Shown one piece after another: positions 1 through 64,000 of a stretch of DNA of 64,000 nucleotides. Where the stretch lies: contig NC_135257.1 in NCBI RefSeq assembly GCF_964204865.1, positions 16,182,001 to 16,246,000 on the forward strand, given 5' to 3'. Below the pieces are notes generated by a model. The model was not told where the DNA came from. It ran no database searches and worked only from the letters and a program-made list of their open reading frames with translations. The translations under genes were made by a program, and so were the position numbers. Position 1 is the first letter of the stretch. Each line of letters begins with the position of its first letter. Source of the stretch: Styela clava. Lineage: Eukaryota.

Positions 1-17
1 AATAATATTTTTCACAG

Positions 18-406
18 TCAACCCTGGAGGTGGTGGTGGAGCCGGCGGCGGTGGGGGAGGAGGCGGAAAACGCGCTGGAGGAGGAGGAGCAGGTAAAGGA
101 GGAGGTGGTGGTGGTGCCGAGGACTACGGAGACCCAGGTTTTGGGGACTACGACGGCGATTACTACTACCCAGGAGGTGACGTTAAAGCGAAATCCTGTA
201 TTACACCTGAAGGCCAAGAAGGACTGGATGCATTTGCCTGGGTCAAGACGCCTGGTGAATCTGATGGTCGCATGTTTACTGCCGGTACCTTCCATCCGTG
301 TCTCTTGGGTCATATTATTGAATGCACTGATACTTGTCCCCAATATGTACCTAAATTAAGTGGAGAATTTCAAAGGAGCGATTCGTGTAAATGCATAGAC
401 GACTAA
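18..406 (+). CDS. Terminal exon of a glycoside hydrolase family 6 (cellulase-family) domain protein: tunicate GH6-1 or the C-terminal GH6 domain of cellulose synthase CesA. The upstream exons lie outside the window.
   Basis: Acceptor ttttcacAG ends at 17. The frame starting at 20 is open to TAA at 404-406: NPGGGGGAGGGGGGGGKRAGGGGAGKGGGGGGAEDYGDPGFGDYDGDYYYPGGDVKAKSCITPEGQEGLDAFAWVKTPGESDGRMFTAGTFHPCLLGHIIECTDTCPQYVPKLSGEFQRSDSCKCIDD*. LDAFAWVKTPGESDG (224-268) matches the GH6 C-terminal signature DA[F/Y]xWxKxPGESDG. Confidence 0.85.
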
Positions 407-714
407 TTAGATCCGAAATTTTAACGGGCGATAAATACAATTTTTAAATTAAAATTGAAGTTTTAATTCGAGTCAATTATATATTATAATTTATCTTTTC
501 GAAATCTTTTTAAGTGATGAAGTGCTTTCCATTACGTGGATATTCCTTTTATTGCATATAAATATCGTGTGCCTACAAGTTTTTGTGATGCTCTTGTGTA
601 TTTTGCAAAGGGATCGTTAAGTGATGGTTTTCAATAACTTGAGAAAAGCGCCTTTATGTTGAACATTTTACTCGTTTTCATAACATTGAGGATATTGAGT
701 CATTCCAATTTGGG

Positions 715-920
715 ACGCTCCAGAAGTGTGGGTACAAATATAGAGGTAACTAATTTTGATCACCTACTTCAAATCAAGTTGTGTAAAGTGACTGACGCTT
801 ATGGGCAGGGGTTCACTTGGCTAGCACAGGCAGTCCCCGAACTCGTAATAGAACTAAAATAGGGAAAAACGGAATTAAATTATGGCCTAACTCTAACCTG
901 GTATACACACTACTTGAATA
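715..920. repeat. Degenerate copy of the foldback/MITE-like family carrying a cctaaccctaacc motif
   Basis: Shares gtccccgaactcgtaatagaact...aaattatggcctaactctaacctggtatacac with the copies at about 8050-8140 and 26125-26200. Confidence 0.65.
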
Positions 921-1238
921 CCCAATTCGGTGCACTAAAGATCCATTTTCTCTCCTTTAATTAATATATAGCCTGCTAATGTTTGCAAACTAATCGCACA
1001 GTAAAAATCAAAATGTATACATCTGTCCAAACAACATATATATTTACGCCAGGAAATCCTGGATAATAATTCCAGACGCAGGAATTCCGTAGCCATAAAC
1101 GCCAGAACAAATCAGTTACGTTATTGGTATCTCGGCATTCGTAATTTGGCATGCACCATATCGTTGACAAAGAATGCCAATTTGACCAAGATTGCTAGAG
1201 TTTGATCCTATCAGTAAGGTACATCTCATACTTTATAC

Positions 1239-2183
1239 CAGGGTGGTCCAAACTGCGACCCACGGGCCGCATGCGACCCGCCGACACATTTCCGCGCGGC
1301 CCGCAAAGCAATTTTGGCATATATATACTACTAAACCATTGGCAGATATTTGTAATTATTAGCAAATTTATTTTGATTTCTTTTTAAACTATTTCAACTG
1401 GGAATAGTCCTTTTCCTAATAGGATTGATGTTTGTTAAAATCACAGAATTTCATTGTTGTATCTATAAACGTCAAGACGGTGCCTATATGGGAATGACGT
1501 CCTGTGATCGGTAAAATGAGAATGACTTGTCTTGTGCAGATGGAACCAAGCCGATGAGATGAGCTCGCGCCAAATAACTCCTCATTTGAAAAAACCCTCT
1601 ATTTTCAAGCGTTGGCCATGTGACAGCAGTAACGAACCGCAGAGCTGACTTAGCGCCGCGCGATCCAGTTTTTTTTTTCATCTCGTCTGAGGTCCCAACT
1701 TAGACGGACTTGGCTGTTTTTTGAACGTAGCACTAGGCCTGCTCACGCTACAAGTAATAAATTTTTACAAATATAACAATTCATCATGCAACGGGTGTAA
1801 AAAAGGGTGACCGTAGTAAACTGAGAGGAAACGTATTTCCTCACCCACTACAACGTTAAACCACAGTGTCTGGTGTGTTTCAAGTAATATCCGTCACGAA
1901 AGAATATCATTTTGAGCGAAAGTACAAAACCAAACACGAGAAAATATACCGAAAATACCACGGTATTTCTCGAAAACCAATTTTAAAATATCTAAGCCTG
2001 CTAAGGCTTTATATATCTCCCTTAAAAAACTGATTAGAACGGTAAACTCTCATTCTTGAATATATATTCAAAGTAAGTAAACTTGTTATGTTTTGATCAC
2101 TTCTGGGTTTTCTCCGACTGCGGCCGCGAGACCTTCTCAAAAGTTTTTGCGGCCTTTCAACCTCGCAACCTTGGACCACCCTG
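1239..2183 (+). mobile_element. Internally deleted hAT DNA transposon (Buster/Charlie/SPIN-like) with a transposase N-terminal remnant
   Basis: TIRs cagggtggtccaa (from 1239) and ttggaccaccctg (to 2183), with GC-rich ggcccgc subterminal motifs. About 1825-1996 translates, with one frameshift, to EETYFLTHYNVKPQCLVC/QVISVTKEYHFERKYKTKH, resembling the zinc-finger region of GTF2IRD2/Buster-type transposases. No TSD is preserved. Confidence 0.8.
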
Positions 2184-2606
2184 GGACAGTAGTTCCCATA
2201 TACACTCAAAACAAGGCCCCAGAAAAGTCAGATTTTATAGGAACAAAATTCGTGTAGGAGTTTCACAGATATATATATATACTAATATAGACTAATTTAT
2301 CACACCCCAGATAAAACATTGGGGCATGAATATCAAACGCCAATTCCGACCGAATGTGGTTTTCCGTTAGGTTCTCGCCTAAACTACTCGTCGATATTTT
2401 AATTTTGCAGAACTTGATGCTGAATTCAGCGCGCCCCATTACAATATCTGACAAATATCCAAGTACTGGGAGGCGCTTGTACACAAACAAAATCGCTATA
2501 TTCGTTGTATAAATATTATGAATTTCCAAATGTGAAAAAGAAAGTTGATTGCGAACATTCGAAAGCAATACTGCTCTATATATATATAAAGATAGGTATT
2601 TCCGTA

Positions 2607-5600
2607 TTAGAGATCAGTCGCAACTATACCAAATTCCTCAAGTTTGTAAGTATTTTTTAATATTTCTTGTTCGTCCGGGCCGTGCGTATCCTTGTCTATT
2701 ACTGGCTTGCGGGGACTAGTTTGTCTTTGATCATCGGTTATGTTTGGCACAGGGCGGCACAATTTCTCAAAATCGAGTTTTTCTATAGACGCCACGAATG
2801 ATTCCGGTGTCATGCCTATTTCAGCAAAAATACTCGAGTGCAGTTTGCTGCTAAAGTCTGCCGGCAGTGACCCGTAACCGAATTGCCACCTTTCCCGCCT
2901 TTCGTGACTCGTTGTTCCAGTACGACGACGGGTATGTGCATTCTGTCCATCGCGTCTGGCACGTGTTCTCGGTGGTTTGGTTCGCGATTTCTTCATATTA
3001 GTTTTCTCATTGTGCGAAATTGAAATATCGAAATCTTGAGAAGAACCTGGTTGGTAGGATTTCGGTCTTCCTGGTTTTACGTATATTGGCACTTCCATGA
3101 TAGTTTCGCTTCTTACGAGCCCACTTGCTTTTATAGGTTGTGGATTTATAGGGGCTTTTTGATGCAACTCAGTTTGATCTATGTTTACCGTGTTGGCATC
3201 TCTAGTAACTTTATCTAGCTTACTTTGACTCCGTATAGCGTCATGGGGAAGAGAATGTTTTTGGCTGCTATTCCTATTCAAGTTGCTAAAAGATTTCTTG
3301 GCTATAAACAAATGCGCATCACTTGCACTACGTTTCTTTTTTGATCGAGGTGGTGGGATCGGCATGCTGGTAATTGCCTGGCTTTTGCCTTTCTCTGGTA
3401 ACGTTGCTGTGCAGCTGAGACTTCTGGTTATAGGTTTACGTAAGTTTTTAGATTTTATACTCGGGATGGATGCCGTAGCATATTTGGTTTTATGATTAGA
3501 ACTTCCTCTTGTTGCTGCTTTCGTTTGATGCTTGCGACGACGTCGTTTCTTTTCCGCCATTTTCCTACTCGAATATCTTCCACCTGTCGGTCTTCGTGAC
3601 ATAATGTTCTGATGATGCTGATAATCTGACGACCCTTCCATGTCTGAAACATAATCGGAGGTTATACTTGGCTTGCTTATCACTTTTGCCGTTCTCCTAT
3701 AATCACTAGTATTGCTTCTTGTTCTTGAACGAAAACTATCCATCATGTTTTCATCCTGTGGAATATTCCGCCACTTTGATAGTCTCATATGTTCAACGTA
3801 GTAATAATCCGGTGGTGGACGCGTGTTAATTTCTGGCACACTCAAGTTATGTGCATTTCTTAAATTTTCTTCATCAGAGTATTTCCGATTGTTGTTATAA
3901 ATTCCGTTATTCCCTTCAAATGCTTGATTCGTCCGACCCTGGTTATTCTTATTTCTTCGAATGTCATCAAACTCGTTTACAAATCCGGTTGGAGGAGCTT
4001 GCACTACTGGAGGAAATTTAGTTACTGGTTCATTATTCATGCCAGGCGACGAACTGTACCCAGATTCGGTATCCCCACAACACTTATCTCTCCACCAATC
4101 AACGGTTAATCTCTTTCTCAGCCTGTAATAAACAAATATATATAATATATATAACCTGAATACCACAACAAAGTTTTTATTAACGTTAGAAAAATAAAGC
4201 AAATTTGCTCCCATTCAATCAACGATGTGTTACACTTGATGATAAATGCCTGTTTAGTGGTTACCCCTACTTAAAGTGGGGCTTTGCTAAAAATCGACTT
4301 GTAACCAGTAATGCACAAATAGCGGTCCTAAATTAGTAAGACAGTCTTAACTAGGAATAGATATATCTATGCCATATATCTATCGCTATTAAGACTGTCA
4401 GTGGTGGGATTCAGCCGTTCGCACCGGTTCTATAGAAACGTCTCACGGAATTTCATGAGATCAGCGAACCGCTTAGCATTACTGGTTAATGTCAATGACT
4501 TTTTGTAACAGACCCGGGTGAAAAATATGACTTTTGTGATGGAACCGTCTGACTAAAAAATTGAATCCCACCACTGAAGACTGTATATTATATGGCATCA
4601 ACCGCAATTTGGATGGTTTCAGGCTCTACATTACATTGTCGTACGACAAGAAATGAAAAATGCTTACCATGAAAATATCCCAAATACAATAGTTGAAACG
4701 AGGCATACTGATACAATTGAACTTGTCACTGACTGCGATGAACTTCCAATGTCTGTAAAAGTTGAATAATATTTTTAAGCAAAAAACATTTGGTGACAAA
4801 TTCCAACAGTTTTTCATGACAGTTGATCCCGATAAACATGCTTCCAAAATCATACAAGTTTTAACACGATACATTAATTCAAATTTTTACCTGAATTAAA
4901 TTGATTATCTGTGTCTTCCAGATATCCTATACGCCAACTCCGCTAACATTTTATGTGTAGGCTATATATATTTACTGCACCATGTGGTGCAAACGTATAC
5001 CATCGGCATAAAAAGATTCTATATTAAAATCTCTGCATTTTTAGTTATTAAGTCATATTACTAAAGTTGTCTTAAGTTATATCCAAGTTAACTCGAAAAT
5101 ATCTGCTGATCACACATTTTTATTTTTTCCAAAACACGCTTAAGGGTGAAGTGAACATAACTTACTGCCGTAAAGGTATTTTTTCTTTAAATGGATAAAT
5201 AAATTGTCATTTTTACTTACCAACATTTGTCATCATATCCAATTTTCTGCGTTGATTATTGCTTAAATGTGCTATATTTATCCACAGGTATCGTAGTATA
5301 CTTGCAATTTTCTAAGCAGAATCAAGTTACCTTACGTACAAACGCAGCAATCAATGTGTTGTCATACACAATTTGAGCCTTCGTACGGACTTAACGAAAA
5401 CAAAACGAGCTAATACGCTGCTATTGTTGTACTTTCTTTGTCCGTTGGTAACTGAGGACGTCCCATCAAGTATCGTATGCCGCGTCAGAATTAAGACATT
5501 GTACTCGACTAATTTATTCACAATACAAGCTTTCGTGAACCCTCGTCACTATAGATCAACCTTTTGTAAATACAAAGGTGGGGACATCTGTTATGTGATA

Positions 5601-6117
5601 TATATATTATTTAATGTTTCATACACAGAGTGTATTGAGCCGTTATAATCTACACTTTTAATATCGAGCGAGCTACTAAATCCAGGTGATCCCATATAAT
5701 ATGTCAAATATGAAGCAATGTTATTTTTCCAACTCGTCATAAGTACTTTTCAAGTATGGATTTCGTGGCGATAGAAGCACTCGCTACAGAAGCCAACTGT
5801 CCCCAAGCTTTCGTTGTAGCTGATAAGTGACGAAATCAAGTGAAGAGCTATGTAAATTGCGTTCAAGTGTCTCGATGAGGACGTGTTTGGATTATAACCC
5901 ACGTAGCCATAAATATTTCTTCATTAATTTGAACGTACGTGGAGAGATTTACATACGGTGTTATTCCACCAGTACATTTCAAAATTATCCACAGTGCTGT
6001 TCGCCAAAATAAGCTCACACCCTTCTTACGAAGAAGCATTGCGACGCAATAATGAAATGAATACCTTCTGATTTGTGATTCATTGATGCTCAGCGCCATT
6101 TCATTCAAACGGGGCAT
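2607..6117 (-). CDS. Uncharacterised single-pass membrane protein with a long basic, Ser/Arg-rich, probably disordered C-terminal tail (~596 aa as modelled)
   Basis: Phase-compatible GT-AG exons 6117-6019 (MPRLNE..RKKG), 5311-5221 (KIASIL..MTNV), 4752-4668 (IGSSSQSVTSSIVSVCLVSTIVFGIFS) and 4122-2607 (W-LRKRLTVDWWRDKCCG...ATDL*). A hydrophobic segment is followed by LRKR. The last exon is a ~505-codon open frame. More 5' exons are possible because the ATG directly follows a cag. Confidence 0.7.
4399..4576. mobile_element. 178-bp hAT-type MITE in an intron
   Basis: 15-bp TIRs cagtggtgggattca / tgaatcccaccactg and a perfect 8-bp target-site duplication aagactgt (4391-4398 and 4577-4584). Confidence 0.92.
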
Positions 6118-6450
6118 CTGATAATGTTTTATGAATACTGTGCAGAGCACGTGGCTTTTTGCTTGTACAAATTTTTAAACGACCCAAAATACTTTGCACA
6201 ATCAATATTTTCAACACAATCATGTTTACCAGGGTGGAAATCTGGGTTTCAAGCATTTGTTAATTATATACTCTTATATTTATATCAAATTCAGAAAAAT
6301 TTCATGTTTGCATATGTGCGCAATATGTCAGTATCAATATATATAGTATGTGAGGCGTGAGCTATATGCTTGTTTCTGGCTTTGCTTGATATTTGGGATC
6401 ACATGGCATTGTTTATACCCGACTTCCGGTTGGTTTGGTTTATAATATGT

Positions 6451-7281
6451 ATATCGTCACGCTAATAACCGAATTGCGTAAGTTATTTTTGGCGATTTTG
6501 AGTTTTTTATAAAATAGGTATTTATGTAATGCTGCGCACCTGTTTGTTAACTCAGATTTTATTTTAGGAATTCCGAAACCCATAAAAATGGAGATTTAGT
6601 ATGACATGCACATTTGTGCAATTGTTTCGTCATAATGAATTATCAGTGTTACCGCGGGACTATTGTGACGTCACAAAGGCAAAATAACCTCGGCGAAGTA
6701 TTTTCAAGTTTTTGCATCTCGGATTCTAGCTTACCGCGTATTAATTTGAATTTTTACTACATTATAGGAAGACGTGCACTTGTGATATTCACTGTCCGAG
6801 TCCAATTTACCTTGGTTGGCTTTTATATTGGGTGCATTGCTGTTTTATTCTTTATATTTAATCTTAGTCTTATTTCGGTGAGTGTGCAGAACGTGTTATA
6901 TTGATGAAATATATATTTTTAAACATAAAAAATAATGTAATTGAAACTGATTAGCTATTTTGGGGATTAGACATTGTAGATACTGAGAATTACATTCGTT
7001 TTTGGAATGTTTGGTTTTCAGGACTGGTGCATATAGTGAAGTTGCAAAATTGCGTATGTCCCCAAGTCATAGACACATTTCTGCCTAAGTGACAGTGCGC
7101 CATTATGACGTCACTTAAAATGCGTCATACAAATTAACTTAAATCCGGCTACGATCAAAAAATTGAACCATGGCAAATTATTGACTCTCAATTGCATAAC
7201 AAAATCATTAGGAAGTTTTTTACGTTTTTCTCAAAACTGCTAAAAATGACTTACGCAATTCGGTTATTAGCGTGACGATAT
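6451..7281. mobile_element. ~830-bp non-autonomous TIR DNA element, copy 1
   Basis: ~39-bp TIRs atatcgtcacgctaataaccgaattgcgtaagttatttt / aaaatgacttacgcaattcggttattagcgtgacgatat. A near-identical second copy lies at 50088-50919. Confidence 0.9.
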
Positions 7282-7965
7282 GTAAGTTTTGTGTAGATAA
7301 CAATTCACAATGGCATGTGGATCACAAACTACACGGCACTTAAATATTGTTGCAATAGCATTTCTACGTTTTTAATAAGCAGAACAACGAGACGATGTGT
7401 TGATTTGATTAACAATTTTCTTAGTGCGAAACATTTTCAATTTTTCGTATCAATCGCTAATGTTTACTCAGACCTTCTGAATAAACGGTTTTGAGAAAAC
7501 AAAATTGTACATTTCTCAATAATCTTCAATTGCATCTTCGCAATGTTATCGTATTGGAAAAGAACGTTACAGCCAGATAGCACTATGCATCATCCATAGA
7601 TAGGTAATATTCACAACTGATCCATTTGCAATATTTGCTGCAATCCAGCCTTTATTTGTTTTTAATACACGCAACTTCGCTACAAATTTCTCGCCAATGT
7701 ACAACATCCATTCAGAAAGTATGGTAAGAAACTTATGGAGTGTGAAATGAAAATATTTTATATATATATCTTTCCGATCACACGTGCAAGAAAGGTGGAA
7801 AACAACAACGGTCTTCTCTTCTATAAACGTTTAAAAAAGGATATTATAGCTGAAATATATTGTTTAATTTCCTGTTAAGAGAAATAGTCATAGAGCATTG
7901 GCAAATATCATTGGTGCTTTGACCTTTGGGAGTAAAACTACTTCAATTCCTGATACTGATTACTT

Positions 7966-8141
7966 GGCGCTCCAGAAGTATATGTACTAATATGGAGATA
8001 ACTAATTTTGGAAGGGAACCTGTAGGCAGGGCTAGCTTGGTTAACACAGACAGTCCCTGAACTCGTAATAGAACTGAAATAAAGAAATTGGAATAAAATT
8101 TTGGCCTAACCCTAACCTGGTACACATTCTACGGGAGTACC
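7966..8141. repeat. Foldback/MITE-like family copy (cctaaccctaacc motif)
   Basis: gcgctccagaagtat...gtccctgaactcgtaatagaact...ggcctaaccctaacctggtacacattctacgggagtacc, homologous to 715-920 and 26054-26243. Confidence 0.7.
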
Positions 8142-8381
8142 GATTACTTAGCTCACACGTTATAATCCATTAAAATCTTCCATTAGCATTACTCCACTTG
8201 GACAACGGAGGCTTCGATTGTACGAGGCTTTGACTTAAACTATAATCCATTTTGTTTTAACCGTGTGACAGAAGCATCTGTTTTTCAAACTCCGGTTACT
8301 TGTTTGTCGCCTTTAGTTTTGCTTTTTTGAGTGTATACACCCAACTCACGGGGCCTAAACGGCATGGCATATATATGTTAC

Positions 8382-8503
8382 GATAGGATAGGATTTACAT
8401 ATTTATCCCCGGGAGAGGAAAGCCGATAAGACGACTTAATCATATGGCGAACCACGGCCTCTCGTCCGGTTATCATTCCATGTTGGGCATGGGATTAGTT
8501 AGT
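8382..8503 (-). mobile_element. 3' fragment of the tRNA-derived SINE, with an (ATCCT)n tail
   Basis: gataggataggatttacatatttatccccggggagaggaaagccgataagacg...gggattagtt is nearly identical to 54547-54668 and similar to 47429-47565. Confidence 0.8.
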
Positions 8504-8504
8504 T

Positions 8505-8606
8505 GACTCTCGTAGTATTTGTACCTGAAATTATGGCCTAATGCTAACCTGGTACACATCTACGTTCCAGTGTCCGCCATCTTGGTTCACACACTTCGGG
8601 AGTACC
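8505..8606. repeat. One arm of the foldback/MITE-like cctaaccctaacc family
   Basis: cgtagtatttgtacctgaaatta is the reverse complement of 26090-26112. It is followed by ...gtgtccgccatcttggttcacacacttcgggagtacc, matching 26207-26243. Confidence 0.75.
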
Positions 8607-10007
8607 TTATCAAATACCTACGGAGTTTGTCACTATTATTAAACCAGCTACATGTTGAGGATCAGGTTTGCTCATACATTTACAATTCAGGCAAAAAGAG
8701 ATATTTGAAATATTGCACTGGGATTCAGCGAGTCTCTGAAATGTTCATTGCTTGATCACAAAGGTGTGTCATGGGGATATTAATAATCATCTGGGCACTA
8801 CGCTTGTAGATCAGCGTAGAATACAACCGGACCCTCCTTTTCTGGGTGCTTCCGTAGTATGTGCCCCAAGATGGCGCTCAGTGTTTCGAGAAAACAAAGC
8901 AAAATATATGCAGAGTAATCACTAGCGACTGCAATATTAAATTAGCTATTTACGTTTAATCTGTGAAACAATTGAAAATTATGTGGAAATAACTTTAAAT
9001 ATTCCTATTAAAATTAACCTTTTAAATCATAATATGTAAACTGGCAATAAATGAACAGAAAGACGTACAACTTGAATTTTTATTTTGACATTCATGCTGT
9101 GAACATGGAAGTAAATGTAATAGACGTGAACAAGCTCTGTAATTATCAGACGACGTTAATAATGACGATGTGCGCTAATAACATTATTAGTTAATAACAA
9201 TTAATAAAAAAGCAGGCAACAAAATTATAGCAGCTAATTCTCATTCAAAGCGCCCGGTAGGATATGCACAAAATAACGAAATGAAGATTTATTCCGACTA
9301 TTTACCCAACATCCGCACATGTAGACTGAGAAATAGAAAGACAGGCGAAACGTTGCGTAGAATTTAAAAAAAAAACAATTATTAGTGTACGTTGCCAAGC
9401 AAAAATCGTTTTCAACATTCTTTCAGTGCTCACATTCAGAAAACGTGGAAATACCAAAACATATAAAGCACACAAAAACTATCATAAACGCTATCCCAAT
9501 GTAGCCAAAATATTTGGAATGAACAACAGGGGGAACAACAAATTAGTATTCCACTGAATGCTTTTTGGTAAATATTTTATATTCAGTTAAAAGAAGATTT
9601 TTCTGATAGGCTAAATGATTTTTATCCAATACCGCTACTTGTGGCTAATGTAATGTTTCAAACATGATTGTTCAGGATTGAGGGCTGTTGAAGTCACGGA
9701 TCCGCGCAAGCTGTCACCGTACAGTTGAAGACGAACGTGAATAGATGTAAAACGAACGATGCCAATTATGTTATTTTAGGAAGATGTTTCATGAGTCTAC
9801 CTACACACTAACACAATTTAATGTAAAAAAATTCTGCGACATCTTATCAAAATCAGACATGCTCGAACAAACAGCCATCTTCGCATCAGACAAGCCTTTT
9901 GGGCGGATCACATATATGGGACAGATTGGCAAAACAGAAGGATTTTAGATAACGAAACGCACTGCAGGAAAATGCTATTCCCCGAATTGTTACCGATCCA
10001 ATATAAT

Positions 10008-10924
10008 GAGGGGTCACCAAACTTTTGTGTGACTGCGGGCCAGTTATGACTCAAACGGGCCGGACAAATATTTTTGTGAATGTAATACAATAAATTCCCA
10101 AAAGTTGGGAAACCCATCCAATTTATTCAACAATATAAATTCTACATTTCTGAAGTCTTGAATAGTAAATTCTATATTGCAAAATATAGATCAATAACAT
10201 CATAGCAAAACAAATATACAAGACTTCTAGACAACTATCCTGAGGTTAGCTGTTAGCAACACAATTGCTGTCATGAATATCCGCATGTAAGCAGTATAAA
10301 AGTTAGGGTGACCTATTAGCGCAAAATGCACTATTAGCGTACTATTACTAACGTACTATTAGCGCAAAATGCACGTTTGACGTTCATTTTTGCACGAGAA
10401 ACGTACACAGCAACCAATGTCATTGCAGCAACAGACTCGCCGAAAGCACGCGCCACGAGTGCTTCCTTTGCAGAAAACGTTGCGTACCGATAGAGAATTT
10501 TAGCCTGTTTTATCACAGTTATTTCTAGACAATTTTTGATTACTGCAATTGAACAATAACTCCTAAGAAGGCAAAATGATGATTGACATCTTTGATTCAT
10601 ACCTAAATTCCGGAATCACGACCAAAAACTAACGAATAGCATTCAAAATCGCAAAAACGAGGTATTGTTTGAAACCACGACTGAAAATCTGTCAAGTGCC
10701 AAAAGAGTCTGAACTCCATGCTTGCCAGACTGGCACTAGGCATGTCCGCCTGTTTAGATAGCAAGGCCTGCCCGCATGTTTGTCGTCAGTTGGAAAACAA
10801 ATTTACAACCCAGAAGCGCCGAAGCACGGCGGAAAAAGTCATGCAACCAATTTGGTCGCAATTTCGATCCCTGTCCCACGGAACACTCCAAAAAAGCTGG
10901 CGGAACACAGTTTGAGAAACGCTG
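10008..10924. mobile_element. Probable decayed hAT-type element(s)
   Basis: hAT-like ends gaggggtcaccaaactttt...gcgggccag and cggaacacagtttgagaaacgctg. An internal short direct repeat ctattagcgcaaaatgcac occurs twice (~10313-10373). The ends are imperfectly matched and there is no TSD. Confidence 0.4.
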
Positions 10925-11191
10925 GTCTAGTCTATCGCAGCTCATTCGGGACTAATTTTTGATTTACTGCAATTAAACTAAGGCTTCTGAGACGACATAA
11001 TGACGATTAAATTATTTGATTTACGATTTTAGAAACACAACTGGAAACTGACAAATACCACGCAGAATCGCGAAAACCACCCATGTTTGCTAGTTGCAGC
11101 CATGCTTGAATATCTGTTTGCGACTGCATAAGTTACCGTTGGTACGTCATCGTCTACTTATTGTTGATTGGACCTTGTCGGTATTGAATCA

Positions 11192-11520
11192 TTACTTATC
11201 GATCTTAAGATCGGCAAGTATGTTGATAGGTATTTGTCTGTCTGTTAGATGCACGCGATATCTCACGAAAGCGAGGTTGAATCTGCTCCAAATTTTGCAT
11301 GTGCATTCATCATATCCAGAACCAGAAACCTATCGATTTTGGATGATTTATGTCGTATAATTAGCGAGTTATTATTTAATTAGTAATGGGACACGCTGTG
11401 TCACTATAGAGTCATCAATCGAAACCGCATTTTGGATCGGGATATTCTCGTATTCATAAATATATTTGTCAATAGGACAAAACATGAGGCATAGTCACGC
11501 CTTACCGATTCGGTAAGTTT
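11192..11520. mobile_element. Possible Helentron-associated (DINE-1/HINE-like) non-autonomous element
   Basis: A terminal hairpin ttacttatcgatcttaagatcggcaagta, a short (TGTC)n tract followed by cgatatctca...aaattttgcatg, and a second hairpin cttaccgattcggtaag. This layout resembles HINEs. Only one copy is seen in the window. Confidence 0.45.
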
Positions 11521-12963
11521 AAAACCAAGCGTAGTCATATCCTTCGACCGTCTCCAACCATCTTTGCGAAATTGCTGTATTGTCGAATAAAACAATCTTT
11601 TAAAATACGTAAACGTATAGACTAAATTTTATGCGTCCTTGGGCATGTTCATTTTTCTAACAAAAAACTATCAGAAACCGGGCTCGGCATTGGTCTGGCA
11701 ATACTCTAATGGAGTTGGAGAAACTTCATAGAACAAGCTCGTGCTGCAGTGTATATTTTAGTTATTAGCATAAAAAGCAAAGATATTGATCAAATTTTAA
11801 AAGATTAAAATGCTAACATATAGTTACAGAAAAGAGAGTGCAACAAAATCACAATTTTACAGATATTTCAGCACAATGAAAAAGTTACAATTCAAAATTA
11901 TTTGGCTATAAGCAGGCAAATATACATATATATCAAGTTTTGAGTTCATTTGTATTATTGAGGAATGATGGAATATATTAAGCACAATGACACCAGCAGT
12001 AGTGATTATTCAGAATAGGATGACAATATTTTAAAAATTAAGTGGTGAGAACTAAAGAAGAAACCCAGTACTTTACGCAAATTTACTTCATAATGTAAAC
12101 ATACTGTTTTCATAAGATTTCAACGACTAGCTCTATTATTTTCATAGCACTGAACTTTATATTTTTCACCTTGTTTTTAAAATATTTTTGGATTTTGCAA
12201 ATTAAATGCACAATGCATTACAGGACTTGAACACTGCATTATCCTTGTTTTAACATGGAAGATACCATTGGCTGTCTGTTGTATAGGAAATATTACAAGG
12301 GCCAGAAATTAATAGGACTCTAAATTTTCAAGTTGAGGTCAAGAAAACCAACAGTGATGTACAGAAAGCCTGATAAAAGAAGTACAACGCTGACCAATGT
12401 ATGAAATATAGATGAAAATGATTCATGGATGGTTATTGATGAAAGGTAAAAATCATAAAGTGAAAAGCCAAGATTGCTGACTGAGACACAAAACAAAAGT
12501 GGCTCATCTTATTGGCAAGACAGTATAATCCAATGGTTGACCAATGAACAAAACCAGACTCAAACCAGATGTCATTAACATGTCTTATGAGATTGCATTC
12601 CACATATAACCAAATGCTCGACTATCCAAGAAAATCAAACAAATATTCTTAAGCAAGAAAGTAAATTCAAACTGAAAACATTACTTGAGCATTTTATGAT
12701 GAACACAGCACCAACCTGTTGAAATACTCATTGGATGACACAAGATTTTTTTAGAGAGATCACTTTTTAAAATGAATCCTTGTTTTTCCAAAACATGCTT
12801 AGTAATTTTGAATCAACATTTTAACAACTTCATTGTAATAGCCAGAATTTTATGAGTGGAATGTCATGGATTTATTCATTTCTGGTATCAACACGAGTTA
12901 GTTCGTGATGCAATGCGAAGAAAGGGATATGAGAAAGGCCTGTGCAAAATTTCACATCATCTA

Positions 12964-15900
12964 CTAAATATTCTGACTCAGTTCCTGTACCATAGCTGTG
13001 TTGCAATCTCGACACAAGATATGTCCATCCAGTGGAAAACATCCCTTTCCTTCCTTTTCTGAAGTCAGCTTGGTTCCGCATTTCTGTTGAAATTAATAGA
13101 AATTTTGAAAAACTAATAACTTTACTCAAAATTACTCCACAGCAACCAAAAACTTTTTCATGCATGTGTAATTTAGCTTTAACTACCGTATTTTACAGAC
13201 CATAAGGTAAAGAGCATTTTGATCCTTATTTATGGATCAGGTTTTGCTTTATACTTCATTGCCTACACCCAAAAACAGAACCGGTATTGCTTTAAAATCC
13301 GCTGCCAACCCAATCACACTATTATATTGACAGTTCACAACTGGCATAGAAAACAGAATACATTCAAAATTAAGATCTAAATTCAATACTATATATTATT
13401 TCAGATGTAATTTTACAATTTTACTCTGAAAAAGGCTCTAAACAGAAAGGCACCGATGAGGAATGAGCTACATGCTCAAGTGCGATGCTTCAACCTTATA
13501 TCAAATTCAACCTTATATCTGAGATTTTGAAATACTCAATGCTCAGCAGTCAGCACATAGCTGTGGAAGGTTGAAGATTGTTGATCTTAGCGCAAGTCAA
13601 GTGAAGTGCAAGATGATATGATGAAGGTCAAACCACCAAGTTACCATTTTCAATACCAATAATCACAGAGTGCTCAAAGATACGAAACATCTCAAGCATA
13701 AGCCCTATACAAGGGGGGGGGGGGAGTCCTGTTACAGCAAGAATGTACTCTCAACTATAGACCCTTTCTTACCTCGCACTTATAACAATTAACATGGAAA
13801 CTTCTGTCCAGCGCTACAATACGAACAGTTTCCTCCTGTCCTGCTTCAGGCATGATTGGTTGCTGGCAAACGGAACATCTGGGAGCAAATTTTCTGTAAA
13901 ACAAAATCACAATAACATGTCATGCCGATGCCATATTTGAATAGCCTAATGAGGGCCATGGAAGCTGAGAACAATCCAACCCAGACACCGGGTTCAAAGA
14001 TATTTGAATCAGATTCCAACCTCTGGAAAAATCAATTTTTGATAACAGAAACTTTTGACTGTTGCAACTTGAAAGCCTTCTTTGACAGACGGTTATGAAC
14101 TTGAGTTAAAGTACAAAAGTTTTGGACTTTTTTTAAAATCACTGAAGTATGCAATTCTGACTCAAAATTCGTTCTGAAGAGTTTGAAAAAACAACTTCAG
14201 TGGAAACATTCCAAATTTTGACTCCATAATACTGGTCTTAATGTTTTTTCGTGGTTCAAACTCAAAGTTTTGAACAGAATGATGATATTTATCAAAATTT
14301 CGTACAGCACAGAAAGGGGAAACACTTCTTAATTTTCTTGATACAATACAACCAAACAACACAAATCTTATTATCATAAACATACTGATGAAAATCTTCA
14401 ATGCAGTGAATCTGATTAGTGACATCAACTGTGAACGGAATTCCATCCAAACATTTTCCACAAACAACGCATTTGAAACATGCAGGATGATATGGTTTCC
14501 CTGTTGCTCGTAAAATCTAGAGTAATATTAAAATGATTAGGTTTCATGCTAACAATGACAGCTACTATACAGTACAAGTTCTAAAATGTAGAATTTCTCA
14601 TGTCATCATCAAGTTCAGCAAAATGAATTAGATAGGCTAGAATCTTGTTACGGTACCTATGTATTGAGAATGAAAAGTTTACTTTACTGAGTTTCAACAG
14701 CATAATCAGTGAATTATCCACTCAAAATATGTTCTATCTATGTTATGCATATTGAATGATGCTGTACTTACAAATTTTATTTAAACAAACTGGTAAAAAT
14801 AATGTGCTAATAAATAATGTGCTGTATTCAAAGTTGGAAACAAAGTCAATCAATAGTAATGCACTCATGTTAACACTGAATAATTCTCTTTATTCTATAT
14901 TATGCAAAAAATACAGAGTTTTATGATTAAATCGATATTGACATGCAACATAATAAAGTAAAAAGAGAGTGAGCACGTACCCTGTCAGTTATGATTTCAG
15001 AACAAACTGTGCATTTTTCTAGAGAACTCATGTAACAATCTTCGCAGAACGTTTCCTTTTCAACTACATAGAACTGAGTGCCATGGAGTAATTTATCTGA
15101 ACAAAAAATTTGGTTTTGCGCAACATAATGATTGAAAAATATTTTTACCAAGCATTGTGATACAATAAAGGCACATAAGTTGCCTATACAATCTAGAATT
15201 TTTGCCGGAAATTCAATGTTCAATGAACTTATTGTCTATTTCACATTCGCAATGTATTGGTATTGATCAGTGATCACGAATACGTGCGTAAGAACAACTT
15301 CCTAGATTTAGATCATTGAATTCCTATAAAACTCTGTAACACAAAATTTTAGCTAGGGGCAAATAAAAAATAGATTAAAAGAAAAATGAATTCTGCTTGC
15401 TTTCAAATAAGGAAGTTCATTCAAAACTTGGAAAGAATTGCACAATTTTTGACAATGTTGCTCAGTTAGCGGAAGTAAATATCATGAACTTACCACAAGT
15501 TTTACAGCGAAAGCAATCGACATGAAATATTTTGTCCATTGCCTCACAACCTGTTTTTTCCCCTTCGACTATACCATTACATTTTCCACAATAACCATAC
15601 ATATCTTTGTCCTAAAAAATAGACAGTCATTGTTCAACATATTTAACAATGCTTAATATATTTCTTTATTAAAGTATTCGATATGAGTTTGACCTAGCGC
15701 GGGATACACTAATCAGCACACCACACCCTTGGTAAAGTGACAATTCGAATGGTTACAAAGATTTTTATTATAACTAATTTTAATTCTGTATCATTCTAGT
15801 AATTAAAACTGAGAAAATAACCCACCAATGTAAGGCACCAACACAATTAGCATTCATAAGAAAGCTTTATAAATAATACAATATCAGATTAAAACTTATA

Positions 15901-18900
15901 TAGATATTTAGGGTGTGTCACCATAGGGCTTAAAATAACAAAATGCTCGTGTGGAACCAAATGGCTATTGTGGAAATTTGAACATTTACGCTAACAATCC
16001 GACCCGATGAGGCATATTTTTATTGCCAATTTCTAAATTTAAAAGCATATGTGGGATGCACCAGTAATTGCAATATGGTATCATATCAAATTAACAAGAT
16101 TGTGCAGTTAGTTTCTAATACAACATAATAAGTTGCAGCGATGCAGATTTAATATTTTCCTATTCAGGAAGTCATCATGGTAACAGATTGTCAACATTGC
16201 AATAATTAGATGGTAGTTTCGATTGAACAGAATAAGGAACAGGAAACTATGAGAGTCTTTGAAAATGACACTTTCCTAATCAGATATATATCGAATTAGG
16301 AACATAGGATCTTTATATTCGATTCTCCATTGCACTGGTATAATCAAGAGTCTAATTGCATATTCAATAATATTGCAGAGAAAACCAATTACCGGAATAA
16401 CATGATTCCAAATTTAACAGAATAGATTTACAATTCATAATTCGACAGTATGCATTTAAAGTGAATAAATACACACAGCAAAGACTCATAAAAACTAAAA
16501 TTTAAAAAAAATATGAGTCTTAGTATTCTGTTAAATCAGGCAAATTATTTTTGCAATGAGCATTCTGACTATGGCACAATTTGTTTTTTTTCTCTTACCC
16601 CAGGACTGTTCATTTTATCGATAAGTGATTTTGTATAGAAGTCCAATTCATCTTCCTTAGATCTTGATGCATCGGAAGATGTTGTGGATGTAGCAAGAGG
16701 GGTTGACGATGATATTGAATGAGCCATTTGACCGTTACTCTTTGACAACACACCGTTTGGAGTGGTTTCTTCTGTATCTAATTGAAGGTCAAGACTCTGC
16801 ATTTGAAAATGTAAAAGCGTTAAAACAGTTTAGTCTACCTGCATATTGATCTTTCATAATCATAGGCAGGCCTATGCATGCAATTATTGATATGCATTTT
16901 GATTCTATACAAGCTTTGCTGGATCGATTCTGAATAAAAGAAATAATTCTTTTAGAGCATAATTTTTGTTGGCTAGTTCAGACAATTTGATATTTTTGCC
17001 ATACTAAGAATTTTACATGGGAACGAGTTTTCACTCCCTGGATAAAATATTCAACTTTATAATATTTAAAAGTTAATAAAATAGTACATACAACAATATT
17101 GAACTCAGTATATGGGTCTGCAACTACATTATCTATTTCAAAAATTGATAATGAGTATACATACTGGGAATGATGGTTTCGTTTCTTCCTGGATTTCTTC
17201 TGGTGGAGGTGGTTTAGGCAGTGGAATGTTAAAATTTGGCGGAGACTTTAATGTATCTGTTGGACTTGTTATAGGTGATTCTCTCGATTGAGATCTGGTA
17301 ACCTAAATGAAATTACAATTGTTACACGAAGGTTGTTAGAATGTAATTTTAGAACCTTTTTCAGGAAGTAATTTAAAATATTTATATTATCCAATCTATC
17401 TCATCGACTGGAGCATTCGAATTATATTTAATCAAAATTGATATGTTACATTGGGTGGAAATAGCCCAACTGAATTGCATGAGCCTACAAAGTAACGGTA
17501 TGGTTTCGGATGGTACCGTACTATTCCTGTATTCAGGCTCGTTCTTTACAAACGTACAAAATCGATGCTACATAATACTGTAATATGTTAGAAAAATTTA
17601 AGTGCTGCTCAACGATTGGAATAAGGTGCCAAATGTTGAATGTTATATTTTATACTTCATCTCCTCTAGTTTTTCAATAATACAGTAATAGGGGAAATCA
17701 TATAAAACATGTTTAGTTCAGGATTCAGACTCTGCCACTAGTGGGAATCATACGATGATCACTGATCCTGTGATCAGAATTATCGTATCCTAGTCATCTG
17801 TAGTCTGCTAAAAGATTGGGGTCTGATATTCAAGTTGAACGAACCCTAAATCTATCAATAAAAGCAAATTAAATATACTGGTAAATAGGAATTTCAAGTC
17901 AACAGGAAACAATCGAATGCATTCAATACTCAGATTATGGTAAATCTATAAATGTTGACTTTACGATTTCTTAATTCAGTAATGGTTATTGGCGGCTGTG
18001 GTTCCTTATTTAAGATATCAAAAGACGCTTGCGTAAAAAACTATAAAACGCCACATCGAACTCATTTTCACTTCCATAATAAAATCTAAGAGCTGAAGAG
18101 TGGCCCACGCATGCCATGTTGTATGAGATATGTATAAACAGAGGCAGCTCATGCGATTCTGTAAAATATTTACTTAAGATTTTAATCAAGATACCTCGTC
18201 CCCAATATTACACAAAACTGCACAATGTTTTAGTACGAGTCCCGTCGTCGATACACAAAACCGGTTTAACAATACTATGAAAGTTACTGAGCTCTGAGAA
18301 TCCGCCCCTAATTCCACAAACAACGCTTAGCTTACGCAAACGAGACGATGGCAGACCCCGCCGAAACGACAATATCACACGCTCGAGTGACTAGACGACA
18401 AAACATTTTTTTGGATTTCCATGTATGGAGGAATACTTTTGGTTTCCCAGCGCTAAAAGTAGACTAAATTTCTCTCGTGCGCGATTAGCGAATTTTTGTT
18501 ATTGTGAGAAATGTATTTACCTGAACTTTACGCAACCGCTATAATCTATGGGTATAGGTGTGAAATACAAAATTATTTACATTAAATTTACCTAACCCTG
18601 TTAACCTGGAACATCAAATATTAAAATTTCTAACGATGGATTATCGAATAAAACAAAACTTACCTTAAATTTAAGCATCCTGATTATTAAATCTGAGAAA
18701 CTTCAAAATACAACAAAGCTTGTTTGTTCGCACTGCCGCGGGAAGACACTATTCAAATAAGGCAGAACGTATCGATATTCAAACAAGACAAATACGACCG
18801 TGACGTGGGATGACGTGAGGGCAAGCCCGTGATTGATAAAGCGCAAAACCTATGCAGAAACTGTGGGAATGTGGTGATATGATCTATGCAAAAATAACAT

Positions 18901-20918
18901 AATATAATCAATCACAACTTAATGGGTTGTTGCACCGAAAATACATTTCTCGATACTATTGATTTAACCACCACACGCATAGATGAATTATTCGTGATCC
19001 GAGCAAAAGTTTCATGATTTCAAGTAACTGCTATAGAATAACGAGATAATAGACAATAATGAAATATAATAATGCGAAAATAATGGATTTCGATAATATG
19101 CAGTTTCATAATAAGGTATAGTACGTCCGTGTGTACCGATATACACCATTTCTATACCATATACCAATTGTTTGCTTTGTTTCAGCGATAACAGTGAGCA
19201 AGTACAAACCATCATGAAATACAGCGACAATTCATATTACCGACTAACTTAACTAAATACCCACGTTCAAGTAAAAATAGAATACCATTTTCAACGTAAA
19301 CCTATATATTACTGTATTAAAGTAGAACGGTACTCACAAGCTTATATTATAACAGATTACTCGGCTATATGACTTTCTACTAACACTATCATTTACGGAA
19401 GCTAGTACGGAACAACTATTTCATTGTTTCCTATGCAAACAATATTTTCGCTCAGTTATTTAATTTAGACTCCAAAAGTAAATTTCTAATACGGCAGTTA
19501 GGTCATATTTTTCAGTGCTGTTTCTACACGACTTGGCAGTAATCAGCCAAAACTTTTAAGTCTTTGTTGGTCTGGTTTATGTTACATACCGAACATACTA
19601 AGATTACGCTAGCTATAGCGATTCATAATATCGTATTACGTTTCACGAACGTCGAAAACAGCGCAGCCCAATAATGCAAAAGTTGGACTTTATTTTAGAT
19701 ATAGAATGATTCATACACTTAGCGGAAGAATTTGATTCCGGTTATTCTCAAGTCCTTTGCAGCTTAATAATGGTTTATTATGCGTGGAAGATTTACAGAG
19801 GTAAATAATAGTTTCGATTTCGTTATTATGTTTGTTTAGCTGTGATCACACAAAAAGCCAGCGAAATATCATGCGGTTTATCAAATCGCATTAGAAAATT
19901 TGCTGAAAATCGTCTTCTTATTAGTACAGTAGCAACATATTCAGAATATACCAAAAATGGATCTTGTGCAGGCTCAAATTCATATATACAGTATACGACG
20001 TTTTTTTTTTTATATGTTTTCCACTCTTAACAAATCTATGCACAAGCTAGGTGAATAGCTATTATAATTTGAAAGAACCGGAGTATTTCCAGTTCGGTAT
20101 TGACAATTTACTTTATTGCACTCAGGGTGGGGTGGACGTCATGGGAATTTGGCCAAACGTCTGATGGTCCAAAGATGATTTAGCCTATGTGAATTGTGCA
20201 TTTTTAAAAATAAGGTAGTATAAGGCAAGTCAAAAAGTTAGTTCCGCATTTTATGACGCATCTAACTCGCCGCTCCGGACGAGGTTCTAAACAAGGATTA
20301 ACTTCGACTCGAATTCACAAATTTAATTCTGCAGTGTTTGGTCTGTCCATGGTTTGAATAACTAAGGAAGTCTGACCTTGGTTGCAGGAAACGTTATAGA
20401 ACGCGGTTTGCGTAAATGTGAAGCTAAACTTTTAAACCTCTAACACAAAATCATGAGAGGAGTAGTTTCATCAATTTCCAATGTGATAAATCCTACTATT
20501 CGACGCCATTAAGCCATGTCTCAACAATTCCGTTCCGATTAAGGCCGATTTGCGTATAATTCCTGGGAAAGCACCAATATCTTATCGCAGTATTTTAGCA
20601 CGCTATTGCGCACGACCATATAAAAATGCCGTAGTTTTTACATCAGACTTCGATATAGTGACGTTGATACAATATACACAAGCAATAAATATAGTCGTAT
20701 CACAAAAAATTCTTCAATTGAGCTTGTTTAGATAAAGCGAATGATTAGTAGTGTAATTTCATAGCAGAAATATTCACCCCATTTTGAACTGGTGTTACAG
20801 TTGTGTTTATTTCATAAGCAAAATCTTCGTATGGATTGCTCTTGACATCATTCATAGCATTTTCTGCAACACCCAGAGCGTTCAATTCGTCATCAAGCCA
20901 GGATAATTCAACGGCCAT
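12964..20918 (-). CDS. LPP: LPP/TRIP6/zyxin-family focal adhesion protein with three C-terminal LIM domains (~360 aa)
   Basis: Eight phase-compatible exons: 20918-20778, 17302-17165, 16796-16599, 15611-15494, 15096-14981, 14516-14386, 13893-13773 and 13083-12964. They encode the pre-LIM helix [21 protein letters not shown]1 [18 protein letters not shown]2 [31 protein letters not shown] and LIM3 [55 protein letters not shown], very close to vertebrate LPP. It is probably a pro-orthologue of LPP/TRIP6/ZYX. Confidence 0.93.
18664..18692 (-). other. Candidate alternative first coding micro-exon of the LIM gene (MLKFK)
   Basis: tttctcAG|ATTTAATAATCAGG ATG CTT AAA TTT AAG|GTAAGT: strong acceptor and consensus donor, phase 0, compatible with exon 17302-17165. 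Confidence 0.55.
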
Positions 20919-23900
20919 ATTCTTTTTTAAATCTGAGAAGGTACAGTCGAACAAAATGATTAAAATTGAAATAATACTCAAATTTTACTCTCGCCTATAC
21001 TGTATATTTCCATTGTTGTGCTCAATATAATTAGCTGTCAGAAAAGGTTAAATATTTTACGATATTACTTTCCCTGCCTTGAATATCTAACCTGAACTAA
21101 TTTATCATGTTGATTCGCTATTAACTATGCAGAAGGAGTAATGTAAACACTGTTAAGCTCCAAAAGTTGTAAACATGCAATGACATTAACTTATCAACAC
21201 TTAATCTGGAACGATGACTAATAACATATATCCTTCTAAAGTCTTACTCCGCTGTCTTGCTTGTTTCTTGTCTTATTCGGAACAAAATACTTCTTCGAAA
21301 CTCTTACTAATGATTTGACATTTTTCGAAATCAATATTTACTTCTACCGACTGTAGATGAAACTGAAATAATGTTTTTACCTTTATGACACAACTTTCGT
21401 CACGTTTCGACAATTTCACTGCATGGTATGACAGGATATAGTTCGGCCCTAGAACAGGAAAAACGTCATCAAATAGCACTTATGGATATAATAACTTCCA
21501 ATACACTAGGATTGGTAGATACGTTTTGGCGGCTATTCATACATTGACTGTTGGATATGTCGCATTTAGGAGAAATAACTAAATGAACCGGAATCCAGAC
21601 TTCATTTTACTGAAAATTATCCCGCCAAATGTCATGTAATAGAATTTTTTTTCATCGTGTAGAGAACGATTATGAAATTTGGTGTCGAGTTTGCTCTTAC
21701 GAAATGTCATCGTAAAAACACTTTACCTCTCTCCATGTTCACATAGTTTCCCATTTTAAAATACTGTATTTAAATAAATGTACTGGTAGCGAAAGAGACA
21801 TCAGACCTCAGACATCAATCTTATTCATGGGCTTGTTTGCGGCGATGTCTTGGCTGAAAATGATACTCGAAATAGTATTTTTTACCTCCATTTGTATGAG
21901 TGTGACATTTTCGAGCAATAAAAATATTCTAAACTATTTTATTTCAAAAGTAATGTGAATATTATTATATATATCTGTTACTATACGCAAACCGCTTTTA
22001 TCAAGGGACTTCCCATGAAGACGGAATCTCGACGATTAGATCCGCATGAGTTGCTATTTGACGGAAGAGGCACCGAGGAATTTAGGCGGAAGTGAGATAG
22101 CAATATTGGCAAGCAAGTAAAATATCCTGTCGTAACCGACAATATACTCACAAAGAAGGAAAATTCAACGAAAAGACAAAATAAATATGTGGTATACCAA
22201 TATCTAAAAATAGATACTCGCCTAAATCATCGGACTATAAAGCGTTCAGTATTCGTCAAATATTATAAATGATACAATCCGAGATCAATAAACTTTGTAG
22301 CCGGCGACAATTAATATTTCAGTTATCGATTGTCCGGTAAACCATTTCTTTTTATCGATTATTATCGATAGAAACTATCAAACATTTCGCTATCGTATTC
22401 TCATAGAAACTATTTTACGGGGCCAAACTTTTATTCTCGAATGCATAACGATATATATTCGCACGCATCGCTCGTTTTACATCTTTTATAGGAGGCGAAT
22501 ATAATCGACAGGGGAAAACCAGTGGAGGAGGTTACGAAGATTACTTCAAGCTCGCTTTGTGATGATATAGGTCACAGTTCTCACGAAATATTGCGTTGAT
22601 CGTTGTTCCATAGTAGTAGATTAGACAAGACGTGTTGTGCATTTCATGGAACGAGAGGATGGTTTTACGTCAGAAATCACTATTCTTTATCGTTTCTCTT
22701 TTCAAAAATATCTTTGTCTGAATATCACGTGTTCAATAGTAGGTCAATTAGTTGTTTCAATATGAAACGCATTTATTAAATCCTGCATTCACTCTATAGC
22801 TTAACATTTATGATGAGATGAATCCATTTAGATCCTTGAACAAAATGTAAACGTGATAAAACTAGAATTACGTCACGGAGGCATACACGAAAATGTATAA
22901 AAAATATATCTCAAGTAAACTGTGATAACGCACAAAATATGGCTCGATCCATTTTTAATGCAAGAACCCTGCGGACGCTGACACATTAATATCAACATAT
23001 ACACCGCTTTGAAGGGTAAATAACTACGAAAAAGTACCAAGCGGTGATTTAAAAACCGCTAACAAGCTTGATTAGAAGTGAAAATCAAGTGCGACTTTTG
23101 CGAATATTAATATTATCAATTCTCATTCTGTGTCTAAAACTTATCACCGCTAAAGACGATTGTTAAAGACGACCGACACGATCTACACGATCTGAAACAC
23201 TGCAAAATCTTCTATATATTATATACACACGACTATTAAATCTTTAGTTGACTTGATTTGATAGATTGAGTAGCGTACAATTAGTTTATAATTATTCGGC
23301 ACTTAACTACCAACTTCCGCCGTGTAATAAGTTAACACTGCCCGGGCATTGTACTCGTCGGTAATTTTTACCTACACGGAACTAATTAGCGGGAGACACT
23401 CTCACTTTTAAGAGAAGCTGCTGTTAAAACATTGCACATATGTTGATATCAACAGCTTCCTATGAAATTTAAATACAGCCGTGCGAACTGATTGTATTCT
23501 ATATAGGCTATTATATAATATAGCTTAGCCTCAATATGATCAACCTGTCTCAATATTACTTTCGATCATAATGTTATCAAATTAACAAGTAAATACTACT
23601 CGCAAATAAATTATCTGCAAGCGGGCCTTCGTTCCTGCTTTTATTTGTTATTGAACACAAAGTGGCCCTATGAAAAGTTTTGCTAAATTTTACGTTTTTT
23701 TTTTCTATTGTGAAAAATACACTCCATTCTGCTACTGATAAACCTAATAAATCTAACTTCAAATTTTCAGCGCTTCCAATTTGGAAGAAGGCTATTACTA
23801 TTCCAAAAAGGCTATTACATTCATAGATTTAATTTTCTCTGAGTTCTGTGGGACTCGATATTTCACCCTAAATTTTGCTGCTTTATTTTAATTTATTGGT

Positions 23901-25268
23901 AACACTTTTTGTTCCGTCATGCTTGTTCGTCGATCTTTCCAGAAACTCCTTTCTAAGCCTAAGTATTAGTACCGATAGGCGATCTTCGTGTCCAAGCAAT
24001 TAAATTTTTTATCTGATATTAATACCATAATATTGCGCAACTAAAGAGACCTTGCGTTTGTGATACATCTTTCATGGATTAAACAAACACAAAATAATAC
24101 ATCCAACCAATTATAAAATGATGCGGGAATCTTAACCTATCGCTAGATATTCTATTCAAATGCCGAAGATTTTTAGTGAGTTGGTATTTCAAAGCATTCA
24201 GAAAATTGAAAGTAATTTTTTATAATACGCATATATATATATTTTTTTTTTGACTTACTTGCTTTAGATCACTTCAATTTAGGAACTGTTTTCTGAAACT
24301 CATTCTTATTTCAGGACTCGTTCAGAATTTTATCTGAGACCTGAATGACTCATGGTGATAGGAGACTATAGTCCGGAATTTTTCTTTTCATATGCCTTGC
24401 TTGCAATTTTGCCATGCAAACGAGAACTGACAAACAATAGTGAGAAGTTTCCATTGTTATATTCAGATTCAGACACGTATTTAATCATGCAAGAATCAAT
24501 ATAAAGCAAAAGAAAAACATTTTAAACTAAAAAAAAACGCGAAACATGGATTCACAGCAATTGAAGCGGGTTTGCAAAAGACACTACTATAAGTCATCTA
24601 GTCGACGACACCTTGTTGCTGCATTACAGCAGCAAATATAGCAATTAGATATAGCAAAAAAATGTGCATGTGCGTGATAGTATAATCTACATATGAAATA
24701 AATTTGAATTACAAATTACTGCTGAGTGATGCATAAACTTATATGCAAACAGTTATAAAGGGAAGCCGTACCAAAAACTACGGATATACACATGAAGCAA
24801 CCGAATAATATTTGGCAGCGAATAACCAAAATACTATTCCTATTGCTATATCAAAATGATATGTCGAATTTATACCTCATATTCTCCGTTTCCAGTACAC
24901 AAGGACAAGGGATAGAAAAAAATACAAAGAAACGCAGCGATTGCCTTCGATTGTACAACATAAAATTTGCCGTTATATTTGTTTAATCACAAAATCAATT
25001 GGCGTTGATATGAATCGCGTGATGTCGCTATGACATGTATTTTGCCAAAGTGAGTTGCTACGCTTGTCAATACTGCCGCTAGTGTCCAACCCTCTTCTGC
25101 TAACATAGTTACACGGTCAGATTTTGATGCATAAGATTAATAACTTTAGACATTGAAATAAGGAGTCATCTGATCATCCACAAATTAAACTAAAAAAATT
25201 CATTTCAATTCTCATATTAAAACGTTGAATATGTCTTTCTAGAGTTACGAGCCAAGTCGAGCTTACTA

Positions 25269-25637
25269 TCGTGTTTCCCCGAAAATAGTCATATTTTCAA
25301 TTTTCTTCCGAAAAATAGCACTAGGGCTTAGTTTCGGGGGATGTCTTATATTCTTATTTATCAAAAACAAAATTACAAAGTAGAGAGTTCAAAATTTTCA
25401 AATATGGAAAAAAGATGAAAACCGATATCCATTTACTTATAAATAACACGTTTTTATTCAAAGTAACCGCAAAACATAGATTATCAATCATTTAAAACGA
25501 GCAGGAGAGATTTCTTTCTATCGACTGGGTCAAAAAAAAAACTTCACGTTATTGACTAGGTCTTATTTTCAGGAGGAGGGCTTATATTAAAATCATTTTT
25601 AAAATTCAGGCTTGGTCTTATTTTCATGGAAACACGG
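25269..25637. mobile_element. Tc1/mariner-superfamily (pogo/Tigger-like) MITE
   Basis: Ends TA|tcgtgtttccccgaaaatag ... tcttattttcatggaaacacgg|TA, with a TA duplication and internal tcttattttc repeats. A related inverted copy lies at 63730-63928. Confidence 0.8.
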
Positions 25638-26053
25638 TAAGCTTACTTCGGACTTTAATTCACAAAACTAAAATCACAAACAATCAAGTAACAACTCGAA
25701 ATAAAGCGATTTTTCATCGCACAAAATTGATAATAGTATTTCAATGAGCATCGAATTCAAATGAATTTGTTACCTTCTAAATCGATTTGTGATCAAACTG
25801 GTGAACATGCTTAATTTAGCATTGAATTTGAATATCAAACCCGAATGGTTGATAAAATTGTCTTTGTCTGAGACGTTTTGAATATCCAATGCATTCAAAC
25901 ACAAAGACAGAGATGGAAAAATAGAAGTTTGCCATGCGACCGATAAAGATTAGCTGTGATTTGTTGAATTGTATCTGTACTATATATCTCGTATAGAAGT
26001 ATCGTTAGTACCCGAGCCCAAAAGACCCAGGTATTATATCATAGATTCATATT

Positions 26054-26243
26054 GGAACGCAGTATGTGTACCAGGTTAGGTTTAGGCCCTAATTTCAGGT
26101 ACAAATACTACGGGAGTAACCTGGCTAGTCCCCGATAGAACTATAAAACGTAAAATTGGAATAAAATTATGGCCTAACCCTAACCTGGTATACATTCTAC
26201 GTTCCGGTGTCCGCCATCTTGGTTCACATACTTCGGGAGTACC
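26054..26243. repeat. Most complete copy of the foldback/MITE-like element with telomere-like motifs
   Basis: Inverted arms tgtgtaccaggttaggtttaggcc and ggcctaaccctaacctggtataca around a ~85-bp core. Confidence 0.75.
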
Positions 26244-29200
26244 GAAGTATCTGATATTAAGCTTCCGCTTATTGCTACTTCCCTATCTATTCATGCAACA
26301 CTACCACTTATACTTATTTAATATGCTATTGCTTTTAGGTTATCAACATTGGGTTGCTGGAAGTAGATTTCCGTGATTCACTAAAATTTCTATAATAAAG
26401 TTGCGATCAAATAGTTGATATTTCACATTTTAAAACCTTGAAAAATTTACTACATATAAACTAGAAATGTCGTGTACAAAATACGTAATATTATTTTAGC
26501 GTTTTCAACGCAAGCGTTTTGTTATTATTTCCATGCTTGTCAGATAATACTGTCCTCATTCATGTTTACTACGACCGACCTAAGAATAAAACGTACAAAA
26601 GTTGCATTTCGAGCACATGCCTTCTTGAAAAATTATCTAGTTTCGCTATACTATAAAATCACATACAAATGAACCAATTATCCTTTTCTCAGAATATTAA
26701 ATAACGTATTTTGAAGAGGGACTCGTTACCTATATAATGATAATGAAAATTCACAACTTGCATCAAGTTTATGGTAAGTTAGTGTTTTGGGCAATAGGTT
26801 CTAATTAAAAAAAATGACTGAATAATAATGACCTCTCGCTTTTTCCTATCAACCGGGGTGTAGTAAAAAAACTATTAAGTTCATTGTATTCGGAAAAAGT
26901 TTTTTTTTATTTTATCTCAAGGCAGATATTTGGTGAAATGTTGAGCATGGGATCTGGGCCCAAAATATTTACTTCATGGATGCACGCTGTGATGGGAACA
27001 AAACTTTGTTACATAAAAATGCTGATGAAAAAGAGCTGCAGTGACAGTAAGAGCAGCATTCTTAAACTGACACAGTCTAAACGTGACAAAATGTTGCAAA
27101 GCAAATGAAAGAAGGAGACCGAGGCTACTGCGCCTAATAGGCCAACGGCTAATAGGCTAACGTTTTAGGGGTCGGTCGACCTTGTTGACCTTGGAAGTAT
27201 TCCCCGTCCCCTTCCGTATATATTTTATGCTTATTGTTGTTTGCTTATGCTTACTGTGTTATGTACTTGTATCGGAAATAAATCATTATCTATCTGTGTC
27301 GCACGGGAAAGGTAATTGGGTAAGAATTTTAAAAATTATGCACAACCTCACTTAGTCAAGTTTACACGATTTGGATCACAATCCTGCCACTGAGAGTATC
27401 TCTAGCTATAAAGGGTAATCCGGGTTAACTCGGGAAGTGTTTGATGGGGGAAGGGAAAGAACAGACATTCGCTTCACATGCCTTATTAATCAAGCATGTA
27501 TATGGGACATATTGCTCGCTTCCACGAAAAAGGGGAATTCAAGCCCAGGATAATGGCGGCCATGTTGCTGAGTGGAAATAGTCGAGCTATCTCGGAACAG
27601 TGTTGATGGTGTTCGACCTTCAAAACAACGGCGATGCGATATGGTCAACTTGAAATAAATCAAAATAAACTCGGGCAAGTACAAATCGGTTATTCTTCTG
27701 CGATTGTCTTCTTTCTATAAGTGGTTCATAATAGCGTGTGTTGCTAATAAATAAAATTCATTTTATAAACAAATTAGGTGCAGTAATTCAGTATCAAATT
27801 CATTCGAAAAGTGAAATGAGCACCTTCAATACAGTTGGTCGTCGTACAAACCATCCAAGTAAACGATCATTAAAATTTATCGTTAAAACCAAAACAGGAC
27901 TAGCGGAGGAATTCCAGAGAATTGGGGTATTATTGAGAATTGAATTTTCCACGTAAAATCTTCACATTATGTATTCAATTTATCAGTAGGTATGCCAATT
28001 TATGTAACATGCGGAACATGTTTAACAGAAGAAACATGGAGTTCATTCGTTTAGATGTAAACATACCTTATGCGCAATAATATTTAATAAATTGATGTGT
28101 TTGATGTCTGCTTGTGTTGTTTATATTTATATTTGGTCGTTCGATTTCTTTTGTTATTTCTCGACACCACAAAATGTAACAACATACCCGCCCTTGCACA
28201 CCATTACCAGTGTAATTACACAACGAATGTTTTATTGATCTTGTGAGTGCCATGGACATGCAAAGCTATATATCCAAATCTTAAGCATGATCGTATATTA
28301 CCGGTATATGGTGATAAATATGAAAGAGTTCAAAGTTCAGGTCATCTAGGGTATTAGTACCAAATTCCAACCAATAACTTGGCATAGCTAATGGTGGTTC
28401 GGGTGAGCCTCCGACGCGACATGCTCCCCGCTTTTGCGTAAACACAAAGCGTTTAAAAAAATGGAGTAGACACGACGTCGCCACGGTAGCCGAGTCGGAG
28501 CAGTTTGCCTGTCTTGCGTGACACAGCAAACGGTAACGACCAAAAATTTTGCACAGATTGTCAATGTCGTTTCGGCATTTGTGGAATCGCAAACAAAGAA
28601 AGACTTACTCGCATGATTTGGTTGAATACAATGGTTACTATTAGAAATGAAACGATGGTTGGTGACCTTACCCTCTGATACAATCATACGTGGAAATCTT
28701 GAATTGTTCTAAATGAGCAAAAGGATTAGTTAATAACAAGACTGCATTTAGCGACCCTAAAAGTCGTTCTACTTTAGCCACTATGATCTTCGACGCAAAA
28801 ATGACAAATGTTTTGTTTGTCTTTTACACGGTAAAAAGTTTGAAGAGTTATGGGTCAATTGTGAATTTCTGTTTGACAAGATGACCCAAAATTCTACAGC
28901 CGGCGCCGACAAAGAGCTTGCTAGCATAAAAATAATCCAGGAATGTCGAATGTTGCCCTAATGAGCGGAACAAAACGGTGAACTGTTCATTTAGCTGGGC
29001 CATTAACAACGTGTTTTTTCAGCAGTCGCCAGTTATTGATGGGTGTCATTTCTGTATTTTAATATGGGAACATTTTCGAGTCGCTATTGTACATCGCATA
29101 ACGTCTTATCCCTATGTAATATTTTTCATTTTTAAAATTTTACTTTACAGATTTGTAAACACCATTTTTACGTGGCATATTTTTGTACCGAATATATAAG

Positions 29201-32200
29201 AATACCAAGCCTTTTATTATGATAAAAAAAAAATTTTCTGCGCAATTATGTCTTTTTTGGATATGAAAATTATATCTATCAAACTGAAATTTATAAAACT
29301 GATGATGACACCGATAGTATTACCGAATACCAGAGATATTTATAGTTAGAACTTGTTGGGAATGCCCGTTCAAAATGGCTATTGTTGTATTCTTATCTTC
29401 AACTTAACTTTAACTTCCACGGAGCAAATACCCAGTATACGAACGTTATTGTACGCTTATATAATATGAGTGTTTCAAACTTGCAACTTGACTTTTCAAC
29501 CGTGAGTGACTTTTGTAATTGAAACTAAATATATGAAGCGTGCCGTAATCGACCGGGAAAGAGTTTCAAGGATGCATAACAAATTAAACTTGCCAGTTTA
29601 CATTTCCAAATTTGCGTTTTATTTTCTCTGTTGATTGACAATCGTCTACGTGCATGGTAATTGTAAACCACGAGGGGTATGTTTACTAGTTTAAATAGTA
29701 TCAATTAAAACATGGGTAAACAATGAAAGACATCGTTAAAAAATTTTGGTTATACAGTCATTGGTCCGTTTGCACCTGTATCCGCTGGCTTGGACATTAA
29801 TCCAACGATACATCGACAGCAAGCAGTGCGCCTATAAACATACCCCGCGCCCCCGCCCGTGATCAGTTTTCTCTCACGGGGGAAATGGGAACGAAATGTA
29901 TCATGTTCCCTGAAATGCGGGGCGGTGTCACGTTACACGGGAATCACATCTCGTGACAATAGCTTGACACCTTAACGAACCGACAACCGAAAAATATATC
30001 GTGCAGGACTACGCTCGGTTTTCTATCGTCGCTTGAATTAAACCGGAAATAATGAGAAATGCGACACCATGAGGTTGTATTTTGAGAAACATATTTGTGA
30101 TTTTATTGAAACCCATACACGACATAATTGTGACCTCGAAATCGATCGGGCATATATATCGCTAAATGCTTCATTTTATTATAAATAAATACGTCATGTC
30201 TCATAATGAATTGTGGGATGAACATTAGTTGTCAGTCTGAAAAGTCAATTATCAGTAGCTGTCATTTCTATTTTGAAAAAAAAATGTTCCGGACGAGCTT
30301 TATCCATCTTTTTTCCCAAATTAATAAAACGTGACCGACCGGTACCTTTACTCGATCATGTTATATTATCGAAATACTTGACATTGCTTTTTCACACGCT
30401 TGTGGCCAAGAGACCATGTTATCACGCTAGCTTCTCTAATCGTCAAAACAATTCTGTGATGACTACATAACAATTCGCTTGGCTTTACACTTGCTCTTTT
30501 TGGATTATTACTAAGAATATACTTTATGCGGGTCAGATGCGATGCGGTACTGACTAATTTTCAAATATTGATGTGAGACTGCCTCGGTCAGCCAGAACGT
30601 TTTGCAAAAACAGATCTGGAAGATGAATAATGATAAAATTAAAACCTACCTGCAGATATTGAACTTAGTGGCGTTTGAACAATCATCACTATCAATGTAT
30701 ATAATAAATAAATCTTAACGAACATTATTAAATCAAGAATTGCAACTTTACAGAATAGTTGAATGATCATTTTTAGAGTTTTTCAAATTTCAAAAGTTTG
30801 CCCCAAATAAGGTTTATCATAAACAACTATTATCACCAAGGACATATAATCGGGATACATATTTAAAATCTTTTCAATTTGTTATAGACCATCCAAGTTA
30901 TTATTCGATGAGTGCTGCGACATAATTTTACAAAATTATGCATTTTCCCCAAAATCTATGGTATTAAATATATACAACACAACAGCATAGAAAAACGTCT
31001 TGTGATATTTTGTTGTTTAGGGGGTTGATCTTCACGGCGTCTGTTTGAAGAGAACTGGGTAACGACCAAAATGATATCACGCAAACTGAAAGAGAATTTC
31101 GAAAATAAAATTAATTAATAAACAGCTTCACGGTGGTAAAGTGATGCCTTATCGATAACAAACACTGTTTGTGCAAACAAGGATAGGACGTTTTTCTACA
31201 GTTTAAACAATACACGACCCTACCTACACGCATCTCAAATATAATACAGCGCTTTGTTCCAGAAATCAGAGGATACGAAATTTATATTATATTTATTCTG
31301 AAAAAGCTCATCTAATACATTTATATTCTGATCTACACATGAATTAAAGAAGATCAATGATAAAATCTGTATAGGCAAGAAAAATTGACGACATTGTAGT
31401 TGACAATATGGATAACAGGTGAGACTATTTCGTGTATTCCTTAAGTATTTTTGAATAAATTGACTCAGATATATTCAGGTTAATTGCGTTTCATATAACG
31501 TGAAATCGCCAAGTCACTTAATTTATAATCGTACGCTTTCTCCTCTCGTGGAAGCAACGTGATACTAGATTATAATAACTTATTTTCGATCGTATATGTG
31601 GATTTTTATTTTATATGCGCTTTCATACTATTAACAACATGTAACCGAAAAGACAAGCTGCGTCATACCTTTGAATGGCAATTCACATCAACGAAATCCA
31701 ACTTTATGTTACGTAAGTTTACTCCAATGTGTGCTTCTTGAATATTACTCAGCATTTTGGAACAGTAAATCATGTACGATTGCGGTGTGCAGATGTGTGA
31801 CTGTAAACAGGCGCTGACATTAGTATTGTTTTCTTAGGACTTGTCATTAAAGTACTCCCAATTAAGTCGATTTGCTCAACACTTCAGTTAGATTGGGAGA
31901 CACTTCACAAACGTTTGCTTTTGGCATCATATTTGTGTTCATGTGTTTTCACTCTTATTTTTAGTTGATTGATAGAATAACGTAAATTTACATTGCACAT
32001 TGAAATCAGATGATATGGCATGTCTGTTTATTAGGACAATTGAAATTGGTAAAGTATATGGAATCTCGATTGGAATTGACAAATGATCGAAATAGTCGAA
32101 CGTTATCTTTGTCAAGGCAAGTCTCAACCGGCATTGTTACTCCGTAGGCGGATTCCAATAAATACTCTAAAACAGTCGGCTGAGACTTTTCGATACTAAT

Positions 32201-34854
32201 CTTATTCATTTATAAAATCTTCGTTGTTTCAAGTTATAGCTTGTTTGCACTCAACTTGTATGGAATAAATATATGTATGAATTATGAAAATTATACTAGC
32301 TTTACTAAAAATCTAAAACGTTTGCATTTACCAAAATGTTCCGAGTCTAGTATTTTGCACCTCTTTTCAGTAAAGTTCAAAGTATAATTTTGAATAACGT
32401 GACCAATATCATGAAAGATTTGAAATGGGTAAATCAGGCGATACAGCCATTTCGTTAAGACTAAGACGATCAAGTCAAACTATAAAAAAAACTTATAGAT
32501 AAGAGTAAAACTTTTTGTGGCAGGTAATTGTTTCTTTTTGCGATTACTTTCTGAAAATCATTTTTTGCATATATAACTCTATTTTAAAATCTACTGTTTA
32601 GTAAATTTTTTCTCGAAAAGACAGAATAAATTAAGTCTAAAAATTATAAAATTGAACAGATTTAAACCAAAACTACCATCAAATTTACATAAGTTGAGAT
32701 GGAATGTTCGAATCCTTGTTATCTGCATGAGTGAATTAAATATTATTGTGAATACAAAGCATGAAAAAATATATATAACTCGAAATAATAAAACACGTTT
32801 AATGACAGACACCTTTTTTCTTTATTTGACTTGTTTATTATATGCTGGAACGACCATTTCACCGAAGTATTATTATTGTTTCTATATTTTTCGGAAATAA
32901 ACATTAATCACCCATCGACATGTCAAGAAGTCATATACGCCTGCTGAGTAAATTACTTCTATCACTAAATCAGTTTGACAAATACACTAGATAAAGTTAT
33001 TGTTTCTGACAAGCAGCTTCGCTATTTATTATCGAGTCACGTCAAGAGTCGAATATAATCTTGTCTGTATATCAATTTTATCACGTAGGATGAGTAGCAC
33101 GGAAGCATTTAATAATGTAGAACCTTATATTCCTGTCACAACCTGGATCTACCAAGTCACGTAAAAACCGTAAATAAAATAGCTTTCTTCGGTGAGAATA
33201 TTCCGGTACAGCATTTTATTTCGCAAAGATTGTGGTTGTTTCCAACTATCGGCGACAATAAAACTTCGAGGTGTAAGACCTAAATCCACACAAATCATAT
33301 GAAAACATCAATATTTCAAAATATCCAATAAAAAAAACTCATCAATTCTTAATGTAAGATATGAAAATGTAAGGTTGAACGAAAAACAGTTTTTTCGTCA
33401 CAACTTTGCATAAACGATCGTCTTTATGTCATCGTATGGCATGGTTTTTTCGTTGCAGTTTCTCAAAGGTCCGACTTCGTTAAAAAAGTACATATTATTA
33501 TGAATACGTGTCGGGCGATTGGAGACACGTTTCTAGCGCTTGCTTTCTGTAAAAGTAATAAAAACAAAGGATTCCTTATATGTTCCAAAATAAAATTTGG
33601 ATACTAAAACCAATCTTGAGACATTGCCTCTAAAATTTCACTGTTGACTACTCGTAATTTAATCTTGATATCTCAATTTCTCAGTATGCATTGATTTTAT
33701 TAATGTTGTAGCCAATACAAATAAAACACCTGTGCAGTGTAGATGCGAATGATGCTCATTTGTGATAGGGTTTTTGCACTTATTTTACCCCATATTTTTT
33801 TAATCCAGTCTTCGACGTCCTCCCAAATTTTGACGCCATATCATCAACCGAAATACATCATCCTAAAATCATGCTACACTATGGAAATTTTCTATTATGA
33901 GTTTCAATCGATATACAATATTCCCGGTTAGTCTTGAAATGCAAATAGATAGTGAGATTTCAGCATTGTAATAGGAAAATTTTTTTATAAATTTGGTCGA
34001 CATTTTGAATAAAGTGTCATATTACATTTCGTGTCAAAAGCTGTTTTCGCACCTTCTGTTAAGTGGTCCCACGAGTCGCAAACAATAGTTTGTAAACTAG
34101 AAGGGATGGATGGGTAATAGAAACCGTGAATGAATAGCAGACGCGTATACCTGTGTTTCGTGAATAAAAGTTGACGGTAGATTTCATACCCTCTCCCGCG
34201 TAGAATACCCAAACCATTTGGTAATTTCGCGTGCAAGGAATCGTCTGTCGCGGTATTATGTGAGCGTGGTGTGCATGGGTATTGAATTATCTATCAGATC
34301 GTACTTTTCCAGGTGTGCCTGAATTTTCACAAAACGACCATCTTTCTTTCTGCGACGGGGTGTAATCCATACCACCCGAAAATTTACGGTTGACTAGATG
34401 AACAGAGCAACCGGATAAATTGACAACAATCGACGCAAATCATTTCGGGATCTATTTCACCTGGGATTGTACGGCCGCCAAATGGGGAAAAATGTCAATT
34501 TTGATTGAATTTAGGCAACAAGTTTTTTGTCTGCTCAACAGAAAGACTATTTGGTCGAATTTCTTCAGTAACTTGAAGCAGAAACGTATAGACTGGAATG
34601 TAGTACAGGACATCAATTTCAGTTTTGTGGAGCAATTTAAAAATAGAAATAATTTAATTTAATAACAAATTATTAATTTCAAAGTATTTAAAACGTTAAA
34701 TATCTATTTAGAAACAGTTTTCCTAAGATACACTACCAGAATGATTTATTTCGATTGAATAGTTTGTGTTGGACAGAGAAATAATACAGATCCAGATTTT
34801 CTCTTTGAGTCGACACAAGGTTATATGTGTCATTTTCGTAGATAGAAAGAGATA

Positions 34855-34963
34855 TACAGTGTTTCGATAAAGTCTGTTTAGTGTTTACAATTAGCAAAAA
34901 TATATCATTTAACCTTGTTATATATTTTTAAAACTGTAACGAGATTTTTTTGGACACCATGTA
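34855..34963. mobile_element. Small degenerate Tc1/mariner-like MITE
   Basis: tacagtgtttcg... ...ttttttggacaccatgta resembles TA-CAGGGTGTCC termini. Very diverged. Confidence 0.3.
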
Positions 34964-36307
34964 TATTTATATTTGTAAGGTCCTCAACAGCTATTTAAAT
35001 CACTTCAATAGAATAGGGTTTTTGAAAATGCAGTATCTGATTTTTACCGCAGCTCTCCACGTCGGCGCATGACTAAAATTATTTAATTCATCAGTTTGTT
35101 CCAGTCTTAGTATTATAAATTAACTATAACTCCGGTGGCGCGCAGAAAAAGTGTTACATTTTATTACTATCCTATCAGCAGTTAGCATGTATTTTTTTGG
35201 TACAAAACGTATATTGGATCCAAAAAGCTCATGAACATAATTAAACTCTTTAAAACTTTTGCCATTGAATGGATATGGATATGGCTTGGTGATACGAACG
35301 TAAATATTTTGTTATTAGATGAAAATAAGCATTGCAACGAAGTTATTTTGATGTATGCTGAAATTTCACTGCATAAAATTTTAATTCAATAGATAGGTTG
35401 AAGAACAAAGATACCACAAACAAGTAGTTAAAATTCAATATTTAAAATATATAACGTTGCTGGTCCTCATAAGGTTGAATGACATTGTACCAATTTAAAA
35501 ACTAAGTCAAGTTTCATTACATTCGCTTTTTAAATGTAAGGTGTGTATAATTGTTGTTTTTTGTTCCCGTCTGTGTTGGGTTACAGCGTTTGCCACAACC
35601 CCTGAACACCTTCATTGTAGATTCGTATAGTTTGTAAAGCTGATGTAAAAACCTTGATGAATTTACACCTCATCTTATGCCGTTTACGCGGTGTATTTCT
35701 TGAATTGGCTACATTTGAATCCACTTATAAAGTATTTATTGATAAAAGTGATATAAAATTTCATTCGAGTGTGAAAAATCTTTATGGCTTGTCCAACAAT
35801 ATAATATAAGAACGCTTTTAGCTAAGTTTTGAAGATGAAAAAAAAAAATGGTGGACACAAAATGGGAGAGCATATCATTGTGACATGCAATACAAAATCC
35901 CGACAGCGACGTAACTTTTCCACGCTACGTTTATTTTGGAGGAAGTATTTCCCTGACAGGCCGTGAATTAGCAAGTAGCCATGCGATATCAGATTACGTG
36001 TGGTTACATTTTCAGCCAAGCTTTTTACAATAAAACTGCGGTACTTAAGATTTGGCGTGTTATCTAGCGTAAAGGTCCACACAAGTACTTCAGTCTAATG
36101 TTTCGGCAATCCAGTACTTCCGAATTGTAATATTGTGATGATTAGTGGTTGTGACATGAACTAAATTTATAGATATCTCTTTCGATTTGTTCTATTTTTG
36201 AAATGTTTTGGCGACTAGGTCCTCATTTTGCTTTATAAATATCATGATAGCATATATTTTCATTCAATACTCTAGTATCGTAAATTAAGTTATATTTTAC
36301 TTACTCA

Positions 36308-39300
36308 ATGCTGTTATTGCGCAGTGATAATCTACCAACTTCGGTCGACTCAAATCTTCCAGCGAGCAATACACTCGACCCAACAGCTTGCCGTGATCGC
36401 CGGGGCGAGGAATTTGAACCTGAGAATATTTTGCCCCAATCTCGTGCCTTAGACATGACCTTGATGAGTAAAGACGTCGGATCTGTGGACTGCAATTTGC
36501 CGAACAATAAAGCAAGTAGTTTTTCAGTCAAAGACATTTTGGACCTACCGGTTTCGGCTGGAAGAAGTGGGCTTTGCCACAACCGAGAACATTTTTTAAA
36601 GGGAGAAAATGGAATTCAGTCCGGAATGGGTCGCCATAATACAGATTACGGACACGCAAGTGAGAGAGGTGGTCTCAGATTTGGCCAAAATCAACATCTG
36701 GAATCGAGTGCTTTGTACTCAACGCCCTTCAAAGCTGAAGAGTTACATTACACCTTCCCTGGCAGAAGTTTGAATTATCCATCCACGAATTGTCAATATA
36801 AAACCTCTTCTTATCCAGAAAGTTACCGAGAGACGCCGTCATATTTTGATAAGGGCGAGGATATACCGACAAATCCACAGAATTTAACGCAAGCTGATAC
36901 CGTTAGTGTCGAACAATCTGGACCGACTAAATACGTTGAATATTTTGATTTCGACAAAACGTCACCAACATCCACTCAACCTCCGAAGTACGCGGAGATC
37001 GGTTATCTGGAAACTTCATCGGGAATGAGATTAAATTCTGTCGGGTCGCCTGTAATGTCAGGCTCGCCATGTTCGACAACGAATCACGATTGCTCTCCTT
37101 ACAACTCAGTCAGCTACAAACAAAGTTGTGTTGAGAATAGAAAAATCTTGGAGTCAAATTTTCATGAACCCCGAGATATTTTATGTGCTGGAAAAACGGA
37201 TATTTCAAGGTAAAGTTTATGAATTGAACTATTGAATAAAACCTGGAATCAGTTTCTTTAACAGTAACTTAGATATAAAAACCGTTTGTGTTTGAATTTG
37301 ACTTATTTTATGTAGCACATCAAAACAATTATTCTTATTTCTGCTTAAAAGTTTGTCTCCATCATAGGAATTCGATTCATTTGCCAAAAGTCTATAGTTA
37401 CTGCAACTAACATGCGCGGAAATTAGAAATAGATAAATTTCCTATTTTTTTAACATATTTAACATTTGTTAGATGGAGATTCTCTGATTAAATGTTCGGA
37501 AATTGGTAAAAACAATAATAGACAAAAACGAGTGTAAAGTGATAATTTATAAATCATATCCTCAAATGACGAACCAGATGCATTAGTAGAGCAATTGTGC
37601 AACATTTTTTGCGACAAGTTAGGAGAAGTTGTCGGTTGCGTAAATAGCTTCCAATCTCTGCTCTCATGGACGCCCGCCTGTGCGGTTCAACATCTCATGC
37701 TCCGAAAAGACAGAGAGCATTGTAATATTTTTTTTCTGAACAACTAGAAACATGCAATTAATTCTGCGTATCATTTCAATCACTAATATCTTATCCTCAA
37801 TGGTTTTATGCTCACACGTCTACAATTTTACTTTACATTTAGTTGATACAATATGTTAGTATGTGCGGATAAAATTGGACAAGTTTTTTCATTCTGAAAA
37901 TTTCGTTTTGAAGCGAGTTCAGAATAATTCCCTCTTTCACTAATTTTTGATAATCTATCATTTTAGTACACAAAACAAGCTTGATTCTGATGGAAAAGAA
38001 GAATATCCGGTATCAAATAGTGAATGGGATTCACAAGTCAATTTCACGAAACTGATTCCGCGTGAAAAGGAAGAGACAAACGAAGGTAATCTTTGAACTT
38101 AATAAAAAATGATAATTTCATATGTGAAAATACAACCACTTTTTAAAGGTCATATTGTTGTTTTTAAAAATTATCGTTATAAAGATACACGTTTAAAAAT
38201 ACGAATACATGGTGAATCAAAGAATAAAATTGCAAAAACTATAACAGTAATCGGTCCATAATTTAGAGGGGATTTAAATTAATGTCGGTCCACAAATGGC
38301 AGAATTGCAAGTTGAAGTACAGTGAATGTGTTGGCAAACTGTTAATGTCCGAATAGAGGTGTATGAAGATATGAGAATGTTTAAAATCTAAATGAAGACC
38401 AGTGTCAATCAGAATCAAATACATATTCATAAATTGCATTAGAAGCGATATTTCATGTTAATTTTTTGAAGATAAATTAATGTATGTATTACAATTTCGT
38501 AGCTTTTAGCTAATATTCTATGGTCTAAAAAGTATTGCACAAACTGTCTTTTTATGAAGTATTGCCGAGGAACAAAGTACGACCGTGAATATTATTTAGT
38601 CTGGAATTGTTCACCTGACCCGACCCGACTTACAACTCGACTTCAAATAAACAAATATTGAGGGCTCCAATAGTAGAGAATTGAATCTGCTTTGCCTCAT
38701 CTGTGTTGGTCATCTCAATTATCCAAAGAAAAATACTCATTTGACAGTATTAAATCAGTATTGTTGATGCAGCATCGGCCACCAGTGGAGGTCGACATGA
38801 ACTTTGGTTCATTCATGAGAAAAACATTTCGTACCGTTGATGCGTATGTATGTTTTACTTTCTCAAATAAAATCACGTTCTCGCAAGCAACATGCGACCG
38901 TTACTACCACAAAATCGCAACATAGAGCCGACTTTCTGCGCTACAGTAGCTTATCGTGAATGTAAAACAAATATTCGCACGATTTCAAATTATTGTCGAT
39001 CGTGCTTTATCATATTCGACATCATTATGGGAACCACCTTAACCGACGAACACGCTTTCTTGTTTACTAGACAGGTCCTCATAAACGAACCATTCCAGTA
39101 TCCAAAATCATGAGGATTACGTTTGGAATAAAATTAGAGTTTCGCAATTTCCTTAAACTGACGCATTCGTAAAGAAAAATTCATACGCTTAGCGGCGCAG
39201 AGCTGAGGATTTAAGATGAACAAGATGAAACATTAAATATGTTAGTTATATTCGCATTCTGAAAATAAAAATGACGGCTTCCAAACCGAAGCATATTTCT

Positions 39301-42300
39301 ACGAATAAAATGCCCCTCATTACGTTTATGCCTTGTACGGAACAGACGTTTAGAACCTCATGAAGAACTAATCTAAAATCGTTTCGAAATCTTCTCTCGC
39401 GGTATGTTTAGTTACTTTTCTCACATGAGTAGTATTGTTCTTAACTTTATTTGAAATAGTTTGAAAACACGCTATAGATTTCTCATTCGATTCGTCTGTG
39501 CTTTTTTCGTCAATTGTACAGTGAAATTTAGTAAAAGCAGTAACTCAAAAGTAACATTTTGCCCGGACCTTTGACCCTCTCTTTGCCCCATCAACCTTTT
39601 TCATTCTACCGCACAGACATACTTTTTCAAACGTGGTCCAACAATAAAAATGCAAGCCTCTGTTGCCACCGTGACAGTCCAGAGTATTAGCTACTGTTTG
39701 ATCAACAGTTAGTGCGACATGCACAATTAGATCTGCCTGTCTCGATCTAAAGGTCTTGAGATATGAGGTCGTTTCAACGAAATTGCTATTAATTAACTTA
39801 CTTTTCAAAATTTAAATTTCCACCGTATTTGTGACATCTTCGCTCAGTATTAACGTAATAAAATCAGCTATAGTAAGTATCGTATGAACAAATGAGTACA
39901 ACTTCACTGGCGCCTACTTTTTTTAAATATTATTTTACGGGAAACCCCTTTGCAATACCAAATTTAAAGAATGATACTCGGAGGTATATAAATTTTTACA
40001 AACAGCAATTTCGCATGTATTCTCGTCATAGCGGCACCGGATTAGTCGTTTTGTCGGCAATTGAAATAACCCGATTTTCACAATTATTAAATTCGAGGTT
40101 TAAGTGCCATAATGTTGGGTGCTCTGTTTGGGGTTGTAATATATAAAGAAGAATATGTTTAGGCTTTGACGGAAACAGTTTACGTATTCTATTGTGGATG
40201 AATATTCCAGAAACAGTCATTTGGGAATGACCAAATTTATTTTCGAAAAGTCATTCAAGAAATCAGCCAATGGTGATAAACACCACGACTTGTGTGGCTA
40301 TATTTGCCCAACTCTTCCGTAAAACAAAACGAGCTAAACAAGTATAAACACGAACTGGACGGTATATTTGCATAGCAATGTTTTCATATCCAAAATGGGA
40401 CAACAGGTCGACACGCACGATGAAGCCGTTGGACAAAATGGCCGTACTGTCGACTTTATTCTCCAAAGACACGAAAATTATTGTATTTCTTTCCTTGTTG
40501 CGATTACTAAAACAATTTCTTGATTCAAGGTAGGGATTGGAAAATCGTAATCCTGTGATTTTTATATGAAAATTTGCTCATCTAAGATTATATTAAATGC
40601 ATGCTTGCATCCGATCCAAGAACAATGGCAGAGATAGATAGGGATCGTGAGACGTCAAAGTGCTTTGGGGGTAACATGTCATTCATTAAACATATTTTGA
40701 GAATTAGATTCTATCTTAAGCACTGTGAAGGATCAACAGACGATGCAAGAGGTATGTAGGTGATAATCGATAAACAGAAAATATCTTGCGCTTTGTGGAT
40801 ACATTTGATATACGTTATTATGTCCAATGGTTTCAGTAACCTAGACTTTGACTTTCTATATACACTATGTATAAATATTTTACTCCATCACTATATTCTG
40901 TCGCACATTTACGAACATGGGGTTATTAAAATGAGTTGAACTTGCGGTTACCAAACGTTCCCACGCGCCGCGCCACTTTCTCCGTCCGTGAAGTTTTCAC
41001 TTCTCGAGTTGTTTGATGTGGCTACATTACCCAACACATCTTAATGTCGTCTTTGGTCACGGTCACCGACGCCATTTAAAAACAATGTCGCGTGACGTCA
41101 TATAGAACTTTCAAGACCGTCAAAATAGGACCATTTTGATACCAATTTCCAAGAGTTTAAGGTCAATGGTAACCGCATTTTGAGGCGTATTTATAGAAAG
41201 TTTCCCGATGAAAATGTTTGATCAGAAAGTAAATTCATGAACGTTTCAAAACAAGAATTTAAAACGTGATAAATATAATTTTCAACCTTGTTTAACAGCC
41301 GATGCAACATAAAGAGTGCCGGACAAACTTGGTCTCATCGCAACATTGATAACAAAAATTTCATAACAATTATTTTGCTTTTCAATTGTTTATGTTTTGC
41401 ATTAAAAATTGAGACAAACTGGCGGCGAGTAAATGCTTAGTACAAATTACCTCATGCATTTGGATGAAAATAATACTGAATTCAACTTGAAACGATGTTT
41501 TGTATACTGGGCGTGAACGATGTGCATTAATAAACACATAAAAATGAAGGAACGAGTCAGTTGAGAGATACGAGATAAGACTGATGTCTATAATTAAAAG
41601 AGGATTCATTAGGCATGAATCAATGTCCACTACCTCATCTCTTTCCACGAAATAGAAAGTATATCAAGTAAGCTTTTGTTAGATCACAGTCTAACTTTCT
41701 CAGACACAGCATAATATAACTTAATAGAACAACGAAAGGACTTGACGTTTAGTATATACAACACCCTAGTACCCTCTGTACCTCATCAAATATGACAAAA
41801 TTGAGTAAACGCTAAACAAAACTGGAGAGTGTGTCCGGTCTGAAACCTGTTTAGCCTTATTGGCTGATTGTAAAGAACATTGTGTGTTCCCTCTGTGTGA
41901 AACACGTTAGGTGACGAATTTGATGAAACCATAAGAATCATATTGTAATTCCAAAACATAGATTTGAGATTGTACTAAATTATTCTCATGATCAATTTCT
42001 TTGAATACGCTTCATCCATTTCAGATTTTTTCTATGTCACTGTGGCATAGAATCAGTTTAAATGGGTTACATTGGTGGTGTTAAGTGAAAGGTCACATTG
42101 TCACTTTATGGTGAACAAGGTCTCAAAGTTTATGCAATGTTAAAAATAGCGCCCGTATCGTTGACTACTTTATATACTGATTTCAAACCATGTCATAATA
42201 GAGAAGGAAAAAAAAGAATACAATAATCTAATAACTGTGTCTTTCTCTTTTCTACAATTACCCAATCCATAGGTAACTGGCGATAATCAGAGACATAACT

Positions 42301-43638
42301 CGACTTGGGCTTTTGGCCTAACATCTGGCTGTTGTTTGAGATCATCAATAAACATTTTTTCCCGACAAAACGCATGACGTATAAAGGCAATGAGAGATAT
42401 TTAATTGGTAATGCTGAGTGGTCGTCTCAATTCACGGGTTAAAAACATTATTTTTTGTTTCGCTTTTAGAATTGTACATAAAATTTGCTTCAAATTTTAT
42501 TACAGACGAAGCTCCCGATAGCACTTCTTGTTCGGCGGAAAAATCACCACAAACTGAGGATGAAAATGATGAAGAACAGCCGAACGATTCTGAAAGCGAG
42601 CAAGGAAAGAAAAGAAAAAGAAGAGTTCTGTTTTCTAAAGCACAAACATATGAATTGGAAAGAAGATTTCGTCACCAGAAATATTTGTCTGCGCCAGAAA
42701 GAGAAGCCTTAGCCAATGCTATTCGTCTAACTCCTACACAGGTATTCCAAATAATTCAAATGAAATTTTAAAAAAAGTATCGATAGTCGCGAATAATTGC
42801 TTCTGATTTCAGCAGCATGAAATTGAGCCGAGGATAAACATAACGCTAACATAATGACTAACACTAATATATCTTTTAGACAGTGTGTAGAAATCACATG
42901 AGTTAATCAATATTAAAATTAAATTAAAATAGTTTCATGTCCAACTTGAGCTTCAAATTTCTAAAAAACGTTAGTTGAATCATTTTATTTTTATTTCAAA
43001 ATATATTTAGAATACCTACTCGTGTTGTGATAGTGGAGAACTAAACTTTATACTAATTATATACACAAAATTTCCAGGTGAAAATATGGTTCCAAAACCA
43101 TCGTTACAAAATGAAAAGATCGAAACAGGACAAGGGCAGCGGTCTGGGGGGTTTTGATCACATGGGAACATTGCAGTCACCCAGAAGAGTTATGGTTCCT
43201 GTGTTAATAAACAACGGAAAACCTTGTCATACCTCAAGTCATTATCCCGGCCTTTCAATGAATCAAGACATTCCGATGAGTCCCTCATCTGGTTCGGCAG
43301 TGTACGGTCCGCCATTTTACTATGAGGAATCTTCGCGTGGATATTCTCACATGCCGCTTGGCTTAGATATGAGACACTCCCTATCAACCGGAGCACATCC
43401 TGCGACCCACCCTCACACGCAATACATCACTGGTAATCAGCAAGGTAGTTACGGTTATGACCCTTCTCACTTATCAACGTACCCTCAACGCTACTCTTCG
43501 GCACACACAGGCTCATCCAGCCAATATGCATCATGCAGTCCGCCTTATCAGGGTTCAAGTGCTAACTTGCCCGGACAGAGCAGTAACCATTGTGGTTTAG
43601 AATCACAATCTATGCCACAACAATGGCCTACGTGGTAA
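36308..43638 (+). CDS. NKX2-2: NK2.2-family homeobox transcription factor (Nkx2-2/2-8; vnd orthology group), ~605 aa
   Basis: Exons 36308-37209 (TN/eh1 motif [12 protein letters not shown]), 37967-38085, 42506-42741 and 43078-43638, with intron phases 2, 1 and 0 all consistent. Homeodomain [58 protein letters not shown] has Tyr54 and the Nkx2-2-type SKAQTYE. NK2-SD is [17 protein letters not shown] and the C-terminus is QQWPTW. The start ATG is uncertain (an alternative lies near 36455). Confidence 0.93.
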
Positions 43639-45601
43639 AACGCATTTATTTATTTGTATTGTAAACTAGTTGAAATATAATGCACTCGTTACGAAAATGC
43701 CGGTTTAAATTAGGAAAGATTCACACAAGAATCTAAAGATTGGGAGCCCAATTTCAAGCTTAGGTTCACGTATATTTTTCTCATCTCATTGTCTCACTGA
43801 TAGGACAGAAATTTATCCCGAATGGCAGCTTACTGAGTGAACTCTTCAAGCATTTCAATACACAATTCAGAAATATTTGAACTAAAATACCCATCTTTGT
43901 CGACAGCGGAAAAAGCTGAAAAATTTTTTTTTAATTTATTGTTTCTTTGGACAAGCATTTTTTCACAAAACAAGCGATTGTTTTGAAAAAGTGTGAATTG
44001 AAATTCACGATTTCATTCAAAGACTATATTTTCTTGATATATCGAGATTTTGAGTTTTTTCACCCGAGTGTTACTGCATCAAGATTGCGGGCAAACCTAG
44101 GTGTTGGTAGCTTGGCACTCGTGGAAATAACTCATTTGACATTACGTTAAAAACCATAATTATTTAACCTTCTAATTTTGCTTGCATTCTCATTACATTT
44201 ATATTTTTATGGTTTCAATGATATGCCGTTATACGAAAACAAGAATAGTTGTCATTTCGGAAATTAAACACCGGACCAATTCACATTACCGATAGACGAT
44301 GTTCAGGCGTCAATATTATTGGCATCGAATAACCCAAAGAAAATAACAGTAACAGTTTCATTTTAATTGAAACCAATGATTATATATATATATAGAAAGC
44401 TCTAGCGATTTTAACTTGCGTGTAGTAATCAAACATACCGTTCGAACACATGCGGCTTTAAGGTTGAAACTTGATATAAGAAATTATGAATATACTCATG
44501 ATAGAAAACCAACTGAAATAACTTCCGAACTGTCCCATAAAAATGAGCATGTCTGGTATTTTACTTTATTTTCTTGCTGCTTATTTTTTCACCAATGAAC
44601 GCAAAATAAAAAAAATCGCGGCCATTTTTATAATATTTATTTGTAATTCTGCTCCTTCTGCTCGAAATTCTATCAGAAACAAAAAATAGGATTTTGTTGC
44701 TTTTGTATTGTCTTTATTTAACGAATAAAATGTAAGTGTAATCTACCTAAGCAAGGTTTATATATGGATTGCGTACTTAAAAAGCAAGTTCCATCGATAA
44801 TCCGTGCTTGGTGAAATATAAAGTGTGCGTTTTATATCGAAAATGCGAATTTTCTTTCTATGATAGTGCGTAGTTTTTTGTGTTTTTATTTTTTTGCAAT
44901 AGGTTAGTTACAATCATTTCTTCAATGTTTTATGCAATTCATGTATAATTTCATAAAATACATTAAACCTCTTGTAAAATTCTGAAGTATTATTTTGAAC
45001 AAAGGGTAGACTTTCATAGAAATGGTGGAATAATTACAAACAAGGACGAATCGAAGCAATCCAATCTTTTTGTATTCTCAATATAATAGCGCCACGGGCT
45101 ACTAAATTTCTTTAGGTCAATAAAAGTTGTCTTTACAAAAAGATGAAAATATGGGTACATGATTTGACACGCATGACGCTGACAAAGGTGTTTGCGTTGA
45201 TTATTATTCCATTTTCATAAACTAATCATTAATTTCCAATGAAACCGTATATATATCTAGGCAAAACTATTAACAATCTATCAATTTCAAAAACAACTGT
45301 GAATTATGACAAAGAAATGTGAAATAAGAGACGAAAACGATTATAACGAATTGAAAAAACATTGAACGCCAATCATCAAATGAATAATAATTTACTCAAT
45401 CAAATGTTTAATTTAATGTTTTTGGATGAGAATCAAAAAAGAGGGAAAAGATTTGATGAACGTGATGAAAGTTGCAAAATGAAAAATCAGCTCTGTACTC
45501 GAAATTATCTAAATAAAAAAGGGTCTTCCTAACATGTTTTACGATGATGTGGACTACGCAATAATATAAATAATTCTAAAAACAAGACAAGTTCTCTCGC
45601 A

Positions 45602-48561
45602 TTAATCCAAGTACATCAACAGAAAAATTAACTCTCCGATTAGAAGAGAGTACTTTGTCATATAAGTCGTTGATTCGCCTGTAAAAATCAAATTATTGAG
45701 TGAACAAATAAACACCGAAAGTAACAAGAACAGAATATAAAATTTTTTACCTGCATTAACATCGGTGAAATCAATATAGACAGATTCAACGTATACTCTA
45801 TCACCAACTGTGACTTCACAAGACAACATACCGGATGACATTATTTCTTGTTCTTCTTCTTCCGTAAATACTTCCGGGATCACAGTTTGGGTTGATTCAT
45901 CAACCACGGAACCTAAATATAATCAAATAAACCAGAGTTTGTTAGACTGATTAATAAATGCAGCGTTCCTAAATTATGTATAGTGAGAAATTGACATCGT
46001 ATCAGCTAGTTTTCAGTGAAAAGTCCAGTACAATGCAGTCCTTTGAGCGCCAGTTCAGAAGGCGTATCTCAGAATAATATTAATATATACCTACTACTAC
46101 ATACCCACAATACAAGACTAAAAAGTGCGGAATGGTGAGTTACTCATGGGAAGTTGATATGTTCTGTTTCATGATCGTATAGAATTATAGATTGTTGCTG
46201 ATACGCGATTTACAAAGGTCTGCATAATAATATCAAGCTGGCATTAGTGTGTAATTTATTTTGATCAACCCACCCCAAAGCAACCGATTATTTTTTCATG
46301 TATACCAGAGGTTCCGAATTATGTGGTTATAGAAATCTTGATGAGGTTGGCTGTTATTTACGAGATCCCACAATAAATTTATGAGAATAGGAACAAATAA
46401 CAAATTGTTACTCACCGATTTACGTTCATGAGTAAATTAAAATTACCTTATTTATGACTCGGATGTATTTGCTGCTTTGTATTCAAAAAATATTTAAATT
46501 GCAATTTTCAAATTTTATTAATGCCATTATTACTTCTTTGGACAGTTACAAAATTAGCCAAGTCAGTATTTAAATGAGTTGAAAAATAGCTCGCGGGCTC
46601 AGGGGCTCCGTGTGGAGCACTTTGGGAACCTATTATGATGTATATAAAGTACTCAAAGAGTAAACTCAATAGGACTTTGCGATTTACATAAAATAAAATG
46701 ATACCATTCATGGAATCCGTATCTGAAATTTCTATAATCGTCATGTTGCTGATTTCATCAATGTCTTCACTTGTCGTTTCGTCAGTCTTTGACTGATACA
46801 GTAAACTCACATCCAATTCGATAGTCGATGTAAGATTGTGTAGTTGGTCTCTTGTCTAAATAACACATTATGCCGGTATAAATGTGGTAGGCTAGCACTG
46901 ACATGGCACATCTGTTGTGACCGAAATGTGCACAGTTTGGCAAGTGACTAAGTCAAGTCAATGAAACAGGTAAGTGACAAAGAATTTCAACAAAGCGTAA
47001 GTTCTCGGGAAATGTCGTGAAAGATTTTAATTTACAACCGGTAACCTCAACATGTGAATGGATATAAAGTAGTTCATTATAACTTTTGACTCAACGAGCT
47101 CAGACAAAAAGAGCTTATTGCGTTCATTCGTAATAATAGCTAGAAAGTCGTGCTAAAAGCTCCCCGAATACCAAACCTGAGGGGTTTCGGTAACATTCAA
47201 TAAATTTGTGAAGCCATCGTCCTCATTCCAAAGCCATCGTATGGTCGCAGCTGGTTGGCTATTAATGACAGAGCAAGACACTAGATGCGACAATTGCATA
47301 TCGAGCCCAATGCCAATCGAACCGTCATTCCAAGTCATTTCTCGGTACGGCGTGTTTACCGTCATGTAAATGTATTCTGGTTCGACTATAAAATATAACG
47401 TTATTATAAAGATGTTTTACAATTGATGTAGGATTTACATATATATCCCGGATAGGATTTACATATTTATTCTTATGGAGAGAAAAACTAATGAGACGGC
47501 TCATTCATGTGGCGAACCACGGCCTGTCGCCCGGTTACCAGTCCATGTAGGGCATGAGATTAGTTTGCCAGTTATTTGTTTCCAGAATCCAGATGCATAA
47601 ACTTGATGGTAGTGGAAGCCCGAACAGACCACAGGTTACGTGAGCCACCCCACTACTGTACTCGGTTTATATTTCTACTTCCAGCATTGAACTCACCAAA
47701 TGTTTCCAATCGAATGCTGACGGGTTTAACTCCAGCAACATCACATGTGACAACGCCGGCATCAGCTTTGTTATAGTTGAGCAAAGTAAAACTAAAGTTC
47801 CCTCCTTCTGGATCAGCTCCTTTTATATCATATTTAGATCGATCAGCGGGATCCTATAAAAAATGTATTTTCTAACGTATAAACAAATGTAATATAAAAT
47901 GTATGGTTTGAAATGTAGTAACTCCGAATATTCATATCTTGACAGAGACAAAAATTTAAAAAAAAATAACATCGACTAGAGTTAGACAGTCATGACTAGA
48001 TTTGATAGAATAATATTCGTTGTCAAATAGATTTCAGGAAAAATAAATTATCAGCATGGGCTGGGAATTTTCAGTCGTATATATATATATTCGAATCGTT
48101 CCAGACAAAATTTCGGATCGCCGCCATCTTTTTTTGTCCGTCAAAGGTCGAGGTGAATCTCTCAATTTATCGAAGCCATATTTTTATAATGCAATCCTGG
48201 CATAAGACTCTTTTTTTGCAGCGAGTTATTGATGAAACGTGTTTCCTATTGTGACCCATTACAATAAAAAGTTCAATACATATCTCCCAAGTGTTTGAAG
48301 TTCGATTTTATTCGAAAAAATATACGCTCCAATTCTGAAATTATCAGGTATCCGAAAATGCCCAGACCTATTTATCATCAATTCATCTTACCGAAAACAC
48401 CGTTGTTGGTGGCGCAACGTTGGCAATCTGTCTATCATTATGATCCCATCGCACTGTTTTCTCTTTCAGGTCCGTAGCTATACAAACGATACTAACATTG
48501 AAACCTTCGGTTGCGTATAAAACTTGTCTCGGTGGTGAGATACTGATCTGTGTTGATGTCA
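45602..48561 (-). CDS. Immunoglobulin-superfamily cell-surface protein (V-set plus C2-set), probably GPI-anchored. The signal-peptide exon is uncertain.
   Basis: Phase-compatible exons 48561-48392 (NVSIVC..VRW), 47853-47697 (FSFTLLNYNKADAGVVTC), 47385-47177 (VSCSVINSQPAATIRW), 46855-46705, 46629-46534, 45912-45751 (GMLSCEV) and 45678-45602 (hydrophobic end YSLLIGELIFLLMYLD*). A candidate leader exon is 49191-49143 (MSSLLLLTAEICSNNL, phase 1). Confidence 0.8.
47429..47653 (-). mobile_element. Diverged SINE copy (middle plus 3' tail) in an intron of the Ig gene
   Basis: Joins the tail sequence seen at 54547-54668 directly to the middle sequence seen at 57536-57612 (ggaagcc..gaccacaggttacgtgagccaccc), which gives the uninterrupted SINE structure. 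Confidence 0.8.
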
Positions 48562-49899
48562 CTGAATTAATAATGTACAATGATATATGAATTAGCAACG
48601 TCAATGAAACGCAGTGTCAATATAGAAATCAATTACGCCATCACAGTTTCTAGTACGCATATTGTGAGATTGTATATCGGAACTCCGTTGACTGGGAATT
48701 GAGATAAGCCAGTGGAGTGCTTACATCAGTATATAACCTTTAATTTGCCACACTGATGATCGTTAAGCAGAATTTCAAATTGTTGAATATTCAAACTCGT
48801 TGTAATCAAATTTATCTTCTGTATTTTTATAATTGATTAGTTTGAGGTAAAAAGAAGGAAGCATATTTTTTCTTCAAAAATTTATATCAACGATAAAGGT
48901 AGCAGAATATTATAAGTACGTTTAAAGTTTCTACAACAAGTGAGTTACAAGATAAACTGTTTAATTATAAGTTTAATGTACCACGTGAAATTCTTTCAAC
49001 TCCTTCACAAATAACATAACAGGCAAAATATTCGAAATAATTTTATCGTGCTATTTTTATATGCCACAAAATACGAAATAACTTTAACATAAAGTCTTTG
49101 AGAAAATGTGACTATCACACTATTATAACTGAAAAGTATTACCAAGATTATTTGAGCAAATTTCAGCTGTCAATAGCAATAAGCTCGACATTATTAATTT
49201 AATAAACTTCATTTTGATTTGCAGAGTTGTTATCCTGTGTACCTGGCAGACAAACATAATAAAATGAGTATTCTTTCTTGGTATAACTGAACGTTAGTAT
49301 CGTGAAAGACATCCCGCTGGCATTTTGGCGTCCATTGACTGTCTCGAGCAACACAAAACACTATTAAAAATGATCACCCGTACAAACATACATTCTTAAT
49401 AACGACAGTGACGTAAAATATTGAGATGTTAACTAATTTTAAGAAATGTAAGTAAATTTTACCGATTGGGGATATATATATTTTCGTTTGGGAAAAAATG
49501 AAACGTCTTTACAAGCCGCCGTCTTGGTGATGAATTATAAATATAATGACATATATGCCACAATGGAACTTGAGGGAGGTAAAACGTCATGTAATTAAAA
49601 TGAGTACTTTACTCATATTCAACTAAATGGCACAAATGAAATGAGCACACACACAATCAGCCCGCTACTACATGCCCGTTTTCTCGAAAAAAGACTAGCT
49701 TTATGAAGCAATATCAAGGTACCCTGGTAGCCGCGAATGGCAAATCAAAATTAATTTGATAAAAATTATTATGTAGCTAGCTGTTTATTTGTCTGTTTCT
49801 TATTGTCGCTCACGATAGAACGACCTGACCTAAATTAAAAATAATTTAACAACAGGAAAAATATATATATATTCATTATCTTTCATTTATTGGCATGGC

Positions 49900-51770
49900 A
49901 ACGCCGACCAGACATCAACTATCGTTGACTTGGTTGTCTGCGATGCATGTCCCTGTAATTAAATTTATAATGATTGATGGGCAGGACCGGAGACTTGCTC
50001 CCCGCATTTTGTGGACTGATTTCGTTGATGTTTTAGAAGTTTAGCAACCTGGAGAAGAGCAGCATGATTTGCGGCACATCTTATGTACATATCGTCACGC
50101 TGATAACCGAACTGCGTAAGTCATTTTTGGCGATTTTGAGTTTTTTATAAAATAGGTATTTATGTAATGCTGCGCACCTGTCTGTTACCTCAGATTTTAT
50201 TTTGAGAATTCTGAAACCCATAAAAATGGAGATTTAGTATGACATGCACATTTGTGCAATTGTTTCGTCATAATGAATTATCATTGGTACCGCAGTACTA
50301 TTGTGACGTCACAAAGGCAAAATAACCTCGGCTAAGTATTTTTGAGTTTTTGCATCTCGGATTCTAGCTTAGTGCGTATTAATTTGAATTTATACTACAG
50401 TATAGGAGGACGTGCACTTGTGATATTTACTGTCCGAGTCCAATTCACCTTGGTTGGCTTTTATATTGGGTGCATTGCTGTTTTATTCTTTATATTTAAT
50501 CTTAGTCTCATTTCGGTGGGTGTGCAGAACGTGTTATATTGATGAAATATATAATATTAAACATAAAAAATAATGTAATTGAAACTGATTAGCTATTTTG
50601 GGGATTAGACATTATAGATAATGAGAATTACATTCGTTTTTGAAATGTTTAGTTTTCAGGACTGGTGCATATAGTAAAGTTGCAAAATTGCGTATGTCCC
50701 CAAGTCATAGACACATTTCTGCGTAAGTCACAGTGTGCCATTATGACGTCACTTAGCTACGTCATACAAATTAACTTAAATCCGGCTACGATCAAAAAAT
50801 TGAACCATGGTAAATTATTGACTCCCAATGGCATAACAATATCATTAGGAAGTTTTTTACGTTTTTCTCAAAACTGCTAAAAATGACTTACGCAATTCGG
50901 TTATTAGCGTGACGATATGTCTCTGCCATACTATCCACTGTGCGGCAAATGTAGTTAGCATAATCATGGCTGTTCCACCAGCCAACTCTTCGATTGCAGA
51001 CGAAACACATCCCGTCTCCGTTGTGAAATAAACACTGTTAATATGAACGCCCTCTTGTGTCGTTGCATCAAACTCAAGCGTAACATCCATTTCACGTTAA
51101 AGAGCTTCTGCCGCCTAAAACTCCGCAATTGCGCCTAATTCCTTTGCCATGAGTTCGACCGCGCTTCGTTTGGGATAGTTTCGGGTTTGCGACCTGAAAG
51201 TCTTTCGAGCTCTCCTATTGAAATAGGTATATTAGCTATAGGCACTTTGTTAATTATACAGGTGAACACTTTTTGGTGAACTACTGGAGAATAAATTTTC
51301 TGCCTTTTTCCGAGAACTAGTAAATTTCACCACTGTTTCATTCAAAAGTAAAATATGATGTTCTTACGATTCTATCTTTTTCTTCATTTTATCCATGAAA
51401 TACCATCTTTTTTCTTCTCACATATGCCGAGTGCGTACTTTTTACGAGGTGCAATTGTAATTTCAGGCACTTTAGTTCTTGGTGTGAAACGTTGCGATTT
51501 AATTTACGCTTCAGATTTTGGATAGTTTTATTTCGATTTTCAATTATTTTGGTGGCTTGATTTTTAACTTTGTTTGTAATTTTGCCTTTTCTTAAAAATT
51601 TTAATGTCTCTTTTGTACTTCCATCTCAGTTGGGCATTAGAAAAAGTAAAATATGATTTGATTTTGGTTCTAGTGTGACGTTTTCAGTGGAGTGTAGCAT
51701 TGAGTCCGAATAGTCATCATACGATATTGAAGTTTGAGCACTTATATCAGGACTATAATCCTCACCTTTT
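49900..51770 (-). pseudogene. Decayed DDE-type transposase of unassigned superfamily, interrupted by the ~830-bp TIR element
   Basis: Minus-strand frames with stops and frameshifts read KIYSPVVHQKVFTCIINKVPIANIP..P/KRSAVELMAKELGAIAEF*AAEAL*REMDVTLEFDATTQEGVHINSVYFTT..AIEELAGGTA/DYANYICRTVDSMA. On the other side of the insertion they read RCAANHAAL. TLxFDxTT and (D)RCAAN resemble the first and second catalytic-Asp contexts. The outer boundaries are approximate. Confidence 0.6.
50088..50919. mobile_element. ~830-bp non-autonomous TIR DNA element, copy 2
   Basis: Same TIRs and body as 6451-7281, in the same orientation, with only scattered substitutions and small indels. Confidence 0.9.
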
Positions 51771-51774
51771 GGAC

Positions 51775-52850
51775 AATCAGTAGACATAACGATCGTTTTG
51801 TTGTTCATTGGCACTTTTTGGACACCTAGTGGACCTTAGATCTAAAAAACCGCTTTTCTCTTTGAATACCGGACCAATTGCTTTGAAATTTTTAGTGGTT
51901 AAAGATGAAATTTTTCTCCAGAAGGCTCTTGCTTTTATTCATTTCAAATATTGCTGTTAGCTCTGTGAGATTTGTTTTTGTTTGCTATGACGTCACTGAA
52001 CGTTCTGCGGTCATCGGATGCCGTTTTGTGTCCGACTATACTACTTCGCGGACGCTATTTTGTGTCCGACTGTACTGCTTCGCTTGGTGTGAATATATTT
52101 GTAGACTGTGATCTGACGGTACGGTAAACCGTACTGTACTGCGAACAGAGGTGTCCATATATTTGGGCGTAGCTCTCTTGTTGGACACGTTTAGTGGACA
52201 TAACAATCGTTTTGTTGTTATGTTGTTCTTTGACACTTTTTGGGCACCTAGTGGAAATATTAAAAAACCGCTTTTCTCTTCGATCACTGGACCAATTGCT
52301 TTGAAATTTTTAGTGGTTAAAGATGATATTTTTCCCCAGAAGGCTATTACTTTTATTTATTTCAAATATTTCTGTTAGCTCTGTGAGATTTTTTTGTTTG
52401 CTATGACGTCAAGGGCGTTCTGCGGTCATCGGACGCCATTTTGTGTCCTACTGTACTGCTTCGCTTGGTGTGAATATATTTGTAGACTGTGATCTGACGG
52501 TACGGTAAACCGTACTGTACTGCGAACAGACGTGTCCATATATTTGGGCGTAACTCTCTTGTTTTTTTATCTGATACATGCAAAGGAACAGTCGTGACTG
52601 GGAAAAATTTAGCGCAGATATTGCGGTATGCTTCTGCTTGTCTGTGGCCGTTTTTGGACACGTAGTGGACATAAAGATCGTTATGTTGTTCTTTGTATCG
52701 TTTTGGAGAAATCGCTTTTCTCTTTGATTATTGGACCAATTGCTTTAAAATTTTCAGTGGGTAAAGATAAAATTTTTCTCCATGAGGTCATCAAAACTAC
52801 GTGGCGCTACGTGTCCATATATTTGAGCATAGCTCTCTTGGTTTTTTTTT
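51775..52850. repeat. Tandem array of an ~420-bp unit (about 2.5 copies)
   Basis: The marker ggaccaattgcttt occurs at 51871, 52289 and 52733. The first two units are highly similar and each carries the hairpin-like gtacggtaaaccgtac. Confidence 0.85.
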
Positions 52851-53618
52851 TCAATTTGACTAGTTTAAGAAGTTTTTAAGAGAGAGAAAGAGAATTTTTT
52901 TTTTGTCAAACCAGAAAACAGAATGATACAATAAAAAAAATAAAACAACACATAATACAGTTTTCGGTATACGGTCATCTGAGTCAGTTACCACCCAAGG
53001 CAAATACTTGAATAAATAAATTGAGACGGGTTCTGTTACAATATGAGCTTTAATATATAATAAAAATAACTATATACATTATATAAGGAAATAATCTGAT
53101 CTGAAACAGTACAGGGGAATTAATAAATTTCCAAATTCATTGAATTTATTTTCGTGGATGTAAGTTTGGTACTGTAGCCTATAGGATGAATTAAATCACC
53201 ATTAGGAAAACCAAGTTCGACAATTATTACAACGAAAAATAAAAATCTGATTGATACAATTTGCAAGTCTAGAAATATATAACATATGCATTACAGTATT
53301 ATAATTTTATTTTTAATTTAATTGGATGCAGATGTAGCCTACAAAAATTTGATCATAAGTGCACAGATCAACCATTGGAATGAGAATTTTGAGCACGTCA
53401 AAATGCAACAATATAAAATTAATCTTACAGAAGTACTAAATATTTATGAATAAATATTACAGATGAACTATTTAAATTTTGACAAGATCTTCAAATAAGC
53501 TACAATAATTCAACATATTTATTTTTCGTTCAATGAGTGAGGCGTAAAGTTTAGGATAAAAATTGCCAAATTAGTCTATCTATTTTATAATTTCACAGTG
53601 AAAATTATATTTATTATA

Positions 53619-53913
53619 GTGAACTGAATGATTCATTGCACACGGTACTACATGAAAATATACGTGAATGAATTATGGAGTTCTAGCATATGTGTTCAGA
53701 ACGAGTATCAAGATGACAATTCATTTATCACTGTGAATTAACGATTCATTACAATACAGTACTACATGAAATTGTATTGGAATAAATTATGGAGTTCCAG
53801 CATGTGTGTTCGGAACAAGTATCAAGATGACCCTTTTATTGCAGTGAAAGATGATATAATACAGTTTCACATGAAAATATATGTGAATAAATTATGAAGT
53901 TCCAGCATGTGTG
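53619..53913. repeat. Tandem repeat with a ~110-bp unit (about 2.7 copies)
   Basis: acatgaaa...aattatggagttc(t/c)agcat(a/g)tgtg recurs at about 53648, 53762 and 53868. Confidence 0.8.
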
Positions 53914-54546
53914 AGACAACCCGTTTAATGCTAGCAACCAATTTTGGCGAGTTATCAGTGATATCAAGATAGTTCTCCCTCAGTTTTGTTTCAGTAGCAA
54001 CCCGGCTTTTTTATTGCAGGTGATGTTTATGAGAAGGATGTGACTGTTTCTGAGGTTACGGTACTGATTAACGGTGTCGGTAGTATCGAATAGTTTTCCA
54101 GAAGTGAATTTTTCGCCACGCCAGGAGGGCCTTGTTACAAATTTCTCTTATTCTTTTTAGGAGGCATCTGTTTGATACGCTAATGCACAGTATACTAATT
54201 GAAATGAAATAAACCTATTTGCTTCCAGACGAGATTTCTGATAAAATGCGCAATATCATCAACAAAAGTTGTCAGATCCTAATAGGCGTATCTGGAAATA
54301 TTTTGTAGGGATCGTAGCGAGAAATGTTCGTGAATATTTTTTTTTATTCAAACTTCTCATATATTCAAGAAAAGAGGACATTTAATAGTAGTATATTGTT
54401 AAATATCGAATCTGTGTAACCGTATTATTATTTATTTACGGTGTGATATCGGAAAGATTTCGAATTCTGGCAACTGTCAGTGTGGAAACGATTGTCGGCG
54501 AATCGGCAGATTCAGCGCAAAATTCGCGCGTTTTTAGTTTGACATT

Positions 54547-54673
54547 AGAATAGGATAGGATTTACATATTTATCCCGGGGGAGAGGAAAGCCGATAAGAC
54601 GGCTTATCCATATGGCGAACCACGGCCTCTCGTCCGGTTACCATTCCAAGTCGGGTATGGGATTAGTTTTACT
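54547..54673 (-). mobile_element. 3' half of the tRNA-derived SINE, separated from its head by the LINE insertion
   Basis: (ATCCT)n tail on the minus strand and homology to 8382-8503 and 47429-47565. Confidence 0.8.
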
Positions 54674-57530
54674 ACTACTTTATTAGTCTTTTACCATCAT
54701 TTTCTAAGATTCTTGAAAAAATAATGTATAGTAGAATGTCAAACTACTTTGAAACTAACAATGTTTTCCACTCGCATCAATTTGGTTTCCGCAAGCATCA
54801 CTCCACTGCTATGGCTGCTAATGTTTTGGTACACAAACTGACCAATGCGTTTGAATGCAAACAACATGCAATTGGAATATTTCTTGATATCTCAAAAGCT
54901 TTTGACACCATTGACCATTCCATCCTCTTAAGTAAGCTCTATCACTATGGAATTAGAGGCGTTCCATTCAATTGGATCAAGAGCTACCTTCAAGACAGGA
55001 AGCAAATTGTGCAATATGACAACTCATTCTCTACAAATATTTGTGTCATGAAGCACGGAGTTCCACAAGGATCTTTACTTGGCCCATTATTTTTTCTAGC
55101 TTACATTAATGACATGTCCAGGTGTCTGAAATCCTCTGAGTCGATCATGTTTGCTGATGACACTAACTTGATTCTTCATGGGGAAAACCTTGAAGATCTA
55201 TTCACAGTTGCAAACCAAGAACTAACCAACATTCATAGATGGATGTTAGTTAATAAATTATCTCTGAATGCTAACAAAACTAAATTTGTATTATTCCATC
55301 CAAGCAAGCATAAAAGTGTGAGTTGTTCAAAAAAACTACTGCTCAATGGCAATGAAATTGAAAGAGTGAAAGAAATAAAATTTCTAGGAGTTATCTTTGA
55401 TGAAAATCTGTCATGGAAATCACAAATAATGCATGTTATTGGTAAAACAAAAAGAAACCTAGCAGTTTCTGCCAAAGTATCCCAGTGTGTTGACCAATCA
55501 GCTCTACTAGCAATGTTTCAATCATTACTACTTAGCCATATTCGATATTGTTGTTCAGTCTGGCTTCATGGTAATAAAACACTTGTCTCAAAACTGCAGA
55601 GTATTTGTAATAATTTTCTAAGAATAGTTTTTGGTAAAAGAAAACGTGAAAGTGTAGACTCTTACTTCAAATCACTAAATATACTTAAGGTTGAAGATAT
55701 GATGAAATTTGAAATACTATCTCTAGCTCACGACTTCCATAATAATGCGCTGCCCAATTGCTTTAATGACATACTTGTCAAAAATACCTCCAACCGAAGA
55801 AGTAGTTCTGATTTATTCGTACCTTTCATGAGTAAATCCGTGAGTCAGCATTCCTTGTCTTTTACTGGTCCCAAACTTTGGAATTCTCTTCCCTTAAATT
55901 TGAAGACGTTAAAGTCCAAAAAATCTTTTCAAAAACAAGTCAAGTCTCATTTAGTTTCCAAATATTAAATATTAAAAATTACTACTGGTGGTATTCGATG
56001 ACAAAAACTTGGGACACTCCACACTTGCACATTATTGTTTTAATGAAAATGTTGAACAGCTATAATAATATTGTGCCACGACTATAATAATATCTTGCCA
56101 CGACTTGGCCAGAACTAGTCCAGCACCAAAGAAATGGTATTGTGACATGCATGAGTATATATATATTTTTTTAAATATATAGGTAGCTAACGTACTCGGA
56201 TGATATTTTCTTTAAATAACTGCACACATTCTATCACTTCACGCTCGTGTTTTTATCTTTTTCTAGCTGTGATGTCCCTATCATACACGCTTGGTCTTAT
56301 GTTTGAGTGGTGGTATAAGGGTTGTAGATAGTACAATATTGTTCCTGCAAGGTTACTAATTATTGCAACTAGGCGAGCAGTAGAGCTATGTTGGATTCTC
56401 CCCTTCAGATTTTAATTTGCTGTGGGTCATTGTAATTGGATGTGGTTTTTATATCATTTATGTATGCATGCGTTTTATGTTAAGGCATGGTGTTTGAGTT
56501 GACTTGTTGGCCAAGGTATAGATAGTAAAATTTTGTGTGTTTTTTGCATGGTGTGATAAATTTTTTTCTGTCCCAAGCAGAATGTCATCATAGATCATCT
56601 ATCCATCGCTATATAATGACAATACATCCCATTTAATTAAACAATTATTTTTTGCCTGTAATAAATAGTTCAGAGCGTTCCCCTTCACCCAATCATTGAA
56701 ACATCTACTCGCAGTTTTATTTTTTGTTTTTCAGGTTACTTCAATGTGATTAAATGAAGTAAAACACATAAGGAAAAAAACAAAAAAAGACTCCCGATAT
56801 CCTGTGAAATAACAACCTCATTCCCATATCCTTGTCTGAAATCAATACCCAAGAATGAAAAACCTCACTTAGACCCTTTGTAACCAATTTATTTCCACAT
56901 CCTACTTTACTTAATTATAGTAATTTTACTGTTACCGGTAACTTAATTACTTATTACAATCTGGACTATAATTTGGCAATAATAGGCTCTAATTTGGGGA
57001 ATGAAATGGTCTCGCCCACCTCTTCATGCACCCAATTCTGGCAACTTTGGTTGGGCAACTTGGCATTTGACTCCAACTATAATCAGCTTGGCAATATGTT
57101 TTCAATAGAATCTTCCTTTTATATACCTAATTAACGATTAGAAGAGCGATCAATTTGGCAATGGCAACCATTACAAAAATATCAATATGGTGTGGCAGAT
57201 AATTTTCTTTTCTAGTATTTATTTTTTTGTTTACTGTATAGTATACCCTAAATTTATCGCGTTTCATTCTTACTTAAATAACTTCTCAGTGGTTGTGTGT
57301 GGCTGGTGGGTGCATGTGAGCGTGTGTGAAATAACTTGATAATTTTAGGTGAGTAAACACGTACCACTTCCTCTTGGCAAAACCTTTCATCTTATATTTT
57401 GTACGTTATAATCCTTATCTAAGGTTTTGTTTGCTCCCCTGATTTCATAATCAGATTTTATTTATTTGTTTTTATCTGTCAAATGTATTGTTATGCTGAT
57501 TATGGAGTCGAAATAAACTTATACTTATAC
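54674..57530 (+). mobile_element. 5'-truncated non-LTR retrotransposon (CR1/L2-group LINE)
   Basis: RT homology starts abruptly at 54682 (ISLLPSFSKILEKI) and the frame is open to 55968. An inferred ~1.5-kb 3' UTR ends in AATAAA (57512-57517) plus a (CTTATA)n tail. Candidate TSD TTACT at 54669-54673 and 57531-57535. Confidence 0.8.
54682..55968 (+). CDS. LINE ORF2 reverse transcriptase domain and C-terminal region (endonuclease missing through 5' truncation)
   Basis: QFGFR, FLDISKAFDTIDH, GVPQGSLLGPLFF, FADD, KFLGV and GPKLWNSLP motifs, with no stops or frameshifts over ~428 codons. Confidence 0.93.
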   Translation: MSLLPSFSKILEKIMYSRMSNYFETNNVFHSHQFGFRKHHSTAMAANVLVHKLTNAFECKQHAIGIFLDISKAFDTIDHSILLSKLYHYGIRGVPFNWIKSYLQDRKQIVQYDNSFSTNICVMKHGVPQGSLLGPLFFLAYINDMSRCLKSSESIMFADDTNLILHGENLEDLFTVANQELTNIHRWMLVNKLSLNANKTKFVLFHPSKHKSVSCSKKLLLNGNEIERVKEIKFLGVIFDENLSWKSQIMHVIGKTKRNLAVSAKVSQCVDQSALLAMFQSLLLSHIRYCCSVWLHGNKTLVSKLQSICNNFLRIVFGKRKRESVDSYFKSLNILKVEDMMKFEILSLAHDFHNNALPNCFNDILVKNTSNRRSSSDLFVPFMSKSVSQHSLSFTGPKLWNSLPLNLKTLKSKKSFQKQVKSHLVSKY

Positions 57531-57753
57531 TTACTGTATTGTTTGTTTTCGGAAGCATGGACTTGGTGGTGGAGGAAGCCGTAACCGACCAGCGGTTACG
57601 TGAACCACCCAACGACGGCGAGGAGTCCAGCAATCCTCTCGCACATAACCATCCCTGCATGGGATTCGAACCTGCGAACCCACGCAGAGTAGTTAGAGAT
57701 GCGGTGGCGAGCGTATTCCTAACGCTTAGCCCGTTGAGCCACACCGCCGCGCC
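57531..57753 (-). mobile_element. 5' half of the tRNA-derived SINE (Pol III head plus middle domain)
   Basis: On the minus strand: GGCGCGGCGGTG, A box TGGCTCAACGGG (57741-57730) and B box GGTTCGAATCC (57672-57662), followed by a body homologous to 47570-47653. Confidence 0.8.
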
Positions 57754-58447
57754 ATTGGTTCGTTGTGAGTGATAATTAACTATGTTTTGAATATACAAGC
57801 CTCAAGAAAATTCATAATTATCAAGTTGAGAAAGCAACATACAGACATACGGGTCCATACAAACTTTATGAGTGTGCATAGCCGATATCATTAATTCGCG
57901 ATACCGGTACGTACGTACCGTATAAGTTGAAAGTAATATTTACGTTAGACTTTAGAGGCTTCAAATGTTTGAAAATTTATGCGTTAATAAAAAATTCGTG
58001 TATTTTATCCAAGTTATGTTCAAATTTCAGACGGTACCAGTACGGCTGACAGACTAGTCGAGTTGTCGGTGTACCGTAGTCGAGTTGTCCGCCTCCCCGG
58101 TAGACTACGGTACCTAGAAGACGTGATGGGTAAATTTTGTCGTGAAAAGCGCGTTTTATAACATTCCTAGCATAACAGTCAGTCAGTATAAAGTTATAAA
58201 ATATTAGTCTCCCCAAGGACCATTTGATCATTATTTTGCTGCACAGGAAGTGGACTCGTGCATCGTTTTGACTCGCACAGTTTGTGGAAGTTTTCATTAT
58301 TTTACATTCAAAAGTTATTGCCTGATTTTAAATTGTGTATGTTATTCAGCTGTTTTCGGTGGATGGGCGCGTACTTTCACCTCTTTTAATATAGTCGCCG
58401 AACTCAAGTGAAATAGTTAACATTTTGCTGCTCTGTGTGTTTCACCT

Positions 58448-58645
58448 TTTCGAACTTATCGATTTGCAAGTCGATTCAGCTGCAAAAAAGAAATTTAATG
58501 CTGCTAAAATTATAAATTTTTATCAAAGTTTGAGTGACGAAAACCTTCCCAACTTACCATCACATGCCAAAAGAATGACCTGCTTGTACGGTTGTTTAGA
58601 TCCACATTCTGACATACATCTGTGAGCAAACATTTTCAGTCATGA
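58448..58645 (+). pseudogene. hAT (Buster/GTF2IRD2-like) transposase C-terminal dimerisation-domain remnant
   Basis: FELIDLQVD..KKKF..INFYQSLSDENLPNLPSHAKRMTCLYG, then after a small insertion or frameshift TYICEQTFSVM. Confidence 0.75.
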
Positions 58646-59213
58646 GTGCGTAATTGCGAATGCGATGTACCAAATTGAAGCAATGTTTTAAATCGCACTC
58701 ATCTACAAAAACACAACTAACTTATGTTGCCATTTCGTTTTTATATATATATATTGCAATGAGGCTGTGCTTTCCAGATAAGCAAGTAACTTTATTAGTT
58801 ACTTTCAGCTATTTCCCCATTGAAAATTCTGCTTTTAATTGCTGGGGTATTCTATCACCTAACTATTATAATTATTAATTTCAATGCATAACAAACTGTG
58901 ATGCTATGTGTATCTAGAATGAATTTTGCAGCCTAATGTTCCCAGGGCGATTGAGCGTGCTTGAATCCCAGCAAGTCTCATTAGCCCTACGCTATTTTTA
59001 GTCAGCTTGAAACTTGATAGAGGCCGACTCAGCAGCTAAACATTCTTCATAACTAGCCTACCGCCTCACCGATATCCACAGGATTTGTCTGTTTTTTTTT
59101 CTATGCGAATTATTTGTTTAATTTCTACATTTACCGTTTACGAATTTCCACTTTAATATTAATGAGGGATATGTTTTATACATTTCACAGCATAGGCTTC
59201 ATGTGAAATCAAT

Positions 59214-59855
59214 ATGTCTGCCATAAATACAGATGATGAAGATATTATGCGTCGAGCTAATGAATTAGTTTATCTTATGCTTATACGTGAGCAGAGTAAA
59301 ACACCTGTGAAGCGACCTGATGTCATGAAGCATGTACTTAAAGAACAAAAAACTGCATTCAACAATGTTATGAAGGCTGCAAATGATAAACTTGTAAAAG
59401 TTTTTGGAATGGAGATAGTTGAAATTGGAGAAGGAACAAAGAAGGCTTACATTTTACGCAACAAACTTGATCAGCTTCTAGTGCCTGGCCAAGACGAAGC
59501 TAAACGCGGTCTTCTCTTCATAATTTTGACTCTGATATTTATGTCAGGGAATGTTATGCAAGATGGTCCATTCTGGCATGCATTGAAGAAGCTGGGGATT
59601 GAACCCACAGTTCGCCATGCTGAATTTGGGGATGTGAAAAAGCTGATAATGAATGAATTTGCAAGACAAATGTATCTTGATGTTACACGCACTCCAGGAA
59701 GTGATCCACCTCAACACAGCTTCAAATGGGGACCAAGAGCATATCAAGAAGTAACGAAGTTGAGATTGCTTGATTTTGTAACCGAACTGTATGAAAAATC
59801 AGATTCCACTGTTTGGAAATCTCAGTACAGGGATGCAACACAACCCAGTGACTGA
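59214..59855 (+). CDS. NSMCE3: MAGE-domain protein, NSE3 (NSMCE3/MAGE-G1)-like subunit of the SMC5/6 complex
   Basis: 213-aa ORF with MAGE homology domain hallmarks: ANELVYLML..KTPVKRPDVMK, LVKVFGMEIVEI, AYILRNKL, GLLFIILTLIFMSGN, HAEFGDVKKLI..EFARQMYL and FKWGPRA. A splice acceptor tttcacAG lies 23 nt upstream of the ATG. Confidence 0.9.
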   Translation: MSAINTDDEDIMRRANELVYLMLIREQSKTPVKRPDVMKHVLKEQKTAFNNVMKAANDKLVKVFGMEIVEIGEGTKKAYILRNKLDQLLVPGQDEAKRGLLFIILTLIFMSGNVMQDGPFWHALKKLGIEPTVRHAEFGDVKKLIMNEFARQMYLDVTRTPGSDPPQHSFKWGPRAYQEVTKLRLLDFVTELYEKSDSTVWKSQYRDATQPSD

Positions 59856-62354
59856 TTTAATAAAGTACTTGAGATTTTCACATTAAAGTCGATCCTGATA
59901 AAAATGCAGGGAAGGTTATTCAAGAGTGAAATGAAGGAAGCTGAATCTTTACTGAGCACAAATATGTGCAACTGAAACTTTGTTGCCTTATTTTAATTAT
60001 TCTTCAATGAGCACAAGTCAACCTACTTTTTCACAACAGAGATAAACACAATCTCAGAGTGAAATAATACCAATAATGTTTTTGATTTAAACCACCAGCT
60101 ATTAATTTGAGATATTTCACACTCCTGCGCATTATGATTCTCAGAATAAACAGCTATCAAATATATGTAGCTACTTGAACTAGATCAGTGTTTCATATCT
60201 TTTCAGTGCTATAGACCCTTTTTGATGACAAGTTGCCTGGAAGTTGTGAACCCCTATCAAAACAGGTCAATACTGTTATATGCAAGTTGATATTATTTGT
60301 ACTCTACATAAATGAGATACACAGGAACAGACTGTGTCAAATGTTTTGTTGAACTTCATTTTTGAAAAAAAGCCTTTTTATTGATATGGGCGAGATTTTC
60401 TACTGTTTTATTTAGAGGTGCCCCTGATTTGTTGACTTTTGTGGTCTGACTGGAAACAAATGTTAATTAATTTCAATTTGCTATTATGCATGCAATGCTC
60501 GTGGGCACAGATTGTGCACAACTGACTGATCTAGATAAATTAAAATTTATCACACCTTGCATTTGACACTAGAAGGAGCCATCATTAGTCTGGGAGCTTT
60601 ACAATTCCTAAATGCTCCATGTGCCAGCATAGCCCCCCACTCCCCAATTTGTTACAAGCCTGTTGGAATAAAGATATCTTAGGCCGCAATACCAAATTAT
60701 GGTAAGAGCTCACGCTCACCATTGGATGCGAGCAGGTGTAGTTACTCTTGCAAAAGTCACTTTCATTGAGATCCTATGAAATATCGATTTTGTTTTACCG
60801 TAGTTTTGGAATTTACATTCTTCTTTTTGGGTATGCATACTTTTTTTTATTTCATGTGTGTTTGCTGGAGGAACTGCACTAAATCTTGCAATGTCATGTT
60901 TACTTGATTAAGGGTTAAGTTGAGCACAGAGACTCAGAATTGCTTAGCGGATCAGGAAACAGAAACCATAAAGAAATTTACAGATGTTTCAACGAAATGG
61001 CCAGCATCCAAGGATATGAGTCTAGGGGTGGGCAAAATCGAATATTTATTTCGAATCGAAGTCGAATAACGAATATTTTTTATACACAACAGGAGGTCCA
61101 GAACGTCGGTCGATACTCCCTTTGGAAATTAATAAAGACATTGAAAAATCGGCTACAAAGCGTTTTATTTACTGGTTAATTTCGTCATATTTACTGATTA
61201 TTTTCGTAACGTGACCGTTTTTGCGGCGATATATAATCTATATTGCCGCCCTTTCTGTTTTTTGCAAGTATTAATTCTTTCGGGTCGGCGGACATCGAAG
61301 TTTATATTTCGGATTTACCCGTGCATTCACGTTGGCAACAGCTGTTAAAACCATTAAGAATTGATTTCAAAACCCAAATTAATATTATTCCATTTTTTAT
61401 CATTTGTGTTGGCTTTCATATTACTTATCAACGTTTGTAAATTTACGGTAATATCATTATCGATACCGGGACGCAGATATTTATTAAGACAATACCGCAA
61501 TTAACTTTGCTATGCTTTTCTGTGGTGTCTATGCTACTTTACAGATAAACCTCGCAAAGCTGCGATTGCGTCAATCCCGAATGTTATTTAAAATAGTGAC
61601 TAAATAATTCGGCAATAAAGGCATTTCTGCGTGGCCATATGACGTTAATAAACAGCACTTCTTGAATGATAATTTACATATGCAATCTAATGCTGAAAAA
61701 AAATTGCGCTTTTGTGCCTAATAGATGGACAGGCGTCAATTATAACTAACTCTTTCAAATTCTGACGTTTTCTTTCAGCAAACCACGCGATCATTATAGC
61801 TTATATCGTTACAGAGTAATTCACAATTATTATTACGGAATTTGCAAATTCACTTCTACTTCTCTTGACGATTTTGATAATGTCACGCCCTATTTATTAC
61901 TGCAAAAATGCTCAAAATAATAAATATAACGAATGTAATCATTTCCGATGATACAACAATTCGTAAACAGTGCGCGTTGTTACATCGAAATTGCATGCCC
62001 GAGTGAAATGTTTACATTTTCGAAACATTACTTGGTCAAGAACGAAAGGGATCACTAAAGAATTATTTGAAAGTACATTAAAAGAAATATGTCCTGCCAT
62101 TTCTTTTCTGGTCATAGCTTGATCGTGTTATACTATGTATGGTTTCACGCAAAAGTTAATTCAACTTTTAATTTTCGTTAAACAAATTTATGTTTGGTTA
62201 ATGCATGAAACGGCTAATCACGTGCCGCCAATCATAAGGAGTTTAAAATCTGGGATATTTATTTTGAATATCTGATTTGACGTTTCTAAATTTAGGGAAC
62301 GGTGCCGGCACCTTTTTTGCAAAATAGGGAGTTGATATGAACGATTGAAACGCA

Positions 62355-62742
62355 AAGAAAACAAACAAGAGAGCTGTGCTCAAATATATGGACACGTTAA
62401 CCAGAGCGAAGCAGTATTTACCTTTGACGCCACCGGTACCATACAAAAAATTCCGAGTTTCGCGTAGAAATAATTTACAGAATCAAACCGGACAGCCAGT
62501 GTTCCCATGGATAAAATAATACAGCGAAATTGTAGACGAAATATCAGATTTCATGCGAAATTTAGAAATAAATAAAAGTAAAAGCCTTCTGGCAAAAAAA
62601 TCAATCTTTACTCACTGAAAATTTCAGAGCAATTGGTCCAGATTCGAAGAGAAAATTCGATTTTTTAAAAATAATGGAGACAACTAATAACAATAACAAC
62701 GTAATATTAAAACGATCGTTATGTCTACTGAACGTGTCCAAT
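62355..62742 (-). repeat. Inverted dispersed copy of the 51775-52850 repeat unit
   Basis: aagagagctgtgctcaaatatatggacacgt and tctttactcactgaaaatttcagagcaattggtcc...aacgatcgttatgtctact are reverse complements of blocks in the tandem array. Confidence 0.75.
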
Positions 62743-62747
62743 GGTGA

Positions 62748-62915
62748 CCGTACATTTGAACCCATGTGTATATCCGCGGGTTCAATCAATATGCTCGTGC
62801 TAAAACCCATGGGTTAGGTTAGTATGAGTACAAATATCCGTAAAACCAAAAAAAATTCCATAGGTGCAATGGCATGCAAGTGCAATTGTCGTGGGTTCAA
62901 ATGTAATGGAACCGT
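62748..62915. repeat. Small element with inverted acatttgaaccc/gggttcaaatgt arms and a ggttaggttag core
   Basis: 12-bp inverted repeats around a telomere-like motif. Only one copy is seen. Confidence 0.4.
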
Positions 62916-63729
62916 GTCCAATAACACCACAACGCAAAGACGATTTTTCAAATTTGTCTGTTAGCGAGCGTCGTAGGTGAATTCTCGCGCAATTCACGAT
63001 CGGTTCAGAGACGTTCTGTGTCCAAGTGAAGCGGCGCAGATCACGTGGTACCCCATATTCGAATAGTAAAATGCCATTCGAATAATTTAATATTCGATTC
63101 GCTATTCGAATATTTTGCCCAGCCCTAGACATGACAAAATGGAATCACACAGTCACACCACTTTACCCTAAAAAGCCCAACCTTATCTAGTCAGTGATTA
63201 GTTGAAAGTTAAAAAATCCACTTGGGGGGAAAACACGCAAACCGCATTGATTAAAAGTAAAAACATATGATCTTCTCCAATCCCCACACACTTGTGATGT
63301 AAATTACAAAATTTCCCATTCCTGCTACCGTGGTTGATAAGTCTGGTATTTTTTTAACTTGTTGTTGTCATACTGATGCAGACTAACAAAAACATTGGCA
63401 GAATGACGTCAGTATTTCAATGCCAAAAGAGTGGTATGTAATTTTTACTAGTTTCTGCTGTCCGCAAATAAAATGATGAAACTCAATTGGCAACTCACAA
63501 ACAATGGGTGCCAACTTCCTTAGCTGAGCATGATACATTGACATACCTCCCTTTCAAATATAGCCTACTCCTCGATACACATTGGATATCGGTTCCTAAG
63601 GTTTTACATTGCCACAGATAAGTGGTACATAAATATTTTTTTTTAAGAATGTTTGTTCCAAGCAAGGTCATGAGAACTCAGTCAAAAATGAATGAGAGGG
63701 CAACTGACACTACGAACAATGATATGTGA

Positions 63730-63928
63730 TGTGTTCCCCAGTAAATAAGACCTAGTCAATGACGCAAAATTTTTAACCAAATGGGTATCGGTTTTCATAT
63801 TTTGTATATTTAAAAATCTTGTAATTTTGATAAATGAAAATAAAAGAAATCCCCCAAAATGAGCCCTAGTGTTATTTTTCGGAAAAAAATTAAAAAAAAA
63901 GACAGTCTTATTTTCGGAAGAAACACGG
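63730..63928. mobile_element. Degenerate inverted copy of the pogo/Tigger-like MITE
   Basis: aaataagacctagtcaatgacg is the reverse complement of ~25547-25568. The right end is gtcttattttcggaagaaacacgg|TA. Confidence 0.7.
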
Positions 63929-64000
63929 TAGGATCAGAGTACAAACTATTTATCAGCTCAGTATTAATGTGGAATTGCATAGAATTTTTTTGTCTAGTAG

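What the first reader, a model, noticed from the sequence alone, without database searches (positions are those of the whole stretch)
18..406. Hidden GH6 cellulase-family exon in an animal genome (bacteria-to-tunicate gene transfer marker)
Seen: the ORF track reads this region in the wrong frame. The frame opened by the acceptor at 16-17 encodes GLDAFAWVKTPGESDG, the GH6 C-terminal signature, with its Asp residues intact. Established: GH6 is a bacterial/fungal cellulase family. Among animals it is essentially restricted to tunicates, either fused to CesA or as the stand-alone GH6-1 gene, both attributed to horizontal transfer. Inference: this is the intron-containing 3' end of one of those genes, and it identifies the genome as tunicate.
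Basis: partly seen in the sequence, partly recalled or inferred. Interest (0 to 1): 0.8.

Follow-up and report, generated by a model that had tools for sequence, protein, structure and literature searches.

The report
Last exon of sea-squirt cellulose synthase

Summary
In the frame of window position 20, bases 18-406 encode a split Val codon plus 128 residues and a stop, including GLDAFAWVKTPGESDG. This matches Pfam Glyco_hydro_6 (E 3e-4) and actinobacterial GH6 endoglucanases in the PDB.

Spliced transcript contigs from three studies join an upstream exon to window base 18 exactly, with AG at 16-17. They chain nine exons through eight GT..AG introns. A DNA run shows none of these joints.

The upstream exons carry a GT2 cellulose-synthase domain (DDG, DAD, TED, QRSRW) and transmembrane segments. 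Further GH6 exons follow, in which the catalytic EPD reads EPS. The gene is therefore CesA, the GT2-GH6 fusion, and not the stand-alone GH6-1.

GH6-1, with EPD intact, lies on another contig. Over the stretch searched it is 100% identical to Styela clava LOC120346095, so the genome is a tunicate, very probably S. clava.

13 of 14 exonic variants between runs are synonymous, which argues against a pseudogene.

Small additions:
- A six-cysteine C-terminal tail is shared by CesA and GH6-1 and is absent from the bacterial GH6 compared here.
- A low-complexity insert sits at the same point of the GH6 domain in both paralogues.
- The poly-Gly run is absent from the closest orthologue found.

Verdict: real, correctly interpreted, already known, low novelty.

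The parts
1..17 (+). 3' end of the last CesA intron. The intron is G000:C9:16181673-16182017 (345 nt) and ends in the polypyrimidine tract and acceptor ttttcacAG, with AG at 16-17.
   Evidence: The joint L014 4670>5016 (cut +2) reads GT..AG in contigs of runs X1, X5 and X9 and is absent from DNA run X12. Intron ends are GTAACA...TCACAG.
18..403 (+). Coding part of the terminal CesA exon. Bases 18-19 complete a split codon (G|TC, Val) and codons run from base 20, giving 128 residues. It encodes the C-terminal end of the GH6-like domain.
   Evidence: The frame is open and matches the frame imposed by the transcript joints. Orthologous ORFs match at E 7e-37 to 5e-23. All four variants between runs in this exon (49, 106, 145, 208) are synonymous third-position changes.
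26..181 (+). Low-complexity stretch: a Gly run (GGGGGAGGGGGGGGKRAGGGGAGKGGGGGG) followed by an acidic, Tyr-rich run (AEDYGDPGFGDYDGDYYYPGGD). It is the 3' part of an insert of about 150 residues between the 'C-x-x-DPP' segment and the GH6 C-terminal motif.
   Evidence: Translation. No Pfam or PDB match covers it. In the closest orthologue, P0001, an Ala/Lys-rich run stands in place of the Gly run, while acidic Tyr-rich segments recur in P0001, P0004 and P0011.
209..277 (+). GH6 C-terminal motif GLDAFAWVKTPGESDG(RMFTAGT). D, W, K, PGE and DG are all conserved.
   Evidence: PF01341 profile positions 276-298 align to residues 64-86. The motif aligns to T. fusca E2 'iDAFlWiKlPGEaDG'. D, A, W, K, P, G, E, D and G are invariant across 12 tunicate and bacterial sequences.
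197..394 (+). Six conserved cysteines: C60 before the motif, then the tail HPC-LLGH-x3-C-x3-C-PQYVPK...QR-x3-C-x-C. This tail is tunicate-specific and replaces the last helix of bacterial GH6.
   Evidence: C60, C94, C102, C106, C123 and C125 are invariant in 7 CesA last-exon sequences plus this genome's GH6-1, and are also present in a second GH6-1 orthologue, P0013. None is present in the 11 bacterial loci inspected; the bacterial matches stop at about residue 94.
404..406 (+). Stop codon TAA.
   Evidence: All orthologous ORFs end within a few residues of the C-x-C motif.
407..671 (+). 3' untranslated region, minimum extent.
   Evidence: The transcript contig of X1 covers L014 5050-5671 and that of X5 covers 5016-5562 (table 8). 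The poly(A) site was not determined, because contigs cannot show ends.

Best explanation
Window 18-406 is the terminal coding exon of the single cellulose synthase gene (CesA) of a stolidobranch ascidian, very probably Styela clava.

Gene structure. The gene spans roughly G000:C9:16173400-16182700 on the + strand. The transcript-supported part is nine exons, L014 252-1003, 1245-1397, 1759-2025, 2212-2442, 2661-2800, 2889-3169, 3519-3682, 4550-4672 and 5018-5406, where L014 position 1 is C9:16177001. Further 5' exons are inferred from open frames only.

Mechanism. These steps come from knowledge of BcsA-type GT2 synthases and from the tunicate literature; none was shown here. The cytosolic GT2 domain, with its D, DxD, TED and QxxRW motifs, polymerises UDP-glucose into beta-1,4-glucan. 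The chain is passed outward through the channel formed by the flanking transmembrane helices. The C-terminal GH6-like domain lies outside the cell.

What this exon supplies. It closes the GH6 fold. It carries a disordered Gly/Asp/Tyr-rich loop, the conserved D-A-x-x-W-x-K-x-PGE-x-DG strand and loop that lines the glucan-binding cleft in true GH6 enzymes, and a six-cysteine tail that is probably disulfide-bonded.

Likely role of the domain. The catalytic acid is lost (EPD reads EPS), and by eye the signature-1 Asp is lost too. The domain most likely does not hydrolyse by the normal GH6 mechanism. It more probably binds or guides the nascent glucan during microfibril formation. I put that last step at about 0.5; nobody has tested it.
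For: Shown here:
- Exon, frame and stop.
- GH6 matches.
- Eight GT..AG joints in contigs from three independent studies, none in the DNA run.
- All nine exons open in the joint-imposed frame.
- GT2 hits: PF13632 at 1.4e-16, PF13641 at 1.3e-9, PF03552 Cellulose_synt at 6.6e-7.
- Motifs HVYVLDDG, AIFDADF, CLTED and QRSRW.
- A loose end of the transcript contig reads ...AIFDADFMP, which ties the DxD exon to the chain.
- Hydrophobic segments before and after the GT2 domain.
- EPS in CesA aligns to EPD in GH6-1.
- 13 of 14 exonic variants are synonymous.
- Only one GT2 copy was found in the genome.
- Orthologous last exons are 61-79% identical, and cluster members lie on contigs up to 4.4 Mb.
- The GH6-1 paralogue is 100% identical, over the stretch searched, to S. 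clava LOC120346095.

Literature:
- CesA with a C-terminal GH6-like domain is found in all tunicates and no other animals (PMC6523144, PMC7464555).
- The catalytic Asp is absent from CesA-GH6 but present in GH6-1 (PMC7464555).
- The GH6 domain is described as extracellular and the N-terminal extension as cytosolic (bioRxiv 10.64898/2026.09.16.752152).
- CesA is required for cellulose production and metamorphosis (Sasakura 2005, as cited in PMC13390645).
Against: Nothing argues against the gene identity. The limits are as follows.
- The exon alone scores below the Pfam gathering cut-off (21.1 against 27 bits).
- The runs are only guessed to be RNA in their records. Their cDNA nature is inferred from the splice joints.
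- The 5' exons and the start codon are not supported by transcripts here.
- Topology rests on a crude hydropathy scan and on a preprint's statement.
- Exons d and e, which carry the degenerate signatures 1 and 2, give no Pfam or PDB GH6 hit on their own. The EPS assignment therefore rests on the alignment to the paralogue.
- No biochemical data exist on what the GH6-like domain does.
Confidence: 0.96

Rival explanations
1. The exon belongs to the stand-alone secreted GH6-1 gene rather than to CesA.
For: The exon alone cannot tell the two apart. GH6-1's last exon is 44% identical to it over 66 residues and has the same Cys tail.
Against: Transcript contigs chain it to GT2 exons. The same domain has EPS rather than EPD. 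GH6-1, with a signal-anchor-like N-terminus and ILEPDLL, is on another contig (C1) and equals S. clava LOC120346095.
Confidence: 0.01
2. The match is bacterial contamination, a dead relic or pseudogene, or a chance similarity in a low-complexity region.
For: The Pfam score of the exon alone is under the cut-off. The first 55 residues are low-complexity. The GH6 catalytic acid is lost.
Against: The locus lies in a 23.8 Mb contig with spliceosomal GT..AG introns and interspersed repeats. Spliced transcripts are seen in three studies. 13 of 14 variants are synonymous. The tail is strongly conserved across at least five other orthologue clusters.
Confidence: 0.01
3. Functional rival: the CesA GH6-like domain is still an active glucanase that uses another residue as acid. 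It would trim or edit the nascent chain, as the Korrigan or BcsZ cellulases do in plant and bacterial cellulose synthesis.
For: The cleft motif D..W.K.PGE.DG, including the Asp equivalent to T. fusca Cel6A D265, is invariant. Purifying selection acts on the domain. PMC7464555 notes that conservation around signature 2 may mean retained or new function, and that cellulase is needed for cellulose synthesis in plants.
Against: The catalytic acid Asp is replaced in every tunicate CesA examined (PMC7464555; EPS here). Signature 1 is not conserved (PMC7464555). A separate GH6-1 with EPD intact exists and could supply hydrolase activity (PMC10334666).
Confidence: 0.25

Closest known systems
Tunicate cellulose synthase CesA (Ci-CesA of Ciona, BAD10864.1; Nakashima 2004, Matthysse 2004; orthologues in all tunicates, PMC6523144, PMC7464555)
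   Same: It has a GT2 domain with D, DxD, TED and QxxRW motifs and flanking TM helices. A C-terminal GH6-like domain sits on the same spliced mRNA. The catalytic Asp of GH6 signature 2 is lost. The gene is single-copy and contains introns.
   Different: Nothing differs in kind. Features particular to this gene are a poly-Gly run at the start of the last exon and an insert of about 150 low-complexity residues, spread over three exons, inside the GH6 domain. Whether the whole insert exists in Ciona CesA could not be checked, because no full-length reference protein was fetched.
Tunicate GH6-1 (stand-alone GH6 gene; PMC7464555, PMC10334666); here Styela clava LOC120346095 at G000:C1
   Same: It shares the GH6 fold segments, the six-Cys C-terminal tail, and a low-complexity insert at the same place between 'C-x-x-DPP' and the 'DA..W.K.PGE.DG' motif. 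The last exons are 44% identical.
   Different: GH6-1 has no GT2 part. It has an N-terminal hydrophobic anchor, keeps EPD, has a Q/N/P-rich rather than Gly/Asp/Tyr-rich insert, carries a further C-terminal extension of about 80 residues, and lies on another chromosome-scale contig.
Actinobacterial GH6 endoglucanases (Thermobifida fusca Cel6A/E2, 1TML/2BOD; Mycobacterium tuberculosis CelA1, 1UP0)
   Same: These are the best solved-structure relatives of the two GH6 exons that score: E 3.6e-6 for exon f and 3e-4 for the last exon. The shared segments are YVDAG, DTSRNG and DAFxWxKxPGExDG.
   Different: The bacterial enzymes are intron-less soluble hydrolases with EPD and RDC Asp residues. They pair the Cys after GE(S/A)DG with the WCNP Cys, end in an A-x-x-LA helix, and have neither the insert nor the six-Cys tail.
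Bacterial BcsA and plant CESA cellulose synthases (GT2, PF03552/PF13632)
   Same: They share the processive GT2 catalytic core and the QxxRW motif.
   Different: They have no fused GH6 domain. According to PMC7464555, a GH6-like domain at the C-terminus is unique to tunicate CesA.

Membership tests
Tunicate CesA (GT2-GH6 fusion cellulose synthase) | GT2 catalytic domain with D, DxD, TED and QxxRW motifs | tested here: met
   PF13632 at 1.4e-16, PF13641 at 1.3e-9, PF03552 at 6.6e-7 on exon a. HVYVLDDG, AIFDADF, CLTED and QRSRW are read in the exons.
Tunicate CesA (GT2-GH6 fusion cellulose synthase) | GH6-like domain C-terminal to GT2 on the same mRNA | tested here: met
   Single spliced contigs (X9 record 15, X1 record 1, X5 record 13) run from the GT2 exon through the GH6 exons. 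The joints continue to window base 18. PF01341 scores 42.3 bits on exon f and 21.1 bits on the last exon.
Tunicate CesA (GT2-GH6 fusion cellulose synthase) | Transmembrane helices flanking the GT2 domain | tested here: met
   A Kyte-Doolittle scan finds at least 1-2 hydrophobic segments in the inferred exon E before GT2 and 5 after it, in exons a, b and c. The method is crude and no dedicated TM predictor was available.
Tunicate CesA (GT2-GH6 fusion cellulose synthase) | Catalytic Asp of GH6 signature 2 (EPD) replaced, as in all tunicate CesA (PMC7464555) | tested here: met
   SIIVMEPSLLMH in CesA aligns to SIVILEPDLLMF in this genome's GH6-1.
Tunicate CesA (GT2-GH6 fusion cellulose synthase) | Spliceosomal introns and residence in an animal (tunicate) chromosome | tested here: met
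   There are eight GT..AG introns in a 23.8 Mb contig. The paralogue is identical, over the stretch searched, to a Styela clava RefSeq protein.
Tunicate CesA (GT2-GH6 fusion cellulose synthase) | Cellulose synthase activity and epidermal expression | not testable with these tools
   Only the presence of transcripts was shown. Tissue and activity are unknown here.
Glycoside hydrolase family 6 (PF01341), as an active hydrolase | Sequence membership: match to PF01341 above the curated cut-off | tested here: met
   Exon f scores 42.3 bits against the 27-bit cut-off. The own-genome scan gives 35.4 bits, over the cut-off. The last exon alone scores 21.1 bits, below the cut-off.
Glycoside hydrolase family 6 (PF01341), as an active hydrolase | Catalytic acid Asp in signature 2 (H. 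jecorina D221) | tested here: not met
   The sequence reads EPS instead of EPD. The same is reported for all tunicate CesA (PMC7464555). The domain should be filed as GH6-like, not as a proven cellulase.
Glycoside hydrolase family 6 (PF01341), as an active hydrolase | C-terminal Asp and Lys/Glu of the D-A-x-x-W-x-K-x-PGE-x-DG motif (T. fusca D265 region) | tested here: met
   These residues are invariant in alignment A2 with bacterial GH6 and in the alignment to 2BOD/1TML.
Tunicate GH6-1 (stand-alone) | No GT2 part; N-terminal signal or anchor; EPD retained | tested here: not met
   The window's exon is spliced to GT2 exons and its domain has EPS. The true GH6-1 is at G000:C1.

The most novel reading that the evidence does not exclude
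CesA-GH6 and GH6-1 share two derived features that the bacterial GH6 compared here lack. One is a six-cysteine C-terminal tail, C...HxC-L-x2-H-x3-C-x3-C...C-x-C. The other is a long low-complexity insert at the same point of the fold, between 'C-x-x-DPP' and 'DA..W.K.PGE.DG'.

If both are true synapomorphies across tunicates, including larvaceans and salps, they favour one of the scenarios that PMC7464555 left open: a single GH6 transfer, remodelled in the tunicate stem and then duplicated, with one copy fused to or kept with GT2.

A text search of that paper for 'cysteine', 'low complexity', 'disordered' and 'insertion' found no mention of either feature.
Probability: 0.35. Interest if true: 0.3.

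Novelty: already known. Interest (0 to 1): 0.15.

Why it matters
CesA is the classic case of a horizontally acquired bacterial gene that shaped an animal body plan, through the cellulose tunic and the control of metamorphosis. Recognising its last exon identifies the genome as tunicate and shows that a reader without tools can find split, intron-containing HGT genes.

Scientifically it adds little. The gene family, its GH6-like end, the loss of the catalytic Asp and the separate GH6-1 gene are all published, and the species' genome is already annotated.

The only mildly new points are the Cys-rich tail and the same-site insert shared by the two tunicate GH6 paralogues. Both bear on whether there was one transfer or two.

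Tried and rejected
1. Pfam and PDB searches with the short GH6 exons d (76 aa) and e (46 aa) gave no GH6 hit. The top hits were spurious: a viral phosphoprotein at E 0.01 and DUF2635. The EPD-to-EPS call therefore rests on the paralogue alignment.

2. My first Pfam call on the 5' ORF pieces failed on an off-by-one coordinate. I repeated it correctly. The 5' pieces gave only sub-threshold noise, so the N-terminal exons remain inferred.

I could not fetch the genomic context or the organisms of the orthologous ORFs P0001-P0005. The listing of cluster members gave no names.

4. The own-genome PF01341 scan found only the CesA locus. GH6-1 was found only with the CesA exon as a protein query. The family scan is therefore insensitive to this divergent, split gene.

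5. The bacterial search uses exact back-translated patterns, and only 11 loci were inspected. Absence of the Cys tail in bacteria is therefore suggestive, not proven.

6. I made no phylogeny. The exon pieces are 50-90 aligned residues, too short for a meaningful tree, and the question is treated in PMC7464555.

7. All searches were exon by exon, so there is no whole-domain structure prediction and no full-length comparison with Ciona CesA.

8. I did not use the large HMMER search (search of protein representatives), because the family scans left nothing open.

Full report
**1. The observation**

Bases 1-17 end in ttttcacAG. From base 18 the frame whose codons start at 20, 23 and so on is open to a TAA at 404-406. 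It reads NPGGGGGAGGGGGGGGKRAGGGGAGKGGGGGGAEDYGDPGFGDYDGDYYYPGGDVKAKSCITPEGQEGLDAFAWVKTPGESDGRMFTAGTFHPCLLGHIIECTDTCPQYVPKLSGEFQRSDSCKCIDD*.

The mechanical ORF list gives its longest ORF here (30..359) in another frame, and only 272..406 of the true one.

- Pfam Glyco_hydro_6 matches residues 64-86 to profile positions 276-298 of 305, at E 3.1e-4 and 21.1 bits. That is below the 27-bit cut-off because only the tail of the domain is present.
- phmmer against PDB sequences finds only GH6 enzymes at the top. These are 6fao and Thermobifida fusca E2/Cel6A at E 2-3e-4, with GLDAFAWVKTPGESDG aligned to iDAFlWiKlPGEaDG.
- By the chain numbering printed, the second Asp aligns with E2 residue 265. From my own knowledge this is an essential active-site Asp of that enzyme.

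**2. The surroundings**

The window is G000:C9:16182001-16246000, in a 377 Mb genome of 380 contigs. I fetched 30 kb upstream. Open frames on the same strand show the hallmarks of a processive GT2 synthase: HVYVLDDG, AIFDADF, QTPQFF...CLTED...QRSRW. They are followed by hydrophobic exons and then GH6-like exons.

**3. Transcript evidence**

Nine runs from three studies hold about 30-48% of the sampled words of a 6 kb stretch, L014 = C9:16177001-16183000. That is what an mRNA would hold. Four runs of one further study hold 77-91% and behave as genomic DNA.

I laid X1, X5 and X9, one per study, plus X12 as the DNA run. The first three show the same eight joints, all GT..AG. X12 shows none of them and covers the introns.

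After the stated cut shifts, the exons in L014 coordinates are 252-1003, 1245-1397, 1759-2025, 2212-2442, 2661-2800, 2889-3169, 3519-3682, 4550-4672 and 5018-5406. The split codon is G|TC, Val.

All nine exons are open in the frame the joints impose. A loose end of the contigs upstream of the first of these exons reads ...VAIFDADFMP. It maps to the DxD exon, whose donor is CAG|GTACGG.

The run records are only guessed to be RNA. The splice joints are what show they are cDNA-derived.

**4. Domains, exon by exon**

- Exon a: PF13632 at 1.4e-16, PF13641 at 1.3e-9, PF03552 (Cellulose_synt) at 6.6e-7.
- Exon f: PF01341 at 1.1e-10 and 42.3 bits, above the cut-off.
- Last exon: PF01341 at 3.1e-4.
- Exon f's best solved relative is Mycobacterium tuberculosis CelA1, at E 3.6e-6. 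Fungal Cel6A enzymes score about 0.1-0.8.

A hydropathy scan finds hydrophobic segments before GT2 and five after it. The gene is therefore the GT2-GH6 fusion, CesA.

The genome holds a single copy of the GT2 exon.

**5. Selection**

Of 14 exonic differences between the runs and the assembly, 13 are synonymous third-position changes in this frame. The other is Ile to Val. All four in the last exon are synonymous. This supports the frame and argues against a pseudogene.

**6. CesA or GH6-1**

Using CesA exon f as a query, a second GH6 locus appears at G000:C1:4479109-4488908 on the minus strand.

- Its first exon begins MAMSKKCFVFALCVIVAIIVGAVIFVVIQ..., a hydrophobic anchor.
- It contains SIVILEPDLLMF, with the catalytic Asp intact.
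- CesA has SIIVMEPSLLMH at the aligned place.
- The locus is 100% identical, over the 81 residues searched, to 'uncharacterized protein LOC120346095' of Styela clava, 637 aa with PF01341.
- Read against the fetched protein, the locus differs by one residue.
- S. clava is a stolidobranch ascidian.

The genome is therefore tunicate, very probably S. clava, and the window's exon is CesA rather than GH6-1. This pattern, Asp lost in CesA-GH6 and kept in GH6-1, is the one published for tunicates (PMC7464555).

**7. Relatives of the exon**

A word search restricted to residues 56-128 found five clusters of short ORFs at E 7e-37 to 5e-23 and 61-79% identity. Cluster members lie on ENA contigs of up to 4.4 Mb. 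These are evidently the same terminal exon in other tunicate assemblies.

- The alignment shows C60, D70, A71, W74, K76, P78, G79, E80, D82, G83, R84, G89, C94, L95, H98, C102, C106, Q118, R119, C123 and C125 invariant, with this genome's GH6-1 included.
- A second GH6-1 orthologue, P0013, has the same cysteines.
- Eleven bacterial loci found by pattern scan match only to about residue 94. After GE(S/A)DG they continue with x-C...AGQFW...A-x-x-LA and have no such tail.

**8. The insert**

In bacterial GH6 the segment WCNPxGRxLGxxPTTxTG runs straight into xxVDAFVW.

- In CesA, the matching ECTYDPPMVEKGDTPSWQTG of exon g is followed by about 150 low-complexity residues: the rest of exon g, all of exon h, and the Gly and Asp/Tyr runs of the last exon. 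Only then comes CITPEGQEGLDAF.
- In GH6-1, CYFDPPRV is likewise followed by about 190 Q/N/P-rich residues before CIRLEAVRVHDANVW.
- The Gly run itself is not found in the closest orthologue, which has an Ala/Lys-rich run there. Acidic Tyr-rich runs recur in other orthologues.
- No length variation of the Gly run was seen between runs (table 4).

**9. Mechanism**

Shown here:
- The gene structure and its expression.
- The domain content.
- Loss of the catalytic Asp.
- Conservation of the cleft motif and the tail.

From established knowledge and the literature:
- GT2 polymerisation and translocation proceed as in BcsA.
- The GH6 domain is extracellular and the N-terminal extension cytosolic (bioRxiv 10.64898/2026.09.16.752152).
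- CesA is required for cellulose and metamorphosis (Sasakura 2005, via PMC13390645).

Inferred: the GH6-like domain binds or guides glucan rather than cutting it, at about 0.5, against residual or altered hydrolase activity at about 0.25.

**10. Comparison and novelty**

This is an ordinary orthologue of tunicate CesA, and all defining features that could be tested were met. The gene family, its origin by HGT, its GH6-like end and GH6-1 are all published (PMC7464555, PMC6523144, PMC10334666, PMC13390645, PMC10950049).

The shared Cys tail and same-site insert are small additions. Text searches of PMC7464555 for 'cysteine', 'low complexity', 'disordered' and 'insertion' found nothing.

Noticed in passing
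G000:C1:4479109-4488908 (- strand); loci L020, L021: This is the stand-alone GH6-1 gene, in four coding pieces, with an N-terminal hydrophobic anchor and ILEPDLL intact. It has a Q/N/P-rich insert of about 190 aa and the same six-Cys tail as CesA. It equals Styela clava LOC120346095 (637 aa), apart from one Leu/Pro difference, and so names the genome.
   Followed up: yes
G000:C9:16155656-16159657 (+ strand), i.e. 22-26 kb upstream of the window; locus L013: A multi-exon rhodopsin-family GPCR (PF00001, E 5e-8 and 6e-7 on two exons) lies on the same strand, about 14 kb upstream of the presumed CesA start. PMC7464555 reports a Molgula oculata CesA gene model with a rhodopsin-like GPCR domain merged at its upstream end. 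The GPCR-CesA neighbourhood may therefore be conserved among stolidobranchs, and the Molgula model is probably a merger of two genes.
   Followed up: partly
window 706-927 and 1239-1500; also L014 4000-4600 (window -1000..-400, inside the CesA intron before the second-last exon): These are interspersed repeats. The two window segments each have 20 or more copies at 79-89% identity across many contigs. The intronic segment reaches word depths of about 30,000-160,000 in the DNA run, against about 45 for single-copy sequence. The families were not classified.
   Followed up: no
window 26-118: A GGN-rich tract encodes 30 residues of nearly pure Gly. The closest orthologous ORF (P0001, 79% identical downstream) has an Ala/Lys-rich run instead, so the tract looks like a recent expansion. 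The three variants seen inside it (49, 106, 145) are all synonymous.
   Followed up: partly
window 2607-4214 (- strand): A 535-aa ORF, rich in Ser, Arg, Lys and Asn, lies on the opposite strand just downstream of CesA. Its only Pfam hit is a sub-threshold Dishevelled-domain match (E 0.007, 17 bits). Its identity is unknown.
   Followed up: no
G000:C9:16162622-16163134 (window -19378..-18866), locus L012: A long compound microsatellite, (TG/CA)n followed by a repeat with an 8-12 nt unit, translates as CVCV.../MYVCMYVC... in all three frames. It lies between the GPCR and CesA.
   Followed up: no

What the first reader, a model, noticed from the sequence alone, without database searches (positions are those of the whole stretch)
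36308..43638. A clear Nkx2-2 orthologue in an apparent tunicate genome
Seen: four Nkx2-2 hallmarks are present: [10 protein letters not shown], a homeodomain with SKAQTYE and IRLTPTQ, the NK2-SD and a QQW(P)TW terminus. Established: Nkx2-2/vnd patterns the ventral nerve cord and endocrine gut cells. From memory, which needs checking, the Ciona NK2 genes are usually described as Nkx2-1/4 and Nkx2-3/5/6 without a clear Nkx2-2. Inference: if so, this lineage retains a gene lost or unrecognisably diverged in the model ascidian, which matters for reconstructing ancestral chordate neural and endostyle/gut patterning.
Basis: partly seen in the sequence, partly recalled or inferred. Interest (0 to 1): 0.7.

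Follow-up and report, generated by a model that had tools for sequence, protein, structure and literature searches.

The report
Sea squirt Nkx2-2 homeobox gene
This is an intact, spliced sea-squirt gene that is very likely the animal's own copy of the nerve- and gut-patterning gene Nkx2-2; other sea squirts carry it too, so it is largely ordinary, and only its possible loss from the laboratory species Ciona remains untested.

Summary
Four exons (36308-43638) encode 605 aa, identical to the RefSeq protein 'uncharacterized LOC144425861 [Styela clava]'. All three introns are removed in public contigs, and one contig carries a spliced-leader-like 5' end. A cellulose synthase gene 36 kb upstream independently marks a tunicate. 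The homeodomain is 53/60 identical to vertebrate Nkx2-2 and falls in the Nk2.2/vnd clade (SH-aLRT 95, bootstrap 93), while separate Nkx2-1/4-, NK4- and NK3-like genes lie on other contigs. An AU test on 77 columns did not reject an Nk2.1 placement (p=0.28). No Ciona or Phallusia protein appeared in four searches, but the list cut-off of the best-aimed one also excluded amphioxus Nkx2.2, so loss in Ciona is plausible and unproven. It likely works as a Groucho-recruiting NK2 transcription factor; its tissue is unknown. Verdict: new member of a known family, interest 0.27.

The parts
36274..36275 (+). AG acceptor at which a spliced-leader-like sequence is joined (likely trans-splice site), 32 nt before the ATG
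   Evidence: One contig of run X2 has 23 foreign letters before 36276 (table 5c); the first 19 occur 439 times in G000 (control 0), 130 times followed by GT, many in a tandem array on C8; absent from the window. The longest X10 contig starts at 36274.
36308..37209 (+). Coding exon 1 (902 nt): start codon, TN/eh1 motif, long poorly conserved linker
   Evidence: joined to exon 2 in contigs of 4 of 8 runs laid
36521..36550 (+). TN (tinman/eh1) motif [10 protein letters not shown], predicted Groucho/TLE-binding
   Evidence: aligns with the TN motif of vertebrate, hemichordate, echinoderm and insect rows; the Groucho role is recalled knowledge
37967..38085 (+). Coding exon 2 (119 nt), needed to keep the frame
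   Evidence: both flanking joints seen in 4 of 8 runs laid
42506..42741 (+). Coding exon 3 (236 nt): acidic stretch and homeodomain residues 1-44 (from 42610)
43078..43638 (+). Coding exon 4: homeodomain residues 45-60, NK2-specific domain (43177-43224), Ser/Pro/Tyr/His-rich tail, QQWPTW end, stop
   Evidence: intron 3 removed in 7 of 8 runs laid
43639..45129 (+). 3' untranslated region (far end not fixed)
   Evidence: spliced contigs run on to 44929 (X4), 44964 (X7) and 45129 (X5); AATAAA at 44605, 44724, 45119

Best explanation
This is an intact, spliced four-exon homeobox gene of a styelid sea squirt that is very likely the ascidian orthologue of Nkx2-2/vnd and is predicted to act as a DNA-binding switch that recruits Groucho co-repressors. 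Shown: gene structure, splicing, motifs, separate paralogues, an orthologue in Clavelina. Inferred from family knowledge: the homeodomain with Q50/Y54 binds the NK2-type site, the TN motif recruits Groucho/TLE, and the NK2-specific domain with the C-terminal tail modulates activity. Inferred and untested: the most likely role is specifying hormone-producing cells of the juvenile/adult gut (about 50%), ahead of neuron specification in the nerve cord or ganglion (about 35%). The gene is ancestral in ascidians, so any absence in Ciona would be a later loss.
For: Homeodomain identity to the query: 47-55/60 for 17 Nk2.2/vnd rows, 46-49 for 3 vertebrate Nk2.1 rows, 43-44 for 6 NK4 rows, 36-39 for 4 NK3 rows. 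At the 5 positions where all 4 Nk2.1-type rows share a residue against the Nk2.2 consensus (1, 10, 13, 21, 24) the query has the Nk2.2 state at 4. ML trees put query + Clavelina inside Nk2.2: SH-aLRT/bootstrap 95.4/93 (homeodomain) and 93.9/94 (plus NK2-SD). PDB ranking: vnd 108 bits, TTF-1 99, Nkx2.5 84 or less. G000 has an Nkx2-1/4-like gene on C4, an NK4-like and an NK3-like gene on C2, so those slots are filled; their TN motifs end differently (DILSPL, DILNLE) from the query's DILDLP. The query ends in W-x-x-W; 287 of 397 stored Nk2.2-type proteins end in a close Trp pair by my pattern, against 0 of 12 NK4-type. Clavelina P0126 shares H22, K24, A33, N36 and the VMVP variant. Splicing.
Against: The AU test does not reject a tree with query + Clavelina joined to Nk2.1 (5.7 log units worse, p=0.28, 77 columns), and in that rebuild the Nk2.2 branch had bootstrap 84, unstarred. 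K24 is the Nk2.1 state. The Nk2.1 sample was thin (3 vertebrate rows + the C4 gene; no amphioxus Nk2-1 or scro). No synteny support: the gene is on C9, while Nkx2-1/4 (C4), Pax1/9-like (C2) and FoxA-like (C6, C10) genes lie elsewhere. No tissue or stage information was obtained, so the biological role rests on analogy.
Confidence: 0.88

Rival explanations
1. It is a tunicate duplicate of Nkx2-1/4 that has drifted towards Nk2.2-like residues, working as a second endostyle/pharynx factor.
For: AU p=0.28 for the Nk2.1 placement; K24 shared with Nk2.1 rows.
Against: 4 of 5 diagnostic positions are Nk2.2-type, both ML trees favour Nk2.2, the TN motif and Trp-ending match Nk2.2, and the C4 gene already carries the Nk2.1 signature.
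Confidence: 0.06
2. The orthology is right but nothing is new: Ciona and other phlebobranchs also have Nkx2-2, merely diverged, short-modelled or filed under another name.
For: Orthologues in two ascidian orders; PMC5882950 lists Nkx2.2 for Botrylloides and states it for Oikopleura. The cut-off (181 bits) lies above amphioxus Nkx2.2 (174) and Drosophila vnd (171) on the same profile, and the library did not even list Clavelina P0126.
Against: No row named Ciona or Phallusia among the 120 listed in each; none of the homeodomains printed has the ascidian A33 variant. Clavelina was found at rank 9 of 120 from the Styela sequence alone. The preprint 10.1101/152983 names no Nkx2 gene among the cluster genes identified in C. 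robusta, though it omits Nkx2.1 as well.
Confidence: 0.4
3. It is a fast-evolving tunicate-specific Nkx gene (of the Nkxtun kind, names recalled) that resembles Nkx2-2 by convergence.
For: The protein is twice the length of vertebrate Nkx2-2 (605 against 273 aa) and has derived residues shared only with Clavelina among the printed homeodomains.
Against: The end branch is short (0.1 changes per column); TN, homeodomain, NK2-SD and Trp-ending all agree in order with Nk2.2. No Nkxtun sequence was available to test directly.
Confidence: 0.03

Closest known systems
Nk2.2 family: vertebrate NKX2-2/NKX2-8, amphioxus AmphiNk2-2, Drosophila vnd (family as defined in PMC2211742, passages)
   Same: TN motif, homeodomain 53/60 to vertebrate Nkx2-2 with Q50, H52, Y54, NK2-specific domain, Trp-containing end, same order.
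   Different: 605 aa; homeodomain changes H22, K24, A33, N36, A37, S59, K60; NK2-SD reads [10 protein letters not shown]; intron inside the homeobox; likely leader trans-spliced; not linked to Nkx2-1, Pax1/9 or FoxA.
Styela clava LOC144425861 (XP_077971734.1, P0001)
   Same: 605 of 605 residues identical.
   Different: Named 'uncharacterized protein' by the source; no family name given.
Clavelina lepadiformis LOC143471709 (XP_076826025.1, P0126)
   Same: Sister of the query in all trees (86/89, 92/96); shares H22, K24, A33, N36, VMVP and a W-x-T-W end.
   Different: 38% identical overall, 53/60 in the homeodomain; also unnamed by its source.
Botrylloides leachii g03254 'Nkx2.2' (PMC5882950, File S5)
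   Same: An Nkx2.2 listed beside a separate Nkx2.1 (g155778) in a stolidobranch ascidian.
Nk2.1 family (NKX2-1/TTF-1, NKX2-4; the C4 gene of G000)
   Same: NK2-class homeodomain with H52 and Y54, NK2-SD, K24.
   Different: R1, Q10, V13, K21 and a DILSPL-type TN motif are absent from the query.

Membership tests
NK2 class (Nk2.1, Nk2.2, Nk4) | Homeodomain with Tyr54 and Gln50 | tested here: met
   Pfam PF00046 E=1.3e-19
NK2 class (Nk2.1, Nk2.2, Nk4) | N-terminal TN/eh1 motif and NK2-specific domain after the homeodomain | tested here: met
   NK2-SD has 4 changes in its 12-residue core
Nk2.2/vnd | Homeodomain groups with NKX2-2, AmphiNk2-2 and vnd in a tree | tested here: met
   95.4/93 and 93.9/94; 84/95 in the rebuild
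Nk2.2/vnd | The alternative placement in Nk2.1 is rejected by a topology test | tested here: inconclusive
   AU p=0.282, 77 columns, 34 rows
Nk2.2/vnd | Diagnostic residues K1, K10, T13, R21, R24 | tested here: met
   4 of 5; position 24 is K, as in 1 of 17 Nk2.2 reference rows
Nk2.2/vnd | A separate Nk2.1 gene exists in the same genome | tested here: met
   G000:C4 about 9.355-9.362 Mb
Deuterostome pharyngeal cluster (Nkx2.1, Nkx2.2, Pax1/9, FoxA and others) | Physical linkage of the cluster genes | tested here: not met
   C9 against C4, C2, C6/C10; Pax1/9 and FoxA were recognised by recalled domain signatures; slc25a21, mipol1, egln3, dhrs7 not searched
Nk2.2/vnd | Expression in ventral/medial nervous system or gut endocrine cells; TN-dependent repression | not testable with these tools
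   run labels are coded and contigs give no tissue
Nk2.1/scro | R1, Q10, V13, K21, K24 and DILSP-type TN motif | tested here: not met
   1 of 5 residues; TN is DILDLP
Nk4/tinman | P4, R52, C56 in the homeodomain | tested here: not met
   query has R4, H52, M56; the C2 gene has the NK4 state
Tunicata (host) | Cellulose synthase with a C-terminal GH6-like domain; spliced-leader trans-splicing | tested here: met
   GT2/Cellulose_synt in L066 just upstream and GH6 E=3.3e-4, below Pfam's cut-off, at window 2-403; leader-like array; source name of P0001

The most novel reading that the evidence does not exclude
Nkx2-2 was kept, with an ascidian-specific homeodomain and NK2-SD signature, in stolidobranch and aplousobranch ascidians but lost outright in the Ciona lineage. 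Ciona's nerve-cord and gut patterning without Nkx2-2 would then be a derived simplification, and Styela or Clavelina would be where to test whether the Nkx2-2 ventral-neural and enteroendocrine programmes date to the tunicate-vertebrate ancestor.
Probability: 0.5. Interest if true: 0.45.

Novelty: new member of a known kind. Interest (0 to 1): 0.27.

Why it matters
Statements about what tunicates lack are often made from Ciona alone. An unnamed but clear Nkx2-2 in two ascidian orders means the gene was in the ascidian ancestor and can be studied in Styela, for which single-cell data sets exist. If Ciona has lost it, conclusions on neural-tube and gut-endocrine evolution drawn from Ciona need that caveat. 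Lineage-specific homeobox loss is common in tunicates and the presence of Nkx2.2 in a related ascidian is already tabulated, so a specialist would find this useful rather than surprising.

Tried and rejected
Three-exon model without 37967-38085: 15 stops, rejected. Search for a Ciona/Phallusia orthologue: no such name among the 120 rows listed in each (of 1628 hits; of 1421; of 2000; only 7971 candidates scored, lengths 305-1059), nor recognisable among the 150 unnamed rows (of 16713); I named only 8 of those through, others were named. Power is low, so this is not treated as proof of loss. No holder on record as RNA was listed: no evidence either way. Runs X4, X5 and X7 show no cover of exons 1-2; contigs cannot show absence, so I draw nothing from it. 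Depths were not used to rank expression. 8 of 15 listed runs were laid. The closeness of query + Clavelina to teleost Nkx2.2b in the trees is read as convergence at a few sites (support 86/81 and 0/75). Synteny with the pharyngeal cluster: none found. Literature: 10 searches and passages of 15 papers gave no explicit statement on Nkx2-2 in Ciona; the amphioxus genome paper was not held. Supplement searches found no Nkx2-2 row in PMC6952182 (12 of 14 files), PMC13671656 (one file unreadable), PMC9953650, PMC10980280 (file cut when stored) or PMC12212465; these are selected-gene tables, not inventories. Supplements of the bioRxiv Styela endoderm atlas were not seen and may bear on expression. 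The protein atlas gave no answer. No earlier finding of the scan concerns this gene.

Full report
Observation. With GT..AG introns at 37210-37966, 38086-42505 and 42742-43077 the four exons give 605 aa with a single stop; leaving out the 119-nt second exon gives 15 stops. The product is identical to stored protein P0001, which its source names 'uncharacterized protein LOC144425861 [Styela clava]'. Motif coordinates: TN 36521-36550, homeodomain 42610-43125 (split), NK2-SD 43177-43224, QQWPTW 43618-43635.

Transcription. Of 15 runs listed (none on record as RNA) I laid 8. Contigs skip intron 1 and intron 2 in 4 of 8 (X1, X2, X3, X10; three coded studies) and intron 3 in 7 of 8; X11, which covers all 30 bins, shows none of these joints. 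One X2 contig carries 23 foreign letters before 36276, right behind a genomic AG. Their first 19 occur 439 times in G000 (reversed control 0), 130 times followed by GT and many of those in a tandem array on C8 with about 1.6 kb spacing, as expected of spliced-leader RNA genes (inference). The last 4 letters are unexplained, and the junction rests on one contig of depth 5.

Host. Besides the source name of P0001, the gene ending at window 403 has a GH6-like end (E=3.3e-4, under Pfam's cut-off) and, in the neighbouring stretch L066, a GT2/cellulose synthase exon (E=1.9e-16 and 8.6e-7). That fusion is the tunicate cellulose synthase (recalled). The 'not a tunicate' refutation fails.

Which NK2 gene. 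A search of G000 with the first 45 homeodomain residues gave 16 matches; the next best are an Nkx2-1/4-like gene on C4, an NK4-like gene on C2 and an NK3-like gene on C2 (names from my reading of the domains and the tree). In a 34-row set the query matches 17 Nk2.2/vnd rows at 47-55 of 60 positions, 3 vertebrate Nk2.1 rows at 46-49, 6 NK4 rows at 43-44. It has the Nk2.2 residue at 4 of 5 positions that separate the two families. ML trees place it in Nk2.2 with SH-aLRT/bootstrap 95.4/93 (60 columns) and 93.9/94 (77 columns). Against this: a rebuild gave 84 bootstrap for the same branch, and the AU test did not reject an Nk2.1 placement (p=0.282). The Nk2.1 sample lacked amphioxus Nk2-1 and scro. 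PDB ranks vnd/NK-2 first (108 bits), TTF-1 next (99), Nkx2.5 lower. PMC2211742 (passages) defines Nk2.2 as NKX2-2/NKX2-8 with vnd and AmphiNk2-2, and warns that trees of these families are unstable and that synteny resolves them. Synteny gives no help here: Pax1/9-like is on C2, FoxA-like on C6 and C10, Nkx2-1/4 on C4, this gene on C9. Taken together I put orthology at about 0.9.

Other tunicates. Clavelina lepadiformis LOC143471709 (P0126, 555 aa) came up at rank 9 of 120. It has the TN motif, a W-x-T-W end and shares H22, K24, A33, N36 and the VMVP form of the NK2-SD with the query; A33 was seen in no other homeodomain printed. So the gene and its signature go back to the common ancestor of stolidobranch and aplousobranch ascidians (inference). 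PMC5882950 (passages; File S5 read whole; figure not seen) lists B. leachii g03254 as Nkx2.2 by best BLAST hit, beside g155778 as Nkx2.1, and says that Oikopleura has Nkx2.2. PMC9303981 (one passage) names an NKX2-2 among homologues expressed in Botryllus brain; I could not check which gene that is.

Ciona. No listed row or 41 is named Ciona or Phallusia, and none of the homeodomains has the ascidian signature. This is weak: on the profile amphioxus Nkx2.2 scores 174 and Drosophila vnd 171 bits, below the 181-bit end of the list; one search did not list Clavelina itself; no call showed any Ciona protein as a positive control. In print, the preprint 10.1101/152983 (passages) names no Nkx2 gene among the pharyngeal-cluster genes identified in C. 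robusta, but omits Nkx2.1 too; PMC3836708 (passages) calls one Ciona gene NKX2-4 in a table and Nkx2.2/2.4 in the text. Passages of PMC6050708, PMC3856589, PMC6466738, PMC9953650, PMC13671656, PMC10980280, PMC5995219, PMC12212465 and 10.64898/2026.01.25.701569 say nothing on Nkx2-2 in Ciona or Styela. That Ciona inventories list only Nkx2-1/4, NK4 and tunicate-specific Nkx genes is my recall and comes from no call. I put true loss in Ciona at about 0.5.

How it likely works. The recognition helix and Q50/Y54 are unchanged, and the derived residues lie at positions 22-37 and 59-60, so binding to NK2-type sites is predicted (family knowledge). The TN motif is predicted to recruit Groucho/TLE, making it a repressor of alternative fates, with the NK2-SD and the tail modulating activity (recalled from vertebrate Nkx2-2 and vnd). 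Tissue is unknown. I favour gut endocrine cell specification after metamorphosis (about 50%) over neural specification (about 35%); this is analogy, not data.

Verdict. A real, spliced gene, very likely ascidian Nkx2-2, unnamed in its database record, present in at least two ascidian orders and already tabulated for a related species. New member of a known kind; interest 0.27. The open point worth a short follow-up is the genome-wide test in Ciona.

Noticed in passing
window 42504 (exon 3 acceptor); runs X4, X5, X7; L070-L074, L078: In all 3 runs laid from coded study P3 a contig joins 28 foreign letters to the exon 3 acceptor. They match a 631-nt long terminal repeat (6 genomic matches, none in the window) directly before an AG|GT donor. 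One copy flanks frames with protease, RT, RNase H, integrase and a weak glycoprotein-B-like match. Likely a polymorphic LTR element spliced into exon 3; a stop precedes the junction in the homeodomain frame, so such an RNA would likely give no homeodomain protein.
   Followed up: partly
G000:C8 about 4.23-4.58 Mb; L075: Tandem array (about 1.6 kb spacing) of the leader-like 19-mer followed by GT: candidate spliced-leader RNA genes. About 300 further dispersed copies lack the GT, and some lie in pairs about 6.5 kb apart, as if captured in repeats.
   Followed up: partly
window 2-403 and L066:5232-6053: 3' end of the tunicate cellulose synthase gene (GT2 plus GH6-like tail), 36 kb upstream of Nkx2-2.
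   Followed up: partly
window 59196-59852 (+): Single open frame of 219 aa with a MAGE homology domain, E=9.8e-31; likely the NSE3/MAGE gene.
   Followed up: no
window about 14295-20984 (-): Exons of a LIM-domain gene (E=3.9e-8 for one exon), zyxin/LPP-like by recall.
   Followed up: no
window about 45605-48616 (-): Exons with weak immunoglobulin-domain matches (best E=2.5e-4), tail to tail with Nkx2-2.
   Followed up: no
window 54667-55965 (+): Reverse transcriptase frame of 433 aa (E=1.1e-34), likely a non-LTR retrotransposon fragment.
   Followed up: no
window 2610-4214 (-): 535-aa basic, Ser/Arg-rich open frame with no convincing Pfam match (best E=0.007).
   Followed up: no
L069:2-616 and 2339-3160 (-): Two neighbouring intron-poor scramblase genes downstream of the window (one scanned, E=1.8e-75).
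   Followed up: no
L014 and L015 (G000:C3 2.774 and 2.781 Mb): Two near-identical homeobox copies 7 kb apart: recent tandem duplication or assembly duplicate.
   Followed up: no
L063-L064 (G000:C4 9.355-9.362 Mb): The Nkx2-1/4-like paralogue has a strongly eroded NK2-specific domain (RRVTVPELIAAKEN) and is the longest branch of the tree.
   Followed up: no
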